From Patescibacteria group bacterium (GTDB lineage: Bacteria > Patescibacteriota > Minisyncoccia > Minisyncoccales > JAHCRE01), in contig JAHCRE010000016.1 of assembly GCA_020148145.1 (NCBI GenBank), positions 4,456 through 68,455 of the forward strand: 64,000 nt of DNA, written 5' to 3'. A model generated the notes under the pieces. The model saw only the letters and a list, made by a program, of their open reading frames with translations. It did no database searches and was not told the DNA's origin. How positions within the stretch are numbered: the first letter of the stretch is position 1; each line of letters starts with the position of its first letter. The position numbers and the translations under genes were made by a program. This document shows positions 1 through 64,000 of the stretch, in pieces.

Positions 1-324
1 AAAGAACTAATAAATAATAAAGATTGCCCAGCGATGGGCTTTTTGATTTGGGTAAACAATTCGGCTTTTTCGGGAAAGTGGAATATTTACCAAGTAGCCA
101 ATCATACAAATCGTAGGGCGTCGCTATCCGAGGCTATTTTGACTGTTTTGATTTGAAAAAAAAGATTTTGGGTTCTAATTTTTGACTTTTCTTTTTCCTT
201 TAATAGTTATTCTTTTAATCATTTAAGCGTCTCTGCCCTATTTTTACCTCTTGCTCTATCCTTTTATCCGCCAAAACATTTATTTTTTTTAGTTTTTTTG
301 TATTTTTTAAAGGTTATTTAAAAA

Positions 325-837
325 TCATTGATTGAACAGTTTTTGTTTTTCTTTAAAAAATCTTTCTTCAGAAAGGAAACAATCATATAAGCTTATTTTT
401 CCTTCTGTGCTAATTAATGGTAATTCTGACAATGTATTACTGGAAAAACAATAAAAAGGAGTATTAATAGGAGAATTAATAGAGGGATAAGAGATAAGTG
501 TCTCATTGGTCAAGATATCCTTGACCCGCTTCGTTGTCCCACAATTATAATAAAGAAGGCAGGTGTGTAATTTTTTGTTGTAAGTATATTCATAGGAACA
601 CCCGATTTTTTCTCCTTGCTCTCCAACGATCTTTTCTCCCTCCTCTCTACATTTCTGTTTCATGGAAAACAAAAAGTCAGTTTCTTTTTTCTCAACTTGT
701 AATTCCAGATAATCTTTCAAAACTCCTCTAACGTCAGTAATAATAAAACCTGCTATAGTTAAAATACCCGCAATCAGAATTATAGCTTCTTTGTGACGAT
801 TAAGAAAACTCCATATCTTTTGAATAACTTCGTTCAT
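325..837 (-). CDS. hypothetical membrane-anchored protein
   Basis: 170-aa ORF. One N-terminal hydrophobic helix (AIILIAGILTIAGFIITDV), then a Cys-containing soluble part. No family motif recognised. Confidence 0.45.
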   Translation of the reverse strand: MNEVIQKIWSFLNRHKEAIILIAGILTIAGFIITDVRGVLKDYLELQVEKKETDFLFSMKQKCREEGEKIVGEQGEKIGCSYEYTYNKKLHTCLLYYNCGTTKRVKDILTNETLISYPSINSPINTPFYCFSSNTLSELPLISTEGKISLYDCFLSEERFFKEKQKLFNQ

Positions 838-933
838 TACTCCATTTTATCAAAAAACCGCCTTCTTGGCGATTTTTTATCGGAGCTCCGGCGGCAGGGC
901 TCGAACCCTTAGGCTTCTATTTCCAGTTTGGGC

Positions 934-971
934 TTTAAAACTGATTACATAATTTATAAATATCTCCTGCG
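934..971 (-). repeat. orphan second copy of the last 11 codons plus stop of murC (direct repeat of 1103-1140)
   Basis: 38 bp, 34/38 identical to 1103-1140. On the minus strand both copies encode AGDIYKLCNQF-stop. All 4 differences are synonymous. Confidence 0.8.
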
Positions 972-1102
972 TCGCTCCGCTCCCTCTCGCTTCGCTCGAG
1001 CGCCCCTTCGGGGCTTCGCTTCGCTCCTTGAAACCTTGCGGTTTCAATACTTCCACTACGGGAAAACACCCAGTTTTCCCGACCCTTTTCTGACAGGCGA
1101 TA
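972..1102. repeat. GC-rich mosaic hairpin element (family B) between the two murC 3'-end copies
   Basis: GC-rich block in AT-rich context. The minus strand reads GGGTCGGGAAAACTGGGTGTTTTCCCGTAGTGGAAGTATTGAAACCGCAAGGTTTCAAGGAGCGAAGCG. It shares this module order with 11675-11867, 47891-48009 and 49061-49203. Confidence 0.7.
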
Positions 1103-1103
1103 T

Positions 1104-2438
1104 TTAAAATTGATTACACAGTTTGTAAATATCTCCTGCGCCCATCACTATTACTACTTCCCCACCTTTTAGGTGCTTTTTCAAATAATTAGCTGCTTTT
1201 TCAATTGAGGGAAGACAAATTGCCCATTTTTTATTAATTGCTTTAACTAATTTTTTTGAAGAAACCTGTCCTTTTATTTTCTTTTTTTCTCGGCCAGCTA
1301 CATCGTAGATATCGGTGATAATTAATTTATCAATTGGAGCTGCTTTAAGAACTTTTACAAAATCATCAAATAAATAATATGTTCTTTGATATTGATGGGG
1401 TTGAAAAACAACCCAGATTTTTTTTCTTTTAAATTTTTCTCTAGCCGCTTTTAAAGTAACTCTGACGTTTGTTGGATGGTGAGCATAATCCGAAATTAAA
1501 GTAAAGGGCTTAGTTTTAATGATTTCAAATCGACGCCAAGAACCCTCATATTCTGAAAGGGCTAAAAATGTAATTTTATCTGGAATTTTTAAAACTCTGG
1601 CAACTGCCAAAGCGGCCAAGGCGTTAGAAATATTGTGTTTTCCTGGAATTTTTAAAATTCTTTTTATTTTTTTTGCCTCATTTTGCCTCAACGAATAATG
1701 TAATACATTTCCCACGATCGTAGAAAATGTACTACGCATAGATTTTAATAATAATAACTTGGTGGTATTGGGATCGTCTTTATTGGCTATTAACACTCCG
1801 TCTTTGGGAAGATGTAAAATATATTTTTTATAGGTTTTCAAAATATGATTTAGATTTTTGTAATAATCTAAGTGTTCTCTTTCAATATTCGTTAAAACAA
1901 TGATTTTTGGCCAATAATTTAAAAAAGAGGCCTGCCATTCATCAGCTTCAATAACTAAATATTTTGATTTCCCAAACCTGAAATTACCCACTGTTCCCAC
2001 ACGGGAACTCCCAAATTCTCTCAATTTAGTTCCTAAAATTACAGTTGGATCAAGACCAGCTCTGATTAGAATCAGGGCAATCATTGTACAAGTAGTGCTT
2101 TTTCCATGGCTCCCAGAAATGGCAATAGTTTGGTATTTTTTAGTTAATTCGCCCAAAGCCTGAGGGTAGCTTTGAAGTTTTATTTTTCTTTTTTTTGCCT
2201 CTTTGAATTCAGGATTATCTGACTGGACAGCTGGAGTATAAATTACTAAATTAATGCCTCTGGAAAGATTTTTTGCGTGATGTTTTCCAATAAAAATTTT
2301 CGCTCCTTTATTTTTAAGGATTTCAGTAATTTCAGATGAGACCAAATCTGAGCCAGATACTTCCCAGCCCTTTTTAAGATAATATTGAGATAGGGCTGAG
2401 ACTCCAATACCGCCAATGCCAATGAAATGGATTTTCAT
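1104..2438 (-). CDS. murC: UDP-N-acetylmuramate--L-alanine ligase
   Basis: 444 aa. N-terminal MKIHFIGIGGIGVSALSQYYL and Mur-ligase P-loop GSHGKSTT. Typical MurC length. Carries the 36-bp palindromic insert at 1700-1735 in frame. Confidence 0.9.
   Translation of the reverse strand: MKIHFIGIGGIGVSALSQYYLKKGWEVSGSDLVSSEITEILKNKGAKIFIGKHHAKNLSRGINLVIYTPAVQSDNPEFKEAKKRKIKLQSYPQALGELTKKYQTIAISGSHGKSTTCTMIALILIRAGLDPTVILGTKLREFGSSRVGTVGNFRFGKSKYLVIEADEWQASFLNYWPKIIVLTNIEREHLDYYKNLNHILKTYKKYILHLPKDGVLIANKDDPNTTKLLLLKSMRSTFSTIVGNVLHYSLRQNEAKKIKRILKIPGKHNISNALAALAVARVLKIPDKITFLALSEYEGSWRRFEIIKTKPFTLISDYAHHPTNVRVTLKAAREKFKRKKIWVVFQPHQYQRTYYLFDDFVKVLKAAPIDKLIITDIYDVAGREKKKIKGQVSSKKLVKAINKKWAICLPSIEKAANYLKKHLKGGEVVIVMGAGDIYKLCNQF
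1700..1735. repeat. 36-bp palindromic miniature element (family C, core TTTCNACGATCGTNGAAA), in frame inside murC
   Basis: gtaatacatttcccacgatcgtagaaaatgtactac. Same core as copies at 6640, 44882, 49361, 50354 and 59719. Confidence 0.75.
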
Positions 2439-3013
2439 AATACAGGTTTACCTAATTGGGTTGATTCTAAAATTGTATACTCTGACCCTCCTCTTTTTAG
2501 AAAACTTTCCATCACCTCGATTGAGAAAACTTCAAAACTTAAAGAAAGATCAATATCAACTTCTGGTCTTTCTTCGGGTTCAATTTTTCTGAATTCCCAT
2601 TGCCTGATTCTTCCTAAAGTGATGTGGGGTGAAAATGGCCGGGTTTCCTTCCGATGTTTTGAACCAGCTGAGGCTGACAAGGCATTTTCTAAATCATTTT
2701 TGAGTTTAGTTAATTTTTTTGATTTTTCTCCTTTAACCCAGACCATTCGAGGAGGCATTTTTTTGGGAGGACCATAGCAAATTTTATTTAAATTTATAGA
2801 AAATGGCTCATTTTTTTGAACCACTTCCTTTGTAATTTTGCAAATTTCAAAAACTTCTTCATCTGAAATATAGCCCAAAAAAATCAAAGTAATATGCAGA
2901 TTTTCTAATTTTGTCCATCTTGTCGGCAATTCTGGCCATTTTTCCTGAAAATCAGTTAATTTTCTTTTGATATTTTCTGGTAGATTTACGGCAATAAAAA
3001 CTCGGTGGCGCAT
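2435..3013 (-). CDS. thpR: RNA 2',3'-cyclic phosphodiesterase (2H phosphoesterase, LigT/ThpR type)
   Basis: 192 aa with two H-x-T-x motifs (NLHITLIFLG and SPHITLGRI). Its stop overlaps the murC start. Confidence 0.85.
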   Translation of the reverse strand: MRHRVFIAVNLPENIKRKLTDFQEKWPELPTRWTKLENLHITLIFLGYISDEEVFEICKITKEVVQKNEPFSINLNKICYGPPKKMPPRMVWVKGEKSKKLTKLKNDLENALSASAGSKHRKETRPFSPHITLGRIRQWEFRKIEPEERPEVDIDLSLSFEVFSIEVMESFLKRGGSEYTILESTQLGKPVL

Positions 3014-3105
3014 AAAATTATAATATCATATCTATAAATGATTGACAAAAATTGTTAGGCTTGCTATTTTTGAATAAAATTTCTGAAAAGGCTATAATAT
3101 AAACG

Positions 3106-4122
3106 ATGAAAGAAGCATTATTATATAAAAAATTAAAAGGCAAAAAAGTCCAGTGTCGGAATTGCCCCCACTTTTGTGTTATTTTGCCAAAAAATCGAGG
3201 TATTTGCGGAGTTAGAGAAAATATAGATGGCAAACTTTACTCTCTTGTTTATGGAAAGGCTATTGCCTGTCATATTGATCCAATTGAAAAAAAGCCATTT
3301 TTCCATTTCTTACCAGCCAGTTATTCTTTATCAATCGCCACGGTTGGGTGTTCATTTTCCTGCAAAAACTGCCAGAACTGGGATATTTCCCAGGGCCCAA
3401 AGCCAGATAAAAAAATTTTAGGGGAAGATTTGTCTCCAAAAGAGATAGTTAATCTTACTTTGAAAAATAATTTACCAAGTATTTCCTATACCTATACTGA
3501 ACCAACAATTTTTTTGGAGTATGCGATAGAGACAATGAAATTAGCCAAAAAGAAAGGTCTAAAAAATACCTGGGTGAGTAATGGTTTTATGAACGAGGAA
3601 TCAGCTAAATTAATAATCCCCTATCTCGATGCAAACAATATTGATATTAAGAGTTTTTCTGATGAATTTTATCGGGAGAATTGTGGAGGCAGGCTTCAAC
3701 CTGTTTTAGATACAGCCAAACTAATGAAAAAATCAGGTATCTGGGTAGAAATTACCACTCTGGCTATTCCCACTCTAAGTGATTCTGAAGAAACATTTAA
3801 AAAAATTGCCAAATTTATTTATGAAGAATTGGGCTCAGAAACTCCCTGGCATGTTACCCAATTTTCTGGAGCAATTTCCTGGAAACTGAGAGATATACCT
3901 AATACTCCAGTCGAAACTTTAAAAAAGGCTTACAAAATCGGCAAAGATGCAGGTTTAAAATATGTTTATACTGGCAATGTTCCTGGCCTTCCCTCAGAAG
4001 ACACTTTTTGCCCAAAATGTAATGCCCTGGTAATCGATCGAACAAATTATATTATTCATCGCTACGACAAAAATAGTAAATGCCCCAAATGCGGTGGAGA
4101 TTTAGATTTAATTTTAAAGTAA
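3106..4122 (+). CDS. amrS: AmmeMemoRadiSam-system radical SAM enzyme
   Basis: 338 aa. CxxxCxxC radical-SAM cluster motif (GCSFSCKNCQNW). Extra N-terminal (CRNCPHFC..CGVR) and C-terminal (CPKC..CPKCG) Cys clusters. Followed 1 nt later by a LigB/Memo-like gene. Confidence 0.8.
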   Translation: MKEALLYKKLKGKKVQCRNCPHFCVILPKNRGICGVRENIDGKLYSLVYGKAIACHIDPIEKKPFFHFLPASYSLSIATVGCSFSCKNCQNWDISQGPKPDKKILGEDLSPKEIVNLTLKNNLPSISYTYTEPTIFLEYAIETMKLAKKKGLKNTWVSNGFMNEESAKLIIPYLDANNIDIKSFSDEFYRENCGGRLQPVLDTAKLMKKSGIWVEITTLAIPTLSDSEETFKKIAKFIYEELGSETPWHVTQFSGAISWKLRDIPNTPVETLKKAYKIGKDAGLKYVYTGNVPGLPSEDTFCPKCNALVIDRTNYIIHRYDKNSKCPKCGGDLDLILK

Positions 4123-4123
4123 T

Positions 4124-4924
4124 ATGGCCTTAACTTTTGCCTCAATCTGTCCTCATCCACCAATAATTATTCCGACAATTGGAAGGCCAGTCGATTTGAA
4201 GTTGGTCTCAAAAACAATTGAAGGAATGGAAAAGTTGACTGAAAAATTTACAGAGGCCCGTCCTCTGACAATTTTGGTAATCTCTCCTCATGGCCCGGTT
4301 GATTCTGATAATTTCACAATCTCTAATTCCCCTACCCTGGTTGGACATTTTTATCATTTTGGCGATTTCGCTACCGAACTTATTTTCAAAAATGACCAAA
4401 ATTTAATTGAAAAAATCGAAAAAGAGTCAAAAAACAAAAAAATTTCTCTAAAATCAGTAAATATCAAAGAAATCGACCACGGGGCTTTAGTGCCCCTTTA
4501 TTATTTAACAAAAGGGCTTCCTAATGTAAAAGTAGTTCCCTTAACTTTTTCTTATTTGGATTTAGGAGCTCATTTTGAATTTGGAAAAATTCTCCAAAAA
4601 GTAGTTACCAGAGAACAGTTCTCTGGTAACTGTGGAATTATTGCCTCTGGTGATTTATCTCACAGATTAATGCCTAATGCCCCAGGTGGTTTTTCTCCTC
4701 GAGGAAAAGAATTCGATGAAAAATTAATTGAACTTTTGAAGAAAAAAGATGTGAGAGGAATTTTAAATATGCCCTCTGATTTAGTTGAAGAAGCTGGTGA
4801 ATGTGGCTACCGCTCAATAATAATTTTGCTCGGCGCTCTAAACGGACTAGATTGGCAGCCAGAAATTCTATCTTATGAGGCTCCATTTGGAGTAGGATAT
4901 TTAGTAGCTAATTTTAAATTATAA
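4124..4924 (+). CDS. class III extradiol dioxygenase (LigB/Memo superfamily) protein, probable B component of the AmmeMemoRadiSam system
   Basis: 266 aa. Motifs ICPHPPIIIP, ISPHGP, DHGALVPL and SGDLSHRL are typical of the LigB-fold metal site. Translationally coupled to amrS. Confidence 0.6.
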   Translation: MALTFASICPHPPIIIPTIGRPVDLKLVSKTIEGMEKLTEKFTEARPLTILVISPHGPVDSDNFTISNSPTLVGHFYHFGDFATELIFKNDQNLIEKIEKESKNKKISLKSVNIKEIDHGALVPLYYLTKGLPNVKVVPLTFSYLDLGAHFEFGKILQKVVTREQFSGNCGIIASGDLSHRLMPNAPGGFSPRGKEFDEKLIELLKKKDVRGILNMPSDLVEEAGECGYRSIIILLGALNGLDWQPEILSYEAPFGVGYLVANFKL

Positions 4925-5788
4925 TTCTCTAATCTTTTCGGCTATTTTCTCAACAACTGAGATTTCAGAAATTGGTGAATCTATTGTATCTGTAGCAATA
5001 AATTTTTCGACTTTTTTAGAAATAGTTTTAATGGCTTCTTCTTTTAAAACATGTAAAACGGCACAATAAATTCTTTTAGCTCCGGCTTTTTTTGCTATAT
5101 CAATTGCCTTTAACGCTGTTGTACCTGAACTAACAATATCATCGACAATTATTAAATCCCTATTTTTAAAATCCAATCTACTCTTGAAAGTTATTTTCCC
5201 TGTTTTTAAATCTCGGTGTTTTTCAAAAACAAAATTTTTAGTTCCTAATATCTTGGAAATAACTTTTATTTCCTTAGTTATCCCAAAATCAGCCCCCACT
5301 ACTATTGGATTTTTAAAATTAAGACTTTTAAAATATTGACCAATAACTCCAAATCCATTGATGTTATAAGCTGGCATTTTTGTCAAAGAAATTCTTTCTT
5401 TTCCCCTATTGGCGTGGCTAGAAACTGTAAAAAATCTGCTTGCTCCGGCTTTTCTTATCAATTCTAAAACATATTTTGCTGAAAAAGGCTCCCCTTTTCT
5501 GAAAGTTTTATCTTGTCTGGTATAAACAAAATAAGGCATTAAAACATCAATTTTTTTCACTCCAAGAGATTCTAAATTTTTTATTGTCAATAAGATTTCA
5601 ATTAGATAACGATTCGGATCGATTGGCAATTTCATTCTCTCAGCAAGGATAACATGATTATTAACAAAAGGCTGGATTCTCGGACAGACTTCACCATCAG
5701 GAAAAATCCTTTTTTCAAAAAAGATAAATTTCACTTTAAGGCACTTCGCCAATTTTTTTGAAAAATTATCAGATCCTAAAATAATCAT
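4919..5788 (-). CDS. prs: ribose-phosphate pyrophosphokinase (PRPP synthetase)
   Basis: 289 aa. PRPP-binding loop DLIIVDDIVSSGTT. Overall Prs-like layout. Confidence 0.8.
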   Translation of the reverse strand: MIILGSDNFSKKLAKCLKVKFIFFEKRIFPDGEVCPRIQPFVNNHVILAERMKLPIDPNRYLIEILLTIKNLESLGVKKIDVLMPYFVYTRQDKTFRKGEPFSAKYVLELIRKAGASRFFTVSSHANRGKERISLTKMPAYNINGFGVIGQYFKSLNFKNPIVVGADFGITKEIKVISKILGTKNFVFEKHRDLKTGKITFKSRLDFKNRDLIIVDDIVSSGTTALKAIDIAKKAGAKRIYCAVLHVLKEEAIKTISKKVEKFIATDTIDSPISEISVVEKIAEKIREL

Positions 5789-5822
5789 TTTAATTTTTAT
5801 ATAATAACAAAGTTATTGAATT

Positions 5823-6638
5823 ATGAAAACAGAAGAAAAAATCTTAAAACAAGTTGAAATTCTCTTATCAAAAGAGCCAAGGCTGATAGAGATTAGCCAA
5901 TTCAAAAAAATTATTTTTGCTGGTGATACTCATGGGGATTTAGAGATTTCTAAAAAGGTTATTTCAGATTATTTAAAACCAGAAAATATTATAGTTTTTC
6001 TGGGAGATTATGTTGACCGGGGGCCTTTTTCAAAAAAAACTTTAGATTTTTTGTTAGAAACAAAAGTTAAAAATCCAAATCAAATTTATTTGCTTCAAGG
6101 AAATCACGAAGGCCATCATATTTTAAAATTCTCTCCAGCTGATTTTTGGGAAAGATTAGATAAAAAGGAATATCAAAAATATTCTTCAGTAGTAGAAAAA
6201 TTTCCCTTAGCAGTAATAACAAAAGATATCATTGCTTTGCACGGAGCCTTGCCAGATGTAAAGTCCATAAAAGAGATAAACCAGATAAAATTAGGAAGTG
6301 AGGAATGGCTTCAGATTACCTGGGGAGATTTTTCTGAGGTCAAAGGAGAATATTTAGGAAAGGATCCTTTTACCGGTCGTCCCCAATTTGGCAGAGATTA
6401 TTTTTTAAAATTAATGAAAAGATTTAAGAAAAAAGTTTTAATTAGGTCCCATCAACCAGATACTCCTCAGTTTATATTTGATGATAGATGCCTAACCATT
6501 TTTACCTCCTCAGCTTATCCCCGAGAAAGAACCATTGCCATTTTAGATTTCAAAAAGACTACAACCCACCCACCACCCTCCCGCCCTCGGCGGGCCCCTA
6601 TAAAAACTGCCAAAGATTTAGAAATCATAAAAATCTAA
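5823..6638 (+). CDS. metallophosphoesterase (PPP-type Ser/Thr phosphatase-like)
   Basis: 271 aa. Motifs GDTHGD, GDYVDRG and GNHE. The C-terminal TTTHPPPSRPRRAP is encoded by GC-rich repeat 6557-6598. Confidence 0.85.
   Translation: MKTEEKILKQVEILLSKEPRLIEISQFKKIIFAGDTHGDLEISKKVISDYLKPENIIVFLGDYVDRGPFSKKTLDFLLETKVKNPNQIYLLQGNHEGHHILKFSPADFWERLDKKEYQKYSSVVEKFPLAVITKDIIALHGALPDVKSIKEINQIKLGSEEWLQITWGDFSEVKGEYLGKDPFTGRPQFGRDYFLKLMKRFKKKVLIRSHQPDTPQFIFDDRCLTIFTSSAYPRERTIAILDFKKTTTHPPPSRPRRAPIKTAKDLEIIKI
6557..6598 (+). repeat. GC-rich miniature element, family A short form, in frame in the phosphoesterase gene
   Basis: gactacaacccacccaccaccctcccgccctcggcgggcccc. Same element at 14588-14637 and 56822-56863 (reverse). 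Long form at 21117, 26842 and 37667. Confidence 0.8.
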
Positions 6639-6639
6639 T

Positions 6640-6675
6640 GTAACACAAATTCTACGATCGTAGAAAACGTGTGAC
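6640..6675. repeat. family C palindromic element (intergenic copy)
   Basis: gtaacacaaattctacgatcgtagaaaacgtgtgac, immediately after the stop at 6638. Confidence 0.75.
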
Positions 6676-6775
6676 GAAGGTGATTAGAAGAATTTGCTAA
6701 AATAATTCATCAAAAATTCGATACAAAGGTCGATTATTTATATTATTACTCCAAATAAAATCATTAAATGTAAAA

Positions 6776-7480
6776 ATGGTGGAATATAAATGGCTTTCGC
6801 CAAAAATTAAAAGAACCCAAGCGATAGTAAAACCGATGCTAAGGATGCTTGAGAGAGAGGGAAAGAACCTCAGAGTTCTGGATGCAGGATGCGGAGATGG
6901 GACGGTTTCAGAAGTAATAGTGAGATCGGGATACCAGGTTTGGGGAATTGATACAAATCCAGAGGTGCTTAAAGAAGCTCAAAAAAGAGGAGTAAAAATT
7001 TTTGAAGGAGAGTTAGAGAAAGAGCTTCCTTTTGAAAATGAATCCTTTGATGCGGTTTGGTGTTTAAGAGTTCTTGAACATATTTACCATACTGAGCATT
7101 TCTTAAAAGAATGTCACCGAGTATTAAAACAAAAAGGGGAGTTGATTGTTACTGCCCAAAATATGACCTCTTTGACTAATCGGATAAGGATTCTTTTTGG
7201 AGCTTATCCCCTTTGGGTTGCTCCGAGTGAAAACTATCCCTATAAAAACCATTCTCGATTTGCTGACCATATGAGATGCTTTACTAAATCTACCCTTGAA
7301 GAAGTTTTAAAAAAAGCTGGTTTTAAGGTTGAGAGAATTACGGCTGATTTTATTTGTTTTAATCCTGGCCAATATAATTCTCCTCCCTGGTCAGGATTTT
7401 TGGGAAAAATTTGCCCCAGTTTGGGAAAAATTTGCCCCAGTTTGGGAGAAACTTTAATTGCTAAGGCAAGAAAAATATAG
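6776..7480 (+). CDS. class I SAM-dependent methyltransferase
   Basis: 234 aa. Motif I VLDAGCGDG and the downstream acidic loop. Contains the GKICPSL tandem duplication. Confidence 0.85.
   Translation: MVEYKWLSPKIKRTQAIVKPMLRMLEREGKNLRVLDAGCGDGTVSEVIVRSGYQVWGIDTNPEVLKEAQKRGVKIFEGELEKELPFENESFDAVWCLRVLEHIYHTEHFLKECHRVLKQKGELIVTAQNMTSLTNRIRILFGAYPLWVAPSENYPYKNHSRFADHMRCFTKSTLEEVLKKAGFKVERITADFICFNPGQYNSPPWSGFLGKICPSLGKICPSLGETLIAKARKI
7399..7448 (+). repeat. 21-bp tandem duplication (2.4 copies) inside the methyltransferase gene
   Basis: tttgggaaaaatttgccccag occurs twice, then tttgggag. It encodes LGKICPS LGKICPS LGE. Confidence 0.9.
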
Positions 7481-7527
7481 ATGCTGAAAATTAAGGAAAT
7501 TAAAACGAAATTGTTTGTTAAAAAATT

Positions 7528-8091
7528 ATGAATCCACATATTTCTCTTGCTAAATTGGCGGTTGAAACTTATATCAAGGAAGGGAAAATAATTTCTCCGC
7601 CTGATGATTTGCCAGCAGAATTTTTTAAAAAAAAGGCAGGAACTTTTGTGACCATTGAGAAAAGTGGAGATTTAAGGGGTTGTATTGGGACTTATTTGCC
7701 TCTTCGGCAGAATATTGCTGAAGAAATAATCAAAAATGCCATTGCGGCAGCTACTGAAGATTATCGATTTGGGCTAATCAAAGAAGAAGAGCTTCTCCAC
7801 CTCTCTTTTACTGTTTACATTTTAAATGAACCGGAATTGGTTAAAAATACTTCTGAGTTAGATTCAAAGAAATATGGAATAATTGTCAAAACCGTACCTA
7901 TTACCAAGTCGAATGGTACTGATGTAGTTTTTAATGGTCATGTTCCTCACAAGAGCGGACTTTTACTTCCTGATTTAGATGGCGTGGATACTGTAGAAAA
8001 ACAAATTTCTATTGCCTGCCAAAAAGGGGGAATTGATCCGAAATCTGAGAAAATTTTAATTTATAAATTTACAGTAGAGAAATATCAATAA
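7528..8091 (+). CDS. amrA: AMMECR1-domain protein (AmmeMemoRadiSam system protein A)
   Basis: 187 aa. Hallmark AGTFVTIEKSGDLRGCIGT motif. Confidence 0.85.
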   Translation: MNPHISLAKLAVETYIKEGKIISPPDDLPAEFFKKKAGTFVTIEKSGDLRGCIGTYLPLRQNIAEEIIKNAIAAATEDYRFGLIKEEELLHLSFTVYILNEPELVKNTSELDSKKYGIIVKTVPITKSNGTDVVFNGHVPHKSGLLLPDLDGVDTVEKQISIACQKGGIDPKSEKILIYKFTVEKYQ

Positions 8092-8109
8092 ATTGTAGTC
8101 AATAAAAAG

Positions 8110-8128
8110 AGCGGCTTTTGGGGCCGCT
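8110..8128. terminator. bidirectional hairpin terminator between convergent genes
   Basis: AGCGGC-tttgg-GCCGCT stem with an A-run to the left and a T-rich tract to the right. Confidence 0.6.
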
Positions 8129-8185
8129 TAGATTGATATTTTTTTGGCCTTAGTCTATTCTTTTCTCGAATATCTCAATCCCCAC

Positions 8186-9541
8186 TCATTCTCCTCCACT
8201 GTCAATGGCGTGCATATGTATGGCTGCTCTTAAGGCATATACTACAGCAGTTAAGGCTGAGTGAAACAAAATTCCCATTAGTGAGTAAAGAGGCCCGCCT
8301 AAGATAACCCCTATCAAGATGTATACATTGTAGATATTTCTTCTGCCAGCAATTCTCCTGAAAGCACGCTCGAACCTTCCATAAACATCCAAGCTTACGC
8401 CCATGGCTCTACTGAACTGGTCATAGCAAAACCTATAGAATGCAATGAATGTGATAGAAATGGCAGCAAATGTAATGGGTAGCAAGCCTTCACTTTGGCT
8501 TAAGAACAAGGCAAGTGCTACTAGCCATGAAAATTCGTACAACATATCAAATGGATGCTCCATAAGCCCAAGTTTTGTTGAGCACCAACGTATCCTAGCC
8601 AGCTTCCCATCTAAACCGTCCATGATGCCAACCGCAAACGTCAACAGCGCCCCGAGCCCTAGAAATCCAGAGAAGAAAAGGTACGTTGTAAACCAGGCAA
8701 GGATGTTTGTGGCAATGGTTAATCTATTAGGGGTTATGAACGACCAGTCAGATATGTAGTAGAGGATGGCGTTCTCTATCGGTCGATTAAAGTAATGGGC
8801 AACAAAATCTGAAGCGCCGCGCTTCTTCTGTGAATTTTCAATAATCAATCTCTTGGCACGGTCAAGATCCAGCTTGGTATCTATGTCCGCCCATAGATGC
8901 TTGCTTACATCAACTACTTGGGCATCTCCGTTCTGGCCCGCGATTCGAACGCAGTCCGCTAGCTCCGAAGCCCCTTCTTTCATGGCTTGTTTGGCGTACT
9001 CAAAAACCTTGGTTGAACAAAGGAAAAATCCAGTGTCAATGGCAACATTTGATTGGTTAATCTTTTTGCCTATGTCAAGGATTGTACCCCCTCGCTCAAG
9101 CACCTTGGTGTCTTCCCCTGATACTTTGTCGACGGCCAAAACAATGGTACTCTCAAACTTGCTATTGATGAGCCTTTTCAGGATTCCTGAGTCGAAGATG
9201 TGATCACCCATACAAAGTAGAAAATTCTGCTGGAAGAGTCCTTGTGCGACCAGAAGAGAATAGAGGTTGCCTTTCCGCCAGTGTTCAACATTTATATATC
9301 GAATTTGGAGACCTGCATAATTCTCGCCAATCTGTTGACGAACCATATCTGCTTTATACCCAACGGCTATCCATACATTTTTTATTCCCGCTTCCTTTAG
9401 GCCGTGAAGAACCCTTCCTATAAGAGGCATACCAGCAACTTGAAGGAGAGGTTTTGAGCGGGCATATTTTCTCAGTCTGCTCCCTTCTCCTGCAGCTAAC
9501 ACTAAGGCGGGAATTGAGTTGTTTTTCTTAACTCTTCTCAT
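8186..9541 (-). CDS. bifunctional nucleotidyltransferase / CDP-alcohol phosphatidyltransferase (IPCT/DIPPS-like)
   Basis: 451 aa. N-terminal NTP-transferase loop LVLAAGEGSRL. C-terminal multi-TM domain with DGLDGKLAR(x8)G CDP-alcohol transferase motif. Visibly higher GC than neighbouring genes. Confidence 0.65.
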   Translation of the reverse strand: MRRVKKNNSIPALVLAAGEGSRLRKYARSKPLLQVAGMPLIGRVLHGLKEAGIKNVWIAVGYKADMVRQQIGENYAGLQIRYINVEHWRKGNLYSLLVAQGLFQQNFLLCMGDHIFDSGILKRLINSKFESTIVLAVDKVSGEDTKVLERGGTILDIGKKINQSNVAIDTGFFLCSTKVFEYAKQAMKEGASELADCVRIAGQNGDAQVVDVSKHLWADIDTKLDLDRAKRLIIENSQKKRGASDFVAHYFNRPIENAILYYISDWSFITPNRLTIATNILAWFTTYLFFSGFLGLGALLTFAVGIMDGLDGKLARIRWCSTKLGLMEHPFDMLYEFSWLVALALFLSQSEGLLPITFAAISITFIAFYRFCYDQFSRAMGVSLDVYGRFERAFRRIAGRRNIYNVYILIGVILGGPLYSLMGILFHSALTAVVYALRAAIHMHAIDSGGE

Positions 9542-9632
9542 TCTGCTTTCTCCTCTTGTTTGTCAATGAACTATTTCTAATACAACAATAGCAAACAACC
9601 TTAAAAAAGTCAAGTATTTAGGAATTAAAAAG

Positions 9633-9651
9633 AGCGGCTCTTTGAGCCGCT
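9633..9651 (-). terminator. hairpin terminator after the FAD oxidoreductase gene
   Basis: Minus strand reads AGCGGCTC-AAA-GAGCCGCT followed by CTTTTT. Near-duplicate of the hairpin at 8110. Confidence 0.6.
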
Positions 9652-9748
9652 TTCTTGTTTTTTGGTTTTGTCTTTTTCTTTCTGAAAATTCTCAAGTTTC
9701 ACTTAGTGTTTAAAACATTTTTTCCCGGATCTTTCATCGCTTTCTCAA

Positions 9749-11149
9749 CTATGTTAACGCTCGTTTAACGATTTCTCGGGCTACGATAATGCCTGAAACT
9801 GAAGCCTGAATCAGACCTCTAGTGACACCTGCACCGTCTCCGATTGCGAAGAGATTGCTAATTTTAGTTTCTAAGTGGTTGCTGAGCTCTAAGCGAGCGG
9901 TGTAAAACTTTACTTCGACGCCATATAAGAGGGTATCTTTAGAATTTAACCCTGGCGCAATGTGGTCTAATACTTGAAGCATCTCACGTATGTCAGCTAA
10001 GTAGCGATACGGCAGAACGAAACTAAGGTCACCTGGTGTGGCATTTTTGAGTGTGGGCACAACTAAACTGCGGTTAATTCTTGCTTCGGTACTACGTCTT
10101 CCAGCTTCTAAATCGCCTAGACGTTGAATAATTATGCCACCGCTTAAGAGGTTTGTGAGTCTGGCGATATATTTGCCGTAAGCGATTGGCTCGTGGAATG
10201 GCTCTGTAAACCTTGTGCTAACTAATATGGCAAAGTTTGTGTTCTCTGTTTTATGTTCAGTGTAGCCTTGCCCGTTGACTGTTATGATACCTTCGTATGA
10301 TTCGGTTATGACTTCGCCTCTAGGACAGACACAGAATGTGCGTACGCGGTCGTCGAACGATTTAGAGAAATACACAAATTTAGGTTCGTACAAGACTTCG
10401 GTTAATTCATCCATGACCGAAGCTAAAACCTCGACTCGCACACCAATATCAACTGGGTTGTTAAGTGCTTTGAGACCAACTGTCTGGGCTTCGGTTGTGA
10501 GCCATTCGGCTCCGCTTCTGCCGGGCGCAACAATAACGTATTTGCTTCGAACCTTCTCACCTTTTATGGTTTCCACACCTTCAACCTTACCGTTCTCGAC
10601 CAGTAGACGTTTAACTGCTCTACTTGTCTGGATTTTTACCCTCTCTTTTAAGTGACGGTGCATATTACGTAGGACCCGGGCGCATTGTTCTGTACCCATG
10701 TGGCGGATTTTTTGTTGTATGAGTTTGAATCCAACGAACGCGGCTTTGTGCTTGATTTCCTCTACTTTGTCTTGGTCTGTTCCATAAACATGTTCGGGTG
10801 CACCGAATTGACAGTAGATGCTGTCAACATAATCGATGTAGTTAGCTAATTCCTCTTTAGTTATGTAGTCGGTTAGCCAGCCGCCAACCTCGGTTGAGAG
10901 ATCAAGTTTGCCGTCACTAAAGGCGCCAGCTCCTCCCCAGCCCTGCAATAGCGTGCAAGGGCTACAATTGACGCATTCGAGGCCTCGGCTAGCTGGACAT
11001 TTGCGCTTTTCTAAGTCGGGTCCCTTATCAAGCATGAGGATTCTTAGCTGTGTGTTTTCGTTTTTAGTGAGTTCCAGCGCGGAGAATATACCAGCAGGGC
11101 CTGCACCTACAATGATGACATCATAAGGTTGAGACAAAACAAATTCCAC
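9749..11149 (-). CDS. FAD-dependent oxidoreductase (uncharacterised FAD dehydrogenase type)
   Basis: 466 aa. N-terminal dinucleotide fold YDVIIVGAGPAGIFSALEL and C-terminal GDGAG motif. Higher GC than the flanks. Confidence 0.7.
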   Translation of the reverse strand: MEFVLSQPYDVIIVGAGPAGIFSALELTKNENTQLRILMLDKGPDLEKRKCPASRGLECVNCSPCTLLQGWGGAGAFSDGKLDLSTEVGGWLTDYITKEELANYIDYVDSIYCQFGAPEHVYGTDQDKVEEIKHKAAFVGFKLIQQKIRHMGTEQCARVLRNMHRHLKERVKIQTSRAVKRLLVENGKVEGVETIKGEKVRSKYVIVAPGRSGAEWLTTEAQTVGLKALNNPVDIGVRVEVLASVMDELTEVLYEPKFVYFSKSFDDRVRTFCVCPRGEVITESYEGIITVNGQGYTEHKTENTNFAILVSTRFTEPFHEPIAYGKYIARLTNLLSGGIIIQRLGDLEAGRRSTEARINRSLVVPTLKNATPGDLSFVLPYRYLADIREMLQVLDHIAPGLNSKDTLLYGVEVKFYTARLELSNHLETKISNLFAIGDGAGVTRGLIQASVSGIIVAREIVKRALT

Positions 11150-11357
11150 CTCCTTGTCATTTTCTATTCCTCTTTTCTCTCTTTCTTTCTTTTACCTGTT
11201 TTTTTATCTCTTTTATCCTTTCCTGGATTACTCTCGGGTCATAGCTTTCTTTTTGGCTAAAGCGATTAGCTCTTTTCATCCCAACTATCACCTCACTCCA
11301 CCTAATTTAAAACGAACCGTTTCTAATATAGCAAATAGTTCTAAAATGTCAATAATT

Positions 11358-11657
11358 TTACACTTTTTCTAACAAGTCCTGGCAAAACTCTCTCATCTTT
11401 TCAAGCTCTGCTATCCCCTCTTTTGTTGTTCTATATGCTTTCTTTCCCTTATATTTTTCTCTTCTAATATATCCTTGATTTCTAAGACGATATAACACTC
11501 TGGAGGTTAAGAATTTTCCGGGCAAAAATCCGAATTTTTCAAAAATTAATCTCCGAACCTCATCATTAGAGATTTCTTGCTCTTTACCTAAGATTAGAAT
11601 ATAAATCCAGAGATTATTTTCAGTATTTGATTTTTTAAATCTTTCGAAGGGTTCCAT
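11358..11657 (-). CDS. PadR-family transcriptional regulator
   Basis: 99 aa winged-helix protein (LWIYILILGKE .. SRVLYRLRNQGYIRRE). Paralog of 13044-13346. Confidence 0.7.
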   Translation of the reverse strand: MEPFERFKKSNTENNLWIYILILGKEQEISNDEVRRLIFEKFGFLPGKFLTSRVLYRLRNQGYIRREKYKGKKAYRTTKEGIAELEKMREFCQDLLEKV

Positions 11658-11674
11658 AGTGGTGATTCAAGTTT

Positions 11675-11867
11675 AGTCGCTCGCCCTCTCCAGTCTCCGA
11701 CTGGCGCTCGGCCTTCGGCCTCGCTTCGGGCTCGCTCTTTAAAAACCCACGGTTTTTAATATTTTCCTACACGGGAGAACCGGAAGGTTCTCCCAGACGG
11801 GGCTTTCCGACTCAACCCGCTTCGCAGGCTTCGCGGAGAAGCCTCGCGTCTTGACCGACCCCTCTCC
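11675..11867. repeat. GC-rich mosaic hairpin element, family B
   Basis: Minus strand reads GGGAGAACCTTCCGGTTCTCCCGTGTAGGAAAATATTAAAAACCGTGGGTTTTTAAAGAGCGAGCCCGAAG. It also carries a GACGCGAGGC..GCGAAGCG module shared with the family A long form. Confidence 0.7.
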
Positions 11868-11892
11868 GATTTGGGTTATCTTTATTAAATTA

Positions 11893-12996
11893 TTACCGTT
11901 CTCTTTTCTCTAAAATAAATTCTTCGACCATTTCTCTTGCTTTTTCATCAGTAAATTGTTGAGGGGGTGATTTCATAAAATAGGCTGAGGCTGAGATTAA
12001 TGGTCCCCCTATTTCTCTATCCAAGGCTAATTTTGCTAATCTTATAGCATCAATTACGCAACCTGCCGAATTTGACGAATCTTCAACATTTAAACGAAGC
12101 TCAAGGCCCATGGGTATATCTCCAAATTGTCTTCCTTCTATTCTAATAAAAGCAATTTTTTTATCTTTTAACCAGGGAACATAGTCAGAAGGCCCAATAT
12201 GTAAATTGTCATAACTTAATCTTTTTGAAAGCTGCGATTCAACACTTTCTGTTTTTGAAATTTTCTTTGATTTAAGCCTTTCCCGAGAAAGCATATTCAA
12301 GAAATCAGTGTTTCCACCTACATTTAATTGATAAGATTTATCTATTTTTACTCCCCTTTTAGAGCAAAGATGCGATAGGACCCGATGGACAATTGTTGCT
12401 CCAATTTGGCTTTTTATATCATCTCCAATAATTGGTAAGTTTTTCTTTTTAAATTTTTCTGCCCACTTAATATCGGAAGCAATAAAAACTGGCATACAAT
12501 TAATAAAAGCGCAATTAGCTTTAAGGGCTTCTCTTGCATAGAATCTTGCTGCTTTTTCTGAACCGACTGGGACATAATTGATTAAAATTTCAGCCCCCGA
12601 CCTTTTCAATTCTTTAGCTACATTTGTTGGTTTTTCCTTTTTGGGCACGAATATTTTTTCTTCGGGATAATCTTTTAAATGTTTAGCCACTCCATCTAAA
12701 ATTGGACCCATTTTTACAATTAGTCTTAAATTTGGTATTTTAGAATAAAAGACCTTTGTACAATTTGGTTTGGCAAATATTGCTTCAGAGAGGTCTTTCC
12801 CAACCTTTCTTTTATCAATATCAAAAGCAGCCACCAGCCTTATATCAGAGACTTTGTATTTCCCAACAAGATTATGCATAAGACCAGGAATTAGTTTATC
12901 ATCACTGGTAACGCCTTTGTAATGAAAAATACCCTGAATTAAAGCTGAGGCACAGTTCCCTATTCCTACAATAGCAATCTTAATATTTTTTCTCAT
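11893..12996 (-). CDS. ino1: inositol-3-phosphate synthase (myo-inositol-1-phosphate synthase, archaeal/bacterial short type)
   Basis: 367 aa. N-terminal Rossmann IKIAIVGIGNCASALIQGI. Conserved central and C-terminal blocks (GDDIKSQIGAT, NSAGCVIDAIR). Confidence 0.8.
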   Translation of the reverse strand: MRKNIKIAIVGIGNCASALIQGIFHYKGVTSDDKLIPGLMHNLVGKYKVSDIRLVAAFDIDKRKVGKDLSEAIFAKPNCTKVFYSKIPNLRLIVKMGPILDGVAKHLKDYPEEKIFVPKKEKPTNVAKELKRSGAEILINYVPVGSEKAARFYAREALKANCAFINCMPVFIASDIKWAEKFKKKNLPIIGDDIKSQIGATIVHRVLSHLCSKRGVKIDKSYQLNVGGNTDFLNMLSRERLKSKKISKTESVESQLSKRLSYDNLHIGPSDYVPWLKDKKIAFIRIEGRQFGDIPMGLELRLNVEDSSNSAGCVIDAIRLAKLALDREIGGPLISASAYFMKSPPQQFTDEKAREMVEEFILEKRER

Positions 12997-13043
12997 ACTA
13001 TTATTATTTTACCGTGGTAAAATAGTATGTCAAGTGAAAAACT

Positions 13044-13346
13044 ATGTTACCTTTTGAACGCCTTAAAAAATATAATACTAAAGGAAATCTCTGGATTTAT
13101 ATTCTTTCTTTTTTAAAAGAAAGAAAAATTTATGGCTGGGAGGTCCAGTCTTTAATTAAAAGAGAATTTAATTTTAAACCAGGCCTAATTACACCTTACC
13201 GGGTTCTTTATAGATTGGAAAAAAATGGCTTTGTAAAAAGTAAAATGAGAGAAAAAAGAAGAATTTATGAAATTACCGAGAAAGGGAAAGAAGAACTAAA
13301 AAAGGCAAAGATTTTTTATCAAGAACTTTTAAAGAAAATAAAATGA
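13044..13346 (+). CDS. PadR-family transcriptional regulator
   Basis: 100 aa. LWIYILSFLKE .. YRVLYRLEKNGFVKSK. Divergent from ino1. Confidence 0.7.
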   Translation: MLPFERLKKYNTKGNLWIYILSFLKERKIYGWEVQSLIKREFNFKPGLITPYRVLYRLEKNGFVKSKMREKRRIYEITEKGKEELKKAKIFYQELLKKIK

Positions 13347-14011
13347 TTAATCAAAAAATCGCTAAAATATTATATAAGATAGAAGAATTATTAACTATAA
13401 AGGGAGTGGCTTATAAACCAAAAGCTTACAGAAAAGCCGCTAAAGTTTTAGAAAGTTTGGAAAAAAATATTTCTGAGGTTTATCAAAAGGAAAAGATTAA
13501 AGGCCTTGTTAAGATTCCGGGTGTTGGTAAAAGTATTGCTAAAAAGATTGAGGAATATTTAAAAAAAGGAAAGATTAAGTATTATGAAAAACTCAAAGAG
13601 GAGACAGCTATAAGACAAATTGTTACTTATTATTTCGAAACTAAAGATGTAAACCTAGGGCAACTTAAGAGAGATGCCAAAAAAAGAAAAATAGTTTATT
13701 CCCGATATACCAGACCAGCAAAGCAACTTTTGGTTCTATCTGGTTCGGTTAAAAAAGCGAAGGAAGCAATTGATAAAGTAGCTGAATGGGCAAAATCAAG
13801 AGGGTTAGATTATGCTATTGAAACTGTTTTTAAAAAATGGTTAGAGTTAGATAGATTAAAACCAAAAGAAATTATTAAAAAACCTTATTATCGGGGGGAT
13901 CCAATGGTATGGTCAGAAACCAGAAAAAAGTGGTATGTGATAGATCAAAGTGGCGATTGGTTAGAATTTGCTGGCAAGGAAAAAGATATAGAATGGAGAG
14001 TTATTAAATAA
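13343..14011 (+). CDS. helix-hairpin-helix DNA-binding protein (Pol X N-terminal-domain-like)
   Basis: 222 aa. N-terminus resembles the Pol-beta-type 8-kDa/HhH region (KPKAYRKAA..IPGVGKSIAKKIEEYL). The C-terminal half is unassigned. Confidence 0.55.
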   Translation: MINQKIAKILYKIEELLTIKGVAYKPKAYRKAAKVLESLEKNISEVYQKEKIKGLVKIPGVGKSIAKKIEEYLKKGKIKYYEKLKEETAIRQIVTYYFETKDVNLGQLKRDAKKRKIVYSRYTRPAKQLLVLSGSVKKAKEAIDKVAEWAKSRGLDYAIETVFKKWLELDRLKPKEIIKKPYYRGDPMVWSETRKKWYVIDQSGDWLEFAGKEKDIEWRVIK

Positions 14012-14034
14012 TCCTTCGAATTAGAAATAAGAAA

Positions 14035-14652
14035 ATGTTATCATATACCGATCTTAAAAAAGGAGTAAAAATTATTCTGGAAGGAGAGCCTTATGAAATT
14101 TTAGAGGCCAGACCCTCAAAGATTGCTCAACGCGAAGTCATTTTAAAAACAAAGGTTAAAAATCTTATTACAGGCTCTGTTTTTTCTAAAAATTTTCACC
14201 AAAGAGACACCCTTGAGGAGGCTGAGGTTTTGAAATTTGAGGCAAAATTTCTATATTCGCATCGAGATCGCTATTTTTTCTCTGAAAAGAATAATCCTTC
14301 AAAAAGATTTGATTTGGGCCTTGAGCAAATCGGGGATTCTTCTAAATTTTTAAAACCAGGGCAGATTGTTCAAGGTTTGATTTTTAAAGAAAAAATAATT
14401 AACATTTCCTTACCAATAAAGATTCAACTAAAAGTTACCCAAGCCCCACCAGGGATTAAAGGAGAAAGAGCTCAGGCCGGAACAAAACAGATCACCTTGG
14501 AAACTGGAGCTAAAATAAATGTCCCTATTTTTATTGAAGAGGAAGATATTATTGAAATAAATACTGAAACAGGTGAATATGTGAGGAGACTACAACCCGC
14601 CCACCACCCTCCCATCCAGCAAAGCCGGATGGGCCCCATTGAGAAAGAATAA
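14035..14652 (+). CDS. efp: elongation factor P
   Basis: 205 aa. N-terminus LKKGVKIILEGEPYEILEA and three-domain length. The last ~20 aa (LQPAHHPPIQQSRMGPIEKE) are encoded by GC-rich repeat 14588-14637. Confidence 0.85.
   Translation: MLSYTDLKKGVKIILEGEPYEILEARPSKIAQREVILKTKVKNLITGSVFSKNFHQRDTLEEAEVLKFEAKFLYSHRDRYFFSEKNNPSKRFDLGLEQIGDSSKFLKPGQIVQGLIFKEKIINISLPIKIQLKVTQAPPGIKGERAQAGTKQITLETGAKINVPIFIEEEDIIEINTETGEYVRRLQPAHHPPIQQSRMGPIEKE
14588..14637 (+). repeat. family A short-form GC-rich element extending the efp reading frame
   Basis: gactacaacccgcccaccaccctcccatccagcaaagccggatgggcccc. Confidence 0.8.
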
Positions 14653-14823
14653 AGAATAAATAATTTATCAAAAAAACTAGCCTAAGAGCTAGTTTTTAAT
14701 TTTATTTCCTAATTAGGAGTTAGCATAAAAAATGCGACACCTTTATGTGCCGCTTTCAGATTATTTTGTTCAATGGATCACTGATGCGTTATGGGGTCTA
14801 TTAGGTTTTCGGGCCTGCTATAC

Positions 14824-15114
14824 TCACCAGTATGGTGTTTTGTCAGGATGCGTACAGGAAGAATTAATATAATATTCACATTTTTTGGTAACATCTTCGC
14901 CACCATCACATTCTTTAGGAGGTAACCGAGCAAGACTTATGGAGCCTCCTTTAATGAAATCACCCAAACGAGGACACCAATGCCAAAGGATATTCTTGGG
15001 AAAAGGCTTCTTAAGCCATCTTAGTTGATCAGCTTTAGATATTTTAACTATTTTTTTCACCCCTTTTTTAAAGGACTGTGTTTTCATAATATAAAAATAG
15101 AAAATTTTAGTCAA
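14824..15114 (-). CDS. hypothetical protein
   Basis: 96-aa ORF. The likely real start is the internal MKTQSF. No motif recognised. Confidence 0.3.
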   Translation of the reverse strand: MTKIFYFYIMKTQSFKKGVKKIVKISKADQLRWLKKPFPKNILWHWCPRLGDFIKGGSISLARLPPKECDGGEDVTKKCEYYINSSCTHPDKTPYW

Positions 15115-15124
15115 GAATTAATAA

Positions 15125-15178
15125 GCCCCGAGAAAAGTCCTCGCCGCGTCTGACGCGGTGAGGACAAGGGCAAGGGTG
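15125..15178. repeat. GC-rich nested hairpin module (CCCCGAG..CCTCGCCGCG-TCTGA-CGCGGTGAGG)
   Basis: Related copies at 25427-25465 and at the 3' part of 21117-21238. Confidence 0.6.
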
Positions 15179-15235
15179 GATGGTTTAGAGCCAAACTGGT
15201 AGGGGTTTGAATAAAAAAGAGCTGAGTATTTTCTC

Positions 15236-15469
15236 TCAGCTTATTTTAGGCACTATATTCTGAAGTAGATTCTTAAAGTCATGGTCAAATTGTTTTTGGT
15301 CGGGAATTTGATAACCCTCTTTAACTAGAACACCACTTACTTTAAAATTTATCTTTTTAAGTTTATCAACGAGAATACTTCTTATCATAAGCTCTTGAAT
15401 AAACCAAATCGTTTCTGGAGGTTCTTTTTCGCTGTTGATTTCAACACCTTGGATTACACCTAATTCCAT
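15236..15469 (-). CDS. hypothetical protein
   Basis: 77-aa ORF with no recognisable motif. Confidence 0.35.
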   Translation of the reverse strand: MELGVIQGVEINSEKEPPETIWFIQELMIRSILVDKLKKINFKVSGVLVKEGYQIPDQKQFDHDFKNLLQNIVPKIS

Positions 15470-15614
15470 TTTCTATCACCCTCTATTTTAAAAAGCTTTT
15501 TCTTTATAACAAATATCATAAAATTTGTCAATGAGATAAAGAAATAAAGGCTTGAGAAAAACTCTCGGTTTGTGGGGTGTAAATAAAAAAAGACAGCCTC
15601 TTAATTGGACTGCC

Positions 15615-16334
15615 TTATGACTTCCTCCCCAAGATAGCTATCCGGCAAAGATCTTCAATGAAATCTCTCATTACTTCCAATCTCCTCTGTATTTCTTCTT
15701 TAAGGGCTGATTTAAGAAGACTTCTGACTGGAGAAAGAATCTCAGACGTAACGCAGTAGTCAAAGATTAAAAATTCTAAGATCGAGTTCTTTTTCATTAT
15801 CATCTGCTCCCTGGTAATCTTTTCTGGGTAATCGAGGTAATATTTGACTTTTTCTTCCAACGAATCAGTTCCTTTAGGAATCAAAGGAATTCTAGAGCTC
15901 CAATCTTTTATAATTCTATAGATTCCAATTGCCCCAATAGAGTCCATATGATCAAAGACTACTAGAAGGGCTAAACAAAGGTCTTTTTCATCTCTCGGTT
16001 CATGCCCGCCTAGGCCTGTTGAATGATTAGCAATAGCATATAGAATCCATTCTTGGTGTTGTACATCCGAAAGCTCATTTTGGAACAATTCATTCAGAAT
16101 CTTCGCGGAACGAACCGCATGGTTTTCTTCAGATATGGTATAGCCGACGTCATGGAACACAATAGCACATTCTAGTGCATCTAGGAGTTCATTGCTAACC
16201 AATGGATTACTATTTCTAAAGAGATTGAAGCTAGAGTAGGCTCGACGGGTATGAGGAAGCCCATGAATTGTTTCTTCTTCGGTTAAGTACCGCTCAACAA
16301 CCTGCCAAATCTTGGCTCTTAGCCTATCTTTCAT
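15615..16334 (-). CDS. HD-domain phosphohydrolase
   Basis: 239 aa. Has the H..HD signature (HGLPHTRRA .. VFHDVGY). Confidence 0.65.
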   Translation of the reverse strand: MKDRLRAKIWQVVERYLTEEETIHGLPHTRRAYSSFNLFRNSNPLVSNELLDALECAIVFHDVGYTISEENHAVRSAKILNELFQNELSDVQHQEWILYAIANHSTGLGGHEPRDEKDLCLALLVVFDHMDSIGAIGIYRIIKDWSSRIPLIPKGTDSLEEKVKYYLDYPEKITREQMIMKKNSILEFLIFDYCVTSEILSPVRSLLKSALKEEIQRRLEVMRDFIEDLCRIAILGRKS

Positions 16335-16549
16335 TCTTTCTTTTCCCTCCTTTTTCCGTTTATTTTTTTGTTTAGGTGCTTTCCGTATTTCTTCCCTTAA
16401 TTTCCAGGCATATTAGCCGGGATTAAGAAGAAGGTCTTTTGAGTATTCACTCTTCAGACATTTACATTATAGCAAATAAATTTTAATTTGTCAAGATAAA
16501 TAAAACCCGAGGAAAGTCCTCGGGTCAATGAATGGGAAATAAAAATAGA

Positions 16550-17131
16550 CTATTTTTTGTAACCGACATCGGGAAGCATTTCAACAATTATTTCTAAAGG
16601 AATACCTCTTAAAAGATTGTTGTAACTTCCCTCTATTCTTTGGATAAATGCTGAGCTGGAATGTTTTAGAGGATCATAACCTAAGGCATAGGTGTTATAA
16701 TGAGGGTCTTCATCAAGATATTTATTAATCTCTTTATCTGAAATATTTCTCATAAAAACTTCTGTCTTAATCACCTTTGAAATCGCTCTATTTAGAGCTA
16801 TATTAATCATATAAATTCCTGTATAAAATTGATGATTATTTCCTGAAAGAAACTTCAATCTCTGGGATGCCTCTTCTCTTGATTTTGGTTTTTCAAGAAT
16901 TTGACCTTTAAAATATCCAACTGAATCCATTCCAATTATAATGGCATCAGAATAACTTTTGGCAGCTGCTTCAGCTTTTAATTTTGAAAGAGTTCTTACC
17001 AACTTTTCAGGGTTAGCCCTGTCTACTTGAGATTCATCCACATTACTCCTTTTTGTTTCAAAATCAATTCCTAAAAATTCAAATCCCTCCCTACGATATG
17101 GAGAGGCTGTAGCTAAAATTATTTTAGTCAT
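16550..17131 (-). CDS. maf: Maf-like nucleoside triphosphate pyrophosphatase
   Basis: 193 aa. N-terminal IILATASPYRRE and Maf-like length. Confidence 0.8.
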   Translation of the reverse strand: MTKIILATASPYRREGFEFLGIDFETKRSNVDESQVDRANPEKLVRTLSKLKAEAAAKSYSDAIIIGMDSVGYFKGQILEKPKSREEASQRLKFLSGNNHQFYTGIYMINIALNRAISKVIKTEVFMRNISDKEINKYLDEDPHYNTYALGYDPLKHSSSAFIQRIEGSYNNLLRGIPLEIIVEMLPDVGYKK

Positions 17132-17145
17132 GAAAAACTAATAAA

Positions 17146-17589
17146 TTAATGAATTTTTTCTAAGTTTCCATTTAAGACAATAGGTTCCATTGCTTTAATT
17201 TCTTCTGTGTAAGGCATTTCCTCAGGAACTGGGTTGAGTATATAAATTGGTTTATTTAAATAGTATGCAACAGCAATTTCGGCAAAAGTATTACCGCCGA
17301 TATAATTTTTAATTCCCATTCTATCGTAATTTAAAACTAATATAGTATCTCCCCTTTTAACTTCTTTGAAATGTTTTCTTATTAAATTATGTTTCTTCTT
17401 AAAATCGGCAACCGTTCTACCACCTTTAAAATCATCCAAATTAACTTTGCCAGTTGCAAAACTCTCTGCCATCTCTGGAAGTAAAACTTTATGTCCACTT
17501 CTTTCTAAAATCTTTTTTGCTTCAATCATCTCTTTAGCAAATTTTGCACTAGCACAAATAGTAATAGTCATCAAGAGAGATTTTAACAT
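17146..17589 (-). CDS. nucleoside 2-deoxyribosyltransferase-superfamily protein
   Basis: 147 aa. Rossmann-like ITICASAKF start and GGNTFAEIAVAYYLNKPIYIL block. Confidence 0.45.
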   Translation of the reverse strand: MLKSLLMTITICASAKFAKEMIEAKKILERSGHKVLLPEMAESFATGKVNLDDFKGGRTVADFKKKHNLIRKHFKEVKRGDTILVLNYDRMGIKNYIGGNTFAEIAVAYYLNKPIYILNPVPEEMPYTEEIKAMEPIVLNGNLEKIH

Positions 17590-17703
17590 ATTTTTTATTC
17601 TGAATCAAAAAATCGCCATCTTGGCGATTTTTTTTAACTGAGTAGAAATGATAAAATAACTCCGAGGTTATTTCAGCTCAAATCAGAATATCACTTCGTC
17701 TAC

Positions 17704-19854
17704 TTAGAGCTCAGTCCATTCCTTCTTTTCTTCTTTCCTTTTCTCTCTAAATAACAAGGATGAAATAATTAATATCACTGTAACAAGAAGTAAAATCCAG
17801 CAGCTCGAACGGCAGAAGAAACAGTACAAAATAACTAATATAACCGTAGCAAGAAGTAAAATCCATCGCTTCTTTCTCTCTTCTCTTTTCTTTTTAGATA
17901 ACAAGAATAAGATAACTAATACGACTATAACAAGGAAGGAAAGACGACAGAGGTTTTCGAAGTTAAAGAAACTAACAACTGCTGCTAAAAGTTTCTCTAA
18001 GCCTGTTTTGGGCTCCTCTTCTTCTTCGGCTAATTTTTCTTCCTCTTCAGGTTTTTCTTCCTCTTCAGGTTTTTCTTCCTCCTCGGGTTTTGCTTCTTCT
18101 TCAACTTCTTCAATAATCTCTTCTTCAACCTCAACCTCTGGAACTTCGGGTGGAGTTGGAGGAGAAATTTTCTCTATCTCTTCTCTTAATGCCTCTGTCC
18201 TATCCCCTATTTCTTCCAGTGCCTTTTCTATATCTTCAAGAGAAATTTCCTCTATTACCTCTTCTTCAACACCTTCTTCTTCAGCGCTTCCGGTAGTAAA
18301 GGTTAGCTCATCCCCTAAAATCTCAGGTGAACTTTGAGAAACTGCTCGCCAGTAGTAAGTAGTATCAGGAGTTAAACCAGTAATTGTTACTGTATGGAAA
18401 GTGACTTTAGTTGGATCCTCAATAGTTGAATTAGCATAGCCATAATTTGGGGCGTCGCCTAAAGTAGGATGAGAAACAATATCATAAATCACCCTGCTGG
18501 TAGCTGAAATATTGGTAAGCCAAGTAACAGTAGCTGTATCGGCCTGAACCTCTTCGTTTTCTTCATTAAATATAATTAAACGAGTAGGACCAGGACCACC
18601 GGTCATGACAGGACCACCGGGAGTAACTTCACAGGCTGGATCCCCTTCGCAGTCACTATCATCGCAGTCTGCATAACCATCGCAATCGTCATCTAAATCA
18701 TTGTCACAAATTTCAGTGACAGGCTCATTGTCAGGCACACATTCGTCCCAGAAACCGTCTCCATCGCAAGTTTGGGTACCAACAGCACAAATACCCGATT
18801 GGCCAGTATCACATGATTGTGTTTCTTCTGGCTCGCATTCTGGTTGACAATCAGTGTCATCATCGTCAATGTCGCCGTCGCAATCATTATCTATTCCATC
18901 ATTACATATTTCTTCAGCGCCAGGATTAACTTCTGGATTAGTGTCATCACAATCGTCACCTTCTAAACAATAAATCTCGTCATAAGCATAATAACCATCT
19001 CCGTCAGCGTCAGTGCATTCTGGCCCCGGACCTTCTAATTGACATTGACTTGAGCAACCGTCGCCGTCATCAATGTTTCCATCGTCACATTTTTCACCTT
19101 CCTCTACTATTCCATTTCCGCATACTGGCTCAACAGTTTCTTCTTCGCATATACAATTAATACAAACCATCCCTTCGTCACAATCTCCATCGCATTCACA
19201 TTCTTCGCCATCATCTAAAATACCATCGCCACAATAAGGACCAGTTAATTCAACAATTTCACATTCGAGAGAACAATAAGTACAAGTGGACCCATATTCA
19301 GGAGTACATTCTTGGCCATTGTTTTCTCCTTCATCACATTCCTCGCCATCATCTAAAACTCCGTCACCACAATAAGGCTCAGGTTCCTCTTCTTGGTAGT
19401 TACCAAAATTTATTCCATACTTACAATAATTTTCTATCTCGACAAGGTGACAGCCATTATTTTCAGTGGGATAGGTTTGCTCCCAGCCTTCTTGCTGAAC
19501 TTCACAGATGGTGTAAGAACCCGGAGATAAATTAGAAAACCTGTACTTACCTCGCTTATTAGTAACAGTGGAATCGCTGAATTGCTCAGGGCCCTCAATA
19601 GTAATGGTCCATCCTTGAAGACCTGACTCACAATAATTTTTTACTCCATTACCATTTTTGTCGTTAAATTTCATTCCTGAAATAGCGTAGGTTGGTTCAG
19701 ATGGACAAAAAGAACATGCTAATGCCTGCGAAGAAAAACTGAACACTGAAAATACAAAGCCACCTACAAAAATCGCAACGAAAATTAACATTAGAGCCTT
19801 TTTGGAATAATTTACTTTTTTTGAGTTGGAGATACGAATTGAGAAAATATTCAT
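17704..19854 (-). CDS. large secreted/anchored Cys-rich repeat surface protein
   Basis: 716 aa. Domains in order:
- Signal/TM segment.
- SdrD-B/Cna-B-like domain (KRGKYRFSNLSPGSYTICE).
- Repeated YCGDGxxDDGEECD Cys repeats.
- DADGDGY..DCDDTNPxVNPG metal-binding-type repeats.
- FN3-like domain (VTWLTNISATSRV..TPDTTYYWRAVS).
- EEEKPEE low-complexity tract.
- C-terminal TM helices. Confidence 0.75.
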   Translation of the reverse strand: MNIFSIRISNSKKVNYSKKALMLIFVAIFVGGFVFSVFSFSSQALACSFCPSEPTYAISGMKFNDKNGNGVKNYCESGLQGWTITIEGPEQFSDSTVTNKRGKYRFSNLSPGSYTICEVQQEGWEQTYPTENNGCHLVEIENYCKYGINFGNYQEEEPEPYCGDGVLDDGEECDEGENNGQECTPEYGSTCTYCSLECEIVELTGPYCGDGILDDGEECECDGDCDEGMVCINCICEEETVEPVCGNGIVEEGEKCDDGNIDDGDGCSSQCQLEGPGPECTDADGDGYYAYDEIYCLEGDDCDDTNPEVNPGAEEICNDGIDNDCDGDIDDDDTDCQPECEPEETQSCDTGQSGICAVGTQTCDGDGFWDECVPDNEPVTEICDNDLDDDCDGYADCDDSDCEGDPACEVTPGGPVMTGGPGPTRLIIFNEENEEVQADTATVTWLTNISATSRVIYDIVSHPTLGDAPNYGYANSTIEDPTKVTFHTVTITGLTPDTTYYWRAVSQSSPEILGDELTFTTGSAEEEGVEEEVIEEISLEDIEKALEEIGDRTEALREEIEKISPPTPPEVPEVEVEEEIIEEVEEEAKPEEEEKPEEEEKPEEEEKLAEEEEEPKTGLEKLLAAVVSFFNFENLCRLSFLVIVVLVILFLLSKKKREERKKRWILLLATVILVILYCFFCRSSCWILLLVTVILIISSLLFREKRKEEKKEWTEL
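18034..18100 (-). repeat. 18-bp tandem repeat encoding (EEKPEE)n
   Basis: tttttcttcctcttcagg occurs about 3.5 times on the plus strand. Confidence 0.85.
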
Positions 19855-20401
19855 AGTTTTGGAATACTAAAATAATAACACAATAAAAATTCTTTCGTCA
19901 ATAATGAGTTTCCCTCCTTAACCTAGGAAACTTACCTAGGAAAAAAGTAAAGAACTAACAAAGAGCAAATAAAGAACAACTGAAAAACGAGTACCTCCTT
20001 ATTTAAATAATAATAGTATATTAAGAATTCCTTTGTCAAATGATAACTTACTTCTCCAGGCGGCCAAATTGCAGTTAACAAGCTTTAAACACATCTATAA
20101 GAGTTCTGACGAAAGATAAAAAAGTGTCCAATAATGGGCTTTTTATTTGAAGAAAAATAGATTTGATACTACTTTTGACCGATGCCCTATCCGTGTCCTA
20201 CCTATGTCCTACTTATGGGACATGGTGACCATCTTTTTCAAATAAAAAAGAGCTGAATTTATATTATCAGCTCATTTGTCAGGCTTTTTCCTCTGCCTCT
20301 TCTGATTAATGTATCCAGCTATGATTTTTCCAATAGTAATACCAAAGACTATTCCAAGCGCTATCTCAATAACCTCCCTTCTTTTTTTAGCGTGCACTTG
20401 T

Positions 20402-21004
20402 TTAGACCATTAAACTCAATAGTAAGGTTAATAATCTACCTACAGAAAGTATAAGAATTATTGCAAGGATTGCAGTAGTTGAGTTAAGCACTGAATATTC
20501 AGATTTCTTAGTCAGAGCACTTCTTCTAAAGAAACAGTAAGCTACTCTCATTAATATCAGATCAGCTGGCAGCAAGATTGATGCGTATAGCATATATGGC
20601 GTCGTAAAAAAGCTAGTCGATTTAACATCTGTCACCTTACCTATCACTTGATCGGCTGTTATTTCCCAGTCGTCTGGTACATCATTAGCATCTCCTTTTG
20701 TCTTGAATATTAAGAAGCTTGGATTTTCTTGTATCTCCACTACCCTGTGGGCAACTGCTACTGGTATTGAATCTACCCTGAAGGAAATTATATCTCCGAC
20801 TCGTATGTCTTCTATGCCTCTTTTTACTAATATTGTGTCGCCATGCAACATCGCTGGAGTCATGCTATGTCCTATTGTTATAAAGACGTAATCAGCACTA
20901 ACTAAGAAAGGACACCTTGTAAGGATGAATGGTGAAACCAATAACAAGAGTATTACTAATAGCCCTATATTTAGAATCACTTCTAATCCTTTTTTCTTTT
21001 TCAA
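20402..21004 (-). CDS. signal peptidase I (SipW / S26B type)
   Basis: 200 aa. N-terminal TM helix, GHSMTPAM nucleophile box, VAHRVV His box and KGDAND. Confidence 0.8.
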   Translation of the reverse strand: MKKKKGLEVILNIGLLVILLLLVSPFILTRCPFLVSADYVFITIGHSMTPAMLHGDTILVKRGIEDIRVGDIISFRVDSIPVAVAHRVVEIQENPSFLIFKTKGDANDVPDDWEITADQVIGKVTDVKSTSFFTTPYMLYASILLPADLILMRVAYCFFRRSALTKKSEYSVLNSTTAILAIILILSVGRLLTLLLSLMV

Positions 21005-21116
21005 TATCTCACCTTCTTTTATTCAATTCAGGTCACGATATCTTTTTTTACATATTTCAAAGAGCTTTTCCTCCTTGACTAAAATATTTTAACAAAAGTT
21101 ATAGAAAGAGTCAAGT

Positions 21117-21238
21117 CCGAGATTACAACCCACCCAAGGACGGAGCGTTTCGCTTCGCAAAAGCGCCTCGCGTCCCGACCACATCCTCCCACCTTCGGTG
21201 AGCTCCTAAGCCCTCGCCGCGTCAGGCGCGGCGAGGGC
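21117..21238 (+). repeat. family A long-form GC-rich element fused to a CCTCGCCGCG hairpin module
   Basis: gattacaacccacccaaggacggagcgtttcgcttcgcaaaagcgcctcgcgtcccgaccacatcctcccaccttcggtgagctcc. A few substitutions relative to the identical pair at 26842 and 37667. Confidence 0.75.
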
Positions 21239-21292
21239 AATTGCTATACTGAAAGTCGTGGATGATTTTCTAGCCTTTGAGTGGGGATTGAT

Positions 21293-21691
21293 TTATTTAA
21301 ATTCTAATTTTTCTTTAACTTTTTTTACTATATCTTCAAGTTTCCAGTCGGTTTTAACCAAAAAATCATAAACTCCGTCTTTCAAGGCTTTGGCTATTGT
21401 TCCCATATCGCTTAAATTAGTTAGAATAATCACCGGAACATCTTTACCCCAATTATCCACTCGCAACTTCTTAAGCATCGTTATTCCATTCATCTTTGGC
21501 AAAATAATATCTAGTAAAATCAAATCGGGATGCTCTTTTATGGCACGTTCCAATCCCTCCTCCCCATTTTTTGCCTCAAGCACACTAAACCCTTCGTCAG
21601 TAAATCTATCAGCTAATATCTGTAACATAGCCCTCTCATCTTCAACCACTAAAATTGTTTTATTTTTTGTTGATTGCTCCATTATATACAA
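21293..21691 (-). CDS. single-domain response regulator (CheY-like receiver)
   Basis: 132-aa ORF. The likely start is MEQST. ILVVEDE .. DLILLDIILPKMNG receiver motifs. Confidence 0.85.
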   Translation of the reverse strand: MYIMEQSTKNKTILVVEDERAMLQILADRFTDEGFSVLEAKNGEEGLERAIKEHPDLILLDIILPKMNGITMLKKLRVDNWGKDVPVIILTNLSDMGTIAKALKDGVYDFLVKTDWKLEDIVKKVKEKLEFK

Positions 21692-21719
21692 TAATTAATT
21701 TTAGATTTTAAAAAGCGAG

Positions 21720-23588
21720 TTAAATATTTAATCTCTTCTTCCCCTTTTTCTTTTTCATTCCTTCTAGAGGAATTGTGGCATAAAAAGTGGTACCCTTGTT
21801 TTCTTCTGATTCAAGCCAAATTTTACCGCCAGATTGCTCCAGGACCGATTTAACAATATAGAGCCCGAGGCCAGTACCATCTGGCTCTTTTTCTCTTATA
21901 TTGTCAGCCCGAAAAAACTTAGTAAATATTCGTGATTGTTGAGTTTTTGGAATACCATATCCAGTATCTAAAACTTTAATAAGTACATCAGATTTTTGTT
22001 TCTTAATTAAAAGCTTCACCCTGCCCCTTTCAGGAATATATTTAACAGCATTAGAAAGTAAATTTTGGAAAACAATACGCATAATATTTGGATCAGCATT
22101 GATAATCGGCAGATTTTTGGAGTAATTCTTCTCCACTTTTAATTTTTTATTTTTAATTTGTGGCGAAAGCCCACTAAGCACGCTATCTGCAATTTCTGTA
22201 AGATTTATCGGCTCTGGCTTAATACCAAGAATACCAAGCTCTATTCTCGAAACATTTAAAAGAGCATTCACTGATTTTACCAATTGCTGATTAGCGGTAT
22301 AAATTTCTTCCAAATATTTCTTTTGTTGATTATAAAGTTTTCCTGCTTTCCCAAGAAGGAGCATCTCGGAATACCAATTAATGGTAGTCAGGGGGGTGCG
22401 GAGTTGATGAGAGGTTAAGGACACAAATTCTGTTTTTGCCTGGTCAGCCTTTTTGCGCTCGGAGATATCTTTTGTTATAGCCATGAAAGCCATAGGTTTA
22501 TCAGATGAATCCCGAATAATACTCGCCGAGAGTTCTGCTGGAAACTCGCGACCGTCTTTAGTCAAAAAAGTATATTCTATATTTTTTACGGAGCCTTGCT
22601 TTAAGGTTTTCCTCATGTTCTTTAATGCCCTCTGCCAGTCCTTCTGAGCAATTAAATCAAAAGCTCTCTTACCTATTAATTCTTCCTTTACAGAGAAACC
22701 ATGCATATTCAAGGTTGCCCGGTTGCACTCGATTATATTTCCATTTAAATCGGTAACTGTAATAGCATCGGGAGATGAACTAAATATATTCCGCAACCTC
22801 TCTTCAGATTCGCTGAGCTTTTTCTCCATCTTCTTGCGCTCGGTGATGTCTCGAATAACAGCTGCTATGCCTATAACTTTTCCCTTTGCATTCTCAACCC
22901 TTTGTTTAACAATATGAAAGCATTTTTCATCAAGCCATTCTTCTCTAGAGATAAAGCCAGATTTAAAAGCCTCTATGTCACTTTTCCTGCAACCTTTAGC
23001 AACTGTTTTTGGCATAAAATCAAAGTCTGTCTTGCCAATTATATCTTTTACCTTTATATTGAAAGGTTTTTCATGCGCTTTATTAGCAACTAAATACCTA
23101 AAATTTTTGTCCTTAAGAAAAATAAGGTCAGATGAGGAATTGATAAGTGATTCAATTTTCTTTTGATAGCTCTTAATTTCTTCTTCTCTCTTCTTGCGCT
23201 CGGTGATATCTCTTAAAATTGCTAAAGAACCAATAATTTTCCCTTTATCTATAATAAATGGTGCAGCACTTACCTCAGTTACTAACCTCTTCCTATTTTT
23301 ATTGACTCCTTCTATCTCATAAGGAGGGGCTTCTATTCCTCTTAATCTTTTTTTAAAATATTCAGCGATTCTTCTTTTACTTTTGGAGTTAATAAACTTA
23401 AGTTCTTTAAAATGGTGTCCTTTTATTTCTTTTGGACTAAATCCAGTTATTTTTTTAACTGCAGGGTTAATATCAATAATCCTCCCTTTTTTATCAAGAA
23501 AAACAACAATATCTTTCATCTCTTCAAATAAAATTTTGTATCTCTCTTCAGGCTTTTTCACGTTTTTGCTCATTTTTTTGCCTGACAT
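21720..23588 (-). CDS. multi-PAS sensor histidine kinase
   Basis: 622 aa. Three PAS-like segments each ending in ..RDITERKK. H-box SHQLRTPLT. HATPase N/G boxes (LLSNAVKY, DTGYGIP, GTGLGLYIV). Confidence 0.85.
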   Translation of the reverse strand: MSGKKMSKNVKKPEERYKILFEEMKDIVVFLDKKGRIIDINPAVKKITGFSPKEIKGHHFKELKFINSKSKRRIAEYFKKRLRGIEAPPYEIEGVNKNRKRLVTEVSAAPFIIDKGKIIGSLAILRDITERKKREEEIKSYQKKIESLINSSSDLIFLKDKNFRYLVANKAHEKPFNIKVKDIIGKTDFDFMPKTVAKGCRKSDIEAFKSGFISREEWLDEKCFHIVKQRVENAKGKVIGIAAVIRDITERKKMEKKLSESEERLRNIFSSSPDAITVTDLNGNIIECNRATLNMHGFSVKEELIGKRAFDLIAQKDWQRALKNMRKTLKQGSVKNIEYTFLTKDGREFPAELSASIIRDSSDKPMAFMAITKDISERKKADQAKTEFVSLTSHQLRTPLTTINWYSEMLLLGKAGKLYNQQKKYLEEIYTANQQLVKSVNALLNVSRIELGILGIKPEPINLTEIADSVLSGLSPQIKNKKLKVEKNYSKNLPIINADPNIMRIVFQNLLSNAVKYIPERGRVKLLIKKQKSDVLIKVLDTGYGIPKTQQSRIFTKFFRADNIREKEPDGTGLGLYIVKSVLEQSGGKIWLESEENKGTTFYATIPLEGMKKKKGKKRLNI

Positions 23589-23727
23589 CTTTAATATCTA
23601 AATTTGTATTTTTATTTTATCACACTCCCAGGATTATCTACAAAACAAAAATCTTAAAAACTCTCGGGCTGCGGCTTGCCCTGAGCGAGTCGAAAAACTC
23701 CCCTTAATGGATGATATTAGAACTTGT

Positions 23728-24165
23728 CTACTTTGAATATTTTTCTTTGTATTTTAAAATTATGGTTCTGGCAGGTTCTACAAGGGGTAATTTTAATGCT
23801 TCATCCAGAGTTGTCCATATGTATTCCGTTCCTTCTTTATTAAGAACAACGTTAGTGTCTTTAGCTTTACATACATAATCAAAAAGAATAAAATGTTTTT
23901 TCTTGTGAAATTCCTTGCCAAAAATAAATTCTTGTAGGGTTATAAATTGTATATCAAATATATTAAGGTTTGTTTCTTCTTTTATCTCTCGCTTAAATGC
24001 TTGTTCGATTGTTTCTCCAAGTTCTATATGTCCACCAGGAATGACATATTTTCCTTTCCATTTAGGAGAAGTCATAAGTAAAACCTTGCCTTCTTGATTG
24101 AAGATTAAAGCACAGACAGTTGGTTCTGGATATTTTTGCTTACTAATATTATTTTGCTCGCCCAC
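23728..24165 (-). CDS. NUDIX hydrolase
   Basis: 145 aa. Nudix box GGHIELGETIEQAFKREIKEETNL. Confidence 0.85.
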   Translation of the reverse strand: MGEQNNISKQKYPEPTVCALIFNQEGKVLLMTSPKWKGKYVIPGGHIELGETIEQAFKREIKEETNLNIFDIQFITLQEFIFGKEFHKKKHFILFDYVCKAKDTNVVLNKEGTEYIWTTLDEALKLPLVEPARTIILKYKEKYSK

Positions 24166-24639
24166 ATAATTAAATTACGACAAATTGTTATAATCGTTAA
24201 ACAACACATTAGCTCCAACCTCTTCCGCCTTAATTTTTTCCTTAATCTACGGTCCTTTTAAGACATATTTTTACTAAGATATATTAAATCGCAAAAGTGA
24301 AAGTTTTATACAAAACGTGCCATGGATATATTATAATATTATATGGAGGGACCTATCCATGGCACGTTTTGTTTTATCTATCATATACACTTTATGGTAG
24401 ATAAGTAGATACCTCGTATGTCCTTCCAATAATATTGGGGTCCTTCAAGGGAAGGGCAAGACAAGACCCGGTATAGCTCGCCCTTCCCCCCTAAAAGAGC
24501 CATCTTAATTATAACTTTCAAAGATGAATTTTCTATGAAGCTGAAAAATTCTTATCTTAACTAAATAAGAGAAGATTTCAAATTAAAAAGTCTCCAAAAT
24601 TGGAAGCTTTTTAACAACAAAATATGTTTAAAAAAGAGA

Positions 24640-25314
24640 TTATCCTTTAATTCGGTAACCCACACCACGGATCGTTTCTAATAATTTTTCCTGATTGCTA
24701 TAATCTATTTTTTTTCTTAAATTCTTGATGTGCACATCCACGACATTACTAAATGAGTCGAATTCGAAACCCCAAAGATTAAATAATATTTGTTCTCGGG
24801 ACATTACCTGATTAGGATGGCGCATTAAATATTCCAGTAAACTAAATTCTTTTAAGGTAAGAAGAATTTCTTTACCATTGCGGAAAACTTTTTTAGTAAC
24901 AATGTTAAGAGTTAAATCTCGTACTTTAAGTTCAATAGGTAAAGATTGTTTGGGTCGGCGCAGGAGCGCTTTTATTCTTGCAAAAAATTCCTTGAATGAA
25001 AATGGTTTAACAAGATAATCGTCAGCACCCCTGTTAAGACCAGAGACTATATCGTCAGTAGTATCTTTTGCAGTTAGTACTAAAATCGGAGTGACTATAC
25101 TCTGCTCTCTAATATTTTTCAAAACGGTAAGCCCATCTTTTTTAGGCAGTATTAAATCGAGAATAATTAAATCGTAATCATTATGATATAACTCGATACG
25201 GCGTTGACCGGCTTCGCCATCCAGAACAAAATCAGCTGTAAAGCCTTCTTTCTCTAGGCCTTCTTTTAATGCCTTAGCTAATTTCTCCTCATCTTCAACA
25301 ATTAAAATCTTCAT
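24640..25314 (-). CDS. OmpR-family DNA-binding response regulator
   Basis: 224 aa. Receiver domain (ILIVEDE, DLIILDLILP) plus winged-helix output domain (LTLKEFSLLEYL..RGVGYRI). Confidence 0.9.
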   Translation of the reverse strand: MKILIVEDEEKLAKALKEGLEKEGFTADFVLDGEAGQRRIELYHNDYDLIILDLILPKKDGLTVLKNIREQSIVTPILVLTAKDTTDDIVSGLNRGADDYLVKPFSFKEFFARIKALLRRPKQSLPIELKVRDLTLNIVTKKVFRNGKEILLTLKEFSLLEYLMRHPNQVMSREQILFNLWGFEFDSFSNVVDVHIKNLRKKIDYSNQEKLLETIRGVGYRIKG

Positions 25315-25426
25315 ATAACTTTTATATAATTAATTATTTATATTTTATACCTCAAGGCCTGCTTCTTGCTAACTATTAAACGCATACTTGTTGTTTAGCC
25401 TTTAATTAATTATATCAAAATAAAAC

Positions 25427-25465
25427 CCCGAGAAAAGCCCTCGCCGCGCCTGACGCGGCGAGGGC
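25427..25465. repeat. GC-rich nested hairpin module
   Basis: ccccgagaaaagccctcgccgcgcctgacgcggcgagggc. Confidence 0.6.
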
Positions 25466-25557
25466 AAAAAGTACCGTAAGATTAAAACCTGTTTGATGAG
25501 TTTTCAAAAGAACCAAAGGCTTGATTTTTTAGTGTAAAAATGATATAGTATAATATT

Positions 25558-26745
25558 ATGCAATCGATTTTCACTATCTTAACTATTATTGTTGCGATTG
25601 TGGTCTTTTCTTATTTTTGGCAATTTTTAACGATTGAGTGGGAAAATTTACAACAAGGAATTTTTTCTCAAGCCCAAGGGAATGCTTCTAAAAAGCAATC
25701 TACAGGAAAACAAACCTTTGTAAAGTCTGCTGGGACAGCAGCGATAGTAAAACCCAAAGGGTCCGCTATCTCGGTCAACACCTATATAACTGCCGGTCCA
25801 GAAGAAGGGGAAATTATAGAAGAAACGAATAAAGTTACTTTTGAATTTGAAGCAAAAATTTCTCCGGAAGAAACTAAGGGGCGGGTATCGTTTGAGACAA
25901 AAATTGAAGGATTCGATGATGATTGGAAAAAAACTTATTCCAAAAAGAGAACAATAAGCCTTCCACCGGGACCCAAAGAATATATTTTTTTAGTTAGAGC
26001 GAAAATAAAAGATTCAGTTGATCCCACCCCAGCCAAGAGAACTTTTAAAATGAATGTTTCTCCCTATTTTGAGAAAGTAAGAATTTCTAGCGTAAGAATT
26101 CAAAAATCAGAAAACCTACCATCCTATCGTTCCTCTTTAATAACATTGAGGACTTATCTTAAAGAAGAGGAGATTAATATCACCGGTTGGCATATTAAGG
26201 GAAGAGGAGGTAGCTTTGTTATTCCTGCAGGGATAGAAAAATATCTTCCTGGTTATAATTCAATTCCTCAGAAAAGTATTTTTGTAAAACAAGGGGATAA
26301 AATATATATGTCTGGCGGTTCAAATCCTTTAGGAAGAGGTAGAAACTTTCGTCCCAATAAATGCATGGGTTATTTGGCTAACTCTCGCGATTTTATTATT
26401 TCCCTATCAAAAAAATGCCCAAAACCAAAGAGAGAAGAAATCTCCCATCTTCGCCCCTGCTGTCAAGGGTTTATTCTCCGTCTCGGAAGATGTAAAGTTC
26501 CCGATTATTCTAGTGATTGGAGAATTTCCCGTGACTCACAATGTGTATCTTATCTTAATAAAAATTTTAACTATGAAGGCTGTTTTATAAATTATTCCAG
26601 AGATGAAAACTTTTTAGAAAAGAAGTGGCATATTTATCTAGGTAGTGATATTACCACTAGTGGTTATTGCGACACACTTTATTTACGAGACCAAAACGGC
26701 CTCATTGTAGATACATATTCTTACGGACGACCTGTCTGTAAATAG
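25558..26745 (+). CDS. membrane-anchored protein with Ig-like and lamin-tail-like (LTD) regions
   Basis: 395 aa. N-terminal TM helix. LTD-like stretch VRISSV..INITGWHIKGRGGSFVIPAG..GDKIYM. Cys-rich C-terminus. Confidence 0.45.
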   Translation: MQSIFTILTIIVAIVVFSYFWQFLTIEWENLQQGIFSQAQGNASKKQSTGKQTFVKSAGTAAIVKPKGSAISVNTYITAGPEEGEIIEETNKVTFEFEAKISPEETKGRVSFETKIEGFDDDWKKTYSKKRTISLPPGPKEYIFLVRAKIKDSVDPTPAKRTFKMNVSPYFEKVRISSVRIQKSENLPSYRSSLITLRTYLKEEEINITGWHIKGRGGSFVIPAGIEKYLPGYNSIPQKSIFVKQGDKIYMSGGSNPLGRGRNFRPNKCMGYLANSRDFIISLSKKCPKPKREEISHLRPCCQGFILRLGRCKVPDYSSDWRISRDSQCVSYLNKNFNYEGCFINYSRDENFLEKKWHIYLGSDITTSGYCDTLYLRDQNGLIVDTYSYGRPVCK

Positions 26746-26841
26746 ATATTTTTATTAAAACACTTTTACTTAAAATTCCATCAATAAACTAAAAAAACTG
26801 TCTTAATTATGGCGGTTTTTTTGGTCTGGGTTAAACCAAAA

Positions 26842-26947
26842 CCCCCGAGACTACAACCCACCCAAGGACGGGGCGTTTCGCTTCGCAAAAGCGCCTCGCG
26901 TCCCGACCACATCCTCCCGCCTTCGGTGGGCCCCTAAACTCTCGGGG
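26842..26947 (+). repeat. family A long-form GC-rich element; left copy of a 104-bp identical direct-repeat pair
   Basis: ccccgagactacaaccc...cccctaaactctcggg is identical over 104 bp to 37668-37771. The module is nested inside a CCCGAGA..TCTCGGG terminator-type hairpin. Confidence 0.85.
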
Positions 26948-26954
26948 CGGGCGG

Positions 26955-27103
26955 AAATAAAAAGGAAGGTTTAAATTCTTCTTCTCTTTCCAAGAGGTTG
27001 CATTACTCTAATAGTAAATAACAGACAAACCTCGTTCCCCTCCTGCAAGAGTTATTTAAGGCAACAACTCATATTGGGAGAAGAAGAAACCTTCCTATGA
27101 ATA
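26955..27103 (-). ncRNA. candidate rod-like small RNA (about 150 nt), identity unknown
   Basis: Minus-strand promoter TTGTAT-17-TAATAT (plus coords 27133-27138 / 27110-27115). 5' AGGAAGGUUU-CUUCUUCUC pairs with 3' GAGAAGAAG..AAACCUUCCU, followed by UUUUUAUUU. The internal helices continue (CCAA/UUGG, GUUGC/GCAAC, AAAUAAC/GUUAUUU). No ORF. Confidence 0.45.
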
Positions 27104-27307
27104 CTCCATATATTAGCATAAAAAGGTTAAAAATACAAGACAAACCCCGAGAAAAACTCTCGGGCTAACTTACTGCGGGTCGTGGATGACGCTGTGCCCC
27201 GTAGTGAGCTTCGCTCTACTACTGGGGTTAAAACCTATTTAGTGAACATTTCAAGCACTCTTAAATCGGCCCTTATAGTTGTTTGAGCTAAATTTTTAGT
27301 ATAATAC

Positions 27308-28213
27308 TTATTCAGAAAGCGTATTGAATGCTTCTTCGGTACTGGTTGTAGTGTTACCCACAGCATCAGCAGAGCTCACTAGATAATGGTAAGTAGTGCT
27401 TGGAGTTAAACTGAATAGTGCGATGTTATGATCTAATACTAAATCGAGAGAACTCTCCATCGGCGTTGAATCTGGTATAACAAGCGGAGTCACTGTATCA
27501 TACCACACCTTACTATCTGCTGGCTCGTTGGTAAGCCAAGTAATCATCGTTGATGTTGTAGTGGTATCTATGGCACTAAGTTCTGAAATAACGGGCGCTA
27601 TAGTGTCCGGAGTGGGTGTTTCTTCTTCTAGTTTTTTAGCAATACCGGGGGGAAGTTTTTGTCCAGGCAATGGCTTAGGCTCAAATCCAAGTTTTTTTCT
27701 AATTCCTGGCGCAATTAAAAGACCAAGTGGCACTTTACCAGACTCGCCGGCACCTTCCTCAAGTAGCTCGTTTATTCTAGATAATGTTTTGGGCCCGACC
27801 ACTCCGACCTGCTCAATGCCTGCTATTTTCTGAAATCTTTTTACCGCATTCCTTGTTAATGGGCCAAAGTATCCTGTAACCAGTCCTTCAGGATAAATGT
27901 CTGGGTCTGTTGCTAATATTTCTTGTAATAACTTAACGTCTTCCCCGGTCATGCCTGTTCGCAGTTGCCTAATTAGCTTAAGAGTTTCTTTAATCTCTTT
28001 TTCTATCTTCTTTACTTCCAGCCTTGCTTGTCTTAATGTTTCTATCTGAGCAATTAATGCTTCTATCTGCGCCCTTAATTTTTCTATCTGTTCTTGCAAT
28101 AATTGAAGGAGTTCCTGTACTGAAGGAGTGTTTGTTGTTTGCGCAAAAACGGGTATATACAAAACACCAAGCAAAATAGTCACACCAAGAAGAATGCCAA
28201 TAATTTTATTCAT
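27308..28213 (-). CDS. secreted peptidoglycan-binding protein with coiled coil and FN3-like C-terminal domain
   Basis: 301 aa. Signal peptide. PG_binding_1-like motif (GEDVKLLQEIL..GYFGPLTRNAVKRFQ). The C-terminal ITWLTNEPADSKVWYD..TTYHYLV domain is similar to the one in 17704-19854. Confidence 0.75.
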   Translation of the reverse strand: MNKIIGILLGVTILLGVLYIPVFAQTTNTPSVQELLQLLQEQIEKLRAQIEALIAQIETLRQARLEVKKIEKEIKETLKLIRQLRTGMTGEDVKLLQEILATDPDIYPEGLVTGYFGPLTRNAVKRFQKIAGIEQVGVVGPKTLSRINELLEEGAGESGKVPLGLLIAPGIRKKLGFEPKPLPGQKLPPGIAKKLEEETPTPDTIAPVISELSAIDTTTTSTMITWLTNEPADSKVWYDTVTPLVIPDSTPMESSLDLVLDHNIALFSLTPSTTYHYLVSSADAVGNTTTSTEEAFNTLSE

Positions 28214-28357
28214 TTTATTTTAATTTAATAAGATAGACTTTTAATACTATCCGACCTTTCATCTTTATTTATTATACCTTACCTATTTGCAAATCAAAAG
28301 CCCGAGAAAAACACTTCAATAAATTCAGTGTAAACTTCTCGGGCGGGGCGGGCGGAA

Positions 28358-28735
28358 ATAAAAAAAGAAGGGGATCGAAATTATTAATAGTGATCCCCTA
28401 TGAATGGTTGGGCGGAGTTTTCTCCGTAAGGAGAAATCTCTGCAATTTCATTTCCAACGTAAGCTGTTGGATAGCTTTTAGCCTTTCGGCTATAAGCTAC
28501 CTTTTTGTGAGCATCTTCCGAAGAAAATGCTCTTTTGCTCTCGCTAGAAACGAGATTGAAGGGAGCCCCTTCCATATACCTGGCTTGATAGCCTGCCTTG
28601 GTAAAGCCTAAGCCCTACAAAGTACTCACTATTTTTTCCTTTCGGAAAAAGAATTTCTTCCTTCTTTTTGGGAACAAACAGGAGGTCACAGACATACTGC
28701 ACAGGATTGCAACAGTGATCCCTCTTCACTCTGCG
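28358..28735 (-). ncRNA. candidate structured ncRNA (about 380 nt) adjacent to the arrays; possible tracrRNA-like component
   Basis: - Minus-strand promoter TTGACA-16-TAATAT (plus coords 28764-28769 / 28742-28747).
- Terminator GGGGATC-N15-GATCCCC + TTCTTTTTTT (28370-28398).
- Several GNRA/UNCG-capped stems (CCGAAAGG, CUUCGGAAG, GCCGAAAGGC, CCUUACGGAG).
- Only short overlapping ORFs on both strands.
- The 3' part, AGAUUUC-UCCUUAC-GGAGAA, is complementary to the repeat segment UUCUCCGAAAUCU. Confidence 0.5.
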
Positions 28736-28870
28736 AGTTTCATATTAGCAAACCCAAGTATGTTGTCAAGTCCGTATAAAGTGAAAAAACTGTGGAAAAC
28801 TTTTACCCCGAGAAAAGCCGCAGAACCAGAATAAATTCGGTTCATAGTTTCGCTCTCGGGCGGGCGTAAA

Positions 28871-28891
28871 TAAAAAAGCCCTAAATAGGGC
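28871..28891 (-). terminator. intrinsic terminator closing array A1
   Basis: Minus strand reads GGCCCTATTTAGGGC + TTTTTT. The same hairpin recurs at the end of A2, A3, A4, A5 and A6. Confidence 0.65.
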
Positions 28892-28913
28892 CTAAATTTA
28901 TGGAACAGTTCGT

Positions 28914-29345
28914 AGTTACAGATTAAATCACTCGGAACAATACATGAAATAGGTTACAAGATTTCGGGAAAAACTCGGCATCTCGTTACGTATTTGATGG
29001 AAAAGCCTCACTTTATTACAAGATTTCGGGAAACCCAGGAATCGTCGTGGATTACAAAATTTCGGAAAGCAATAACTATGGAGATTACAAAGATTTCGAA
29101 GAATCACCAGCCTCACGGATTACAAGGTTTTGGAAAATTGCGATGAAGTATATATCAAGGCATTACAAGATTTCGGGGAATCGTTTCCTATGTGTGCATA
29201 ATTACAAGATTTCGGGAAATCGGATAATAGATGAGCGTCCATTACAAAGTCGCCGTAAGCACTGTTACGAGGTATACTGGGTAACGCAATTACAAGATTT
29301 CTGAGATTTTGCGCGGTAGTTTCGAATTACAAGATTTCGGAGAAT
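28914..29345 (-). CRISPR. CRISPR-like mini-array A1 (about 11 units)
   Basis: Units start (plus coords) at 28952, 29014, 29050, 29083, 29118, 29161, 29200, 29240 (degenerate), 29288 and 29325. Consensus ATTACAAGATTTCGGRRAAT. Variant repeat GTTACAGATTAAATCAC at 28914. Unit periods mostly 33-48 bp (62 bp at the degenerate distal end). Confidence 0.6.
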
Positions 29346-29394
29346 TTTAGGCATCAGCATTTTGGAGGATCGCTTCAAGCTTCGGTGACCGTGA

Positions 29395-29508
29395 GTTATT
29401 TGCTTTTCAACGAACTACTTATCTCCTCCATATTCCCTGGGGAATACTTTATGAGATATTATGGGCATGTAACATACCCGGGTATGGAAAAGCCTTGCTT
29501 TTCCATCC
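29395..29508 (-). ncRNA. conserved structured leader RNA L1 (tracr/scout-like candidate)
   Basis: Three hairpins on the minus strand: AUGGAAAAGC-AAG-GCUUUUCCAU (29484-29506), GGGUAUG-UUA-CAUGCCC (29463-29479) and UAUUCC-CCAG-GGAAUA (29431-29446). Then an invariant GGAGGAGAUAAGUAGUUCGUUGA. Paralogs L2-L6. Confidence 0.6.
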
Positions 29509-29514
29509 TTTTTA

Positions 29515-29543
29515 AGGGTAGCAAAAGAGAGATTCTTTGTCAA
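29515..29543 (-). promoter_or_regulatory. promoter of cassette A1
   Basis: Minus strand TTGACA (29538-29543), 17 bp, TACCCT (29515-29520). Confidence 0.55.
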
Positions 29544-29560
29544 TGTGGGTGGGCAAAATA

Positions 29561-29580
29561 AAAAAGCCCTAAATAGGGCC
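29561..29580 (-). terminator. intrinsic terminator closing array A2
   Basis: Minus strand GGCCCTATTTAGGGC + TTTTTTATTTT. Confidence 0.65.
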
Positions 29581-29613
29581 TGAGTTTAAAGAATAAGGAA
29601 GCTACATGAAAGT

Positions 29614-30315
29614 GTTACAGATTGAATCGCTTTCAACCCGGCATAATTTTTATCGAATTACGAGATTTCGGAGAATTTCAGGGGTAAACAGATTTGCTTG
29701 ATTACAAGATTTTAGAAAATCTGAGACGATTTATTGTTACTGCACGATGATACTCTTATACTCTGCCATTACAAGATTTTGGAGCTTAGGGAAATGTTCA
29801 TTACAAGATTTCGGAGAATCGTTTCCTATGTGTGCATAATTACAAGATTTTGGGAAATCGGACATGTGGTCTTCTTATTACAAGATTTCGTCGCATTTCC
29901 AGTTACAGATTAAATCGCTTTTTGTGGCAATGATAACTGGCGATGGGGTTACAGGGTTACAAGATTTCGGACACTTTGCTAATGGCGTTACAAAGTCGGA
30001 ATCAGCATGTAGTTACAAGATTGACATTAGGTAGATATTACAAGATCTCAGAAGAAATCCATTATCAAATTACAAAGATTTCGGAGAATAGCACATACTG
30101 AAGGTCCTTTAATTACAAGACTTCGGGAGACGACAGTTAGTCCTGGAATCGTTACCTTTTTAATCTTTTGGCGATTGCGAAAACGATGGACAGGTATTAC
30201 AAGATTTCAGCACAGTGAAAACAACAGTGAGAACAGTTACGCGCTGGATTATTCTCACAGATTACGAGGCTTCGGGAAATCATTAGGGTTCTCTAATTAC
30301 GAGATTTCGGATAAA
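29614..30315 (-). CRISPR. CRISPR-like mini-array A2 (about 17 units)
   Basis: Main repeat at 29657, 29701, 29768, 29800, 29839, 29877, 29956, 30037, 30069, 30112, 30196, 30261 and 30296. Degenerate copies at 29986 and 30012. Variant repeat GTTACAGATTRAATCGCTT at 29614 and 29902. Confidence 0.6.
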
Positions 30316-30379
30316 GCCTTTGAATATGGTTACTTCGCACCTTAAACCGGCGTTACCCTGTCATCAGCGTGACAACTTA

Positions 30380-30502
30380 TTACTGACTTCTTTGTTTGTC
30401 AACGAACTACTTATCTCCTCCATATTCTTTTGGGAATACTTTGGAAGACATTATGGGCATGTAACATACCCTTGGATAGAAAAGCCTTGCCTTTCTATCC
30501 GC
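30380..30502 (-). ncRNA. conserved structured leader RNA L2
   Basis: Paralog of L1 with the same three hairpins (GGAUAGAAAGGCAAGGCUUUUCUAUCC; GGGUAUGUUACAUGCCC; UAUUC-CCAAAA-GAAUA) and GGAGGAGAUAAGUAGUUCGUUGACAAAC. Confidence 0.6.
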
Positions 30503-30508
30503 TGACTA

Positions 30509-30537
30509 AGATTAGCAGAGGTATGCTTAGTTGTCAA
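30509..30537 (-). promoter_or_regulatory. promoter of cassette A2
   Basis: Minus strand TTGACA (30532-30537), 17 bp, TAATCT (30509-30514). Confidence 0.6.
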
Positions 30538-30564
30538 ATAAAAAGGGCGCTGCTTTGCAGCGCC
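30538..30564 (-). terminator. intrinsic terminator after the helicase gene
   Basis: Minus strand GGCGCTGC-AAA-GCAGCGCC + CTTTTTATTT, located 10 nt after the stop. Confidence 0.75.
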
Positions 30565-30573
30565 ACAAGAAAT

Positions 30574-32406
30574 TTAGGATTCTTTGGTTAAGAGTCGCAG
30601 TCCCTCCTCAAGGCATTCATCGAAAGGTGCTTCGAAACGTGCCCCTTCTAGCCACTCTGGTAAACCTCCTAAGACTCTGTTGAATTGCTTGGAAATAAAG
30701 AAGCACATTCCGATATCCTCTGCTGTTCGGATATTCCGACCTCTTACTTGTAGAGCCTTTACTGTAACTCGATATTTTATTAATCTCCAGCGCAATACTC
30801 CCCATCGTCTTTCCTCAAACTGTGATGCAGGATCCATTGGTCGTGGATATGGAGGTCTCAAGACCCAAATTACCGGAGCAATCTCTCTTGGTAAGTCGAT
30901 TCCTTCGCCGAATTGGGCTACTGTTCCAAGTAAGACATCGCCCTCACCTTCAATAAATCTCCTGGCAGCATCTTTCGCCTTTAATCCTGGTCCATAGGTC
31001 ATTATTTTGAAATCTTTGGAATGTCTTTCCAAAAATTTTAATCGCTCAGCTTCTGAGACAACGGTGATCAAAGATCGGAATTCCTTTTTCAGAAACTCAC
31101 GGCAACCTTTAGCAATTATGCTAAATGCTCGATTTTTTGCCCTAGCCAGTGCTCCTCTGCCTGGGTTAGCTTTCACTGCTAAATTCGGCGTATCGGTCGG
31201 TAGAAAGACTCTCGTATTTTCAATTGGGAAGGTTGATGTATAAACCTGGAAAGGAAAATCTATTCCTGTCTCAATGGCAAAGGTTTCTTTATCGCCTATC
31301 GTTGCCGAGTAAGCAATAATCCTTTCAATAGGCTCTAAAATTTTCAACCGAATCACCGGACTAACATAGAAGTGTCGAATACATAACTTACAGATTACTC
31401 TTGGCCCTCTCTTGCCCCTTTTCCTTCTCTTTTTCCTGTAGAACATAAAGACGTAATTCGATGGCTTCCGTGTTTCTGTACCTGTGGCATAGAATAATTC
31501 TTTGATATACCAGGGAATATGCCGAACAACTATTTCAAGGGTCTTCAAAGTTTTTCTATCTTTTTTTGGGTCTAAAATACCAAGTTCTAAGGCTTTATTG
31601 ATTGTCCCTCTAAGCTCTTTGGTATTTATTTCCTCGAGCAAAGAAATCAATCTTTTGATTTCATGGTCTGCTAAAAGCTCGGGTGGTTCCGTTGGTTTTA
31701 ATTTGGCAATCTTCATCATCTCTTCTAAGAATCTTTCCAGCAACCATTCTCTTCTAATCACTGATAATGCCTTTATCGCTCTTTTTAAGGTAAGGCCACT
31801 GATATCCCAAGAAAGAATCTGCCTTGTTACTTCGGCTAACCTATGAACTTCATCGATCACCAGTACCTTCGGTGGCGAAGCCTTGAATTTTTTCACGTAT
31901 AGCATGTGAGTGACAAGGTAAGCAATTGTGCAGACAATTATGTCTCCTTTCATTGCCCGGTGCTTTACCAAGAGATAAGGACAAGGCTCAACTCCTGGTT
32001 CTACTGTCTTGCCAGTGTCGAGATCTACCCTATGGGGACATTTTAACAATGAGCAAGGTGATTCTTCGGCTGTCACCTTTTCTCTTTTATCTTTGTAGAA
32101 AAGACAAGGATACTCATTCCTTCCATAGGCCTCTACCACTCCCTCTGGATACATTTTTTTGGCTTGTCTAACTAAAGTTTTGGTGGTGGTAGCGTAAATA
32201 ATTGGTTTTACCCCTATTTCCTTAAAGGCTTTTAAAGGAGTAACGCCAGTTGCTGTCTTTCCTCTTCCAGTTGGCATCTCGTGAAGACTTTTTTTGTGGT
32301 AGGCGATGAACTCTAGAGCGGCTCTCTGATCAGGCCTCATTTTCTTATGAGGGAAGCGTTTCTTAAACTCTTCAGACAGATGTTGCGGATGTTCCAGATG
32401 TTTCAT
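30574..32406 (-). CDS. XPD/DinG/Rad3-family SF2 helicase with Fe-S cluster domain, array-associated
   Basis: 610 aa.
- Q-like RPDQ.
- Motif I EMPTGRGKTA.
- Four Cys between motifs Ia and II (C101, C118, C123, C142; YGRNEYPC..SPCSLLKCPH..EPCPY).
- Motif II VLVIDEVH.
- Motif III YSATI.
- Motif V GTVAQFGEGIDLP.
- Motif VI QVRGRNIRTAEDIG.
Own SD AAAGAGGTGAA. Confidence 0.85.
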   Translation of the reverse strand: MKHLEHPQHLSEEFKKRFPHKKMRPDQRAALEFIAYHKKSLHEMPTGRGKTATGVTPLKAFKEIGVKPIIYATTTKTLVRQAKKMYPEGVVEAYGRNEYPCLFYKDKREKVTAEESPCSLLKCPHRVDLDTGKTVEPGVEPCPYLLVKHRAMKGDIIVCTIAYLVTHMLYVKKFKASPPKVLVIDEVHRLAEVTRQILSWDISGLTLKRAIKALSVIRREWLLERFLEEMMKIAKLKPTEPPELLADHEIKRLISLLEEINTKELRGTINKALELGILDPKKDRKTLKTLEIVVRHIPWYIKELFYATGTETRKPSNYVFMFYRKKRRKRGKRGPRVICKLCIRHFYVSPVIRLKILEPIERIIAYSATIGDKETFAIETGIDFPFQVYTSTFPIENTRVFLPTDTPNLAVKANPGRGALARAKNRAFSIIAKGCREFLKKEFRSLITVVSEAERLKFLERHSKDFKIMTYGPGLKAKDAARRFIEGEGDVLLGTVAQFGEGIDLPREIAPVIWVLRPPYPRPMDPASQFEERRWGVLRWRLIKYRVTVKALQVRGRNIRTAEDIGMCFFISKQFNRVLGGLPEWLEGARFEAPFDECLEEGLRLLTKES

Positions 32407-32458
32407 TCAATATTCACCTCTTTTTAAGGTTCTATAGATGGCAAAAGCCACCGTCAAT

Positions 32459-32487
32459 AAATTAGCACATTTTAAAATTTATGTCAA
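32459..32487 (-). promoter_or_regulatory. promoter of the helicase gene
   Basis: Minus strand TTGACA (32482-32487), 17 bp, TAATTT (32459-32464). Confidence 0.6.
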
Positions 32488-32488
32488 G

Positions 32489-32510
32489 AAAAAAAAGGCG
32501 CAAAAGCGCC
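32489..32510 (-). terminator. intrinsic terminator after the Cas12/TnpB-like gene
   Basis: Minus strand GGCGC-TTTT-GCGCC + TTTTTTTT, overlapping the TAG stop. Confidence 0.75.
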
Positions 32511-34447
32511 TAGTTGGTTTTGGGTTCCTCCATTGAAACTAAAGCTATGGCTAGATTCGTGTTGGTATCCCTTCCACACTCACATGTAAGGCTTTTTCGA
32601 TCTTCGACTATCACTAAATTCTGCCAGGTTCCTCCAATTTCCTTTTCGCAATAAGGACAGACTGCCACTTGATTCGCATTAAATTCTCTCTCTTCCACAG
32701 GGAATCCCCGCATTTCCAATTTATATCCTATTCGAGCCCTAAAGATTGAGTCAATCCAGTATCGCAGTTTTCTATTTAGTTCTCGCCTTTCTATCTCTCC
32801 TCTTCTGTAAAGTCTCTTTTGGATGTTCAGTAAAATCACTTTACCCGGCATTGTCATCAAGTACTCAGCTATCCCTTTTGTCTCATTGTGCAAGACCCAC
32901 TTTATCTTCCTTGACTCTTTTAACCTTGGTTTCTTGAAATATCCCCGAGAAGCTTCTTTCCTTTGCTTGAAGTAGTAGTTCTTAATTGAGATTATTTCTT
33001 TGTGTCGGAAAAACCTCACTTTTCTTTGATCTTCTTTAATACTGAGTACACAGGTCGTCTCTAGACAATAGGCAATGATGTGCAACCAGCCCTGGTCTTC
33101 CTTTAAAGGGACTACCTTTGTTAAAGGAAAGATGAAGAAATATTCTTTCTTTTGTCCTTTCCCAATGTGACGGAATAACTCTGGATATCTCGTAGGGTCG
33201 CCAAAGACACGCTCAGCTTTATGATATTCCTCAATCCACCTGGTACCAATGATTAAACCTTCTTTTCTCTTGCCTCTTTCCCAAAGGCCAATGCTGATTT
33301 TCCAAAGACCTAGCTCAACCCTGATGAATTTGTACATTCCTTTTGAGTATTTCACCTTCGTTGTTGGAAAGCTTGGAATCCTATCTGGCCTTATTTTTCT
33401 GAATTCTCTATCTAGCTGACATTCTGGCCCCCAATCGTATTCTCTGTAGTTTTCGCATCCTTCGCAGATTGGCGTTGCTATCCTCTTTACAATCTCCGTA
33501 GTCTTTGCTTTTCCCTCCGAAATCATGACTTTCCTTCCGAGATTCACTCTCGTTCTTTTTAAGCGTTGGAGTTCCTCCTTTATCGTTTTCTTTTGCTTCC
33601 TATCCGTTGCAACTTTAAGAAATCCTTCTGCCTTTTTTATTTCTTGCTCAATGCTTCTGAGTATCTCTTTTTTAGCCTCAATTTTCCTCAATGTCCTCGA
33701 AGATATTTCCTTTGGCTTCTCTTGCAAAAGTTCATTGATTCCTCTTAACCTTTCTCTTCTTTTTTTTCTGTTTTTCTTTGTGATATCCTGGCCTAACCAA
33801 TAGAAGAGGAAGTGTCTAAAGGGCGAAATTAGGGCTCTTGTCTCTCGCCATTCATTTCTAATTTCTTGTATCTCCTGCGGTTCATCAACGGGTTCTTTTC
33901 CTATTCCGCTCTCTTTACATTCTTTGAATTTTCTCTGAAACTCATTTTTCTTTAAGATTTTTCCCCAGTTGTTGCTTAACCAAGCATTCATCATTGACTG
34001 GGCAGCAGTGAAGGCTAAATCGATGAAGGTCTTTAATGGAATCTTAAAGATTCTCTTTGCTTCATAGGCAACTTCTTGCCGGGCTATTTTCCCAAAAATA
34101 TAAGACCTTGCACAGGCAGAGCAATACTTTTGACCATCGAATTTTGATTCCATCACCAAATTCGTTTCTTTTTGGCAATTAGCGCAGACTCCTTTTTCTT
34201 TTGGAATGATGTAAAATCTCCTAAGTCTTTGAGAAAATCTTCGCATGCAAAACTCACCAGCCCTGCTAAACTCATCGATCAATCTCTCAAAGTCTTGCTC
34301 TGGAATTCCGGCTATTCTCAAAGGGATTCCAAGAGTCACTATATTGAATCTTGTCTGGCATTCCTCGCAAGCCATCGGATTTTTCTTTCCTGAAATCTTA
34401 ATTTCAACCTGGCATTCCGGATTCGGACATTTTACTTTTTTTACCAA
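32510..34447 (-). CDS. TnpB/Cas12-like (type V-like) RNA-guided effector candidate with apparently degenerate RuvC
   Basis: 645 aa. TTG start 7 nt after GGAGG.
- The C-terminal third matches the TnpB/Cas12 core: YWIDSIFRARIGYKLEMRGFPVEE (YK.E..G.V block), Zn finger CPYC..x19..CEC, and RuvC-III-like GRDTNTNLAIAL.
- The RuvC-I position reads IIAYCLETT (no GxDxG).
- The RuvC-II position reads VILLNIQ (no Glu).
- Three further Zn-ribbon-like Cys pairs lie in the N-terminal and central parts: CPNPEC..CEEC, CANC..CSAC and CEGC..C. Confidence 0.7.
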   Translation of the reverse strand: MVKKVKCPNPECQVEIKISGKKNPMACEECQTRFNIVTLGIPLRIAGIPEQDFERLIDEFSRAGEFCMRRFSQRLRRFYIIPKEKGVCANCQKETNLVMESKFDGQKYCSACARSYIFGKIARQEVAYEAKRIFKIPLKTFIDLAFTAAQSMMNAWLSNNWGKILKKNEFQRKFKECKESGIGKEPVDEPQEIQEIRNEWRETRALISPFRHFLFYWLGQDITKKNRKKRRERLRGINELLQEKPKEISSRTLRKIEAKKEILRSIEQEIKKAEGFLKVATDRKQKKTIKEELQRLKRTRVNLGRKVMISEGKAKTTEIVKRIATPICEGCENYREYDWGPECQLDREFRKIRPDRIPSFPTTKVKYSKGMYKFIRVELGLWKISIGLWERGKRKEGLIIGTRWIEEYHKAERVFGDPTRYPELFRHIGKGQKKEYFFIFPLTKVVPLKEDQGWLHIIAYCLETTCVLSIKEDQRKVRFFRHKEIISIKNYYFKQRKEASRGYFKKPRLKESRKIKWVLHNETKGIAEYLMTMPGKVILLNIQKRLYRRGEIERRELNRKLRYWIDSIFRARIGYKLEMRGFPVEEREFNANQVAVCPYCEKEIGGTWQNLVIVEDRKSLTCECGRDTNTNLAIALVSMEEPKTN

Positions 34448-34603
34448 ACTCTCACCTCCCGACCATTACGCCGCGTTTCATACCCATCCATTTCTTTGAT
34501 GGGCTTCTCCCCTTTACAATCCTTTTAGACTGCTTTAGAGAGATTTAGGCGGTGAAACACCACCCTTTGCACCCATCATCTAATTGTCAAGATGCTAACT
34601 TCA

Positions 34604-34632
34604 AATATAACAAAAAATGAAAATTTTGTCAA
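34604..34632 (-). promoter_or_regulatory. promoter of the Cas12/TnpB-like gene
   Basis: Minus strand TTGACA (34627-34632), 17 bp, TATATT (34604-34609). Leaves a 5' UTR of about 150 nt that contains a second TTGACA (34585-34590) and small hairpins. Confidence 0.65.
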
Positions 34633-34696
34633 ATAAAACCGAGTGAAACTCTCGGGGGTGGGCGACGGCGAAAATAGAAAAGCCCTAAATAGGGCT
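34631..34696 (-). terminator. tandem terminators closing array A3
   Basis: Minus strand AAGCCCTATTTAGGGCT + TTTCTATTTT (34671-34696), then CCGAG-AGTTTCA-CTCGG + TTTTATTT (34631-34658). Confidence 0.65.
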
Positions 34697-34729
34697 TAAG
34701 GCTTAAAAGTATTATGACATGGGAATCTA

Positions 34730-35060
34730 ATTACAAATTCAAATGGACGGATTATTACTGTCATCCAAGCATTGTTACAGATTAAGTCGCTTCCAACTTG
34801 GCATAATTTTTATCGAATTACAAAATTTCGGAGGATCAGATTTCCAGCTATTACAAGATTTCGGAAGACCTCACCGACGATTGGAATTACAGGACTTCAG
34901 AGATGTGTATAATTACAAAATTTCGGAAAGTCACTAGGGTCAAATTGGTTACCTTTTTAAGCTTTTCGAAGACGATGGACAAGTATTACAAATGTCTGAA
35001 ATCTGCGGAAATTACAAGATTGCAGAGAATGGCTTCGACGGTTACAAGATTTCGGGAAAT
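34730..35060 (-). CRISPR. CRISPR-like mini-array A3 (about 9 units)
   Basis: Main repeat at 34817, 34850, 34886, 34912, 34985, 35011 and 35041. Degenerate copy at 34730. Variant repeat at 34774. The distal ~140 bp are nearly identical to the distal end of A6. Confidence 0.6.
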
Positions 35061-35136
35061 CGATGTATCATTGCACTTGTTACCTCTTTAGTCTTTTAGA
35101 TGAACGAGGCAGGTCGAGGAGTTAATCTTTTCCACC

Positions 35137-35260
35137 GAACAACACTGTCTTTTTGTTTTCAAAGAACTATTTACCTCCTCCATGGTCCCTGGGACCACTT
35201 TGAGAAATATTATGGGCATGTAACATACCCAGGTATAGAAAAGCCTTGCCTTTCTATCCA
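35137..35260 (-). ncRNA. conserved structured leader RNA L3
   Basis: Paralog of L1. Hairpin 3 is GGUCC-CAG-GGACC here versus UAUUCC..GGAAUA in L1, a compensatory change. Hairpin 1 is UAGAAAGGC-AAG-GCUUUUCUA. Confidence 0.6.
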
Positions 35261-35266
35261 TTTTTA

Positions 35267-35295
35267 AAAATAGCAAAAGAGAGATTCTTTGTCAA
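35267..35295 (-). promoter_or_regulatory. promoter of cassette A3
   Basis: Minus strand TTGACA (35290-35295), 17 bp, TATTTT (35267-35272). Confidence 0.55.
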
Positions 35296-35318
35296 ACAAA
35301 AAAGCCCTGAATAGGGCC
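35296..35318 (-). terminator. intrinsic terminator closing array A4
   Basis: Minus strand GGCCCTATTCAGGGC + TTTTTTGTTT. Confidence 0.65.
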
Positions 35319-35350
35319 TAAGTTTAAAGAACAATTCAAAATAATCCCAA

Positions 35351-35915
35351 GTTACAAAGATGTGATTCAATATTCAATCTGTTCTTTATTACTTCACGAA
35401 CGGAGGAAAGTATGAGTTACAGTAATATTCTTTTTTTGCACCAACAGCCTTTTGTTACAGATTAAATCGCTTCCAACCTGGCATGATTCTTATCGAATTA
35501 CAAGATTTCGGAGAATCATCGGTGTGCTTCTATTACAAGGTCTCGGCAAATCTTGGGCAATGGTAGTTGCATTACAAGATTTCTGAAAATCTATCTGCTT
35601 CATTACGATAGAGTTTCGCTAACAAAGTCTCGTTGTAATGTCCGGCGTTACATACTTGAAAGTGTGAAGTTACAGATTAAATCGCTTCCTCGGAGGCTTC
35701 AGATTACAAGATTTCGGAGAATGACACATATTGAGGATCCTTTAATTACAAGATTTCGGGAAATCGGACATGTGGTCTTCTTATTACAAAATTTCGGATT
35801 TGTTCGCCCTCGCCTCAATTACAAGATTTCGGAGAATCGTTCCAGTCTGGTCGGGCGGCATTACAAGATTTTGGGAGATTATCAGAGTATATCGTAATAT
35901 TACAATAGTCATTTA
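35351..35915 (-). CRISPR. CRISPR-like mini-array A4 (about 13 units)
   Basis: Main repeat at 35497, 35532, 35571, 35703, 35745, 35783, 35818 and 35860. Degenerate copies at 35351, 35602 and 35899. Variant repeat at 35454 and 35669. Spacers between clean repeats are 15, 19, 11, 22, 18, about 15-19 and 22 nt. Confidence 0.65.
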
Positions 35916-35997
35916 GGAACATCGACGTTACTCTACATCTTAAACCAGCGTTACTCTTGAATAAACGGGATAGGTCGAAGAGTTAATCTTTTTCATT

Positions 35998-36122
35998 GAA
36001 CAACACTGTATCCTCTGTTTTTCAAAGAACTATTTACCTCCTCCATGGTCCCTGGGACCACTTTGAGAGATATTATGGGCATGTAACCTACCCAGGCATA
36101 GAAAAGCTTTACCTTTCTATCC
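35998..36122 (-). ncRNA. conserved structured leader RNA L4
   Basis: Paralog of L3 with the same three hairpins and GGAGGAGGUAAAUAGUUCUUUGAAAAAC. Confidence 0.6.
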
Positions 36123-36128
36123 ATTTTA

Positions 36129-36157
36129 AAGGTAGCAAAAGAGAGGCTTTTTGTCAA
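36129..36157 (-). promoter_or_regulatory. promoter of cassette A4
   Basis: Minus strand TTGACA (36152-36157), 17 bp, TACCTT (36129-36134). Confidence 0.55.
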
Positions 36158-36169
36158 TGTGGGCGACCA

Positions 36170-36193
36170 AAACAAAAAAGCCCTGAATAGGGC
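36170..36193 (-). terminator. intrinsic terminator closing array A5
   Basis: Minus strand GGCCCTATTCAGGGC + TTTTTTGTTTT. Confidence 0.65.
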
Positions 36194-36226
36194 CTGAGGT
36201 TAAAGAACAATTTGGTAAATGTATCC

Positions 36227-36642
36227 GTTACAAGGGAAAAGCTCGTTTTAAATTACTGCACTACCGATGAGTAAGTGGTTGGGCGAAAGGTTACAGGTTA
36301 CGGCAACACCTCGAAGCACTGTTACAGATTAAATCGCTTTTTTCTTTTGTTTCCTATTATATCTTGACGCCAATTACAAGATTTCGGAAATACCGCGGGC
36401 TCTTATTACAAGATTTCGGATTTGTTCGCCCTCGCCTCAATTACAAGATTTCGGTGAATCGGATATCCCTTATTACAAGATTTCGGAAAATAGCACTAAT
36501 AAGCGAAGCTGGGTTACAAAATTTCGGAAAATGATTGTCAGAGTATTACAAGCTTCATAGGTTGGGACCCGGGGACCGTATTACAAGATTTCGAAAGATC
36601 GCAATGAAATATATCTCGAGGCATTACAAAATTTCAGGAAAT
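36227..36642 (-). CRISPR. CRISPR-like mini-array A5 (about 10 units)
   Basis: Main repeat at 36373, 36405, 36440, 36472, 36513, 36545, 36580 and 36623. Degenerate copy at 36227. Variant repeat at 36321. Confidence 0.6.
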
Positions 36643-36710
36643 AGTATATGACCAATGTTACTTTTCTAAGCTTTGGGGCCAAAGAGATGAAACGTTACCT
36701 CTTTTCCATC

Positions 36711-36835
36711 GAACAACACTGTATCCTCTGTTTGTCAAAGAACTATTTACCTCCTCCATGGTCTCTGGGACCACTTTGTGAGATATTATGGGCATGTAAC
36801 ATACCCAGAGATAGAAAAGCCTTGCCCTTCTATCC
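36711..36835 (-). ncRNA. conserved structured leader RNA L5
   Basis: Paralog of L3/L4. The tail reads GGAGGAGGUAAAUAGUUCUUUGACAAAC. Confidence 0.6.
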
Positions 36836-36841
36836 CTTTTA

Positions 36842-36870
36842 AAGGTAGCAAAAGAGAGATTCTTTGTCAA
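36842..36870 (-). promoter_or_regulatory. promoter of cassette A5
   Basis: Minus strand TTGACA (36865-36870), 17 bp, TACCTT (36842-36847). Confidence 0.55.
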
Positions 36871-36880
36871 TGTGGACGGG

Positions 36881-36908
36881 CGAAAATAAAAAAGCCCTAA
36901 ATAGGGCT
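36881..36908 (-). terminator. intrinsic terminator closing array A6
   Basis: Minus strand AAGCCCTATTTAGGGCT + TTTTTATTTTC. Confidence 0.65.
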
Positions 36909-36941
36909 TAAGGCTTAAAAATATTATGACATGGGAATCTA

Positions 36942-37500
36942 ATTACAAATTCAAATGGACGGATTATTACTGTCATCCAAGCATTGTTACAGATTAAATC
37001 GCTTTCAACCTGGCATAATTTTTATCGAATTACAAAATTTCGGATTTGTTCGCCCTCGCCTCAATTACAAGATTTCGGGAGATTAAAGATAAAAGTCGTT
37101 GTCTACGAGTTCGATGAAATTACATGAAACATTTTCAGACTCATGGTGTTACTAGGCTACTTGAATCAGCTTGAATTACAAGATTTCGGAGGATCAACCA
37201 ATTGGCGGCATATTACAAGATTTCGGAAGATCGCTCGATCAAATTACCCCAACGAGTCTTCAAATTACAAGATTTCGTCGTATTTCCAGTTACAGATTAA
37301 ATTGCTTCCTCGGAGACTTCAGATTACAAGATTTCGGATAATGGAAGGTGGTTACTTTTGACAACAGCAAATAAACGAGTTCGCATTACAAAATTTTGGA
37401 GAATCCACGTGTCACAAACCATGTTATCGATCAGTTACAGGGGTGAGGAATTACAAGATCTCGGAATTCTCATTGAATGGGAATTACATGATGTTTTGAC
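36942..37500 (-). CRISPR. CRISPR-like mini-array A6 (about 13 units)
   Basis: Main repeat at 37029, 37064, 37175, 37212, 37264, 37323, 37385 and 37450. Degenerate copies at 36942, 37119 and 37483. Variant repeat at 36986 and 37289. Confidence 0.6.
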
Positions 37501-37504
37501 TTAT

Positions 37505-37626
37505 ATTACTGACTTCTTCGCTTGTCAAAGAACTATTTACCTCCTCCATATTCTTGAGGAATACTTCGGTAGATATTATGGGCATGTAACATACCCGTGG
37601 ATAGAAAGGTATACCTTTCTATCCGC
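37505..37626 (-). ncRNA. conserved structured leader RNA L6
   Basis: Paralog of L2. Hairpin 1 is a perfect 11-bp stem GGAUAGAAAGG-UAUA-CCUUUCUAUCC. Hairpin 3 is UAUUC-CUCAA-GAAUA. Confidence 0.6.
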
Positions 37627-37632
37627 TGATTA

Positions 37633-37661
37633 AGATTAGCAGAGACATATTCATTTGTCAA
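37633..37661 (-). promoter_or_regulatory. promoter of cassette A6
   Basis: Minus strand TTGACA (37656-37661), 17 bp, TAATCT (37633-37638). Confidence 0.6.
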
Positions 37662-37666
37662 GCAAA

Positions 37667-37771
37667 GCCCCGAGACTACAACCCACCCAAGGACGGGGCG
37701 TTTCGCTTCGCAAAAGCGCCTCGCGTCCCGACCACATCCTCCCGCCTTCGGTGGGCCCCTAAACTCTCGGG
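37667..37771 (+). repeat. family A long-form GC-rich element; right copy of the 104-bp identical direct-repeat pair
   Basis: Identical over 104 bp to 26843-26946, in the same orientation. Confidence 0.85.
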
Positions 37772-37853
37772 CGGGCGCGGGCAGTGGGCAAAAATAAAAA
37801 AGCTGAGGATTTAACTCAGCTCATAGTGGTTTTGAAAAAGAGAGCCTCTATAA

Positions 37854-38474
37854 TCATTTAGTTTCTTGAGTTATTGATTTTGGATTTCCACAGATAATAG
37901 TTGAGATTACTGACAGTCCTGAACGTTCTATTTCTTGTCTGTTCTTAAGTAGACTCTCTGGTTTATGGCAGATGGTATACGCGTTTACTGGTAATCCTAA
38001 GCGTTTTAATTTTCGTTTGTTTTTAAGTAGACTCTCTGGTCTGCAGCAGATAGTAGTTGCATTTACTGATAGTCCTAGGCGTCTCAGTTCCTGTCTTTTT
38101 TTAAGCAGGTTTCCTGGAATCAAGGCTATAGTTGTTGAAGTTACTGGCAACCCTAAGCGTTTTAATTCTCTTAATCTCCCTGGGTTTCTTAGAGCTATTT
38201 TTTTGCTAAATCCTGCTTTTTCGAATTCCCTGATTAAGGAATGCATAAATTTGTTTATCTCTGAGGGATCAAATTTAAATAAGTATTCACCCGCTGCCTC
38301 ATGTTTAGCAATAATGCTAGCGAATTGACTCTCAATACCTCTAATTTCTAGTTTATGCCTTAACCATTTCCAGGGCCCTTTCCTTTTATCTGAACTGAAG
38401 ATTTCTAATAGTGTTTCTTCAATTTTAGGATTAACTTGAACGGCTTTATAGGCTATGCCTGGGTATGGATTCAT
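37854..38474 (-). CDS. helical-repeat protein with four to five 26-aa mTERF-like repeats
   Basis: 206 aa. The C-terminal half is made of tandem units GL[PS]V..TI...P..LLK....L.RL. Examples: GLPVTSTTIALIPGNLLKKRQELRRL, GLSVNATTICCRPESLLKNKRKLKRL, GLPVNAYTICHKPESLLKNRQEIERS. Terminator hairpin at 37810-37835. Confidence 0.55.
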   Translation of the reverse strand: MNPYPGIAYKAVQVNPKIEETLLEIFSSDKRKGPWKWLRHKLEIRGIESQFASIIAKHEAAGEYLFKFDPSEINKFMHSLIREFEKAGFSKKIALRNPGRLRELKRLGLPVTSTTIALIPGNLLKKRQELRRLGLSVNATTICCRPESLLKNKRKLKRLGLPVNAYTICHKPESLLKNRQEIERSGLSVISTIICGNPKSITQETK

Positions 38475-38627
38475 TTTCCTCCTTCTCTCCTTTCCCCATT
38501 TTTAATGAACTTTAATATCTATTTATATATGATTGCTGAAGATTTGTCAAAGAGATAAAAAAACCAAAACCCCCGAGAGAAAAGCTCTCGGGGGGCGGCT
38601 CGGTCTCTCGAACCGAGCACAAGCCTG

Positions 38628-38698
38628 TTCCGGGGCTTGGATTCGAACCAAGATTGGAGCCTTCAAAGGGCCCTGTCCTACCATTAGACGACCCCGGA
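38628..38698 (-). tRNA. tRNA-Gln (anticodon UUG)
   Basis: 71-nt cloverleaf read on the minus strand: TCCGGGG-TC-GTCT-AATGGTA-GGAC-A-GGGCC-CTTTGAA-GGCTC-CAAT-CTTGG-TTCGAAT-CCAAG-CCCCGGA-A. No encoded CCA. Confidence 0.9.
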
Positions 38699-38719
38699 AT
38701 GACTTTTTATTTTAAGATA

Positions 38720-39862
38720 TTACTCTTCACCTTTCAGGGCTTCGATTATTGCCAATTCCAAGGGTAATTGTGGTATTGGCGAGTATCTCATTTTGTTTTC
38801 GGCTTCTAAAAAGAGGTTCAAAATTTGGTGGAGTTCTTTTTGCTCAAAATTGGCTGATTGGGCTTTCAGTTTTTGAAACTCTTCTTTTGTTAGACCAGAA
38901 ATTATTGGGTTTTCCCTCTCGCCCCCTGTTATTTTCAAAATCAAGGCCTGTCTTAAATAATTAATTAAAGTTTTGGTAAATTCCCGTAAATCTAACCCTC
39001 TTTCAGTTATCTCATTTAAAAAACTAATTGCCTCAGATGCTTTCTTTTGACAAATAAAGTCAGTAAATTTCTGAATTAAGTTTATTTCAACCAACCCCAG
39101 CAAATCTTTAATATCTTTAACTTTAATTTCTTTTTCTCTTCCCAGGGTACCTGAGAAAGTTAAGGCCTGGTCTAATAGACTTTCAGCATCTCTAATTGAG
39201 CCACTGGAATTTAAGGCAATTAATTCTAAGACTGCTTTCTCGATTTTAATCTTTTCTTTTCTGGAAATGATTTCTAATCTTTTAATAATTTCTGGTATTG
39301 TTAATTTTCGAAAATCAAATCTCTGACATCTTGAAACAATAGTTGGAATCATCTTGTGAATTTCAGTAGTGGCTAAGACAAAAATGGCGTGGGCAGGAGG
39401 TTCTTCTAAGGTTTTTAAAAGAGCATTGGCAGCTTCACGGGTCAACTGATGCGATTCATCGATTATAAATACCTTGTATTTTGATTTCGTTGGTGAGAAC
39501 TTTATTCCATCTCTTAATTCCCTTATTTCATCAATTCCCCGGTGAGAAGCAGCATCAATTTCAATTAAATCTAAAGCTCGACTTTGATTTATTTCTAAAC
39601 AAGAAGGGCATTTATTACAGGGCTCAAAACCTTTTCGATCCTGACAATTCACTGCCTTGGCTAAAAGCCTGGCCAGGGTGGTCTTCCCGGTGCCGCGAGG
39701 CCCAGAAAATAAATAGGCATGGGAAATCATTCCAGAAGAAATAGCATTAGTCAAAGTCTGAACAACGTGTTCCTGGCCAATAATTTCAGAAAAAATCTTT
39801 GGACGATATTTTCTATACAATACTAAGGTCATATAAATAAAGAAAATACAGGGACCCACCAA
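38720..39862 (-). CDS. dnaX: DNA polymerase III subunit gamma/tau (short form)
   Basis: The likely real start is MTLVLYRKYRP. Motifs FSEIIGQEHVV, P-loop GPRGTGKTT, Zn module CQDRKGFEPCNKCPSC, and DEIR/SRC motifs. Confidence 0.9.
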   Translation of the reverse strand: MVGPCIFFIYMTLVLYRKYRPKIFSEIIGQEHVVQTLTNAISSGMISHAYLFSGPRGTGKTTLARLLAKAVNCQDRKGFEPCNKCPSCLEINQSRALDLIEIDAASHRGIDEIRELRDGIKFSPTKSKYKVFIIDESHQLTREAANALLKTLEEPPAHAIFVLATTEIHKMIPTIVSRCQRFDFRKLTIPEIIKRLEIISRKEKIKIEKAVLELIALNSSGSIRDAESLLDQALTFSGTLGREKEIKVKDIKDLLGLVEINLIQKFTDFICQKKASEAISFLNEITERGLDLREFTKTLINYLRQALILKITGGERENPIISGLTKEEFQKLKAQSANFEQKELHQILNLFLEAENKMRYSPIPQLPLELAIIEALKGEE

Positions 39863-39911
39863 AGGTGGGAATCATATTTTCTGTACAGTACTAAATTTGA
39901 CATAATAATTT

Positions 39912-40505
39912 TTATTTTTTAAAAACAACAAATTTTGAGCCTAAAAAATTCCAAACAAAGGCAAAAAAGGCAGCAAATATAGGAGCGACAGCGCCTGACC
40001 AAATTTTTTCACTCAGTCCAAACTGAAGACCAATAATATTAACAACAATAGAGGCAATTCCAACATTTATCAAAAGACCAACTGTAGTTACCATAAAAAA
40101 TTTTAAAAATTCTCTTGGAGTAGATTTTTCTTTTTTTTCAAAAGTCCAGTACTTATTCCAAAAGTAACTATTTGTTGTAGCTACTAAAAAAGAAATTGCT
40201 TTAAAAACCGAATAAAAAATACCACTAGTAATCCCAGAAATCCAAATCAGTATGTTTAAAACCACCAAATCGATGAAAGTATTTAAAGTTCCCACTAGAA
40301 AGAATTTGGCTGCCTGTAAAATAATCAAGAGTTTCTTCCCAATCAGCGAGGCAACGAACATTCCGAACCCACAAAGAAGAGCCAAAACGATTGGTAAAAA
40401 CCAAGCATAAGGAATGTCTAATTCAATATTTTTTAAGATAAAAAAGAAAAAAATTCCATCCAAAAATCCAATTAAAGCCGCCAAAATAGCGTCTATCTTT
40501 TTCAT
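39912..40505 (-). CDS. GtrA-family membrane protein
   Basis: 197 aa with several TM helices. KFFLVGTLNTFIDLVVLNIL block. Confidence 0.7.
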   Translation of the reverse strand: MKKIDAILAALIGFLDGIFFFFILKNIELDIPYAWFLPIVLALLCGFGMFVASLIGKKLLIILQAAKFFLVGTLNTFIDLVVLNILIWISGITSGIFYSVFKAISFLVATTNSYFWNKYWTFEKKEKSTPREFLKFFMVTTVGLLINVGIASIVVNIIGLQFGLSEKIWSGAVAPIFAAFFAFVWNFLGSKFVVFKK

Positions 40506-40602
40506 ATTAAATTATGATACCAAAAAGAAAAGATTTTAACAAGTTTTTTTTGATAAAAAAAAGAGGATCTTAATTAGGTGTCCTCAGACCTTTTGATGCG
40601 AT

Positions 40603-41646
40603 TTAGGTTTTAGGCTTTTCTTCTTTTAACAAAGGGAACTTGCTATAGGTATCGAGGGTCCAGAAATTCCTGTCGAGTTCAAAGACCATTTTCACTATTT
40701 CTTCAATTCTCTCAAGCGGAATTCGTGTCGGTGGTACATCTGGGGCAGTTAGACTTCCATTGAGGAGTTTACCCCCTCCTCTGTGTTCTTCTTCTTGGAA
40801 ATACCATTCTGGCACCTGTGATATTTCTCCGGGCCGACTGAGTATCCCAAAGCTGGTAATCAAAGGTTTTTTCCCTTGCCGTAGCTGCTCCTCTAGTCTA
40901 ATCATTCCTACGATGTTTATAAAATCTTCTCTTAAGTCGTAGCGGTTATTTGTAAAAATCACTACCCTGCCACTTGAATTCTGTTGAATCACTATTGCTG
41001 CGTCAACACCGAGCTTCCTATGTCTTGCTATTGGTGAAATCATAGGATTCTCGGATTTCACCGTGACTATCCTAAGAATCTTACCTCTTCTTTGGATCTC
41101 TGTAACTTTGGCTTTTTCTAATTCCTCTCTTGCTTCAAAGAACAGTTTTTGTTCTTCATATTTAGCATCTAAGATTTCAAAGGCCGTTTCTAAAACCTTC
41201 TCTGGATTATCTGAATATTTCAAGTTCAGAGATCTTAGAGTATCGGTTAAATCAAGTGGTGTCTTTTGTCCGTGAAGATCGCTTGCCTTGACCAATTTTA
41301 TAATTTGGCTTAAGGCGGGGTCACTCTCAACTCCAAGGTCCTTGGCGATCAAAGTGGTAGCACACTCTTCAGGAAATTTCTGGGGAGGGTGATGATCAAA
41401 TCTAGCGAACTTTCCGCCAATGTCAATTGGGATAAACTTCTTTCCTTCAGGAATAGGACCCATTCCCCCACTCCAGAAGAGAAATCGGGCTTTTGATATG
41501 TCTTGGTACTTTTTCTCACCAAACTTTTGTAAAAGCCAGGCTCCGGTTATCGCATCTACATCGGGGTGCTTGTGTAAGACAAGAACCCATTCTTTATTCT
41601 TTATCTCTAGCAACTTTTCACCTCCTCTTTTGTTGTTCAAGAGCAA
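40603..41646 (-). CDS. DHH-family-like phosphoesterase (uncertain)
   Basis: ORF of 347 aa. The probable start is the TTG after AGGAGGTGAAAAG (about 41610). Motifs HKHPDVDAITGAWLL and FDHHPP resemble DHH motifs I and III. Confidence 0.45.
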   Translation of the reverse strand: MLLNNKRGGEKLLEIKNKEWVLVLHKHPDVDAITGAWLLQKFGEKKYQDISKARFLFWSGGMGPIPEGKKFIPIDIGGKFARFDHHPPQKFPEECATTLIAKDLGVESDPALSQIIKLVKASDLHGQKTPLDLTDTLRSLNLKYSDNPEKVLETAFEILDAKYEEQKLFFEAREELEKAKVTEIQRRGKILRIVTVKSENPMISPIARHRKLGVDAAIVIQQNSSGRVVIFTNNRYDLREDFINIVGMIRLEEQLRQGKKPLITSFGILSRPGEISQVPEWYFQEEEHRGGGKLLNGSLTAPDVPPTRIPLERIEEIVKMVFELDRNFWTLDTYSKFPLLKEEKPKT

Positions 41647-41675
41647 TTATAAGATGAAATTTTTATTTTTTCATC

Positions 41676-42665
41676 TTACGATTTCATTATATCATATAAT
41701 AAAGTTTTGTCAATAGTTATCTTGAAATAAAAAGAGAGCGAATTAAATTCGCTCTTATTTTCTGGGATTTCCAAATTCAACTTTTCTTTCAAATCTTTGT
41801 AGCGATTCCTGACTGTAACTTCAGTAATGTCAACAGCATCGGCAAAGTCTTTTTGTGTCCTTTTCTCATTATTTTGCAAACAAGCAATATATAAAACGGC
41901 ACAAGCTATACCCCGAGGACCCCTACCAGAAGTAAGACGTTTTTCTCGGGCCTGGTGAAGAATTCTTATGGCTAATCCTTGAGTTTCTCCAGAGATATAG
42001 AGTATTTCAGCAATCTTTGAAATATAGTCGACTGGATTAAGAATAGGCATTGTAATATTAAGTCCTTTAAGTAAAAGTCGGTAACAGTGACCGATTTCTT
42101 TTTTTGATACTAAACTGGCTTTGGCAATTTCTTGGAGGGCTCTAAGGGTTCCAGTCCTTCGGCAGGCTGCATAAAGGGCGGCAGCAGCAATAGCAATAAT
42201 TGATCTACCGCGAACCAGGCCTTCTTTTAAGGCCTTGCGATAAATAACCGCTGCTTCTTTTTGGACTGGCTTTGGAATGTTAAGCCTATTTGAAAGACGA
42301 TCAAGCTCTTCCATTGCCTTGGCTAAATTTCTCTGGATTGCTGAGTGGTATCTGGAACGTATTTGCCATTTTCTTAGACGCCACATTTGGGACTTAGTGC
42401 CTCTGGGAAGTTTTTTTCCGAAAGCATCATAATCTATTGGACTCATAGTAGTCGGTAAACCTTTATCATGAATCAAAAGAGATTCTGGCGCTCCAGCCCG
42501 GGCCCTTTTCTCTTTTTCTTCTTGAGTAAAAGCTCGCCAATCACGTCCTCTATCAATTATTGGCCTTATGACAAAACCGCAATTCCCGCAAACAATTTCG
42601 CCCAAATCATCATCACGAATAAGATTTTGGCTCCCGCATTCTGGACATTTTTCAACTAATTCCAT
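41676..42665 (-). CDS. archaeal-type transcription initiation factor TFB/TFIIB homolog
   Basis: 329 aa. Zn ribbon CPECGS..CGNCGFVI. B-reader/linker RDWRAF..GAPESLLIHDKGLPT. RLRKWQIR. Two cyclin-fold repeats. C-terminal TEVTVRNRYKDL. Driven by TTGACA-17-TATTAT and SD AAGGAGGTGAGAAA. Confidence 0.85.
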   Translation of the reverse strand: MELVEKCPECGSQNLIRDDDLGEIVCGNCGFVIRPIIDRGRDWRAFTQEEKEKRARAGAPESLLIHDKGLPTTMSPIDYDAFGKKLPRGTKSQMWRLRKWQIRSRYHSAIQRNLAKAMEELDRLSNRLNIPKPVQKEAAVIYRKALKEGLVRGRSIIAIAAAALYAACRRTGTLRALQEIAKASLVSKKEIGHCYRLLLKGLNITMPILNPVDYISKIAEILYISGETQGLAIRILHQAREKRLTSGRGPRGIACAVLYIACLQNNEKRTQKDFADAVDITEVTVRNRYKDLKEKLNLEIPENKSEFNSLSFYFKITIDKTLLYDIMKS

Positions 42666-42823
42666 TTTCTCACCTCCTTTTTGTTTTTTTTAAAGAACAA
42701 CTTTACTGATAATATAATAAGGATTAGATAGAATTTTGTCAATAGTTATCTAATTGAAATAAAAAGAGAGCGAATTAGATTCGCTCTTTGGATTTCTCCT
42801 TTTCTGTTCATAATCAGGGAGCT

Positions 42824-43735
42824 TCAAATCGAAATTATAAAGAGCAACCTTTCCGCTAACTCCTTATATCTATTTCTTATCGTAACTTCGGTTACTTGGG
42901 CAATTTCAGCAATATCTTTTTGAGTGTTCCTTTCACCAGTTAATACTGATGCTATATAACTGGAGGCAGCAGCTATTCCTGTTGGGCCTCTTCCCGATGT
43001 GAGTCTCAGTTCTTTTGCTACAACAAGAATTTTATGAGCAATTTCTTCAACCTTTCCCTGCATAGTTAGTTGGTTGGAAAACTTGGTTATATATTGGCTA
43101 GGTTTTATTGGTGGAATAAAGTAATCAAGCTCTTTAACAAGAAATCGATATCTACTCCCTACTTCTTTTTTATCAACATTAGAAGCTTGAGCAACTTCAT
43201 TAAGAGTTCGTGCAAGTCCACATTTTCTACAGGCTATATATATAGCAGCAGCAGTTATACTTTGAACAGATCTACCCCTAACAAGTCCTTTTTTAGCTGC
43301 TTTTCTATAAATAACAGAAGCAGTTTCTAGAGCATTTTTTGGTAAGTTGAGACTATTAGCTATTTTAGAAATTTTAGGTAAAGCAAAGGCTAAATTTCTT
43401 TCTGGAGCATTTGAAATCCTTATTCTTTTTTGCCATTTCCTTAATCTATGAATCTGAGCTTTTTGTTCAGGGGTTAATTTTGTTCCGAAAACATCGCTAT
43501 CACGCCAATCTATCAATGTAGATAATCCTTTATCATGAATTGTCTGAGTTAGAGGTGCTCCAACTCTTACGCGTTTTGCTCTTTGCTCGTCGTCAAAAGC
43601 CCGCCATTCAGCTCCTCTGTCTACTATTCGGCTTATGACAAAACCGCAATTCCCACAAACAACTTCACCTAATGAATCGTAATCATAAATAAGATTTGGG
43701 CTCCCACATTCTGGACATTTATCAGTTAATCCCAT
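42824..43735 (-). CDS. archaeal-type transcription initiation factor TFB/TFIIB homolog (second copy)
   Basis: 303 aa. CPECGS..CGNCGFVISR..GAEWRAFDDEQRAKRVRVGAPLTQTIHDKGLST, RLRKWQKR, two cyclin repeats, TEVTIRNRYKEL. Confidence 0.9.
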   Translation of the reverse strand: MGLTDKCPECGSPNLIYDYDSLGEVVCGNCGFVISRIVDRGAEWRAFDDEQRAKRVRVGAPLTQTIHDKGLSTLIDWRDSDVFGTKLTPEQKAQIHRLRKWQKRIRISNAPERNLAFALPKISKIANSLNLPKNALETASVIYRKAAKKGLVRGRSVQSITAAAIYIACRKCGLARTLNEVAQASNVDKKEVGSRYRFLVKELDYFIPPIKPSQYITKFSNQLTMQGKVEEIAHKILVVAKELRLTSGRGPTGIAAASSYIASVLTGERNTQKDIAEIAQVTEVTIRNRYKELAERLLFIISI

Positions 43736-43849
43736 TTTTTTATCTCCTTATTTTTAAAGGACAACTTTATTAAAATATGATAAATGTTAATTAAAGTTTT
43801 GTCAAAAAAATTATTGTAAAAAGTCAAAAAATAGTATAATAATATAATT

Positions 43850-45253
43850 ATGTTGAAACTTTACAATACTCTATCTCGGAAAAAAGAAGTTTTTAGACCT
43901 CTAAAAAAGAAAAAGGTTGGCCTTTACACTTGTGGCCCAACTGTTTATTGGTTCGCTCATCTTGGAAATTTAAGAACCTATATTTTTGAGGATATTCTAA
44001 AGCGAGTTTTAGAATATAATAGCTACAAGGTAAAGCATTTAATGAATATCACTGATGTTGGCCATTTGACCTCAGATGCTGATACTGGAGAAGACAAAAT
44101 TGAACTGGCGGCAAGAAGAGAAAGAAAAACCGCCCAACAAATTGCCAATTTTTACACCAAAGCTTTTAAGAAAGATTTGGAACGTTTAAACATTAAAAAG
44201 CCAGATATTTGGATTAAAGCAACCGAAACTATAAAAGACCAAATAAATCTGATTAAAATTTTAGAGAAAAAAGGGGTTACCTATAAGATTTCAGATGGAG
44301 TCTATTTTGATACTTCGAAATTAAAAACTTATGGGAGATTATGGGGAAAGAAAAAAATAAAGATAAAACCTGGAGCAAGAATAGCAATGGCTCCGGGAAA
44401 GAAAAGTCCTACTGATTTCGCTTTGTGGAAATTTGCCCCTTCAGGAGTTAAAAGACAGATGGAATGGGATTCTCCCTGGGGTCGAGGGTTTCCTGGTTGG
44501 CATACTGAATGTGTGGTAATGTCAATAAAACATTTAGGAATTCCCTTTGATATCCATACAGGCGGAATTGATCATATCCCAATTCATCATACCAATGAAA
44601 TTGCCCAAGCTGAAGCTGCTTATGGGAAAGTTTTCGCCAGATATTGGCTCCATGGAGAATTTCTGGTGTTAAAAGAAAACAGGATGGGAAAATCAGAAGG
44701 AAATATTATAACTATGGAAAGATTAAAAGAACAAGGATTTAGCCCCTTAGCCTATCGCTACTTATGCCTGAATTGCCATTATCGAAAGAAGCTTCAATTC
44801 TCCTGGTCAGTTTTAAAAGCCAGTCAAAATGCCTTAGATAATTTTTATCAGAAAATATCAGAAATTAGACCTAAAACTATAGCGCGATTTCGACGATCGT
44901 CAAAATCGCGTTATATGCACAATTTTCAGAAAAAATTCTTGAATTTCATTAATGATGATTTGAACATGCCAAAGGCTTTGGCCCTGATGTGGAACGTTTC
45001 AAAAAATAAAAATCTTTCAAATCAGGAAAAATATACAATTTTATTAGATTTTGATAAAATCTTCGCCTTAGATTTAGCTAAAGTTAAAAAACCAAAAATC
45101 TCCCAAAAAATAAAAAAACTGGTTGAAACCAGAGAAAAATATCGTCAAGAAAAAAAGTGGAAAAAAGCTGATGAAATAAGAAAAAAAATTAAGAAAATGG
45201 GTTATCGGATTGAAGATACTAAAAAGGGACCAAAAATCAAAAAATTATTTTAG
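43850..45253 (+). CDS. cysS: cysteine--tRNA ligase
   Basis: 467 aa. The class I HIGH region reads AHLGN. KMSKS reads RMGKSEGN. Typical CysRS N-terminus [12 protein letters not shown]. Contains the family C palindrome in frame ([11 protein letters not shown]). Confidence 0.9.
44882..44910. repeat. family C palindromic element, in frame inside cysS
   Basis: gcgcgatttcgacgatcgtcaaaatcgcg. Confidence 0.75.
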
Positions 45254-46453
45254 CCAGTCTGAAATATCTTTGTTGAAAACCTTATTTACTTCATCAAGTA
45301 TTTTTTCAACAGAAAGAATTTCTCTTTTCCTTTTTTGTCTCTTTTTTTGGCAAAATTGATAAAAATTTAGAATCTTATTAGTGATTTTTGGCCAGGAATA
45401 TCTCTTGGCTTCTTTTTGACCCCATTCTCCCATTTTTTTTCTTAAATTTTTATTTTTAATTAGAATTTCAATCCTTTCAGTTAAGGCTCTAAAGCCTTTT
45501 GGCTTGACTAAAAATCTCTCTCCTTTTTTCCCTTTAAGAAGTTCTTTATAGCCCTGGTTAGCAAAACCTACCACTGGTAGACCAGAAGCCATAGCTTCCA
45601 ATAAAACTATTCCGAAACTTTCTCCGTAAATAGAAGGGGCACAAAAAATATCAGCGCTTGTAAAATAAGGGGGAAGTTCTTTTCCAGCTCTCTCTCCCTC
45701 AAAATAAGCTTCTTTTAAATTGTGGTCTCTGACCCACAATTGACAATCTTTTTTTAATTCTCCTTCACCAACTATAATTAATCTTAGATTGGAGAATTTT
45801 TTTTCTAAAATTTTATAGGCCTTAAGTAAATAAATTAAACCTTTTCTTTTTTCAATTCTGCCAACAAACAAGATATTAGTTTTACCATCAGAAAATTTTT
45901 TAATTTTTGGAACTTTTGGATTAAACCTTTCAAGGTCTATTCCATTGGGAATAACCGTTTTTGGTCCAGAATAATTTTTAAAGACCTTGAGGGCCAAAGG
46001 AGCAACTCCTATTATCCCATCTATTTTCCATTGGACTATTTTTTTCAAAATATAAAGAAAGACTGGAAAATTTTTTAAAAATTCACTCCCCTCAATATTA
46101 GAATGGAAAGTGAGAATATTTAAGGCCTTAGATCTCTCTAAAATTTGGAAAGAGGAAGGGAAGCCAAAATTGTGAAAATGTAAAATATCAAAATTTTCTT
46201 TTTCAAAAGTATTCTCAATTGCCAAAGGATTAAAATTTATAGCGAAATCTGATTTACTTCCACCAAAAGGAAGAGGAAAAGAAGTTCCCAAAAGAATAAC
46301 ATTTTTTCCATAATTTTCAGACTGCAATCTTCTAGGAGCAATGACTTTTGAAGCAATTCCCTTTTTTTTGAATTCTTTATTTAATCCCAAAACATGAGTT
46401 TTTACTCCCCCTGGTTTCAAAAAAGAATGTAAAGAAATCAATCCGATTTTCAT
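45245..46453 (-). CDS. glycosyltransferase family 4
   Basis: 402 aa. GT-B fold with C-terminal [18 protein letters not shown] (EX7E region). Confidence 0.8.
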
Positions 46454-46522
46454 AAATTATTTTTTGATTATATCAAAAACCTAGGAACTTGCCAATTGGT
46501 TATCTTTTTGTTAATATCGTAA

Positions 46523-47875
46523 TTGATGAATGAATTACCAGAAAAATTACCCCCTCAATCAATTGAGGCTGAGAGGTCGTTGCTCGGCTGCTTGATGTTA
46601 GATAAAAAGGCAATTATTAAAGTAGCTGATTTTCTGCGCCCAAAAGATTTTTACAAAGGAATTCATCAGGAAATTTACAAAGTAATGATAGATCTTTTTG
46701 AAAGAAGAGAACCTATTGATCTTTTATCAGTTTCCACTCGCCTTAAAGAAAAAAATCTATTGGAGGAAATTGGTAGAAATAGTTACTTAACCGAACTTAT
46801 TAATTCTGTCCCCACCGCTAGCCATGTTTTAAATTATGCCCGAATTGTCCAGAAAAAAAGAGTTTTGCGAGATTTAATTGAGGCTTCACACGAGATTGGA
46901 ACAATGGGCTATAACGAATCAGAAGATACTGATATCTTGTTAGATCGGGCAGAGAAAAGAATTTTTAGTATCGCCCAAAAATCTCTTAGTCAAGATTTTT
47001 TGCCAGTAAAAGAGACCTTAGAAGATGCTTTCGAAAGAATTGACCGATTGTCTAAACAAACAGGGATACCCCGGGGCATTCCCACTGGTTTCACTGACTT
47101 GGATAACATTCTGGCCGGTCTTCAAAAATCTGACTTGATAATTTTAGCTTCAAGACCCACTTTAGGAAAAAGTTCTTTGGCCCTTAATATCGCTGCCAAT
47201 ATTGCCATTTCGAAAAAAATACCGGTGGGCCTATTTAGTTTAGAGATGTCAAAAGACCAAGTTGCGGATAGATTAATTGCCACTCAGGCCAATGTTGATT
47301 TATGGAGATTGAGAACTGGAAGACTTTCTAGTGATGGGGAAGATAATGATTTTGTTAGAATTCAACAGGCCTTAGGTATCTTAGCCGAAGCCCCAATTTA
47401 TATTGATGATGCCCCTTCTCCTAATATTTTACAAATGAGGGCAATGGCCCGAAGATTGCAGGCAGAAAAAGGATTGGGATTAATCATTGTTGATTATCTG
47501 CAATTAATGGAACCGAGAAATCCCAATGATCCGATTGTTCGTCAAATAACTGAAATCTCCAAATCCCTTAAGGCTTTAGCCAGAGAGCTTAATATTCCAG
47601 TTTTAGCCATTTCTCAGCTTTCCCGAGCAGTAGAGCAAAGATCTCCCCAAATTCCCAGACTGGCTGATTTAAGAGAGTCAGGATCGCTTGAGCAAGACGC
47701 TGACGTTGTTTTATTTATCTATCGAGAGGACAGATATAAACCTGATACCGCAAGAAAAAATATTGCTGATATAATTATTGCCAAACACAGAAATGGTCCA
47801 GTAGGAAGAGTTGAATTATATTTTGACGAAAGAAGGGTATCGTTCCACGACTTAGAAAAAGAACTCCAGGAATAG
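46523..47875 (+). CDS. dnaB: replicative DNA helicase
   Basis: 450 aa. N-terminal PPQSIEAERSLLGC. Walker A SRPTLGKSS. DnaB motifs IIVDYLQLM, SQLSRAVE, LRESGSLEQDADVV. Confidence 0.9.
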   Translation: MMNELPEKLPPQSIEAERSLLGCLMLDKKAIIKVADFLRPKDFYKGIHQEIYKVMIDLFERREPIDLLSVSTRLKEKNLLEEIGRNSYLTELINSVPTASHVLNYARIVQKKRVLRDLIEASHEIGTMGYNESEDTDILLDRAEKRIFSIAQKSLSQDFLPVKETLEDAFERIDRLSKQTGIPRGIPTGFTDLDNILAGLQKSDLIILASRPTLGKSSLALNIAANIAISKKIPVGLFSLEMSKDQVADRLIATQANVDLWRLRTGRLSSDGEDNDFVRIQQALGILAEAPIYIDDAPSPNILQMRAMARRLQAEKGLGLIIVDYLQLMEPRNPNDPIVRQITEISKSLKALARELNIPVLAISQLSRAVEQRSPQIPRLADLRESGSLEQDADVVLFIYREDRYKPDTARKNIADIIIAKHRNGPVGRVELYFDERRVSFHDLEKELQE

Positions 47876-47890
47876 GTATTTTCTCATATC

Positions 47891-48009
47891 ACGACCCACA
47901 TCGGAAAGGGGTCGGGAGAACCTTTCGGTTCTCCTGTGTAGGAAAATATTAAAAACCGTGGGTTTTTAAAGAGCGGTGTTAGCGGAGCGAAGCGACGCGT
48001 GCCGCGACC
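47891..48009. repeat. GC-rich mosaic hairpin element, family B (opposite orientation)
   Basis: GGGGTCGGGAGAACCTTTCGGTTCTCCTGTGTAGGAAAATATTAAAAACCGTGGGTTTTTAAAGAGCGG... on the plus strand. Confidence 0.7.
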
Positions 48010-48027
48010 TAACTATGTATTACCACT

Positions 48028-48675
48028 ATGTATCCCAAATCTATTCAAAAACTTATTGATTTATTTTCTAAATTCCCTACAATCGGGCCAAGAACTGCTG
48101 CCCGTTTTGTTTTTTATTTAATGAAAGCAAAAAAAGAGGAAATTAATGAATTAATAAGGTCAATAATTATTTTAAGAAAAAAGATAAAAATTTGTTCTTT
48201 TTGTTTCAATCCCTTTGAGCCCTCCTCCGCTAAGGCTACGAAGGGCAAGGGCGAAGAAAGTCTTTGTGAAATCTGCTCTAACCCATCAAGAGATAGAACG
48301 ATAATTTGTATTGTTGAAAAGGAAACCGATTTGACTTCAATTGAAAAAACAAAAATATATAATGGCCTTTATTTTATTTTAGGCGGGACAGTTTCTGCCT
48401 TAAAAAAAGAAGATATAAAAAAATTAAGGATAAAAGAACTAACTGAGAGAATTAAAAGTCCAGAAAAATTTGGAATTTCAGATTCAAAGTTGAAAGAAGT
48501 CATTATTGCCACTAATCCAACAACTGAAGGCGAGGCTACTGTTTTGTATCTCAAAAGGGTTTTGAAGCCTTTAAAAATAAAAATCACCCGACTTGGCCGG
48601 GGATTACCAGTGGGTGCTGAATTAGAATACTCTGATGAAGAAACCTTAGGATCAGCTTTTGAGGGAAGAAAGTAA
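48028..48675 (+). CDS. recR: recombination protein RecR
   Basis: 215 aa. N-terminal HhH LIDLFSKFPTIGPRTAARFVFYL. Toprim region. The Zn finger CSFC..CEIC is interrupted by a GC-rich in-frame insert. Confidence 0.85.
   Translation: MYPKSIQKLIDLFSKFPTIGPRTAARFVFYLMKAKKEEINELIRSIIILRKKIKICSFCFNPFEPSSAKATKGKGEESLCEICSNPSRDRTIICIVEKETDLTSIEKTKIYNGLYFILGGTVSALKKEDIKKLRIKELTERIKSPEKFGISDSKLKEVIIATNPTTEGEATVLYLKRVLKPLKIKITRLGRGLPVGAELEYSDEETLGSAFEGRK
48217..48256 (+). repeat. GC-rich in-frame insert within the RecR zinc finger
   Basis: gagccctcctccgctaaggctacgaagggcaagggcgaag encodes EPSSAKATKGKGE between the two Cys pairs. The caagggcaaggg motif is also present at 15165. Confidence 0.6.
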
Positions 48676-48692
48676 AATAAAGAAATTAAAGG

Positions 48693-48791
48693 AGCCTCGA
48701 TTGTCGGATTCTCACTGAAATATTAAAACTTTATTAATCAGATTTCAAGTGAATCTACTATGGATCCGACGACAATCGAGGCTTTTTGTTT
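48693..48791 (+). terminator. long-stem terminator after recR
   Basis: AGCCTCGATTGTCGGAT ... ATCCGACGACAATCGAGGCT (17-20 bp arms, about 54-nt loop) followed by TTTTGTTT. Confidence 0.6.
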
Positions 48792-49303
48792 CCCGAAGAA
48801 GGAATACCCTCTCCCTTTTGCAGGGCTGAGGCAAGAGGTACATTTTGTATTATCCCCCATCTAACGTCTGATGGGTAGGTGCCGACTTCTCGGCGTTATT
48901 AATACCCCTTGAATCTCCCCTAATTCCCTATCTGTAAAGGAGTAGGAAACCTTTTTCCTTCGGGTCTCCTCATTACCCCATCCATTCCACATCGGTCCCA
49001 TCTTCTCGAGGGCCAATTATTGCAGGAATGGCTTCGGGATAATAAGGAGAGGACTATCCTGAGTCGCTCGCCCTCCTCCAGCCTTCGGCTGGCGGTCGCT
49101 TTAGCGACCTTCGGGCTCGCTCCTTAGAAACCCACGGTTTCTAACGCTCTCCTTTGGAGAGCTGTTTTCCTACACGGGGAAACACCCAGTTTCCCCGACC
49201 CCCTTTCTGATTTTATTGGAATTGAAATTCCAATAAAATAATTTTCAGAACAATTCTCTCCCTACTATTTTTTAATTTTCAAAGTACTTTCTTCTTGCTT
49301 GAC
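48792..49303 (-). ncRNA. ORF-free structured transcript candidate (about 500 nt) containing a family B element
   Basis: - No ORF of 60 aa or more on either strand across 48676-49462.
- Minus-strand promoter TTGACA-16-TATAAT (49332-49337 / 49310-49315).
- 13-bp perfect palindrome at 49212-49240.
- Long-range pairing ACCCUCUCC (about 48806) with GGAGAGGAC (about 49046).
- Multiple UUCG/GAAG-capped stems. Confidence 0.35.
49061..49203. repeat. GC-rich mosaic hairpin element, family B
   Basis: Minus strand reads GGGGTCGGGGAAACTGGGTGTTTCCCCGTGTAGGAAAACAG..GTTAGAAACCGTGGGTTTCTAAGGAGCGAGCCCGAAGG..GAGGGCGAGCGAC. Confidence 0.7.
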
Positions 49304-49360
49304 ACTTCTATTATAGCAAGCCTACAAAATTTGTCAAGCCATCTACTATTAAATCTCACT

Positions 49361-49396
49361 GTAACGTATTTTCTACGATCGTAGAAAATACACTAC
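49361..49396. repeat. family C palindromic element (intergenic)
   Basis: gtaacgtattttctacgatcgtagaaaatacactac. Confidence 0.75.
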
Positions 49397-49462
49397 ACTC
49401 CTTTTTCCAGCTCACTACGCTTCTTCGGCGCATTACGTCGAAAAAAGAGGGAAAGACGGGAT

Positions 49463-49816
49463 TTAATTGAGGTTTTTATGACAACACTTTCGTTGTTGAA
49501 GATGCTCTAGTAACCCACTAGAGATTACTAATACCGATATTGAAATCAAACCGACGAAGAAAATTGGCGTACACACAGAGATCACAGTATCACTTTTTGT
49601 TTGTCTTGCTTGAAGTTCTTCTGGAGTAAAGCCTAGAGTTTCCGCTAATTGAGGGCTACTCGATGCGAGATGCGGATACATAATGAAACCTGCCACCATA
49701 CCACTAAAACCAATGATTATCATCCCAACAAAGGTTACTAAAGCTACTTGTAATAGTATATCCCCTAGTTTCTTCATTTTCTTTCTCCTGCTCTGTCCGA
49801 GCAAGCTATCTACCAA
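49463..49816 (-). CDS. small membrane protein, hypothetical
   Basis: 117-aa ORF with a likely internal start at MKKLGD. Two to three hydrophobic helices. Confidence 0.4.
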   Translation of the reverse strand: MVDSLLGQSRRKKMKKLGDILLQVALVTFVGMIIIGFSGMVAGFIMYPHLASSSPQLAETLGFTPEELQARQTKSDTVISVCTPIFFVGLISISVLVISSGLLEHLQQRKCCHKNLN

Positions 49817-49955
49817 GGTTGATAGACAATTTGCTCGTGCAGAGCTCTTTCCCTATATTTTTGTATCAAAGAACTATCTCATTTTACGCTTTAATTATAC
49901 ACCCAAATAAAAAATTTGTCAAGGAATTTTGACAAACTTTTTGGCTTTAAATTCT

Positions 49956-50276
49956 TTATTTTTTACTCTCTATCTTAGTTATTTCTACCTCGGTAAAGGG
50001 TTGTCTGTGGCCTTTTTTTACTTTATAACGGGTTTTTGGTTTGTATTTAAACACAATTATTTTTTTTCCTTTCTCCTGTTTTAAAACTTTTCCAATAACC
50101 TTTACTCCTTTAACCAAAGGAGTCCCAAATTCTATTTTTTTCTGTTTTTGCAAAAGTAAAACCTCTTTAAAGGTCACTTTTTTTCCCTCTTTCACATCAA
50201 TTTTTTCAATTTTTATTTTATCTCCTGGCGAGACCAAATATTGCTTCCCACCAGTCTTAATTACCGCCAAAGCCAT
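49956..50276 (-). CDS. rplU: 50S ribosomal protein L21
   Basis: 106 aa. MALAVIKTGGKQYLVSPGDKIKIEKI is the canonical bL21 N-terminus. Confidence 0.9.
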   Translation of the reverse strand: MALAVIKTGGKQYLVSPGDKIKIEKIDVKEGKKVTFKEVLLLQKQKKIEFGTPLVKGVKVIGKVLKQEKGKKIIVFKYKPKTRYKVKKGHRQPFTEVEITKIESKK

Positions 50277-50353
50277 ATTTATAATACTAGGGTCGTCGTA
50301 AGGCGACTCCTTCGAAGTTTACCACTAATCTTAACTACTACTGATATAATTTG

Positions 50354-50387
50354 GACCGCGATTTCTACGATCGTAGAAATCGCGGTC
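50354..50387. repeat. family C palindromic element (intergenic)
   Basis: gaccgcgatttctacgatcgtagaaatcgcggtc, a perfect palindrome. Confidence 0.8.
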
Positions 50388-50397
50388 ATTTCATTTT

Positions 50398-51384
50398 CTA
50401 AACCTTATTTGATTCCTTTAGTTTTTTCTTTTCTTTAGGTTGTCTTATTTGAAGTTCATTAAGCGAAGCTCTGATTTTGCTAATCATTTGTTTATAATCC
50501 GAGTAGGCATTGGAAACCATTGTTGTGGCACGGGCAATTTTATTTTCTAAAATATTTTCCATTTCATCTAAGTTCCTGGAAATACTAATTAAATGATTTT
50601 GGAGATTTTCCATATCAATGGACATTGCATATTGAAGATGGAGACGATACATATATAAAAGTAAGGGCAAAACCATTGAATAAGGCATTAGAATGACATC
50701 ATTTTCCCGGGCTTTCAGATGAGCTTCACGACAAACACCATAGACTGAATCAGGTACGGCAGCAATGGCTTGGGACCAGGTAACGCTTGGGTCAATATAT
50801 TGTTTTACTTCTTTAATCCTCTTTACAGTTTCTTTTTCAATCTCTCCGATAATTTCCTTTCTTTTTTTAGGAGAGGACTCTTTTTCCAGTTCTAAAATTA
50901 GGCTTCCAGCTGGCCATTTTGAGTCAATTGGGAGCCTTTTATTATTTGGCAGAATTAAAGCAAACTCCACGGTTTTTCCTCTAACGGTAAAATTACTCTC
51001 AATCATTTCTGGTGGTAATTTTTTAAAAGTTTCTCTTAAAATTTCTTCCCCAGAGATTCCTTTGGTTGATGTTCCAGCAATGATTTCATCTACCCTTTTT
51101 ATTCTCTCTGAAAATTCAGCTTCTTTTTGCTGACGGACTTGGTCAGCTCTTTTTAAATCTTCTAATAAATCCTTAGTCTTTTCAATTCCATTTTTTAAAT
51201 GATCCTGAAGTTGAGTACCCAAAAGCAACTTCTCTTTAATTTCTTGTATATCTTGGGCTTGTTGTAAATTTATTTGGGACTGTTGGCCAAGCCCTCCACT
51301 TACTTTTAAGAGAAAATAAATTAAAATCCCAGCCCCACCTGCCACAATTAAAAAAATAATTAAAATAAAAAGAAAATCGGCCAT
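50398..51384 (-). CDS. rmuC: DNA recombination protein RmuC-like
   Basis: 328 aa. N-terminal TM helix, long coiled coil, nuclease-like core with LPIDSKWP block. Confidence 0.65.
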   Translation of the reverse strand: MADFLFILIIFLIVAGGAGILIYFLLKVSGGLGQQSQINLQQAQDIQEIKEKLLLGTQLQDHLKNGIEKTKDLLEDLKRADQVRQQKEAEFSERIKRVDEIIAGTSTKGISGEEILRETFKKLPPEMIESNFTVRGKTVEFALILPNNKRLPIDSKWPAGSLILELEKESSPKKRKEIIGEIEKETVKRIKEVKQYIDPSVTWSQAIAAVPDSVYGVCREAHLKARENDVILMPYSMVLPLLLYMYRLHLQYAMSIDMENLQNHLISISRNLDEMENILENKIARATTMVSNAYSDYKQMISKIRASLNELQIRQPKEKKKLKESNKV

Positions 51385-51479
51385 TAAAATAGATTAACAT
51401 TTTCTATAAATGCTGTCAAAAAAGCCCGAGAATTATTCTCGGGCTGGATTTTTAAAAGATTTTAAACAGCAGTCAATTC

Positions 51480-52451
51480 TCACCTAGCTAATAAATTCTG
51501 AGTAAATAAAATCTGAAATAAAACAAAAATAATATAAATTAAGAGTAAAAATATTGCCTCTTTTCTTGAAATAATTTCATGTGTTCTTGAAAAAATCATA
51601 AAAAACAAAGCCGTAAGCGTTGTAAAAATAATACCGATAAAATAAGGTGAGAGATCGGCAATTTCAAAAGGACAAATCAAAGCCAATAGCCCTAAAACTA
51701 AAGTAGCATTAATTACTACCGATCCTATTACATCTCCAATAATCATTTCTTTGCGGCCCATAGTAATTGATCTTATTCCAAAAGTTATTTCTGGCAAGGA
51801 AGTACCCAAGGCCACAAAGAGTACTCCAATAAATACTAAGGGTATATCAAGAACTAATGCTAAATTTCTGGCTGAAAAAACAACTCCTTCAGCAGAAAGT
51901 AAAAGTAGAAAAACTGCCCCCAAAAATATCCCCAAATTTCTAAAAAATATTTTAAACCCAGACCGATTTTCTCTAAAAGAATTGGAAAGAATCCTGGTAA
52001 ATCTTTCTTCTTGGGAAAGAAGTTGGCGAAAATAAAAAACTAAAACCGATAGCAAGACTATTCCATCTATCCTTGAAAGTTCTTTATCTAATATTAAAAG
52101 AAGGGGTAAAAGACTAATAATACTGGCATCAAAAGCAGCTCGCTGTAAAACCTTTCCTTGAAATTTAAGCCCTTTTGCTAAGAAAGTGCCAATACCTATT
52201 ACCAAAGTTAGAACTATAATATTTGAACCTAAGATAGTGCCGAAAGAAAGATTAGGAACTTGCCTAATAGCAGAACTAATTCCAATAAAAATTTCCGGTG
52301 TCGAAGTGGCAAATGCCATTAAAACTGCAGTCACTATAAACTCTCTCCATCTTAAGAAATGAGCTATTATAGTCAGGGTTCGAACCACCCAGGATCCAGA
52401 ATAAACTAAAACTAAGCAAGAGATAATAAAAATAAAAATATATAAAATCAT
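51480..52451 (-). CDS. Ca2+/cation antiporter (CaCA family, YrbG-like)
   Basis: 323 aa and about 10 TM helices. Two alpha-repeats: ATSTPEIFIGI and GTSLPEITFGI. Confidence 0.8.
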   Translation of the reverse strand: MILYIFIFIISCLVLVYSGSWVVRTLTIIAHFLRWREFIVTAVLMAFATSTPEIFIGISSAIRQVPNLSFGTILGSNIIVLTLVIGIGTFLAKGLKFQGKVLQRAAFDASIISLLPLLLILDKELSRIDGIVLLSVLVFYFRQLLSQEERFTRILSNSFRENRSGFKIFFRNLGIFLGAVFLLLLSAEGVVFSARNLALVLDIPLVFIGVLFVALGTSLPEITFGIRSITMGRKEMIIGDVIGSVVINATLVLGLLALICPFEIADLSPYFIGIIFTTLTALFFMIFSRTHEIISRKEAIFLLLIYIIFVLFQILFTQNLLAR

Positions 52452-55039
52452 ACCGCTTTTTTAACTATGAAATGCCATTTGGTGGCCTCAATTAAAATTA
52501 TTTCTATCATTCCTAAGGAAAAAATAATTAACCAATCATTAAATCCCAAAGATACCGTCTTTAAAAGAGTCTGAAATATAGGTAGATAAAGAGCTAAAAC
52601 GAGCATTAAAATTCCAATTCCGATAGCAGCCACCAAAAGTTTATTGGAAAAAGGATTAATATGCCACAAATTACGCCTTAAACTTTTACAGGAGAAAACA
52701 TAAAAAAGTGAATCAATAGTTAGGCAGGCAAAAATCATGGTTCTTACATAACTAATATCATGTTTTTGCTCCCAAAGCCAGAGAAATAATCCCAAAAGTA
52801 AAAAATCAGTAATCAATCCGATAATAAAAATTATTGCCTTCATCTCCCGAGTCAATAAAGGAGCATTACGGACTTGAGGTCTTCTTTGCATTAAGTCTTT
52901 TTCTTTTGGTTCAAAGGCTAAGGCGATATCAGGCAAACCGTCTTCGACTAAATTCACCCACAAGATCTGGGCCGGTAAAATAGGCAAAGGAAAACCAGCA
53001 AGTAAGGCGCCTCCGACTAAAACTACCTCGCTGAAACTATCTGAAAGAAGATAAACAATGACTTTTCTGATGTTATCAATAATTGCTCTTCCTTCTTCTA
53101 TTGCTGCCACAATGATATTAAAACTATCTGGCAAAAGAATTAGGTCTGAAACTTCTTTAGCGACATCAGTGCCTGAACCCAAAGCTACCCCAATATCTGC
53201 CTTTTTTAAGGCCGGAGCATCATTTATTCCATCACCAGTCATGGCTACCACTTCACCCTTTTCCTGCCAGGCCTCAATAATTCTCATTTTATGTTTTGGT
53301 TCAACTCTGGCATAAATTTGAATTCTATCTAAAATTTTATCGAAGTCCCTATCAGATATCTTATCTAAATCTTTTCCTTCTAAAATGTTTTCCTCTTTAA
53401 TTTTAAACCCAAGATCTTTTGCCACTGCTTTAGCGGTTAATTTATGATCTCCGGTAACAATAATTGGTTTCATTCCCGCTTGCTTACAAATCTTCATTGC
53501 TTCCTTTACTTCCTTTCTAACAGGATCTTTTAAAGTAATAAAACCAACAAAATTTAAATCATTTATCAAATCCTCAATTATCAGAGAACTGTTCTCTGGT
53601 AATTTGATTTTTCGGTAAGCTGAGGCTACAACTCTTAATCCTTTTTGAGCCAATTCTTCTAATCTCTTTTCTAATTTCTCTTTTTCCTCTTTTTTTAATA
53701 TACAGATATCTAAAATTCTTTCTGGAGCACCGCAAGCATAGAGAAAATTTTGGTCATTTTCTTCATACAGAGTAGCGACGAATTTATTTACTGGATTAAA
53801 AGGAATTTCGGCAATTTTTTTTCTTTCCCTCTCACCAAATTTTTGGTGGGGGTTTCTATCAATACCCGCCTCAATTCCAGCCTCCAATAATGCCCTATCA
53901 GTTGGCCTTCCTCTAAAAATCCATTTCTCTTTTAAGGCATCTGGATTTTCAATAAAAGCTTCAGACGTCAAAGTGGCAGATTTTAGAGCTAGAAATCTAT
54001 CCCCTATTACTTCACTTACTTTCATTTTCCCTTCGGTTAAAGTGGCGGTTTTATCTGTACAAATTATACTAGTACTACCTAAAGTTTCAGCTGCCAAAAG
54101 TTTTCTGACCAATCCTTTTCTTTTTAAAATTCTCTGCATCCCTAGGGCTAAAATTACGGTCATTGCCACCGGCAATCCTTCGGGAATAGCAGCTACCGCT
54201 ACTGCCACCGAAGTCTCAAACATTTCCAAAAAGGTATTTCCGGTAATTATCCCTTCAATGAAAATAAAAATACAAATTACAATGATTACTCCCCCGATAA
54301 TTTTAGCAAGATGAGCTAATTTTTTTTGTAAAGGGGTCTTTTCTTCCTTAGTTTCTTTTATCATTTTGGCTACTTTACCCATTTCAGTTTTAAGCCCAAT
54401 TGCCGTAGCTATTGCCTTTGCCTTTCCATTTTCAACAATTGTTCCCATATAAACCATATTATCTCTGTCAGCCATTGGAGTTTCCTTTGGTAAGATATCT
54501 GAATATTTTTTAGCTGCTAGCCATTCTCCAGTTAGAGCCATCTCATTGGTCTTTAGATTTAAGACGGTGATAATCCTTCCATCAGCTGGTACTTTATCTC
54601 CGGGATTTAAAAGAAAAATATCTCCCGGAACAAGATTTCTAGAATCAATGATTTTAGGATTTCCCTCCCTTATTACCTTGGCTTTTACTTTAACTACTTT
54701 TTTAAGTTCTCTTAGGGCTTTTGAAGCCTTGTTTTCTTGAAAAAAACCAACAATAGTATTTAAAATTACCGCTCCAAAAATGACAATTGAGTCAGTATAT
54801 TCTTTTAAAATCGAAGTAATGATTCCAGCGATTATTAAAATATAAATTAAAGGGCTTTTGAATTGTTCAAAAAATATTTCCAGCCTTGATAAAGGTTTTT
54901 CTTCGGGAAACAAATTTAGGCCTGATTTTTCCTGTCTTTTTTTTATTTCTTTTTCTGACAAACCTTGTTCAGAATTGGAATTTAACTTTTTTATAACTTC
55001 CTGCCAAGATAAATTGTGCCAAAGAGTTGCTTGATTCAT
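52448..55039 (-). CDS. P-type cation-transporting ATPase (type IIA, Ca2+-ATPase-like)
   Basis: 863 aa. TGE loop (LTGEW). Phosphorylation site CTDKTATLT. TGDHK. GDGINDAPALKKADIG. Its stop overlaps the antiporter start (operon). Confidence 0.9.
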   Translation of the reverse strand: MNQATLWHNLSWQEVIKKLNSNSEQGLSEKEIKKRQEKSGLNLFPEEKPLSRLEIFFEQFKSPLIYILIIAGIITSILKEYTDSIVIFGAVILNTIVGFFQENKASKALRELKKVVKVKAKVIREGNPKIIDSRNLVPGDIFLLNPGDKVPADGRIITVLNLKTNEMALTGEWLAAKKYSDILPKETPMADRDNMVYMGTIVENGKAKAIATAIGLKTEMGKVAKMIKETKEEKTPLQKKLAHLAKIIGGVIIVICIFIFIEGIITGNTFLEMFETSVAVAVAAIPEGLPVAMTVILALGMQRILKRKGLVRKLLAAETLGSTSIICTDKTATLTEGKMKVSEVIGDRFLALKSATLTSEAFIENPDALKEKWIFRGRPTDRALLEAGIEAGIDRNPHQKFGERERKKIAEIPFNPVNKFVATLYEENDQNFLYACGAPERILDICILKKEEKEKLEKRLEELAQKGLRVVASAYRKIKLPENSSLIIEDLINDLNFVGFITLKDPVRKEVKEAMKICKQAGMKPIIVTGDHKLTAKAVAKDLGFKIKEENILEGKDLDKISDRDFDKILDRIQIYARVEPKHKMRIIEAWQEKGEVVAMTGDGINDAPALKKADIGVALGSGTDVAKEVSDLILLPDSFNIIVAAIEEGRAIIDNIRKVIVYLLSDSFSEVVLVGGALLAGFPLPILPAQILWVNLVEDGLPDIALAFEPKEKDLMQRRPQVRNAPLLTREMKAIIFIIGLITDFLLLGLFLWLWEQKHDISYVRTMIFACLTIDSLFYVFSCKSLRRNLWHINPFSNKLLVAAIGIGILMLVLALYLPIFQTLLKTVSLGFNDWLIIFSLGMIEIILIEATKWHFIVKKAV

Positions 55040-55205
55040 TATTTCATTATAAATAAAAAGAGGGTTGACTTAAAGCCTTCTATTGACCTTTGCCTAAAAT
55101 TTTATTTTGGTATATAATAATAAAATAATTAATTAAAGCCCGGCATTGATGAATTATTGACCGCCAAATGGCTGTGGATAGTTAATTCAATGCTGAAAAA
55201 ATTCT

Positions 55206-55760
55206 ATGATTGGCGACCTTCCAGAAAAATTAAGAGAAGCCTTGGTAGGGATAGTTAAAACTACTGGCAGATTAACCGAGGAGGCTATTAGTGTAGTAAA
55301 GAATACCTTGGTTAGTGCTTTAGAGGGTGTTGAAGATGTGGCAGGAAAGAGTTTTGAAATTGGAGTTAATGCCATAAAAGGAGGAATAAAGGGTGTTTCC
55401 GAAGCTGGGATTACTTTAGTTGAAGCTACTCATGATTTAGTAAAAGGGGTAGTTGAGGGAGTAGTTGGGGTAGGAGGAGATGTGGTAGGAACGGCAAAAG
55501 GTGCAATTGAGGCTTCTATTAAAGGAGCATCTGAGTTAGGTGAAAATGTCGGAGAAGTAGCAGTCAAAGCAGTTCAGGGAGTAATTGATGGAACTAAAAC
55601 AGTAGGAGGAGATGTGGCTACAGTAACAAAAGAAGCTGTCTTGGGAGCAATAAAGGCGGCAGAAGGAATCAGCAGTGAGGCAGGTTCAGCTGTGAAAGAT
55701 GCTTTAAAGAGGGCAATTAAAGGAGCAAAAGAAATAATTGAGGCACCTTTTAAAAAATAA
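55206..55760 (+). CDS. repetitive Gly/Val/Ala/Glu-rich protein, hypothetical
   Basis: 184 aa of degenerate short helical repeats (..GVxxAxKGAIEAxxKG..). Followed by terminator CACGGGGC-TA-GCCCCGTG + CTTTT at 55788-55810. Confidence 0.5.
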   Translation: MIGDLPEKLREALVGIVKTTGRLTEEAISVVKNTLVSALEGVEDVAGKSFEIGVNAIKGGIKGVSEAGITLVEATHDLVKGVVEGVVGVGGDVVGTAKGAIEASIKGASELGENVGEVAVKAVQGVIDGTKTVGGDVATVTKEAVLGAIKAAEGISSEAGSAVKDALKRAIKGAKEIIEAPFKK

Positions 55761-55814
55761 AGATAATTCTGATAGATTTCAAAAAGCACGGGGCTAGGCC
55801 CCGTGCTTTTATTG

Positions 55815-55887
55815 CGGCCCCATCGGGAGTCGAACCCGAGTTACAAGGATGAGAACCTTGCGTCCTAAGCCACTAGACGATGGGGCC
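55815..55887 (-). tRNA. tRNA-Glu (anticodon CUC)
   Basis: 73-nt cloverleaf on the minus strand: GGCCCCA-TC-GTCT-AGTGGCTTA-GGAC-G-CAAGG-TTCTCAT-CCTTG-TAAC-TCGGG-TTCGACT-CCCGA-TGGGGCC-G. Confidence 0.9.
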
Positions 55888-55890
55888 TTA

Positions 55891-55982
55891 GTCGCCTCAG
55901 TCGCTCTGCTCCTTCGGCTCCCCATGGGAGACACCTAAGGTTTTTCCCTCTGGTCTTCGCTTCGCTCAGGTCACCCTCTTCC
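55891..55982. repeat. GC-rich hairpin element related to family B (partial)
   Basis: gtcgcctcagtcgctctgctccttcggctcc...cttcgcttcgctcaggtcaccctctt. Confidence 0.45.
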
Positions 55983-56029
55983 TAAAAGGAATTCTTATCT
56001 AATCTATCACATAATTTGAGTTTTGTCTA

Positions 56030-57178
56030 TTAAAATACTCTAATTTCCTCTATTATTTTTTCCATCTCCATTTCCTTTGAACCATCGACTAAAATTAAAT
56101 CTCCTTTTTTTATCTCCTTTTGCAAAGTTTTTCCAGCCTGGGAAATCTCATCAAATTGAAAGATTTTTTCTTTTGTCATTCCTTTAATATAAGCCCCTTG
56201 AGCAATGAATTTTGCTCTTGAACCAATAGTAAAAAGTAAATCTGCATTTTTTGCCACCCTTTCTCCAATTGATTCATGGGCTCCAATCGTGTATTTTCCA
56301 ATCCCCAAAATATCTCCCAAGACAGCAATTCTCTTCCCCGAAATTTCAATTTTTCCTAAAATTTCCAAAGCTTCGGTCATCGAAAAAACTGAGGCTGATT
56401 GAGAATCATTTAAAATTAGAGAATTTTTAATTCCTTTAATCAATCTCATTTTCCCGGGAAGGGATTTATAATTCTTCAAGGCCTGAGAAATTTCAACTAA
56501 ATTTAAATTTAAAATTATCCCTACTGAAATAGCTGATAGAGCACTATAAATCTGTTCTTTGCCAAAAAGATAATCTAACCAAATAGGTACAACCTTACCC
56601 TGATAATTTAATTTAAAATTTGTTCCTGTATTTAATTTAATATCGGTGGCTAAAACATCGGCTCCTTCCTGAAAACCAAAAGTCAGAGCATCTAAATTTG
56701 TTAAATCTTTTATTCCCCTGGCCGTTTCATCATCAAAATTTAAAACTAAATGACCTTGGGAGGGTAAAATTTTAGCTAGTTTTACTATTTCTTCAGTATC
56801 TTTTTTTTCTCCAGCAAAAAAGGGGCCCGCCGAAGGTGGGAGGGTGGTGGGTGGGTTGTAGTCTTGACCTGGAGGAATCTCGCCGATATGAGTTACTACT
56901 AAGATTGGACGTTTAGAATTTTTTACTAAAAATTTGAGGGTCTTGGTTTTTTTTATTTTTGTTTCAAAAATCAAAATTTCATTTTTTCCAGGATTGAAAG
57001 GTAATTTGTCATCAATAATTTTTTTAACTTTTCTGCCTTTGCCGAAGGCTGTAGCGGAAAAAGATTTCCTCAATATCTGATAAATAGCTTCGGCGGCACA
57101 AGAGCAACCCTTACCAGTAACGATAATAACTTGAGGTTTTTGAAAATAGAATATAATTTTTGATAAAAGATTAAACAT
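56030..57178 (-). CDS. Mur ligase family protein, MurF-like (atypical)
   Basis: 382 aa at the dcw position after ftsI. C-terminal MurF-like block LILNDSQSASVFSMTEALEIL..RIAVLGDILGIG..H. The P-loop position reads VTGKGCSC rather than GxxGKT. Contains the family A insert (YNPPTTLPPSAGPFF). Confidence 0.6.
   Translation of the reverse strand: MFNLLSKIIFYFQKPQVIIVTGKGCSCAAEAIYQILRKSFSATAFGKGRKVKKIIDDKLPFNPGKNEILIFETKIKKTKTLKFLVKNSKRPILVVTHIGEIPPGQDYNPPTTLPPSAGPFFAGEKKDTEEIVKLAKILPSQGHLVLNFDDETARGIKDLTNLDALTFGFQEGADVLATDIKLNTGTNFKLNYQGKVVPIWLDYLFGKEQIYSALSAISVGIILNLNLVEISQALKNYKSLPGKMRLIKGIKNSLILNDSQSASVFSMTEALEILGKIEISGKRIAVLGDILGIGKYTIGAHESIGERVAKNADLLFTIGSRAKFIAQGAYIKGMTKEKIFQFDEISQAGKTLQKEIKKGDLILVDGSKEMEMEKIIEEIRVF
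56822..56863 (-). repeat. family A short-form GC-rich element, in frame in the murF-like gene
   Basis: Plus strand ggggcccgccgaaggtgggagggtggtgggtgggttgtagtc, which is the reverse complement of the 6557 copy. Confidence 0.8.
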
Positions 57179-57179
57179 A

Positions 57180-58883
57180 TCACTCGTAGTCAGGTGGTAT
57201 CTGCCAATAATCTATGATATATTTTGCCAATTCTCTAAAAATTGGAGCAGCTGAGTATTCAGCGGTTTTAGTAATTGGGTTGTTAAGTTTTATTAAAATT
57301 AAAAATTGAGGATTGAAAGCAGGAGCGAATCCAACAAAAGTCTGAATGGTTTTTTCAGAATAACCTTTCTTTTCAATTTCCAAAGCTGACCAGGGAATCT
57401 GAGCGGTTCCAGTTTTACCAGCAATATAGTATCTGGGAATTTTAGCTGCTTTTCCAAAACCGTGTTCTACCACACTCACCAACATAGCCGTTAATTGAGA
57501 GGAGGTTCTCTGAGAAATAAGAAAATCTTTAAAAATCTCAGGCTGAATTTCAGTTGTCTTATTATTTTCGATAATCTTTTCGACAATATAGGGCCTAACT
57601 AATCTCCCACCATTAGCAATTGCACAAAAGGCTCTGGCCAATTGGATTGGGGTTATGGCAATTCCCTGGCCAAAGGAAGCGGTAGCAAAATTTACTTCAT
57701 AACCTTTTTTTAGCTCAGTATTTTGAGAAAAAACTTCCCCTTGTAAGTCAATTCCAGTTTCTTCAAAGAGGCCAAATCTTTCAATATATTCTAAAAAAAT
57801 ATCATGACTAATTTGGTGCTCAGCAAACACTGCCCCAGTGTTGATTGATTTTTCTAAAACCTCGGTCATGGTTATTTCGCCTGGATAGGTTCTCCTTTCA
57901 TAGTTATAAATAGGCCAGCCCCCGATTTTTATTATCCCTGGATCAGTATAAGTAGTATGGGGAGTTATTTTTTCTTGGTCTAAAGCAGCAGCCATAGTGA
58001 TTGGTTTAAAAACTGAACCTGGTTCAAAAAGTTCCTGAATTGTTCTATTTTTAAAAATTCCTAAATTTTCAACTTCTGAATATTGATTGGGGTCAAAACT
58101 AGGAAAATTAGCCAAGGCTATTACTTTACCTAAATTAGGATTCATAACTATAATTTGACCTTCCTCAATCTCAAATTTTTCTTTAGCTTCTTTTAATATT
58201 TTTTCAGCCATAAATTGAATATTATAATCAATGGTTAACAAAATATTAGAACCTTCTCGAATTGAAGAATTTTCGGAATTAAACAAAATTAAAGATCCTC
58301 CCAAATTTCTCTCCCCTTCTAAAAATCCTTCTTTCCCCCTCAAGGCATCATTATAGAAACCCTCTACTCCGTATTGCCCTTCCCCTTCGCCTCCTAAAAA
58401 ACCAACCAAATGGGAGGCTAAAGATTCTAAGGGATAATGCCTCAATTCTTCCTTATCTAAATAAATTCCTGATAAATCCATCTCTTTTAAATGATTGATT
58501 TCTTCTTCAGTTAATTTATGTTTTAAAATGACAAAAAGGCTTTCTTCATTTTTGGAAGTGATTTTTTCGAAAATTTTATCTTTCTCTAAATTTAAAATCT
58601 CGCTTAAATTTTGGGCAATTTCTTCTTTGTTTTTAATTTCTCTAGGAGAGGCATAACAAAATTTCCAAGTTTTATTAACTGCTAAAGAATATAAACTCTC
58701 TCTATCTTGTAAAAAAATCTCTCCCCTTTTTCCTTGAATTTGGGTAAAAAATTTTTGTTGGCCTTGAGCCAGGGCCTTGTAAAGATCCTGATTTAATATC
58801 TGAACAAAAAAAAGCTTGCTAATAATAGCCGCCCCAAATAAAAGAATAAATATTAAAATTAAATTTACCCTCCAATACTTCAT
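57180..58883 (-). CDS. ftsI: penicillin-binding protein 2/3-type transpeptidase (FtsI)
   Basis: 567 aa. N-terminal TM helix. SxxK (GSVFKP), SxN (KSINTG), KTGT. Confidence 0.9.
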   Translation of the reverse strand: MKYWRVNLILIFILLFGAAIISKLFFVQILNQDLYKALAQGQQKFFTQIQGKRGEIFLQDRESLYSLAVNKTWKFCYASPREIKNKEEIAQNLSEILNLEKDKIFEKITSKNEESLFVILKHKLTEEEINHLKEMDLSGIYLDKEELRHYPLESLASHLVGFLGGEGEGQYGVEGFYNDALRGKEGFLEGERNLGGSLILFNSENSSIREGSNILLTIDYNIQFMAEKILKEAKEKFEIEEGQIIVMNPNLGKVIALANFPSFDPNQYSEVENLGIFKNRTIQELFEPGSVFKPITMAAALDQEKITPHTTYTDPGIIKIGGWPIYNYERRTYPGEITMTEVLEKSINTGAVFAEHQISHDIFLEYIERFGLFEETGIDLQGEVFSQNTELKKGYEVNFATASFGQGIAITPIQLARAFCAIANGGRLVRPYIVEKIIENNKTTEIQPEIFKDFLISQRTSSQLTAMLVSVVEHGFGKAAKIPRYYIAGKTGTAQIPWSALEIEKKGYSEKTIQTFVGFAPAFNPQFLILIKLNNPITKTAEYSAAPIFRELAKYIIDYWQIPPDYE

Positions 58884-59227
58884 TTGGTTGCAATTTGAGT
58901 ATCTGAAACCTGAATATAATGAATTTTATCCACTTTTTCAAAACCAAATTCTAATATTTTATTTTCAAGAGTTTCTAAAGAATTAATTTTTACTGAATTA
59001 ATCTTTAAAGTTTCATTTTCTTTAATAATTTCCTCTAATTTTTTTTGATAATCTTTGATTTGATAAGTTTGAGAAATCATTGCATTAACTTGGAAAATAT
59101 AAAAAGCCAAAAGGGCTAATATTGAAATAAATATTATTACCCAAAAGGCTTTCAGATTAAATCTTAACTTTAAAGTTAAGCCACGATTAATTAAAAGGGA
59201 AGGATTTGAAATAGAAGTAGTATTCAT
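58880..59227 (-). CDS. ftsL: FtsL-like cell division protein
   Basis: 115 aa. Single TM helix plus coiled coil. Sits between rsmH and ftsI, overlapping both. Confidence 0.6.
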   Translation of the reverse strand: MNTTSISNPSLLINRGLTLKLRFNLKAFWVIIFISILALLAFYIFQVNAMISQTYQIKDYQKKLEEIIKENETLKINSVKINSLETLENKILEFGFEKVDKIHYIQVSDTQIATK

Positions 59228-60141
59228 AGCTTTATGGCTACTCGAAGTTTAGCTGACCTCGAGCGAGGATTTATGAATATCTCAGCCTTGGTTGGTGTCT
59301 TTGGTTTTTTAGTTAAAATTTTTAAAAGACCCTGTTTTGAATTATCTCTTAAGAAATTTTTAGAAATTCTATCTTCTAAAGAATGAAAGGAAATTATAAT
59401 TAATTTTCCTTGAGGTTTCAGAATTTCTAAGGCCTGAGGGAGGGCTTTTTCTAAATTCTTTAATTCATCATTAACGGCGATCCGTAAGGCCTGAAAACTT
59501 TTTGTAGCAAAGTGGATTTTTTTATGGCGATACCAACTAGGAACCGCCCTTTTTATAATTTCTACCAATTGAAGGGTGGTTCCAATCTTTCTTACTTTTC
59601 TATTTTCAACAATCTCTCTGGTAATCCTTCTTGAAAATTTTTCTTCTCCATATTCTTTAAAAATTTTTTCCAGTTTTTTTTCTGACCAACCATTTATAAT
59701 TTTTTCTGCAGTCAGACCGTCACATGATTTCGACGATCGTAGAAAATGCGTTACATTATATCTCATATCTAATGGCTCATTTTTCAAAAAAGAAAACCCT
59801 CCTTTACTTTCTTTTAGATGCCAACTGGAAATTCCGAGATCAAACAAAATTCCTAAAACCTGTTTGAAATTATATCTTTTAACAATTTCCTTTAGATTTG
59901 AAAAATTATCGTAAACAAGAATTAAATTCTTTTTGAATCTTGCTTTTTTATATTTAATTTTGAGCTCTCTAATTAATTCTGGATTCCAGTCAATTCCTAA
60001 TAACTTTCCCTTAGGTAATATTTTTTCGATAATTGCTAAGGCATGTCCACCTTCTCCAATTGTGCAGTCAATAAAATTCTGATTGGATTCAGGCGTTAGA
60101 TATTTAATAACTTCTTTTTGAAGAACAGGAACGTGAACCAT
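59224..60141 (-). CDS. rsmH: 16S rRNA (cytosine1402-N4)-methyltransferase
   Basis: 305 aa. MVHVPVLQKEV..DCTIGEGGH..DLGISS..SFHSLEDR. Family C palindrome in frame (THFLRSSKSCDG). Confidence 0.9.
   Translation of the reverse strand: MVHVPVLQKEVIKYLTPESNQNFIDCTIGEGGHALAIIEKILPKGKLLGIDWNPELIRELKIKYKKARFKKNLILVYDNFSNLKEIVKRYNFKQVLGILFDLGISSWHLKESKGGFSFLKNEPLDMRYNVTHFLRSSKSCDGLTAEKIINGWSEKKLEKIFKEYGEEKFSRRITREIVENRKVRKIGTTLQLVEIIKRAVPSWYRHKKIHFATKSFQALRIAVNDELKNLEKALPQALEILKPQGKLIIISFHSLEDRISKNFLRDNSKQGLLKILTKKPKTPTKAEIFINPRSRSAKLRVAIKL
59719..59754. repeat. family C palindromic element, in frame inside rsmH
   Basis: gtcacatgatttcgacgatcgtagaaaatgcgttac. Confidence 0.75.
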
Positions 60142-60143
60142 TT

Positions 60144-60587
60144 TTATATTCCTAATTGCTGAAGCCTTGAAGCCATATCCCCTATTTCCTTTTCTGTTTT
60201 TTCCTTATACTTTTGCCATTTTTTCTCATCCCAAATTTCTATTCTGTTTGAAAGTCCGAGTAAAACTACATTCTTTTTTAAAAGGGCGTATTTTTTTAAA
60301 TAATCAGGGATCAAAATCCTACCTAATTTATCTAATTCAACATCAACTGCTCCTGCCAACATAATCCTGGCAAAACCCCGGGCCTCTAACTGGCTGGCTG
60401 GTAATTTGCTCAATTTTTCGGACATTATCCCCCATTCTTTTAAAGGATAAATAACTAAACAATTATCCAAACCCCTAGTAATTATTACTTTTTTTCTAAG
60501 TTCTTTTCTGAATTTCGCCGGAATAGCCAGCCTCTTTTTAGTATCAATAGTATAACGATATTCGCCAATAAACATAGTTTTCCACAA
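60144..60587 (-). CDS. mraZ: transcriptional regulator MraZ
   Basis: The likely start is MFIGEYRYTIDTKKRLAIPAKFR. Two DxxxR-type SpoVT/AbrB repeats (second: LDKLGRILIP). Confidence 0.9.
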   Translation of the reverse strand: MWKTMFIGEYRYTIDTKKRLAIPAKFRKELRKKVIITRGLDNCLVIYPLKEWGIMSEKLSKLPASQLEARGFARIMLAGAVDVELDKLGRILIPDYLKKYALLKKNVVLLGLSNRIEIWDEKKWQKYKEKTEKEIGDMASRLQQLGI

Positions 60588-60786
60588 AAAGTCTTAGTTA
60601 TCCCACAGTTTTCCACAATTCCCCACTCCACCTTCTTTATACTCCACTTCATAGTATCAAGTCAAATAAAAGTAAAATAAGTTCAAATTTAATTCAAAAC
60701 CTAATTCTTTTCCACAGAAAATCCACAGATAGTAAAAACAGCCTTTTTAGAGCTGTTTTAAAGTCAGCAATATAATTTTTAAAAAG

Positions 60787-61953
60787 CTAATAAAATCCAA
60801 AGGGAATTTTAGATTCAAGAGGAAAATATTCAAACTCTGGAGAATAGCTAATGGGGGGTGGGAAGAAAGGGATCTTGAAAATTTCCTCAAGAGTTTTATA
60901 TTCTTCAGGCGCTTCAACTTCTACTGGCTGATTGAAGTTGGAAAAATCCATATCTATCTTAATAGTAATTTTTCCTTTTTTAGTTTTATCAAATTTACTC
61001 AAGTCAATTTCTTTTTCTCCCTTAACCTTATGAAGCAACATGTCTTTTTTACCAATCCAAAACTCAGCTGTAATTTCCCCCAGTTTCTCAAAAGATTTAT
61101 CAAGTTCGATTGAAAGCTTCTCTTGAAATTCCTTCCATTGTTCTTCTGTAGGAGGTGGACCAAATTTAATAGTGCTTATTAGTATTTTGTATAACTCGGG
61201 AATAATTTTTTTTACCTCTTTTTCATTTAAAGCAACTAAATAATGATAGGTTTTTTCATCTTTGATCTCTTTGTCTAAAAATTCTCTTTTTACAACATAT
61301 AATCTTTTACCTTCTAATAAGGACTTTAAATTTTCAATCATTTCTTCTTGTTTTTCTTTTTCTTTTTGCATTTCTTCTTCTATTTCTGATGTGTAAAGAC
61401 TTCCTAATAAAATCCTCATCAATTGTACCTCATCAATTTTAATCCACTGATTCTTAATTCCGCTTAAATCAATGCCAAGTATCTCGAAAAAGGGTTCTAA
61501 AAAGGGAAGGGCAGGAATGGTAGTCAATTTTGAATAAAATTCTTCTCCTATGACCTTGCTTTCTCCAACTAAAGAAAATTGCATTCCTTCGAAAGCTAAC
61601 GCCATATTAAAATCTCCGACTGATTTAGGATTTTTAGGATTGGTATTATCTGAATCGCTCCCAAAAGCCATAGAGATTTTAAAAGCTTCCTTTGTATCTT
61701 CTTTTGCTTCTATGTCGATTTTTGTTTCAGAATGAACAGTTTTCAATTCTCCCATTTTAATAGCCATTTCCTCTATCACCTTTTCTGGCTCAGGCCTAAA
61801 GGGATTCCAAAGAGGATCCCAAGCTCTGGAATAAAGCGCAATGCCAATTCCAACTATTCCTAAAATTATTATTCCGGCAATAATTTTTATAACCTTACTT
61901 TTCTTTGAAGGGAGTCCTACAGAAATTTGTATTTTTTCTTCAATTGGTTCCAT
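60787..61953 (-). CDS. hypothetical membrane-anchored protein
   Basis: 388 aa. One N-terminal TM helix (IIAGIIILGIVGIGIALY). Lys/Glu-rich soluble domain. No motif recognised. Confidence 0.5.
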   Translation of the reverse strand: MEPIEEKIQISVGLPSKKSKVIKIIAGIIILGIVGIGIALYSRAWDPLWNPFRPEPEKVIEEMAIKMGELKTVHSETKIDIEAKEDTKEAFKISMAFGSDSDNTNPKNPKSVGDFNMALAFEGMQFSLVGESKVIGEEFYSKLTTIPALPFLEPFFEILGIDLSGIKNQWIKIDEVQLMRILLGSLYTSEIEEEMQKEKEKQEEMIENLKSLLEGKRLYVVKREFLDKEIKDEKTYHYLVALNEKEVKKIIPELYKILISTIKFGPPPTEEQWKEFQEKLSIELDKSFEKLGEITAEFWIGKKDMLLHKVKGEKEIDLSKFDKTKKGKITIKIDMDFSNFNQPVEVEAPEEYKTLEEIFKIPFFPPPISYSPEFEYFPLESKIPFGFY

Positions 61954-62000
61954 TTTATTTTATTATAAACAAAAAATTAAAAAGAAAAAATGTGGAAAAA

Positions 62001-64000
62001 CTAAGGGTTAATTATTAATTTGAATTCTTCTGGTTCAACTTCTACTTTATCCCCTCTTTTTATTTTTTGCGATAATAGGGCTTGGGCAAGAACATTTCCA
62101 ACTTTATCTTGAATGACCCTTTTTATTTCTCTAGCTCCAAAAACTGGGTTATAACCCAATTCAACAATTTTCTCTTTTAGGGGTGCGGTAATTATAAGTT
62201 CAATGTCTTTATTCTTAAGATTTTTCTTTAACTTTTGAAGTATTAATTCAGCAATATCCAAAAGATTCTCTTTAGTTAAGGGGCGGAAAACAACTACAGC
62301 ATCGAAACGATTAATAAATTCTGGTCTAAAAATACCCCCTTGAAAAAGATGGCTCAAAAGATCTTCTTTTATAATATCTAATTTTTTATCCAATCTAATG
62401 TCTTCCCAAATAATCTCTGCTCCAGCATTTGAGGTAGCAATAATTATTGTATTTTTGAAATCAACCTTTCGACCTAAACCATCAGTTAAATGACCTTCAT
62501 CTAAAACCTGCAAAAATAAATTTAAAATATTGGGATGGGCTTTTTCAATTTCATCTAATAAAACTAGAGAAAAAGGGTTTTCTCTAACCGGGGTTGTTAA
62601 TAAACCTTCTTCAATAACCGAACCTATCAGCCTTGGAATGTCTTCAATTGCTTGAAATTCGGACATATCTAGTCTTATCATTCTCGCCTCTGAACCAAAA
62701 TAAATTTGGGCTAAAGCCTTTGATGTTTCGGTCTTTCCTACTCCAGTAGGTCCCAAAAACAAGAAACTTCCCATTGGTCCTTTTCTGACAGTCACTTCTG
62801 TTCTTGCCCTTCTTAAGGCTGAAGAAACTTCTTTTACTGCCTCATCCTGATTAATAATTCTTTTATGAATCAATTTTTCCAAATTTAATAGAATTTCTCT
62901 TTCTTTAATCTCTATTTCTCCAATTGGAATTTGAGTCTTATCAGAAATAATTCTGGCCACATGCTCAGGCAAAACGACCTTGCTTTTTGTAAAATTGGCA
63001 ACATAAACTATTATTTCGTCCAAAAGATCAATTGCCTTTTTTGGAAATGTAATGGCCGGCAAATATTTTGCAGAATATCTTACAATATCTCTAACTGATG
63101 GATAACTAACAAATATTTTATATTTTTTCTCCAGAGCTGGGATTCGATTTTCCAAAATCCTAATTGTATCTCTTTCAAGAACCTCAGAAATTTCAACCTT
63201 TTCAAAGAGATTTAAAATTGAAGTACTAGGTTCAATGAATTTGTGAAGTCCAGGATAATTTGTGATTGCTATCATTTGAAAATCAGGTAAGGACAAATAG
63301 GAAGTAATTATTCCTGAAATATCTATTACTCCTGGCCGGGGTTCTTGGCCAATATAGTTATGAAAATCATCTATTACTAAAATAACATTTCCAGCTACAA
63401 TTACCTCCTGAAAAATTTTGTCTAAGATTACCTCCGCCTCTTCCCGAGACCCTGCATGAGATAGAACCGAAACAATGTCAAGAGAGACTATTCTTTTTGA
63501 ATTAATTTGAGGGAAGCTTAAATCAAAAAGGGCGCGCCTTGCTAATTCCTGCATTAATTTCATCCTTCCTGCCCCCGGTTCGCCAATTAAAAGAACATTA
63601 TTTATTTCCTCTCTGCTTAATATCCTTTCAATTGCAGATAATTCTTTTTCTAAACCAACCATTTCTCTATAGCCTTTCATTTTTACTGTATTTGACCAAT
63701 CAGTGGAAAATCGATCTAAAGTTATCGTATAACCTGCCGCCCAATCTTTGGCAATTGAACCTCTTTTTAGTAAATTTTTGTATTCCCAGAATTTTTTTTC
63801 CTCCTTAATTTTTTCTTCCAAATTTTCTAACCACCAACAAATATTTCCAATATCTTCAGCCTTAAGATTTGAATCAATTAAAATCTTTTTGAAAATCCGA
63901 TTGTGTTTGGCCAGGGCGGAAATTACATCCCCTATTTCAATTCTCGTTTTTCCTTTTCTCTTTGCTATTTTCAGAGATTCAAGAATTGAATCCTGAAAAT
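62001..64000 (-). CDS. Clp/Hsp100-family AAA+ ATPase (two NBDs), 5' end beyond the window
   Basis: The NBD1 Walker A is degenerate (GEPGAGRM). NBD2 reads GPTGVGKTE..LLDEIEKAH..GAREIKR. The frame stays open upstream of the tracked start (63821) to the window edge (..ILESLKIAKRKGKTRIEIGDVISALAKHN..), so the gene is partial. Confidence 0.8.
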   Translation of the reverse strand, partial: FQDSILESLKIAKRKGKTRIEIGDVISALAKHNRIFKKILIDSNLKAEDIGNICWWLENLEEKIKEEKKFWEYKNLLKRGSIAKDWAAGYTITLDRFSTDWSNTVKMKGYREMVGLEKELSAIERILSREEINNVLLIGEPGAGRMKLMQELARRALFDLSFPQINSKRIVSLDIVSVLSHAGSREEAEVILDKIFQEVIVAGNVILVIDDFHNYIGQEPRPGVIDISGIITSYLSLPDFQMIAITNYPGLHKFIEPSTSILNLFEKVEISEVLERDTIRILENRIPALEKKYKIFVSYPSVRDIVRYSAKYLPAITFPKKAIDLLDEIIVYVANFTKSKVVLPEHVARIISDKTQIPIGEIEIKEREILLNLEKLIHKRIINQDEAVKEVSSALRRARTEVTVRKGPMGSFLFLGPTGVGKTETSKALAQIYFGSEARMIRLDMSEFQAIEDIPRLIGSVIEEGLLTTPVRENPFSLVLLDEIEKAHPNILNLFLQVLDEGHLTDGLGRKVDFKNTIIIATSNAGAEIIWEDIRLDKKLDIIKEDLLSHLFQGGIFRPEFINRFDAVVVFRPLTKENLLDIAELILQKLKKNLKNKDIELIITAPLKEKIVELGYNPVFGAREIKRVIQDKVGNVLAQALLSQKIKRGDKVEVEPEEFKLIINP

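What the first reader, a model, noticed from the sequence alone, without database searches (positions are those of the whole stretch)
28358..28735. Stand-alone structured RNA of about 380 nt next to array A1 with a split anti-repeat
The region has a good minus-strand promoter (TTGACA-16-TATAAT-like TAATAT) and a strong terminator (GGGGATC..GATCCCC + U-run). It has many tetraloop-capped stems and only short overlapping ORFs on both strands.

Near its 3' end the RNA reads GCAG-AGAUUUC-UCCUUAC-GGAGAA-AAC. The two halves are the exact complement of UUCUCC and GAAAUCU, which are contiguous in the array repeat (A-UUCUCC-GAAAUCU-UGUAAU). That gives 13 complementary nt in the correct antiparallel order, interrupted by a 7-nt bulge.

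Type V tracrRNAs typically carry the anti-repeat near their 3' end.

Caveat: the same segment is also a self-complementary hairpin, so the match could be partly fortuitous.
Basis: partly seen in the sequence, partly recalled or inferred. Interest (0 to 1): 0.55.

Follow-up and report, generated by a model that had tools for sequence, protein, structure and literature searches.

The report
Orphan antisense-like RNA beside Cas12-DinG arrays
A roughly 370-base structured RNA gene really sits next to the guide arrays of a rare Cas12-like/DinG-helicase system, but it looks like a lineage-specific RNA born from an inverted array fragment, while the conserved tracrRNA-like partner is the short leader in front of every array.

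Summary
The described features are present on the minus strand:
- the best sigma-70 promoter of the region (TTGACA-16-TAATAT with TG);
- a GGGGATC/GATCCCC terminator with a U-run;
- a fold far more stable than shuffles (z = -6.7);
- only short overlapping ORFs;
- the split anti-repeat.

No Rfam family, tRNA or tmRNA matches.

The neighbouring 645-aa protein folds like Cas12f/CasX/Cas12g. Its RuvC catalytic positions appear to be lost, and in every informative locus it is paired with a CasDinG-like helicase.

The tracrRNA reading is weak:
- The RNA is absent from the only complete related locus (L001).
- Co-folding keeps the anti-repeat closed in its own hairpin.
- Only a minority of repeat variants match it above background.

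A conserved ~96-nt leader precedes each of the six arrays. Its 7-nt loop is complementary to the repeat 3' end in five lineages, so it is the better tracr/scout-like candidate.

The RNA gene carries, on the opposite strand, a decayed inverted copy of an array junction (repeat, dead promoter, leader). The transcript is therefore partly antisense to repeat and leader. It is most likely a lineage-specific antisense-type RNA of unknown necessity.

The parts
28742..28769 (-). Promoter of the RNA: TTGACA, 16 nt, TAATAT, with TG before the -10 hexamer
   Evidence: 10 of 12 matches, the best site in 28000-30700. Sequence.
28366..28736 (-). Predicted ~370-nt structured non-coding transcript (the finding)
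   Evidence: Fold z = -6.7. Single copy in the window. No Rfam match at gathering score or at E<=10. No tRNA or tmRNA. Only short ORFs without Pfam hits.
28360..28398 (-). Intrinsic terminator: GGGGATC, 15-nt loop, GATCCCC, then a U-run
   Evidence: Read from the sequence.
28419..28447 (-). Split anti-repeat. AAUUGCAGAGAUUUC pairs with repeat GAAAUCUUGUAAU, a 7-nt bulge UCCUUAC follows, then GGAGAA pairs with UUCUCC. On the plus strand this reads as a decayed repeat copy.
   Evidence: -17.0 kcal/mol, matched by 0.6% of background windows for the AUUCUCC variant but by 28% for AUUUCCC. The segment is sequestered in its own hairpin 28436-28419 (-8.1 kcal/mol) and is not used in co-folds.
28520..28597 (+). 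Inverted, decayed copy of an array junction core (dead promoter, leader hairpin H1, start of H2). The RNA is antisense to it.
   Evidence: Strict local alignment with four junctions scores 17-23 against 11.6 +/- 1.5 for shuffles. Only 0.3-2% of genomic windows do as well. blastn E = 0.006. The leader model hits the plus strand at 28552-28657 with 13.5 bits. The RNA-leader duplex is -55 to -59 kcal/mol, matched by 2.5% of background.
28509..28532 (-). Perfect 10-bp hairpin with a UUCG tetraloop
   Evidence: Sequence and fold.
28469..28501 (-). Long hairpin with a GAAA tetraloop
   Evidence: Sequence and fold.
28953..29338 (-). Array A1: units ending ..CCGAAAUCUUGUAAY, period about 32-45 nt
29412..29508 (-). 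Leader of array A1: conserved ~96-nt structured element (H1, H2 with loop UGUUACA, P3a/H3). This is the better tracr/scout-like candidate. Five further copies lie at 30404-30500, 35164-35259, 36027-36122, 36740-36835 and 37530-37624.
   Evidence: Model R1 scores 93-103 bits on the six copies. Covariation. Loop-to-repeat-end complementarity in five lineages.
29657..30308 (-). Array A2
30574..32406 (-). CasDinG-like helicase, 610 aa
   Evidence: PADLOC typeIV_DinG, E = 8e-44 over the full length. Pfam DEAD_2 and Helicase_C_2. A homologous helicase is adjacent to the effector in L001, L133/L134 and L135/L136.
32510..34447 (-). Compact Cas12-like effector, 645 aa, zinc-ribbon rich; the RuvC catalytic residues are apparently replaced
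   Evidence: AlphaFold2 model, pLDDT 88.7. Foldseek hits: Cas12f 3.6e-11, CasX, Cas12g, Cas12k, TnpB. Profile against PDB: best hit a TnpB/Cas12f C-terminal region, E = 0.015. No acidic residue is invariant in 17 family members. The family has only 23 representatives among 1.84e9.
34498..34572 (-). Leader-like element in the effector 5' UTR (loop UGUUUCA)
   Evidence: Model R1, 25.8 bits, E = 7e-4. The same arrangement occurs in L002 341-413 and L130 641-734.
34817..37462 (-). Four further leader-plus-array units
26839..26946 (-). GC-rich 108-nt element, 99% identical to 37664-37771. The two copies bracket the whole ~10.8-kb island, including the RNA.
   Evidence: family D14. Fold -53.6 kcal/mol.

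Best explanation
The 28736-28366 minus-strand transcript is a real, lineage-specific, structured non-coding RNA belonging to a ~10.8-kb island. The island encodes a compact, probably nuclease-dead Cas12-like protein, a CasDinG-like helicase and six guide arrays.

The RNA gene overlies an inverted and decayed copy of an array junction (last repeat, terminator, promoter, leader). The RNA therefore carries an antisense repeat (28447-28419) and an antisense leader 5' half (28597-28520), embedded among newly evolved tetraloop-capped hairpins.

It is not the conserved guide-scaffold RNA of this effector family. That role fits the ~96-nt leader transcribed in cis in front of every array, whose H2 loop pairs with the 5-nt repeat 3' end.

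If the 370-nt RNA acts on the system, the likeliest mode is trans base-pairing with pre-crRNA leaders and a subset of repeats. That would modulate maturation or loading; it would not be an obligatory cofactor.

- Shown: presence, structure, promoter and terminator, antisense similarity, absence from L001, leader covariation.
- Inferred: transcription, any pairing in vivo, regulatory role.
For: **The RNA gene itself**
- Promoter and terminator.
- Fold z = -6.7.
- UUCG and GAAA loops are canonical only on the minus strand.

**Antisense relation to the arrays**
- Anti-repeat: 19 of 20 nt, matched by 0.6% of background windows.
- Ten of 49 units pair at -15 kcal/mol or better.
- Inverted junction similarity: p < 1/300 against shuffles for 3 of 4 junctions, while the sense strand scores at background.
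- Only 0.3-2% of genomic windows reach the same junction score.
- The leader model hits the plus strand only.
- The RNA-leader duplex falls in the top 2.5% of background windows.
- On the plus strand the two segments lie in the same order as in a real junction.

**Island membership**
- The RNA lies inside the 108-nt, 99% identical direct repeats.

**The leader as the conserved partner**
- Model R1 finds it in the window (six copies), L001 (three), L129, L130 and L133.
- 88.7% of cells are paired, and 29 of 29 pairs show changes on both sides; slid controls give about 50% paired.
- Loop and repeat end pair as GUUAC/GUAAY (window), GUUGC/GCAAC (L001), GUUUC/GAAAC (L129), GUUCC/GGAAU (L130) and GUCAA/UUGAC (L133).
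Against: - No homologue of the RNA was found anywhere, so there is no covariation support for its structure and no conservation support for function.
- Each link to the arrays is only moderately significant (p about 0.003-0.03).
- The gap-permissive full-length colinearity is not significant (z = 1.2-3.8).
- Co-folding predicts that the anti-repeat stays closed and binding is weak (-2 to -8 kcal/mol), using the RNA's 5' end rather than the anti-repeat.
- Only one complete comparator locus exists.
- Expression is not shown.
Confidence: 0.4

Rival explanations
1. It is the genuine tracrRNA of this Cas12-like effector. Its 3'-proximal split anti-repeat pairs with the repeats once the protein opens the hairpin, and the large 5' body is the protein-binding scaffold.
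For: - The effector's closest structural relatives (Cas12f, Cas12e, Cas12g, Cas12k) are tracrRNA-dependent (PMC11127173).
- The window repeats barely self-fold (-0.6 to -1.3 kcal/mol), so they may need a partner strand.
- 19 of 20 nt are complementary to the commonest single variant.
- A distant family member (L135) has a clear bulged anti-repeat (16 bp, 10-nt bulge, 6 bp; -36.1 kcal/mol) in its operon 5' UTR. Split anti-repeats therefore occur in this family.
Against: - The RNA is absent from L001, a complete locus with a 60% identical effector.
- The leader is conserved instead, and its loop changes together with the repeat end.
- Most repeat variants match at background level.
- The anti-repeat is sequestered and is not used in co-folds.
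- In L135 the anti-repeat lies directly after a possible H2/H3-like stretch, read by eye because model R1 scores only 4.8 bits there. It is not in a separate 370-nt RNA.
Confidence: 0.12
2. It is a decaying relic of an inverted array unit with no present function. The hairpins are inherited from the leader and terminator sequences, and the promoter and terminator are left-overs or chance.
For: - Inverted junction similarity of about 68% identity over about 78 nt.
- The plus-strand promoter is dead; the hexamers read TTCCGA and TCTCGC.
- No homologue was found anywhere.
- Absent from L001.
Against: - The near-consensus extended -10 promoter and the terminator lie on the strand opposite to the relic.
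- Perfect 10-14-bp hairpins with UUCG and GAAA loops occur where the array junction has no hairpin.
- The fold z-score of -6.7 is stronger than expected from decay.
Confidence: 0.22
3. It is an unrelated non-coding RNA, either a cargo or a lineage-specific housekeeping RNA, that merely lies beside the arrays. The complementarities are fortuitous.
For: - The individual p-values are modest.
- It sits at the edge of the array block.
- It is followed by an unrelated peptidoglycan-binding gene and by another small promoter/terminator unit at 27110-26960.
Against: - No Rfam family matches.
- No homologue lies near the peptidoglycan-binding gene homologues of relatives.
- Two independent antisense matches to array parts occur in the colinear order.
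- It lies inside the island's direct repeats.
Confidence: 0.18
4. The region encodes one or two small proteins (63 aa at 28384-28575 and 61 aa at 28544-28729, both on the minus strand) rather than an RNA.
For: ORFs of 61 and 63 aa exist on the transcribed strand.
Against: - No Pfam match.
- The ORFs overlap each other and ORFs of similar length on the other strand.
- No convincing ribosome-binding site precedes the 63-aa ATG (sequence).
- The region is dominated by perfect hairpins.
Confidence: 0.03

Closest known systems
tracrRNA of type V systems (V-B, V-E, V-F, V-G, V-K)
   Same: - A separate small transcription unit beside a CRISPR-like array of a Cas12-fold effector.
- It contains a sequence complementary to the repeat near its 3' end.
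- It is plausibly derived from an inverted repeat copy; this is the accepted view of tracrRNA origin (my own knowledge).
   Different: - It is about twice as long as known type V tracrRNAs.
- The anti-repeat matches only some repeat variants and is locked in its own hairpin.
- It is not conserved in the sister locus.
- Another element, the array leader, shows the conservation expected of a tracrRNA.
scoutRNA of type V-C/V-D (Harrington et al. 2020, Mol Cell; cited in PMC11127173; details from my own knowledge)
   Same: The array leader, not the 370-nt RNA, resembles a scoutRNA: a short structured RNA next to the array with only about 5 nt of complementarity to the repeat.
   Different: - The leader is transcribed in cis as the 5' end of each pre-crRNA and is present once per array.
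- The effector is a 645-aa Cas12f-like protein rather than the much larger Cas12c/Cas12d (size from my own knowledge).
- The 370-nt RNA has no counterpart in V-C/V-D loci.
Type IV CRISPR-Cas with CasDinG
   Same: - The system pairs an RNA-guided module that apparently lacks nuclease activity with a DinG-family helicase.
- It has no adaptation genes.
   Different: - The RNA-guided module is a single Cas12-fold protein, not a Csf multi-subunit complex.
- A text search for DinG and helicase in the 2025 CRISPR-Cas classification paper found no such combination.
cis-antisense/trans-acting regulatory RNAs of CRISPR loci, for example the long tracrRNA form that represses the cas9 operon (my own knowledge, not tested)
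   Same: An RNA with array-derived sequence that could regulate the system by base-pairing.
   Different: No target in the effector promoter was found, and its 3' tail matches nothing else in the window.

Membership tests
tracrRNA | Encoded in or next to the CRISPR-cas locus as its own transcription unit | tested here: met
   It lies 185 nt downstream of array A1 on the same strand. Promoter; terminator. It lies inside the island's direct repeats. Transcription itself is only predicted.
tracrRNA | Anti-repeat with extended complementarity to the consensus repeat | tested here: inconclusive
   19 of 20 nt pair with the AUUCUCC variant (7 of 49 units), matched by 0.6% of background windows. Other variants are at background: 28% of windows do as well, and the median over units is -12.3 kcal/mol.
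tracrRNA | The repeat:anti-repeat duplex is the favoured interaction | tested here: not met
   Co-folds of the full RNA, or of its 3' domain, with repeat units leave hairpin 28436-28419 closed. Predicted binding is -2 to -8 kcal/mol, elsewhere on the RNA.
tracrRNA | Conserved next to homologous effectors, with the anti-repeat co-varying with the repeat | tested here: not met
   Absent from L001, which is a complete locus. No hit in L002 or L129-L136. The leader H2 loop co-varies with the repeat end instead.
tracrRNA | Binds the effector and is required for crRNA maturation or interference | not testable with these tools
   This needs RIP-seq or reconstitution.
scoutRNA-like (applied to the array leader) | Short structured RNA adjacent to the array with about 3-5 nt complementary to the repeat, conserved across loci | tested here: met
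   The leader model finds 13 array-leader copies in five lineages (window, L001, L129, L130, L133), plus 5' UTR copies in the window, L002 and L130. The structure co-varies. A 5-nt loop-to-repeat-end complementarity is kept with different bases in five lineages. The 370-nt RNA itself does not meet this feature.
Any Rfam family (RNase P, tmRNA, 6S, SRP, OLE, ROOL, GOLLD and others) | Covariance-model match | tested here: not met
   No hit in 28358-28745 at gathering score or at E<=10. ARAGORN finds no tmRNA.
Type V CRISPR-Cas effector (Cas12) | Cas12/TnpB fold with a C-terminal RuvC and zinc ribbon | tested here: met
   Foldseek probability 1.00 to Cas12f, Cas12e, Cas12g, Cas12k, Cas12m and TnpB, on a model with pLDDT 88.7. 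Profile hit to the Cas12f/TnpB C-terminal region, E = 0.015.
Type V CRISPR-Cas effector (Cas12) | Intact RuvC D-E-D catalytic triad | tested here: not met
   - No acidic residue is invariant among 17 members.
- The motif positions read VAYGP, LLN and CG(R/K)(D/E/Q/S).
- The assignment of positions is by eye from motif order and predicted strands, so this is an inference.
TIGR-Tas | Nop-domain effector and fixed 36-nt dual-spacer units (PMC12045711) | tested here: not met
   No Pfam Nop hit. The fold is Cas12-like. Unit length varies from 22 to 55 nt.

The most novel reading that the evidence does not exclude
The 370-nt RNA is a tracrRNA caught near its birth.

In the sister lineage (L001) every 37-nt repeat carries its own 5' strand (CUUGCAGAGA..), which closes on the repeat 3' end. 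In the window lineage the repeats have shrunk to about 20 nt. The missing strand (AUUGCAGAGAUUUC..) would then be supplied in trans by this RNA, which arose from an inverted array junction.

It would serve a nuclease-dead Cas12 that works with a CasDinG helicase.
Probability: 0.1. Interest if true: 0.8.

Novelty: new variant of a known kind. Interest (0 to 1): 0.55.

Why it matters
As a tracrRNA claim the finding is weak. It nevertheless points to a very rare RNA-guided system: 23 representatives among 1.84 billion clustered proteins.
- A 545-830-aa Cas12-fold protein without recognisable RuvC catalytic residues is always paired with a DinG-type helicase.
- It is served by arrays whose only invariant repeat feature is a 5-nt 3' end.
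- That end pairs with a loop of a leader RNA transcribed in cis.

The pairing links type V and type IV logic. It also offers a natural case for studying how tracr-like RNAs arise from array sequence. The 370-nt RNA, apparently made from an inverted array junction, could be such an intermediate, or it could be a regulator.

Tried and rejected
**Identity of the RNA**
- Rfam found nothing in the RNA at gathering score or at E<=10.
- There is no tRNA or tmRNA.
- The small ORFs have no Pfam hit.

**Similarity to other elements**
- Sense-strand similarity of the RNA to the 37-nt L001 repeat (shared TTGCAGAGA) is not significant, p = 0.39.
- The RNA is not a sense paralogue of the array leader: model R1 gives no hit with default filters and 8.9 bits with filters off.
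- Gap-permissive full-length colinearity with an array junction is not significant, z = 1.2-3.8.
- The second small unit at 27110-26960 has no significant relation to the RNA or to the junctions.

**Targets**
- Guides from the arrays do not target the RNA, and matches elsewhere in the window are at chance level.
- The RNA's 3' tail matches nothing else in the window.

**Homologue searches**
- INPHARED phages and PLSDB plasmids in distant mode: no match.
- GTDB genomes with a two-anchor pattern: 0 hits.
- Neighbourhoods of peptidoglycan-binding gene homologues in relatives: no synteny and no RNA.

**System classification**
- TIGR-Tas was rejected.

**Wasted caps**
- The third protein search, with a 17-sequence profile, returned only the three known proteins.
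- The search for related loci found no relatives in GTDB or IMG/VR.

Full report
**1. What is at 28358-28735**

Read on the minus strand, the region has:
- a TTGACA-16-TAATAT promoter with a TG extension at 28769-28742. This is the best sigma-70 match in 28000-30700;
- a terminator made of GGGGATC (28398-28392), a 15-nt loop and GATCCCC (28376-28370), followed by TTCTTTTTTT.

The predicted transcript runs from about 28736 to 28366.
- It folds to -138.2 kcal/mol, against -97.4 +/- 6.1 for dinucleotide shuffles (z = -6.7).
- It contains long perfect hairpins capped by UUCG (28532-28509) and GAAA (28501-28469 and 28650-28633). These loops are canonical only on this strand.
- It is single copy in the window.
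- Only overlapping ORFs of 25-78 aa occur, on both strands, and none has a Pfam hit.
- No Rfam family matches at gathering score or at E<=10, and ARAGORN finds no tmRNA.

The observation of a stand-alone structured RNA gene therefore holds, although transcription is only predicted.

**2. The anti-repeat**

AGAUUUC-UCCUUAC-GGAGAA is present as described.
- RNAduplex extends the match to 19 of 20 nt of the repeat variant AUUCUCCGAAAUCUUGUAAU, over 28447-28419, at -17.0 kcal/mol. Only 0.6% of 1186 same-size background windows do as well.
- That variant is the commonest single one, but it is found in only 7 of 49 canonical units.
- Ten of 49 units pair at -15 kcal/mol or better, and the median is -12.3 kcal/mol, which is background.
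- For AUUUCCC the duplex is at background, with 28% of windows as good.
- The segment is also a -8.1 kcal/mol hairpin.
- When the whole RNA, or its 3' domain, is co-folded with repeat-containing units, the hairpin stays closed. The weak predicted contacts (-2 to -8 kcal/mol) lie elsewhere on the RNA.

**3. The surroundings**

All on the minus strand, there are six tandem transcription units. Each consists of:
- a TTGACA promoter;
- a conserved ~96-nt leader;
- a series of units ending in ..CCGAAAUCUUGUAAY (98 GTAAY motifs in all; unit length 22-55 nt);
- a terminal GCGAUUUAAUCUGUAAC unit;
- a GGCCCTATTTAGGGC terminator.

Many 'spacers' recur between arrays with small differences. No ORF of at least 80 aa in the island other than the helicase, the effector and a peptidoglycan-binding protein gene stands free of these genes or of an array. 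The arrays therefore seem to grow by duplication rather than by Cas1-Cas2 acquisition (inference).

Between arrays 2 and 3 lie two genes.
- A 610-aa helicase matches type IV CasDinG over its full length (PADLOC, 8e-44).
- A 645-aa zinc-ribbon-rich protein has no Pfam hit.

The effector family is extremely rare.
- It has 3 clusters among 5.8e9 proteins.
- A profile search finds 23 representatives among 1.84e9.
- It is absent from GTDB representatives and from IMG/VR.

The effector's structure and active site:
- An AlphaFold2 model built with 17 family members is confident (pLDDT 88.7).
- The model matches Cas12f (3.6e-11), CasX, Cas12g, Cas12k, Cas12m and TnpB.
- The sequence profile weakly matches the Cas12f/TnpB C-terminal zinc-ribbon region (E = 0.015).
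- No acidic residue is invariant in the family. The positions where the RuvC D, E and D are expected read VAYGP, LLN and CG(R/K)(D/E/Q/S).
- I infer a nuclease-dead Cas12-like protein.

A DinG-type helicase gene is adjacent in every locus long enough to tell: the window, L001, L133/L134 and L135/L136. A text search for DinG and helicase in the 2025 CRISPR-Cas classification paper found no Cas12-DinG combination, and two paper searches found none either.

**4. The conserved RNA partner is the leader**

The leader has three elements:
- hairpin H1;
- H2, a 5-bp stem with a 7-nt loop;
- a P3a/H3 hairpin.

A covariance model built from ten copies finds:
- all six window leaders at 93-103 bits;
- three copies in L001;
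- one in L129 and two in L130;
- weaker copies in the 5' UTR of the effector gene, at window 34498-34572 and L002 341-413;
- the L133 leader at 15.1 bits with filters off.

On the model-fitted alignment, 88.7% of cells are paired and 29 of 29 pairs show changes on both sides. Slid controls give about 50% paired. An alignment fitted to a model leans towards that model's structure.

The H2 loop is complementary to the last five bases of the repeat in five lineages, each time with different bases:

| Lineage | H2 loop | Repeat 3' end |
|---|---|---|
| window | GUUAC | GUAAC/U |
| L001 | GUUGC | GCAAC |
| L129 | GUUUC | GAAAC |
| L130 | GUUCC | GGAAU |
| L133 | GUCAA | UUGAC |

In L135 the operon 5' UTR also carries a long bulged anti-repeat: 16 bp, a 10-nt bulge and 6 bp, at -36.1 kcal/mol. 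The leader therefore behaves like a cis-encoded scoutRNA or tracrRNA.

**5. Is the 370-nt RNA conserved with the effector?**

L001 is a 9.5-kb contig with a 60% identical effector. It holds three leader-array units, the effector and the helicase, and it is flanked by uvrC.
- All of its non-coding space is accounted for by leaders and arrays.
- nhmmer and blastn find no homologue of the RNA there.

No homologue was found elsewhere either:
- L002 and L129-L136;
- around homologues of the adjacent peptidoglycan-binding gene in relatives, where there is no synteny;
- phages and plasmids;
- a GTDB pattern scan.

The test rests on one complete comparator.

**6. Where the RNA's array-related sequences come from**

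The plus strand of the RNA gene, not the RNA sense strand, is similar to the array junction.
- The similar part covers the promoter from about -30, the -10 region, H1 and the start of H2.
- It is about 68% identical over about 78 nt, at window 28520-28597.
- Strict local alignment scores are 17-23, against 11.6 +/- 1.5 for shuffles (p < 1/300 for three of four junctions). The sense strand scores at background.
- Only 0.3-2% of genomic windows score as well.
- blastn gives E = 0.006.
- The leader model hits the plus strand at 13.5 bits.
- RNAduplex of the RNA with the leaders is in the top 2.5% of background.

On the plus strand the elements lie in the order of a real junction:
- the repeat-like segment (28419-28447) comes first;
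- hairpins followed by T-runs come next (terminator-like; one search lists 28453-28471);
- the promoter-like and leader-like segment comes last.

The plus-strand promoter hexamers are degenerate (TTCCGA and TCTCGC).

I conclude, with moderate support, that the gene overlies an inverted and decayed array junction. The 'split anti-repeat' is then the antisense of a decayed repeat. A full-length colinear alignment is not significant.

**7. Interpretation**

The strong promoter and terminator on the minus strand, together with the strand-specific canonical tetraloops, argue for a functional RNA rather than pure debris. Its absence from the sister locus and its sequestered anti-repeat argue against an essential tracrRNA.

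My estimates are:

| Reading | Confidence |
|---|---|
| Lineage-specific antisense-type RNA that may pair in trans with pre-crRNA leaders and some repeats | 0.4 |
| Functionless relic | 0.22 |
| Unrelated ncRNA | 0.18 |
| True tracrRNA | 0.12 |
| Small protein gene | 0.03 |

**8. Novelty**

The RNA is an orphan. At most it is a new variant of the anti-repeat or antisense RNA theme. The context is the more remarkable part:
- a dead Cas12-like protein with a CasDinG partner;
- leader-embedded anti-repeat loops;
- arrays defined by a 5-nt motif.

That context deserves follow-up.

Noticed in passing
window 28953-30308 and 34817-37462 (minus); leaders at 29412-29508, 30404-30500, 35164-35259, 36027-36122, 36740-36835, 37530-37624: There are six tandem promoter-leader-array-terminator units. 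The only invariant repeat feature is a 3' GUAAY. The leader H2 loop (GUUAC) is complementary to it, and the complementarity is kept with different bases in five lineages. This looks like a cis-encoded scout/tracr-like RNA.
   Followed up: yes
window 30574-34447 (minus); L001, L133/L134, L135/L136: A compact Cas12-fold protein without conserved RuvC acidic residues always sits next to a CasDinG-like helicase. The family has about 23 representatives among 1.84e9 proteins. A text search of the 2025 CRISPR-Cas classification paper found no such combination.
   Followed up: partly
window 34498-34572 (minus); L002 341-413; L130 641-734: The effector mRNA 5' UTR carries a leader-like element with a different H2 loop (UGUUUCA in the window). 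It may be a protein-binding mimic for autoregulation.
   Followed up: partly
window 26839-26946 and 37664-37771: Two 99% identical copies of a 108-nt GC-rich, very stable element (-53.6 kcal/mol) are closed by CCCGAGAG/UCUCGGGG. They bracket a ~10.8-kb island holding the arrays, effector, helicase, the RNA and a peptidoglycan-binding gene. There is no Rfam hit and no integrase inside.
   Followed up: partly
window 26960-27110 (minus): A second small promoter (TGCTAATAT) and terminator unit of about 150 nt lies inside the island, closed by a long GGAAGGUUUCUUCUUCUC/GAGAAGAAGAA..CCUUCC stem. It has no Rfam hit and no significant similarity to the RNA or to the arrays.
   Followed up: partly
window 27146-27164, 28301-28343, 28807-28860, 38572-38592, 51425-51443; L128: CCCGAGAG-N-CUCUCGGG hairpins sit between terminators and promoters. 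The short form also occurs in a related genome (L128). Versions with inserts flank the RNA gene on both sides.
   Followed up: partly
L135 4148-4181: In a distant family member, the helicase-effector operon 5' UTR ends in a long bulged anti-repeat (16 bp, 10-nt bulge, 6 bp; -36.1 kcal/mol) to the 29-nt repeat of the downstream array.
   Followed up: partly
window arrays, for example 37063, 36439 and 35817 (UGAGGCGAGGGCGAACAAAUCC); 29838 and 29200; 29876 and 35782: Identical or nearly identical 'spacers' recur in different arrays, and unit lengths vary from 22 to 55 nt. The arrays appear to evolve by duplication, and there is no cas1/cas2 nearby.
   Followed up: partly
window 29014 guide against 33007 (minus): One 16-nt guide matches the effector gene itself with one mismatch. 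About 0.1 such matches are expected by chance over all guides.
   Followed up: no
window 41676-42665 (minus) and L003 641-1552: Two TFIIB-like genes (Pfam TFIIB 1e-44 plus the zinc ribbon) lie in what is otherwise a bacterial (Patescibacteria) contig with dnaX, an OmpR-type regulator and sigma-70-type promoters.
   Followed up: no
window 37891-38124, inside ORF 37854-38474 (minus): Three 78-nt tandem repeats encode a repeated RLGLPV-type motif in a 206-aa protein of unknown function, just outside the island.
   Followed up: no

Follow-up and report, generated by a model that had tools for sequence, protein, structure and literature searches.

A locus on the minus strand at 28.4-38.5 kb of the window (the 64,000-nucleotide stretch of DNA analysed here, from the small, 809-kb and 96%-complete genome of a bacterium that probably belongs to the Patescibacteria) raises the question of whether two protein genes and six short-repeat cassettes together form an RNA-guided system and, if so, of what kind. 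With a probability of roughly 0.55, we read it as a nuclease-inactive, RNA-guided DNA-targeting system that derives from TnpB/Cas12 and works with a dedicated XPD/DinG-type helicase. The system is apparently rare and undescribed: we found no published description of one like it in the literature and, as a preliminary description of the sequence had supposed, the locus falls into none of the subtypes defined in Pfam, NCBIfam, PADLOC or the literature consulted.

The elements named in that description all lie on the minus strand where it had placed them (Table 1), and its interpretation as a whole was supported in that each computationally testable part held. The GC excess that it reported is present but modest (0.38-0.42 versus ~0.35), and is not unique in the window because GC also reaches 0.41-0.47 at 8-11 kb, outside the locus. 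Two further features were mapped, a separate transcription unit for a structured RNA, to which no known family was assigned, and a 206-aa ORF, for which no family was found. An unrelated 178-aa ORF occupies the same relative position in the related locus L001.

Table 1. Features mapped in the locus (window coordinates)
Feature	Position	Strand	Details
Separate promoter-to-terminator unit	28372..28769	-	~370-nt highly structured RNA
Cassette A1	28868..29543	-	promoter box 29543, leader, ~13 units, terminator 28893-28876
Cassette A2	29555..30537	-	promoter box 30537, leader, ~24 units, terminator 29581-29564
Helicase terminator	30564-30546	-	
Helicase P0002	30574..32406	-	610 aa, XPD/Rad3/DinG family
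Helicase TTGACA box	32487	-	own box
Effector terminator	32511-32496	-	
Effector P0001	32510..34447	-	645 aa, TTG start, TnpB/Cas12 fold
Effector-gene promoter boxes and 5'UTR	34448..34637	-	boxes at 34632 and 34590
Cassette A3	34672..35295	-	promoter box 35295, leader, ~12 units, terminator 34704-34680
Cassette A4	35296..36157	-	promoter box 36157, leader, ~18 units, terminator 35319-35302
Cassette A5	36170..36870	-	promoter box 36870, leader, ~15 units, terminator 36195-36178
Cassette A6	36885..37661	-	TTGACA box 37661, leader ~37627-37505, ~19 GTAAY-ended units, terminator 36916-36892
206-aa ORF	37854..38474	-	tandem 26-aa repeats, promoter box 38550, terminator 37822-37800

Fold and RuvC motifs of the effector

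The effector belongs to no Pfam or NCBIfam family, and 1.84 billion cluster representatives include only ~22 relatives. The AlphaFold (AF2) model of the protein (pLDDT 88.5, pTM 0.72) resembles Cas12f, TnpB, Fanzor, Cas12k and CasX across the full length. In a Foldseek search against the PDB, the top 50 matches were all Cas12f/e/g/k/i/m, TnpB or Fanzor structures, the best being 8hr5_A (E 4.9e-11), and VIA-align matched 364 residues spanning positions 36-645 to Cas12f (8dzj_A, Z 14.6), with further matches to 9n9c_A (Z 13.5) and TnpB (8h1j_A, Z 11.2). Together, these three methods bore out the proposed TnpB/Cas12 fold over the whole protein, which comprises WED, REC, RuvC-like and zinc-ribbon TNB domains with two additional N-terminal zinc ribbons and a long coiled-coil insertion. 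At the sequence level, a profile of the effector family matched TnpB 9nzp_A first among PDB sequences (E 0.022), over the RuvC-II/zinc-ribbon/RuvC-III stretch; PF07282 (Cas12f1-like TNB) was matched in 8/18 family members, and the ESM Atlas neighbours were TNB clusters without exception (score 0.95).

The protein had also been called RuvC-degenerate, and the D-E-D triad is indeed unconserved across 18 aligned relatives, the corresponding positions reading AYG-P, L-N and then a non-acidic residue. An effector that still acts as a nuclease, or is otherwise catalytic, through a rearranged site would make the locus a conventional cutting type V variant, whose processivity factor would be the helicase, by analogy with Cas12-Cas3 associations. 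RuvC catalytic rearrangements are documented in TnpB/Cas12 (PMC10691335); H456, H520 and E522 vary little or not at all in the family and could form an alternative active site; and some relatives carry a D or E two residues past the RuvC-II position, as would also fit a catalytic effector. However, no D or E at or near any of the three RuvC motifs is conserved among the 18 relatives, and we consider continued catalysis quite unlikely. Judged from the alignment, the effector is apparently nuclease-dead.

Leader-array cassettes and loop-repeat complementarity

The core motif of the leader occurs exactly six times in the whole genome, always at the locus, in agreement with the six cassettes counted previously: upstream of the two genes lie A6-A3 (37661-34672), and downstream of them A2 and A1 (30537-28868). 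Each consists of a TTGACA promoter, a conserved ~110-nt structured leader, a short-repeat array and a terminator, in that order, and A3 and A6 have the last three units of A3 in common. An alignment of the six with three cassettes of a related locus showed either invariance or covariation in the leader, in the TTGACA box and in a TGCTA extended -10-like box. The suggestion that all units are insulated from one another stood for the terminators, as terminator-like hairpins are enriched (21 found versus 10.3 +/- 2.8 in shuffles) and one ends each cassette and each of both genes; for the promoters, however, the evidence is their positional conservation, because a generic scan gave no overall enrichment (24 versus 23). 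A scaffold-like element in the effector 5'UTR aligns with P2-P3-P4 of the cassette leader.

Compensatory changes are seen at 11 of the 20 base pairs predicted for the leader. The final 5-6 nt of the repeat are complementary to the loop of the leader's P2 hairpin, and the two sequences change in concert over four variants: GUUAC/GUAAY in the window, GUUGC/GCAAC in L001 and L025, GUUUC/GAAAC in L005 and GUCAAA/UUUGAC in L153. The Y at the repeat end is compatible with a G-U wobble to the loop G. Further, the only pentamer enriched in each array, at 10-20 per kb, is the one that matches the loop of that array's own leader; most other pentamers occur 0-3 times per kb, and the highest value, 5.0, is a single occurrence in a 200-nt array. 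The complementarity and its covariation indicate that leader and repeat are likely to pair in a tracrRNA/scoutRNA-like manner.

Repeats in the window are short and degenerate, and their spacing is uneven; Tandem Repeats Finder detected none of the arrays, and a repeat search returned 18 + 21 copies of a 21-29-nt unit. Units were counted by splitting the arrays at the invariant repeat 3' end, GTAAY, which occurs 96 times on the coding strand of the 3.3 kb of array, compared with ~6 expected from base counts and 4 on the opposite strand. This gave 101 units (a full repeat of ~16-20 nt in 49, a second type of repeat with the ending AATCTGTAAC in 9, and the GTAAY end alone in 43), so the ~73 units counted previously depend on the criterion, while the accompanying estimates of ~20-nt repeats and 11-22-nt spacers were about right. 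The leaders also end in GTAAY, and each array closes with a non-repeat segment of ~20 nt before the terminator; both features fit an orientation in which the guide follows its repeat. Irregular repeats that escape Tandem Repeats Finder, and guides for which no target was found, would fit structured small-RNA genes with decaying repeats, or mobile-element remnants, whose linkage to the proteins has no RNA-guided meaning. We give this explanation very little credence: related loci have clean 36-nt repeats and 17-25-nt spacers behind a homologous leader, loop and repeat end change together, the protein encoded next to them folds like an RNA-guided enzyme, and in L153 a second scaffold copy lies immediately 3' of the effector stop codon, the position of omegaRNA in TnpB genes.

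Because several guides are duplicated between arrays, the arrays appear to grow by duplication and not by visible acquisition; no adaptation genes are linked to the locus. The window lacks Cas1, as had been reported, but the genome has one homolog, on another contig beside a PolB gene; it looks like part of a casposon, not of an adaptation module. In line with the reported lack of Cascade/Csf subunits, no RAMP gene was found anywhere in the genome. To identify targets in the host's own 96%-complete genome, the 101 units were searched by both anchored and unanchored matches with shuffled units as the control. The matches were no commoner or longer than those of shuffled units, with one exception: a DIT1_PvcA-like gene (contig C12) is matched exactly over 19 nt, but this match leaves out the 6 nt with which the presumed guide begins and extends into the next repeat. 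On these results it is very unlikely that the guides regulate the host's own genes as a multi-guide, TldR-like transcription-factor system, even though a dead effector, missing adaptation genes and conserved, duplicated guides would fit a fixed regulatory repertoire and the 19-nt match would fit own-gene regulation.

The helicase and its genomic association with the effector

As judged from its sequence, the second protein is an XPD/DinG-type SF2 enzyme. It matches Helicase_C_2, DEAD_2 and ResIII in Pfam as well as XPD structures (E 2e-10), and in 12 relatives the Walker A (G47, G49, K50) and DExH (D185, E186) residues are invariant, as are four cysteines (C101, C118, C123, C142), upholding its assignment as an Fe-S helicase. 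The PADLOC typeIV_DinG model also matches (E 8e-44) but establishes no orthology, because all 14 control genomes match too.

A check for co-occurrence found effector, helicase and leader-array cassette together in the window and in three further loci of different sequence, all four having sufficient flanking DNA. In L001, where identity is 60% for the effector and 51% for the helicase, both genes are surrounded by three cassettes; in L025 the order is effector C-terminus, cassette, helicase; and in L153/L154 (effector 38%, helicase 40%), a cassette lies between both genes. The effector relative in L151 has no helicase downstream, and its upstream side ends at the contig edge. The genes flanking the four loci differ, which argues that the pair moves as a unit and is not kept together by conserved chromosomal synteny, although the shared gene order could partly be inherited because the loci are related lineages.

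Alternatively, the effector and its cassettes could work alone, with RNA-guided DNA binding acting as a roadblock or for repression in the manner of Cas12m and TldR, and the helicase could be an unrelated accessory gene that happens to share the island. The helicase family, with more than 165 members, is much wider than that of the effector and, being patchy (10/401 phylum genomes), is an accessory gene; the effector family occurs in only one of those 10 genomes, that of the window. Most family members are solo genes in other contexts, solo copies having been seen next to ClpB or to a relaxase and a serine recombinase, and the helicase at the locus has its own promoter box and terminator. We nevertheless regard this alternative as unlikely. 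In the window, L001 and L025 the helicase gene has cassettes on either side, and in L153/L154, where identity is down to 38-40%, it still adjoins the effector gene. The pair also keeps company across differing flanks, and the effector-associated helicases group in the tree: a clade with SH-aLRT support of 95-98 unites those of the window, L001 and L025, and a single 97% clade takes in all four.

Proposed mechanism and comparison with known systems

In the nuclease-inactive, helicase-assisted system that we favour, each cassette would be transcribed from its own promoter as a single RNA. Its 5' ~110 nt would fold into a scaffold, the equivalent of an omegaRNA or tracrRNA body, comprising hairpins P1, P2 and P3, the last of them inside a long-range stem, and the remainder would form a string of short repeat-guide units, presumably processed. 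The P2 loop (GUUAC) would pair with the repeat 3' end (GUAAY), possibly in cis for the first unit and in trans for later ones, thereby setting the 11-25-nt guide after each repeat into the effector, much as in Cas12f (tracrRNA:crRNA) or Cas12c/d (scoutRNA). The effector would bind this RNA, locate complementary DNA and form an R-loop without cleavage, since loss of the RuvC triad presumably leaves it unable to cut. The iron-sulfur helicase would then load onto the displaced strand and unwind or strip the target, following the same logic as CasDinG in type IV-A, and so serve defence by blocking mobile-element replication or transcription or by exposing the element to host nucleases.

Structurally, Cas12f (type V-F) and its dead homologs are the closest matches, and share with the locus a small effector with a zinc-ribbon TNB, the lack of adaptation genes and, on our reading of the locus, a scaffold RNA that pairs with the repeat and a guide presumably 3' of it. 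Exapted dead homologs, such as dCas12f with a sigma factor (PDB 9n9c; PMC13472631), likewise lack the RuvC triad and have acquired a protein partner, which here would be a helicase instead. The effector differs from Cas12f in that detectable sequence similarity is confined to the C-terminal ~90 residues and in carrying the extra zinc ribbons and coiled coil; the scaffold is the leader of every array and not a separate tracrRNA gene, and there are six independent cassettes. Cas12m (V-M), Cas12k (V-K) and TldR have also lost or impaired RuvC while retaining RNA-guided DNA binding, as we propose here, but represent other effector lineages without the multi-cassette architecture. In the Cas12m-Cas3 and Cas12h-Cas3 associations, a helicase-nuclease is recruited to a class 2 effector (PMC10910872, PMC10691335), whereas the XPD/DinG helicase here has no HD nuclease.

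The scoutRNA of Cas12c and Cas12d (types V-C and V-D) is a non-coding RNA with few-nt pairing to the repeat (PMC11127173), and V-D is also reported from Candidate Phyla Radiation bacteria (10.1101/2023.12.12.571249). Pairing over a few nucleotides (a predicted 5-6 here) and short spacers are common to both, but Cas12c/d are large active nucleases linked to Cas1, and their scoutRNA is a separate gene and not, as proposed here, a hairpin loop co-transcribed with the array. With TnpB/omegaRNA the locus shares the fold, the scaffold copy that begins at the effector stop codon in L153 and a first unit per cassette that is a complete cis scaffold-plus-guide, which fits the proposal that arrays arise by duplicating the omegaRNA 3' segment (PMC10691335). 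It differs in that no transposase or transposon ends were seen, the nuclease is lost, each scaffold is followed by many guides and the proposed partner is a helicase.

Type IV-A combines a nuclease-less effector with a DinG/XPD-family 5'-3' helicase, CasDinG (Csf4), whose ATPase is required for interference (PMC11127173, PMC10910872), and also lacks an adaptation module. It has a multi-subunit Csf (Cas7/Cas5/Cas8-like) complex and Cas6, unlike the locus, and the Fe-S domain of CasDinG is vestigial, whereas the helicase described here retains its four cysteines. Overall, on our best reading, with R-loop formation first and helicase action second, the system would be functionally parallel to type IV-A.

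Predicted fold of the effector and family of its helicase

The effector encoded in the window (P0001) belongs to no Pfam, NCBIfam, or PADLOC family. A word-indexed search of 5.8 billion proteins returned three relatives, and an exhaustive HMMER search of 1.84 billion representatives returned 22 cluster representatives, none of which is annotated; as anticipated in the preliminary description, no defined subtype fits. Among 401 genomes of the phylum, the family was present only in the window's own genome, and neither P0001 nor the protein P0016, used as a single query, retrieved related loci from viral or genome collections. As for the fold, the AlphaFold2 model of P0001 (18-sequence alignment; pLDDT 88.5, pTM 0.72) had as its best 50 Foldseek matches only Cas12f, CasX, Cas12g/k/i/h/m, TnpB, and Fanzor, with Cas12f at the top (E 4.9e-11). 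VIA-align against representatives also placed Cas12f first (Z 14.6, 364 residues spanning 36–645), followed by dCas12f, Fanzor2, Cas12k, Cas-lambda, Cas-phi, and TnpB, and the ESM Atlas neighbours agree with this placement. The best match of the family profile in the PDB was TnpB (9nzp_A, E 0.022) over the RuvC-II/zinc-ribbon/RuvC-III stretch, and PF07282 (Cas12f1-like TNB) was matched by 8 of 18 members (best E 2.8e-5), P0001 itself being unmatched at E ≤ 1. The suggestion that the 645-aa protein is TnpB/Cas12-like is thus upheld by both the structure-based and the profile search, and the model points to a bilobed WED-REC-RuvC-TNB fold of the TnpB/Cas12 superfamily. TIGR-Tas and box C/D-like guides, prompted by the short units, were dropped once the fold search had given Cas12/TnpB.

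A C-terminal zinc ribbon (TNB) lies between RuvC-II and RuvC-III, and its CxxC...CxC cysteines (C597, C600, C622, and C624) are nearly invariant. At the RuvC-I, -II, and -III positions, judged by sequence alignment only (18 relatives and the profile alignment to 9nzp_A), the residues read G/Y, L/N, and non-acidic, and D or E is conserved at none of them, in agreement with the degenerate RuvC domain proposed earlier. Because these positions are non-acidic and unconserved and the zinc-ribbon cysteines are kept, P0001 appears to be a TnpB/Cas12-fold protein in which RuvC catalysis has very probably been lost, with a small door left to a rearranged active site made of the conserved H456, H520, and E522. 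The closest relative (74% identity) is broken near its C terminus into ORFs of 655 aa and, in a second frame, 80 aa, which is a frameshift or an assembly error.

The helicase (P0002) matched PF13307 (Helicase_C_2), PF06733 (DEAD_2), and PF04851 (ResIII), and its best solved relatives were archaeal and eukaryotic XPD structures (E 2e-10). Invariant in 12 relatives were Walker A residues G47, G49, and K50, the DExH residues D185 and E186, and C101, C118, C123, and C142, the four cysteines being placed as in the XPD cluster domain inserted in HD1. Consistent with its earlier designation as XPD/DinG-type, P0002 is by sequence a member of the XPD/Rad3/DinG family of SF2 helicases, with a putative Fe-S cluster. 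The PADLOC model PDLC01439 (typeIV_DinG) matched it over its full length (E 8.2e-44); because this model is also positive in all 14 of 14 control genomes, the match shows DinG/XPD family membership only, and Csf4-specific models reached only E 3e-5 and 2e-4. With >165 homologs, the helicase family greatly exceeds that of the effector in size; it is patchy (10 of 401 phylum genomes), and in at least two complete-looking contexts the helicase is a solo gene without arrays. In genome G095, which carries a helicase of the same sub-clade and in which the effector was undetected, two tiny units, each made of a promoter, ∼70–80 nt, and a terminator, lie directly upstream of the helicase at the contig start. 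A predicted complex of effector residues 316–645 with the helicase scored 0.00, which carries no weight either way.

Putative guide cassettes and the loop/repeat covariation

The window (4456–68455 of contig C7) belongs to a 96%-complete genome of 809 kb in 26 contigs. The single sequencing run found to contain its DNA is a marine sediment metagenome, and a search for runs turned up no RNA run containing it. From 38.7 to 28.3 kb on the minus strand, the locus reads tRNA, a 206-aa repeat ORF, cassettes A6–A3, effector, helicase, cassettes A2 and A1, and a ∼370-nt structured-RNA unit. The leader core motif has six copies genome-wide, every one within this locus. In an alignment of the six cassettes with three from a related metagenomic locus, the TTGACA box, the TGCTA box 17 nt downstream, and stretches of the leader were invariant. 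Terminator-like hairpins occur at twice the shuffle frequency, with one at the end of each cassette and each gene. A generic promoter scan showed no overall enrichment, so the cassette promoters are assigned by conserved position only; of the insulation claimed for every unit, the terminators stand and the promoters are conserved boxes that the generic scan did not enrich. An Rfam scan of the window returned two tRNAs and nothing else.

Features of the locus and of related loci
Feature	Sequence	Coordinates	Strand
~370-nt RNA unit	window	28372–28769	-
Helicase P0002 (610 aa)	window	30574–32406	-
Effector P0001 (645 aa)	window	32510–34447	-
Scaffold-like element, effector 5' UTR	window	34448–34600	-
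206-aa ORF	window	37854–38474	-
GCCCGCCCGAGAG-like motif	window	28330–28360, 28850–28870, 34650–34670, 37770–37790	-
Array unit with 19-nt match	window	29701–29735	-
Match of that unit	C12 (own genome)	24480–24498	
Scaffold-like element	L002	325–445	
Scaffold-like element (partial)	L151	150–255	
Closest effector relative (split)	L002	440–2669	
Array after 830-aa family member	L152	2585–3309	
Two tiny units upstream of helicase	L021 (genome G095, contig C2)	60–340	
Cas1 homolog and family-B DNA polymerase	L157 (own genome, contig C9)	2220–7759	

The ∼370-nt RNA unit, which directly follows A1 and runs independently from a TTGACA promoter to a terminator, has a very stable predicted structure (z = −5.9 versus shuffles). 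It matched no Rfam family and had no DNA homolog among 150 genomes of the class; a lysine riboswitch was rejected, the permissive-scan match being sub-threshold and on the wrong strand. The 206-aa ORF consists of three to four tandem 26-aa (78-nt) repeats, has its own promoter box and terminator, and belongs to no family in Pfam, NCBIfam, or PADLOC; the ORF at the equivalent position of the related locus L001 (178 aa) is unrelated to it. Just 3' of several terminators lie copies of a G+C-rich motif (GCCCGCCCGAGAG-like), and one copy forms a small hairpin ahead of the effector promoter.

In every cassette, the scaffold follows the promoter box and precedes the first repeat, with no terminator in this stretch. 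The leader is predicted to fold into three hairpins, P1, P2, and P3, the last inside a long-range stem formed with a GGAGGAG box, and compensatory changes are seen at 11 of the 20 predicted pairs. The final 5–6 nt of the repeat are complementary to the loop of P2, and the two change together in five loci with four sequences: GUUAC with GUAAY in the window, GUUGC with GCAAC in L001 and L025, GUUUC with GAAAC in L005, and GUCAAA with UUUGAC in L153 (loop and repeat end, respectively). Each array is enriched, at 10–20 per kb, only for the partner of its own loop. From this covariation we infer loop-repeat pairing, in which C or U at the last repeat position would fit a G-U wobble with the loop's first G; such covariation is what a tracrRNA/scoutRNA-type interaction would leave, and that interaction corresponds to the guide-adjacent pairing within omegaRNA. 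The effector mRNA 5' UTR aligns to P2-P3-P4 of the cassette leader and has another loop sequence (GUUUC); this scaffold-like element, found also in L002 and partly in L151, could serve autoregulation of the effector mRNA. A gapped leader pattern run over metagenome contigs gave at least 120 matches, and of the matches listed, none was a true cassette by an nhmmer leader profile; the pattern was too loose because it contains the Shine-Dalgarno-like GGAGGAG.

In 3.3 kb of array, GTAAY occurs 96 times versus ∼6 expected (opposite strand, 4). Behind the window leaders lie 101 GTAAY-ended units: 49 have the full repeat (consensus about ATTyCCGAAATCTTGTAAT, its information content declining near position −20), 9 have a second repeat type ending AATCTGTAAC, and 43 retain the GTAAY end alone. 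The window repeats are ∼16–20 nt, degenerate, and irregularly spaced, with estimated spacers mostly of 11–24 nt, and Tandem Repeats Finder detected none of the window arrays; in related loci, the repeats are 36 nt and the spacers 17–25 nt. Several spacers are common to more than one window array, which suggests that segments have been exchanged or duplicated between arrays. Because each leader ends in GTAAY and the last part of every array, before the terminator, is a ∼20-nt non-repeat segment, the guide should lie 3' of the repeat, as it does, to our knowledge, in all TnpB/Cas12 systems. In L152, the array after the most divergent family member has repeats containing the palindrome GTTGCAAC, and its docking motif might pair with itself.

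Recurrence, targets, and other CRISPR genes

Consistent with the co-occurrence sought in metagenomes, effector, helicase, and cassette were found together in every related locus with enough flanking DNA. L001 (effector 60% and helicase 51% identical) has the order cassette, ORF, effector, cassette, helicase, cassette, and L025 has an effector C terminus, a cassette, and a helicase. In L153/L154, from two independent marine assemblies, a helicase (40%) is followed by a two-spacer cassette with repeats of 36 nt, an effector (38%), and a second scaffold copy that begins at the stop codon of the effector. No two of the four loci (window, L001, L025, and L153/L154) share their flanking genes, which argues that the module moves as one block. 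A quick maximum-likelihood tree groups the helicases of the window, L001, and L025 in one clade (SH-aLRT 95–98) and places all four effector-associated helicases inside one 97% clade, with six of eight from effector-less genomes outside it. Most other effector family members lie on 2–4-kb contigs ending at or in a cassette, an expected effect of repeated cassettes on short-read assemblies. In L151, the downstream neighbours are ribosomal protein S20 and holA, with no helicase on that side; the upstream side is lost at the contig end.

Array units matched their own genome no more often than shuffled units, save for one 19-nt exact match inside a DIT1_PvcA-like coding region (∼0.02 expected per set of shuffled units). 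This match runs across the junction of spacer and repeat and does not include the 6 nt that immediately follow the preceding repeat, so the presumed seed is missed. For three guides that recur in more than one array, IMG/VR contained no exact match. By analogy, and from the patchy, accessory distribution, we infer that the system may act in defence against mobile elements.

The genome has no match to RAMP (PF03787) and no other TNB-domain protein. Its only Cas1 homolog (PF01867, E 1e-48) lies on an 8.6-kb contig without a CRISPR array and has a protein-primed family-B DNA polymerase (PF03175) ∼2.6 kb away. It was considered as a trans-acting adaptation gene and rejected on account of this neighbour and the lack of an array; the arrangement is a casposon-like element, unusual in a Patescibacteria-type genome, or a mis-binned contig. 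A Cas2 match elsewhere in the genome was below the cut-off. The absence of Cas1 from the window holds, and, for RAMP (PF03787), that of Cascade/Csf subunits extends to the whole genome.

Significance and comparison with known systems

Overall, the locus is a candidate for a new subtype of type V or for a new exapted-TnpB system. Our fuller reading, to which we give a probability of about 40%, is tentatively that of a class 2 counterpart of type IV-A: a nuclease-dead Cas12-like effector of one protein would pass the R-loop that it forms to an intact XPD-type Fe-S helicase, and it would be supplied by several autonomous guide cassettes, each with a scaffold of its own whose hairpin loop would dock on a 5–6-nt repeat end, kept without Cas1-Cas2. 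If so, a binder would have become paired with a DinG-type helicase for a second time, now in a class 2 setting; an XPD/DinG Fe-S helicase would be a new partner class among exaptations of nuclease-dead TnpB/Cas12; and the repeat would be a minimal, easily reprogrammable handle. A scaffold as the leader of every array is unusual, and all that is required of the repeat may be a docking site of 5–6 nt, with which multiplexed guide arrays for a 645-aa programmable DNA binder could be made very compact; leader-scaffold and short docking site together bear directly on the question of how omegaRNAs gave rise to CRISPR arrays. The system is rare (∼22 clusters in 1.84 billion), its contigs break at cassettes, and its arrays escape repeat finders, which may explain why CRISPR-detection surveys would overlook it.

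The literature describes nuclease-impaired Cas12m, Cas12k, TldR, dCas12f with a sigma factor, Cas12-Cas3 hybrids, and Cas12a2 with UvrD. In the literature searched, we found no description of a TnpB/Cas12 protein paired with an XPD/DinG helicase, so the novelty proposed for this pairing stands within that scope. P0001 shares the type V effector fold but fits no defined subtype, maps by sequence to no named Cas12 subtype, and lacks the conserved D-E-D RuvC triad. Of the adaptation module (Cas1/Cas2/Cas4), which is optional in many type V subtypes, Cas1 and Cas2 are not linked here. Pairing with the CRISPR repeat, seen here as covariation, would be common to tracrRNA/scoutRNA and this leader, but those RNAs are separate transcripts, whereas the scaffold here is encoded within each cassette ahead of the array. 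TldR guides are complementary to a host promoter or gene, unlike the units here, which show no self-match excess over shuffled ones. Type IV-A has a multi-subunit Csf effector (Cas7/Cas5-type RAMP), whereas this genome has no RAMP. Because Csf proteins are absent and the Fe-S cysteines of P0002 are intact, the system is not a member of type IV-A; by analogy, it would work like a class 2 analogue of that type.

Follow-up and report, generated by a model that had tools for sequence, protein, structure and literature searches.

A minus-strand island in the 809-kb genome of a marine-sediment bacterium carries two genes, one for a 645-aa protein with a predicted Cas12f-like fold and one for a 610-aa FeS helicase of the DinG/XPD family, together with six mini-array cassettes. 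We propose that the first protein is a nuclease-dead, Cas12f-like RNA-guided DNA-binding module that draws on the mini-arrays for its guides and brings in its own helicase, as a type V counterpart of type IV-A; we consider this reading evenly balanced between being right and wrong. More tentatively, and with some doubt, we suggest that the locus represents a type V subtype that has not been described before. It would be the class 2 equivalent of the CasDinG mechanism, in which recognition by a dead Cas12f-like protein is coupled to interference by an FeS DinG, with multiple independently transcribed mini-arrays that have structured leaders and without an adaptation module.

A sequence-only reading had placed all elements on the minus strand and had given both protein genes separate promoters and terminators, and both statements are borne out in the window (the whole stretch of 64,000 nucleotides that was analysed). 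The genes and their signals, all on the minus strand, are as follows.

34604-34632, minus strand: effector promoter TTGACA-17-TATATT at 34632 (promoter scan)
32510-34447, minus strand: Cas12f-like effector (P0001), 645 aa, TTG start (AF2 model, Foldseek, VIA, MAFFT vs TnpB)
32496-32511, minus strand: terminator between effector and helicase (terminator scan)
near 32487, minus strand: promoter-like TTGACA of the helicase (promoter scan)
30574-32406, minus strand: DinG/XPD-family SF2 helicase (P0002), 610 aa (Pfam/NCBIfam, PADLOC, Cys positions)
30546-30564, minus strand: helicase terminator (terminator scan)

The helicase and its pairing with the effector

The helicase matches Pfam (DEAD_2, Helicase_C_2 and ResIII) and NCBIfam (dinG_rel, rad3 and YoaA) models and contains a Walker A motif at residues 45-51, DEVH at 185 and, in the FeS domain, four cysteines (C101, C118, C123 and C142) that form a 4Fe-4S cluster motif and are kept in its orthologs at the related loci L001 and L015; no HD domain was found in it. 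Its best match in the PADLOC defence database is typeIV_DinG, the type IV-A CasDinG (E 8.2e-44). The initial description of a DinG/XPD Fe-S helicase akin to Csf4 is therefore right about the family and agrees with this match, but the protein keeps cysteines that CasDinG has lost, the FeS domain of the latter being vestigial (PMC10450177, PMC11981726). Because it falls in the broad "Rad3-related" DinG lineage of Patescibacteria, it is DinG-like rather than an ortholog of Csf4/CasDinG. This lineage is widespread and housekeeping-like in CPR; thus, the tie of the helicase to the effector lies in adjacency at three loci and not in a distinct clade.

The effector-DinG pair also occurs in distantly related metagenomic sequences, at L001 (effector 60% identity, helicase 51%) and at L014/L015/L016 (effector ~38%, helicase 40% for L015), and the two genes adjoin each other in all three lineages with readable context, namely the window, L001 and L014-16. 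Further members of the effector family are located on contigs of 2-4 kb, where the neighbourhood is uninformative. Relatives from the same order, whose genomes are 0.3-0.9 Mb in size, are without the effector (1/101 genomes) and without the helicase (1/41), which argues that the two were acquired together.

The same observations bear on an unlikely, though not negligible, alternative: the dead Cas12f-like protein alone is an RNA-guided DNA-binding repressor (compare CRISPRi, TldR and some Cas12m), and the DinG is an island-borne repair helicase with no role in targeting. Dead Cas12/TnpB proteins that act as RNA-guided transcription factors have precedents (PMC13472631; for Cas12m, PMC10691335), and a helicase of a housekeeping-like lineage, in a host genome where no second DinG was found, may serve the cell generally. 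However, coupling explains better than hitchhiking why the helicase adjoins the effector in every one of the three lineages and is missing from same-order relatives.

Fold and RuvC site of the effector

At default thresholds, the 645-aa ORF has no match in Pfam, NCBIfam or PHROG. Its AF2 model is confident (pLDDT 88.5, pTM 0.72), and a Foldseek search with this model returned Cas12f proteins as the top matches (E 4.9e-11). In VIA comparisons, the model aligned with SpCas12f1 at Z 15.2 over 348 residues; Z was 14-15 over 350-370 residues for several Cas12f, 12 for TnpB and 11-12 for Cas12k and Cas12m (11.5 for Cas12m). Homologs of the effector match the TnpB zinc-finger (TNB) family and, weakly, the NCBIfam models guided_TnpB and Cas12f2 (the latter in homolog P0005). 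A profile-profile alignment of the effector with a TnpB (18% probability) and a profile search against PDB both covered the C-terminal TNB/RuvC-III region only, and phmmer with homolog P0008 found nothing useful in PDB. The modeled structure thus supports a TnpB/Cas12 fold, as had been supposed from the letters of the sequence, and specifically a Cas12f-like one. Two N-terminal zinc ribbons (C7/C12/C27/C30 and C88/C91/C109/C112) are followed by a helical REC/WED-like region and then by the RuvC-like domain, with a TNB zinc finger at C597/C600/C622/C624.

In a MAFFT alignment with one canonical TnpB, which is of low identity and based on sequence rather than on structural superposition, the D/E/D positions of TnpB correspond to C461, Q543 and D627. 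The RuvC-I position is occupied by C, Y, G or A across the effector family; the RuvC-II position, in a conserved strand (VILLNIQKRLY) with no acidic residue, is Q, K or V; and the RuvC-III position is D, E, Q or I, with D or E in most homologs. This pattern suggests that the RuvC catalytic residues have changed in the whole family, which agrees with the original view of a RuvC-degenerate protein, and the effector is probably nuclease deficient. Another candidate for RuvC-I, E378 (in IRVELGLW), was dropped, as the alignment with TnpB gives the RNase-H-fold strand at 454-460 instead.

The alternative that the effector still cuts under RNA guidance through a rearranged RuvC site, with the helicase adding processive unwinding as in Cas3 or CasDinG-HNH, appears to us improbable. 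On the one hand, an acidic residue persists at RuvC-III in most homologs, and TnpB and Cas12 clades with rearranged catalytic sites have been described (PMC10691335). On the other hand, neither the RuvC-I nor the RuvC-II position has a conserved acidic residue anywhere in the family.

Cassettes and island

Six cassettes accompany the two genes.

36890-37661, minus strand: cassette A6; promoter 37661, leader 37661-37466, array 37465-37030 (8 repeats), terminator 36916-36892
36176-36870, minus strand: cassette A5; leader 36870-36638, array 36637-36374 (7 repeats), terminator 36195-36178
35300-36157, minus strand: cassette A4; leader 36157-35875, array 35874-35498 (8 repeats), terminator 35319-35302
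34680-35295, minus strand: cassette A3; promoter TTGACA-17-TATTTT at 35295, leader 35295-35056, array 35055-34818 (6 repeats), terminator 34704-34680
29562-30537, minus strand: cassette A2; leader 30537-30311, array 30310-29658 (13 repeats), terminator 29581-29564
28874-29543, minus strand: cassette A1; leader 29543-29341, array 29340-28954 (8 repeats), terminator 28893-28876

In all six, a TTGACA -35 box lies in the same position, the leaders are homologous and have conserved hairpins, and the array is followed by an intrinsic terminator of the form AGGCCCTATTYAGGGC(T)6. The region contains more terminator-like sites than shuffled sequence does (20 vs 9.3 +/- 2.9). These features support the view that the cassettes are self-contained transcription units. 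The sequence-only reading of six insulated cassettes, each with TTGACA, leader, array and terminator, stands in outline, but the leaders are ~200 nt rather than ~110 nt long and most cassettes have a weak -10 box. Its repeat statistics do not hold: instead of ~73 units there are ~50 core repeats over the six cassettes (counted at <=3 mismatches in 16 nt), and in place of 20-nt repeats with 11-22-nt spacers we find a core of 14-16 nt (consensus ~GATTCTCCGAAATCTTGTAAT) and spacers of mostly 15-28 nt, several longer stretches containing degenerate repeats. Three spacers recur in 2-3 cassettes, which is unusual for a spacer-acquiring array.

Searches for targets and for related repeats gave chance matches or none. 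Spacers had only 14-nt chance matches as self-targets in the genome, and an exact-match search of IMG/VR viral contigs with two spacers found nothing. For the 20-nt repeat, two metagenome contigs each contained one chance match but no array, and viral contigs contained none. The sole public run with the locus is one marine-sediment DNA metagenome (SRA; no RNA run listed), whose Logan contigs break at the arrays, and array variation is not readable from them.

Related loci carry comparable elements. L001 has three promoter-leader-array cassettes with a repeat that differs from that of the window, and L015 has a leader and a two-repeat mini-array between helicase and effector. The leaders of the window and L001 are homologous and share a consensus structure with seven compensatory-change pairs. 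Leaders are thus conserved between lineages and repeats differ, and CRISPR repeats vary likewise. As the combination of effector, helicase and array recurs in L001 and L015, we infer that the arrays are probably part of the effector-helicase system. It is very improbable that the cassettes are regulatory small RNAs or protein-binding repeat arrays that share the island with the effector incidentally: their spacers are indeed short, irregular and in some cases common to several cassettes, and a search for a tracrRNA-like anti-repeat gave leader-repeat duplex energies no better than those of shuffled leaders, but homologous leaders with lineage-specific repeats accompany two other independent effector-helicase loci.

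The locus had also been described as richer in GC than its surroundings. The contrast is real but modest (39.6% vs 34.9% genome-wide), and the single-line hand counts behind that description (46.7% and 25%) are correct as counts but overstate it; third-codon GC is 0.38–0.42 in island genes vs 0.19–0.31 in host genes. No inverted repeats were found at the putative island ends, and no sigma gene in the island. Among the 43 window ORFs of >=150 aa, PADLOC detected none of Cas1, Cas2, Cas4, Cas3, Cas5, Cas6, Cas7 and Cas9, in agreement with the earlier statement that Cas1, Cas2, Cas4, Cas9, Cas3-HD and Cascade/Csf-type ORFs are absent, and no CAS match to Csf2 (Cas7), Csf3 (Cas5), Csf1 (Cas8) or Cas6. 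Elsewhere in the genome (contig C9), a Cas1 is present among unknown proteins, without an array of the cassette repeat. That the effector stems from an immobilised TnpB transposon, with the arrays as multiplied omega-RNA-like guides directing island mobility, is the least credible alternative, for although the fold is TnpB-like and the GC-distinct island adjoins tRNA-Gln, no TnpA, recombinase or transposase was found in or beside the island or within the window, no IS605-like ends at the island and no duplicate of the tRNA-Gln 3' end (att duplication) at its boundaries, and, unlike the 3' omega-RNA of tnpB in IS200/IS605 elements, each array lies in a separate cassette under its own promoter.

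Proposed mechanism and comparison with known systems

From the modeled fold and the locus anatomy, we infer how crRNA loading, helicase recruitment and interference might proceed in a mobile, type V-like, RNA-guided system. The six arrays would be expressed constitutively, each independently, and their crRNAs would load the Cas12f-like protein, which would scan DNA and form an R-loop at spacer-matching sites. Because its RuvC active site is degenerate, the effector is proposed to bind without cutting. The bound complex would then recruit its own FeS-DinG helicase, which would load at the R-loop and translocate 5'->3', unwinding the target DNA in the manner of CasDinG on the Csf complexes of type IV-A. 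A target unwound or blocked in this way, whether the replication or transcription of an invader or a regulated host gene, would be lost or silenced, through host nucleases or plain obstruction. As the locus has no adaptation genes, the guide repertoire may be fixed or gained in trans. Precedents include the recruitment of CasDinG in type IV-A (PMC10450177), hybrids of Cas12m or Cas12h with Cas3 (PMC10910872, PMC10691335) and nuclease-dead Cas12f exapted with partner proteins (PMC13472631).

If correct, this would be a second, independent CRISPR module that trades its own nuclease for a DinG-family helicase, the first being the type IV-A Csf complex with CasDinG; the targeting module here would be a single Cas12-like protein. 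Both the generality of R-loop-triggered helicase loading as a route from RNA-guided binding to interference and the role of the FeS cluster, lost in CasDinG, would become testable, and a compact, guide-RNA-programmable binder with a helicase would be a useful tool.

We found no published Cas12 with a DinG partner and no matching published subtype, consistent with the initial impression that no known type V subtype has such a helicase. Type V-F (Cas12f/Cas14) is closest in fold and has in common with the window a comparable effector length (600-700 aa), a TNB zinc finger ahead of RuvC-III and a locus with CRISPR arrays (six cassettes in the window, three in L001 and one mini-array in L015) but without adaptation genes. 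It differs in that the family described here has apparently lost the RuvC catalytic residues (the low-identity alignment reveals no intact D, E, D triad), and in that the window effector has extra N-terminal zinc ribbons, a dedicated FeS-DinG helicase and independently promoted mini-cassettes with structured leaders; a comparison of leaders with the repeat identified no tracrRNA anti-repeat. Type IV-A (Csf1-3, Cas6 and CasDinG/Csf4) likewise dedicates a 5'->3' DinG-family helicase to RNA-guided targeting and is without adaptation genes; however, the putative targeting module in the window is a single Cas12-like (class 2) protein, not a Csf complex of Cas7, Cas5 and Cas8, there is no Cas6, and the DinG keeps its FeS cysteines (PMC10450177, PMC11981726).

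The class 1/2 hybrids Cas12m+Cas3 and Cas12h+Cas3 (Altae-Tran et al. 2023; PMC10910872; PMC10691335) also combine a Cas12, apparently nuclease-inactive in the case of Cas12m, with an SF2 helicase that belongs to a different CRISPR class, and interference beyond binding has been proposed for them. Their Cas3 has an HD nuclease, whereas the window helicase is a DinG/XPD FeS protein without a nuclease domain, and the window effector is nearer to Cas12f than to Cas12m (VIA Z 15.2 vs 11.5). Finally, dCas12f-sigmaE and TldR (PMC13472631) pair a dead Cas12f/TnpB-derived protein with a partner and take guides from CRISPR-like arrays. The host here is a small-genome bacterium rather than a member of Bacteroidetes, and in all three loci a DNA helicase takes the place of the sigma factor or HTH protein as partner.

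A recurring two-gene unit with array cassettes

The effector gene, the helicase gene and the cassettes form a recurring unit that is found across lineages. In the window, this unit is an island on contig C7 of an 809-kb host genome (96% complete), and all of its elements lie on the minus strand. The sequence-only reading had described its anatomy correctly: two genes and six cassettes (A1-A6), each with promoter, leader, array and terminator. The order of transcription is A6, A5, A4, A3, the effector gene and its terminator, the helicase gene and its terminator, A2 and A1.

Features of the island and its flanks (window coordinates)
27308-28213: host gene for a PG-binding protein, island flank
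30564-30546, minus strand: terminator of the helicase gene
30574-32406, minus strand: P0002, DinG helicase, 610 aa
32511-32496, minus strand: terminator 3' of the effector gene
32510-34447, minus strand: P0001, effector, 645 aa
34632, minus strand: promoter of the effector gene (promoter scan)
from 37854: host DnaX/tRNA-Gln block, other island flank

On a JGI metagenome contig (L001), the effector P0005 (60% identical to P0001) is followed by a DinG gene, as in the window, whose product is 51% identical to P0002; this locus has three promoter-leader-array cassettes with the repeat AGAGAGTTCTAATGAAAGATGGCGTGCAAC, unlike that of the window. Three marine contigs (L014, L015 and L016, one from an NCBI assembly) carry the genes in the opposite order, DinG first (40% identical to P0002) and the effector P0016 second (approximately 38% identical to P0001). 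The stretch between the two genes holds a TTGACA promoter, a leader copy (approximately 93 nt) and a mini-array of two repeats; the leader occurs a second time 3' of the effector. The effector is otherwise rare, being present in 1 of 101 same-order genomes.

P0002 is an SF2 helicase of the DinG/XPD family (Pfam DEAD_2, Helicase_C_2 and ResIII; NCBIfam dinG_rel, rad3 and YoaA) with a Walker A motif at residue 45 and DEVH at 185; its best PADLOC model is the type IV-A CasDinG, matched at full length (E 8.2e-44). It retains the four FeS-position cysteines (C101, C118, C123 and C142), as do its orthologs adjoining the effector in L001 and L015, whereas CasDinG has only a vestigial FeS domain devoid of cysteines (PMC10450177; PMC11981726).

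We propose, at roughly even chances, that a dead Cas12f-like protein guided by cassette RNAs forms an R-loop and that the FeS DinG unwinds the target, resulting in interference. Each cassette would be transcribed separately as a leader with repeat-spacer units, and this RNA would be bound by the Cas12f-like protein, perhaps via hairpins conserved in the leader or via the short repeat. With one spacer as its guide, the protein would locate complementary DNA and form an R-loop with no cutting; the helicase would then load onto the displaced strand, move 5'->3' and unwind the target, as CasDinG does on type IV-A Csf complexes. The outcome could be interference against invading DNA or transcriptional interference.

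In the main rival, which we find rather doubtful, the dead Cas12f would be an RNA-guided repressor working by itself, with DinG an incidental passenger. The relatives of P0002 form a widespread "Rad3-related" DinG lineage of Patescibacteria (43-46% identity) found in housekeeping contexts. The host genome has no second P0002-like copy, and 40 same-order relatives all lack such a helicase; thus, P0002 came in together with the island.

The effector and its RuvC site

At default thresholds, P0001 has no match in Pfam or NCBIfam. Its close homologs number only three among 90%-identity clusters, but about 22 are present at the 50% level. Some of these give weak matches to the Cas12f1-like TNB family, to the guided-TnpB model or, in the case of P0005 (E 2.5e-6), to the Cas12f2 model. 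An AlphaFold2 model built from an 18-sequence family alignment was confident (pLDDT 88.5, pTM 0.72). Foldseek placed Cas12f on top (8hr5, E 4.9e-11, then 8dzj, AsCas12f), followed by CasX, Cas12g, Cas12k, Cas12i, Cas12m and TnpB. In VIA-align, SpCas12f1 scored a Z of 15.2 over 348 residues, spanning positions 36-645 of the model; other Cas12f structures scored 14-15, TnpB ISDra2 12.1, Cas12k 11.8 and Cas12m 11.5. Because both methods rank Cas12f first, the predicted architecture is Cas12f-like over the whole protein. The model has an RNase-H-type beta1-beta2-beta3 sheet (454-481), then helices and a parallel strand (535-543), and, C-terminally, a C-x2-C...C-x-C zinc finger (597/600/622/624) and a last helix (630-638). 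Two zinc ribbons are N-terminal (C7/C12/C27/C30 and C88/C91/C109/C112).

The RuvC register was set by a MAFFT alignment of the effector family with the canonical TnpB of a relative genome (motifs GIDVG, AFEKL and IDRDVNAA). In P0001, C461 falls at the RuvC-I Asp (homologs carry C, Y, G or A), Q543 at the RuvC-II Glu (Q, K or V in homologs) and D627 at the RuvC-III Asp (D, E, Q or I). Across the family, acidic residues are absent from the conserved RuvC-II strand VILLNIQKRLY. Since profile-profile alignment with TnpB backs the C-terminal TNB/RuvC-III register only, we infer with moderate confidence that the RuvC site is degenerate. That P0001, with D627 in place, is a cryptically active nuclease appears improbable.

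Cassettes, leaders and repeats

The six cassettes are built alike, with parts at equal positions: a TTGACA -35 box, a homologous leader of approximately 200-280 nt, the array, a degenerate last repeat that is itself conserved, and, as intrinsic terminator, AGGCCCTATTYAGGGC with a T run after it. The -10 boxes are mostly weak, and terminator-like sites are enriched in the island region (20 versus 9.3 +/- 2.9 in shuffles). The arrays hold approximately 50 core repeats of 14-16 nt (minus-strand consensus about GATTCTCCGAAATCTTGTAAT), 6 to 13 per cassette at a spacing of mostly 15-28 nt; an earlier count of approximately 73 was too high. This repeat is absent from the rest of the host genome.

Three spacers were found in two to three cassettes each: TGAGGCGAGGGCGAACAAAT in three (at 37063, 36439 and 35817) and two others in two cassettes each. 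This recurrence points to array recombination or duplication rather than ongoing acquisition. Spacer targets were not found in the host genome beyond 14-nt chance matches, and two spacers had no exact match in IMG/VR viral contigs. No tracrRNA-like anti-repeat was detected, leader-repeat duplex energies being no better than those of shuffled leaders.

Across the lineages the repeats vary but the leader is retained, as is typical of CRISPR systems. The leaders of the window and of L001 can be aligned from end to end, with a common promoter module (TTGACAA...TTTTGCTA), a hairpin (GGATAGAAAGG...CCTTTCTAT) and a GGAGGAG(A/G)TAA block. Because 7 of the 25 pairs in their RNAalifold consensus show compensatory changes on both sides, the leader looks like a conserved structured RNA in these two lineages. 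The block is in every window leader (at about 37540, 36770, 36050, 35190, 30430 and 29440), where an ATG ahead of it opens a short conserved ORF (MEEVNSSL...); L001 has ACG instead, and the block is more likely an RNA element than a peptide. It seems quite unlikely that the cassettes are unrelated to P0001 and P0002.

Known systems and genomic setting

The proposed coupling of RNA-guided binding to a DinG helicase resembles type IV-A, but the island lacks Csf subunits, and the FeS cysteines are retained in its DinG. The build of P0001 is that of a type V-F effector, although its RuvC site seems to have lost the catalytic residues. The island has no IS605 transposase, and a TnpB-transposon relic is a very improbable origin. 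With these defining features missing, the island is filed as a type V system that has its own helicase, undescribed in the literature searched, where no paper paired Cas12 or TnpB with DinG. Related precedents are Cas12m or Cas12h paired with Cas3 (PMC10910872, PMC10691335), nuclease-dead Cas12f with sigma-E (PMC13472631) and type IV-A CasDinG (PMC10450177).

PADLOC found no Cas1, Cas2, Cas4, Cas3, Cas5, Cas6, Cas7 or Cas9 at the locus among 43 window ORFs of at least 150 aa. A Cas1 gene is present elsewhere in the host genome, on the 8.6-kb contig C9 (L009:6707-7759; TIGR00287, E 7e-48), next to unknown ORFs of 635, 225 and 145 aa; that contig has no array and lacks the window repeat. This region is possibly a second, unclassified CRISPR system.

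The GC contrast noted from sequence alone is real (39.6% in the island versus 34.9% in the genome), although its size had been overstated. Third-codon GC is 0.42 and 0.38 in the two island genes versus 0.19-0.31 in host genes. Among public sequencing runs, the locus is found in just one, a DNA metagenome from marine sediment; the Logan contigs of this run show loose ends at the A6 promoter (~37660) and a 440-bp skip near A1 (~28365-28806). The arrangement of the cassettes or of the island edges may vary within the population.

Between A6 and tRNA-Gln(TTG) (38627-38698) lies P0027 (37854-38474, minus strand), a 206-aa ORF with four tandem 26-aa repeats (RLGLPVxxTTIxxxPxxLLK), host-like GC3 and no Pfam match. 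Genomes of same-order relatives are all 0.3-0.9 Mb, and the closest P0002 homologs are labelled Patescibacteria; the host is thus probably a bacterium of the candidate phyla radiation. In its genome there are three Sigma70 region-2 genes, and TBP is absent; in this bacterial setting, two TFIIB + Zn-ribbon_TF proteins are encoded at 41676-42665 and 42824-43735 on the minus strand (Pfam E 1e-44 and 3e-46), and TFIIB-like genes also occur in 4 of 41 same-order relatives.
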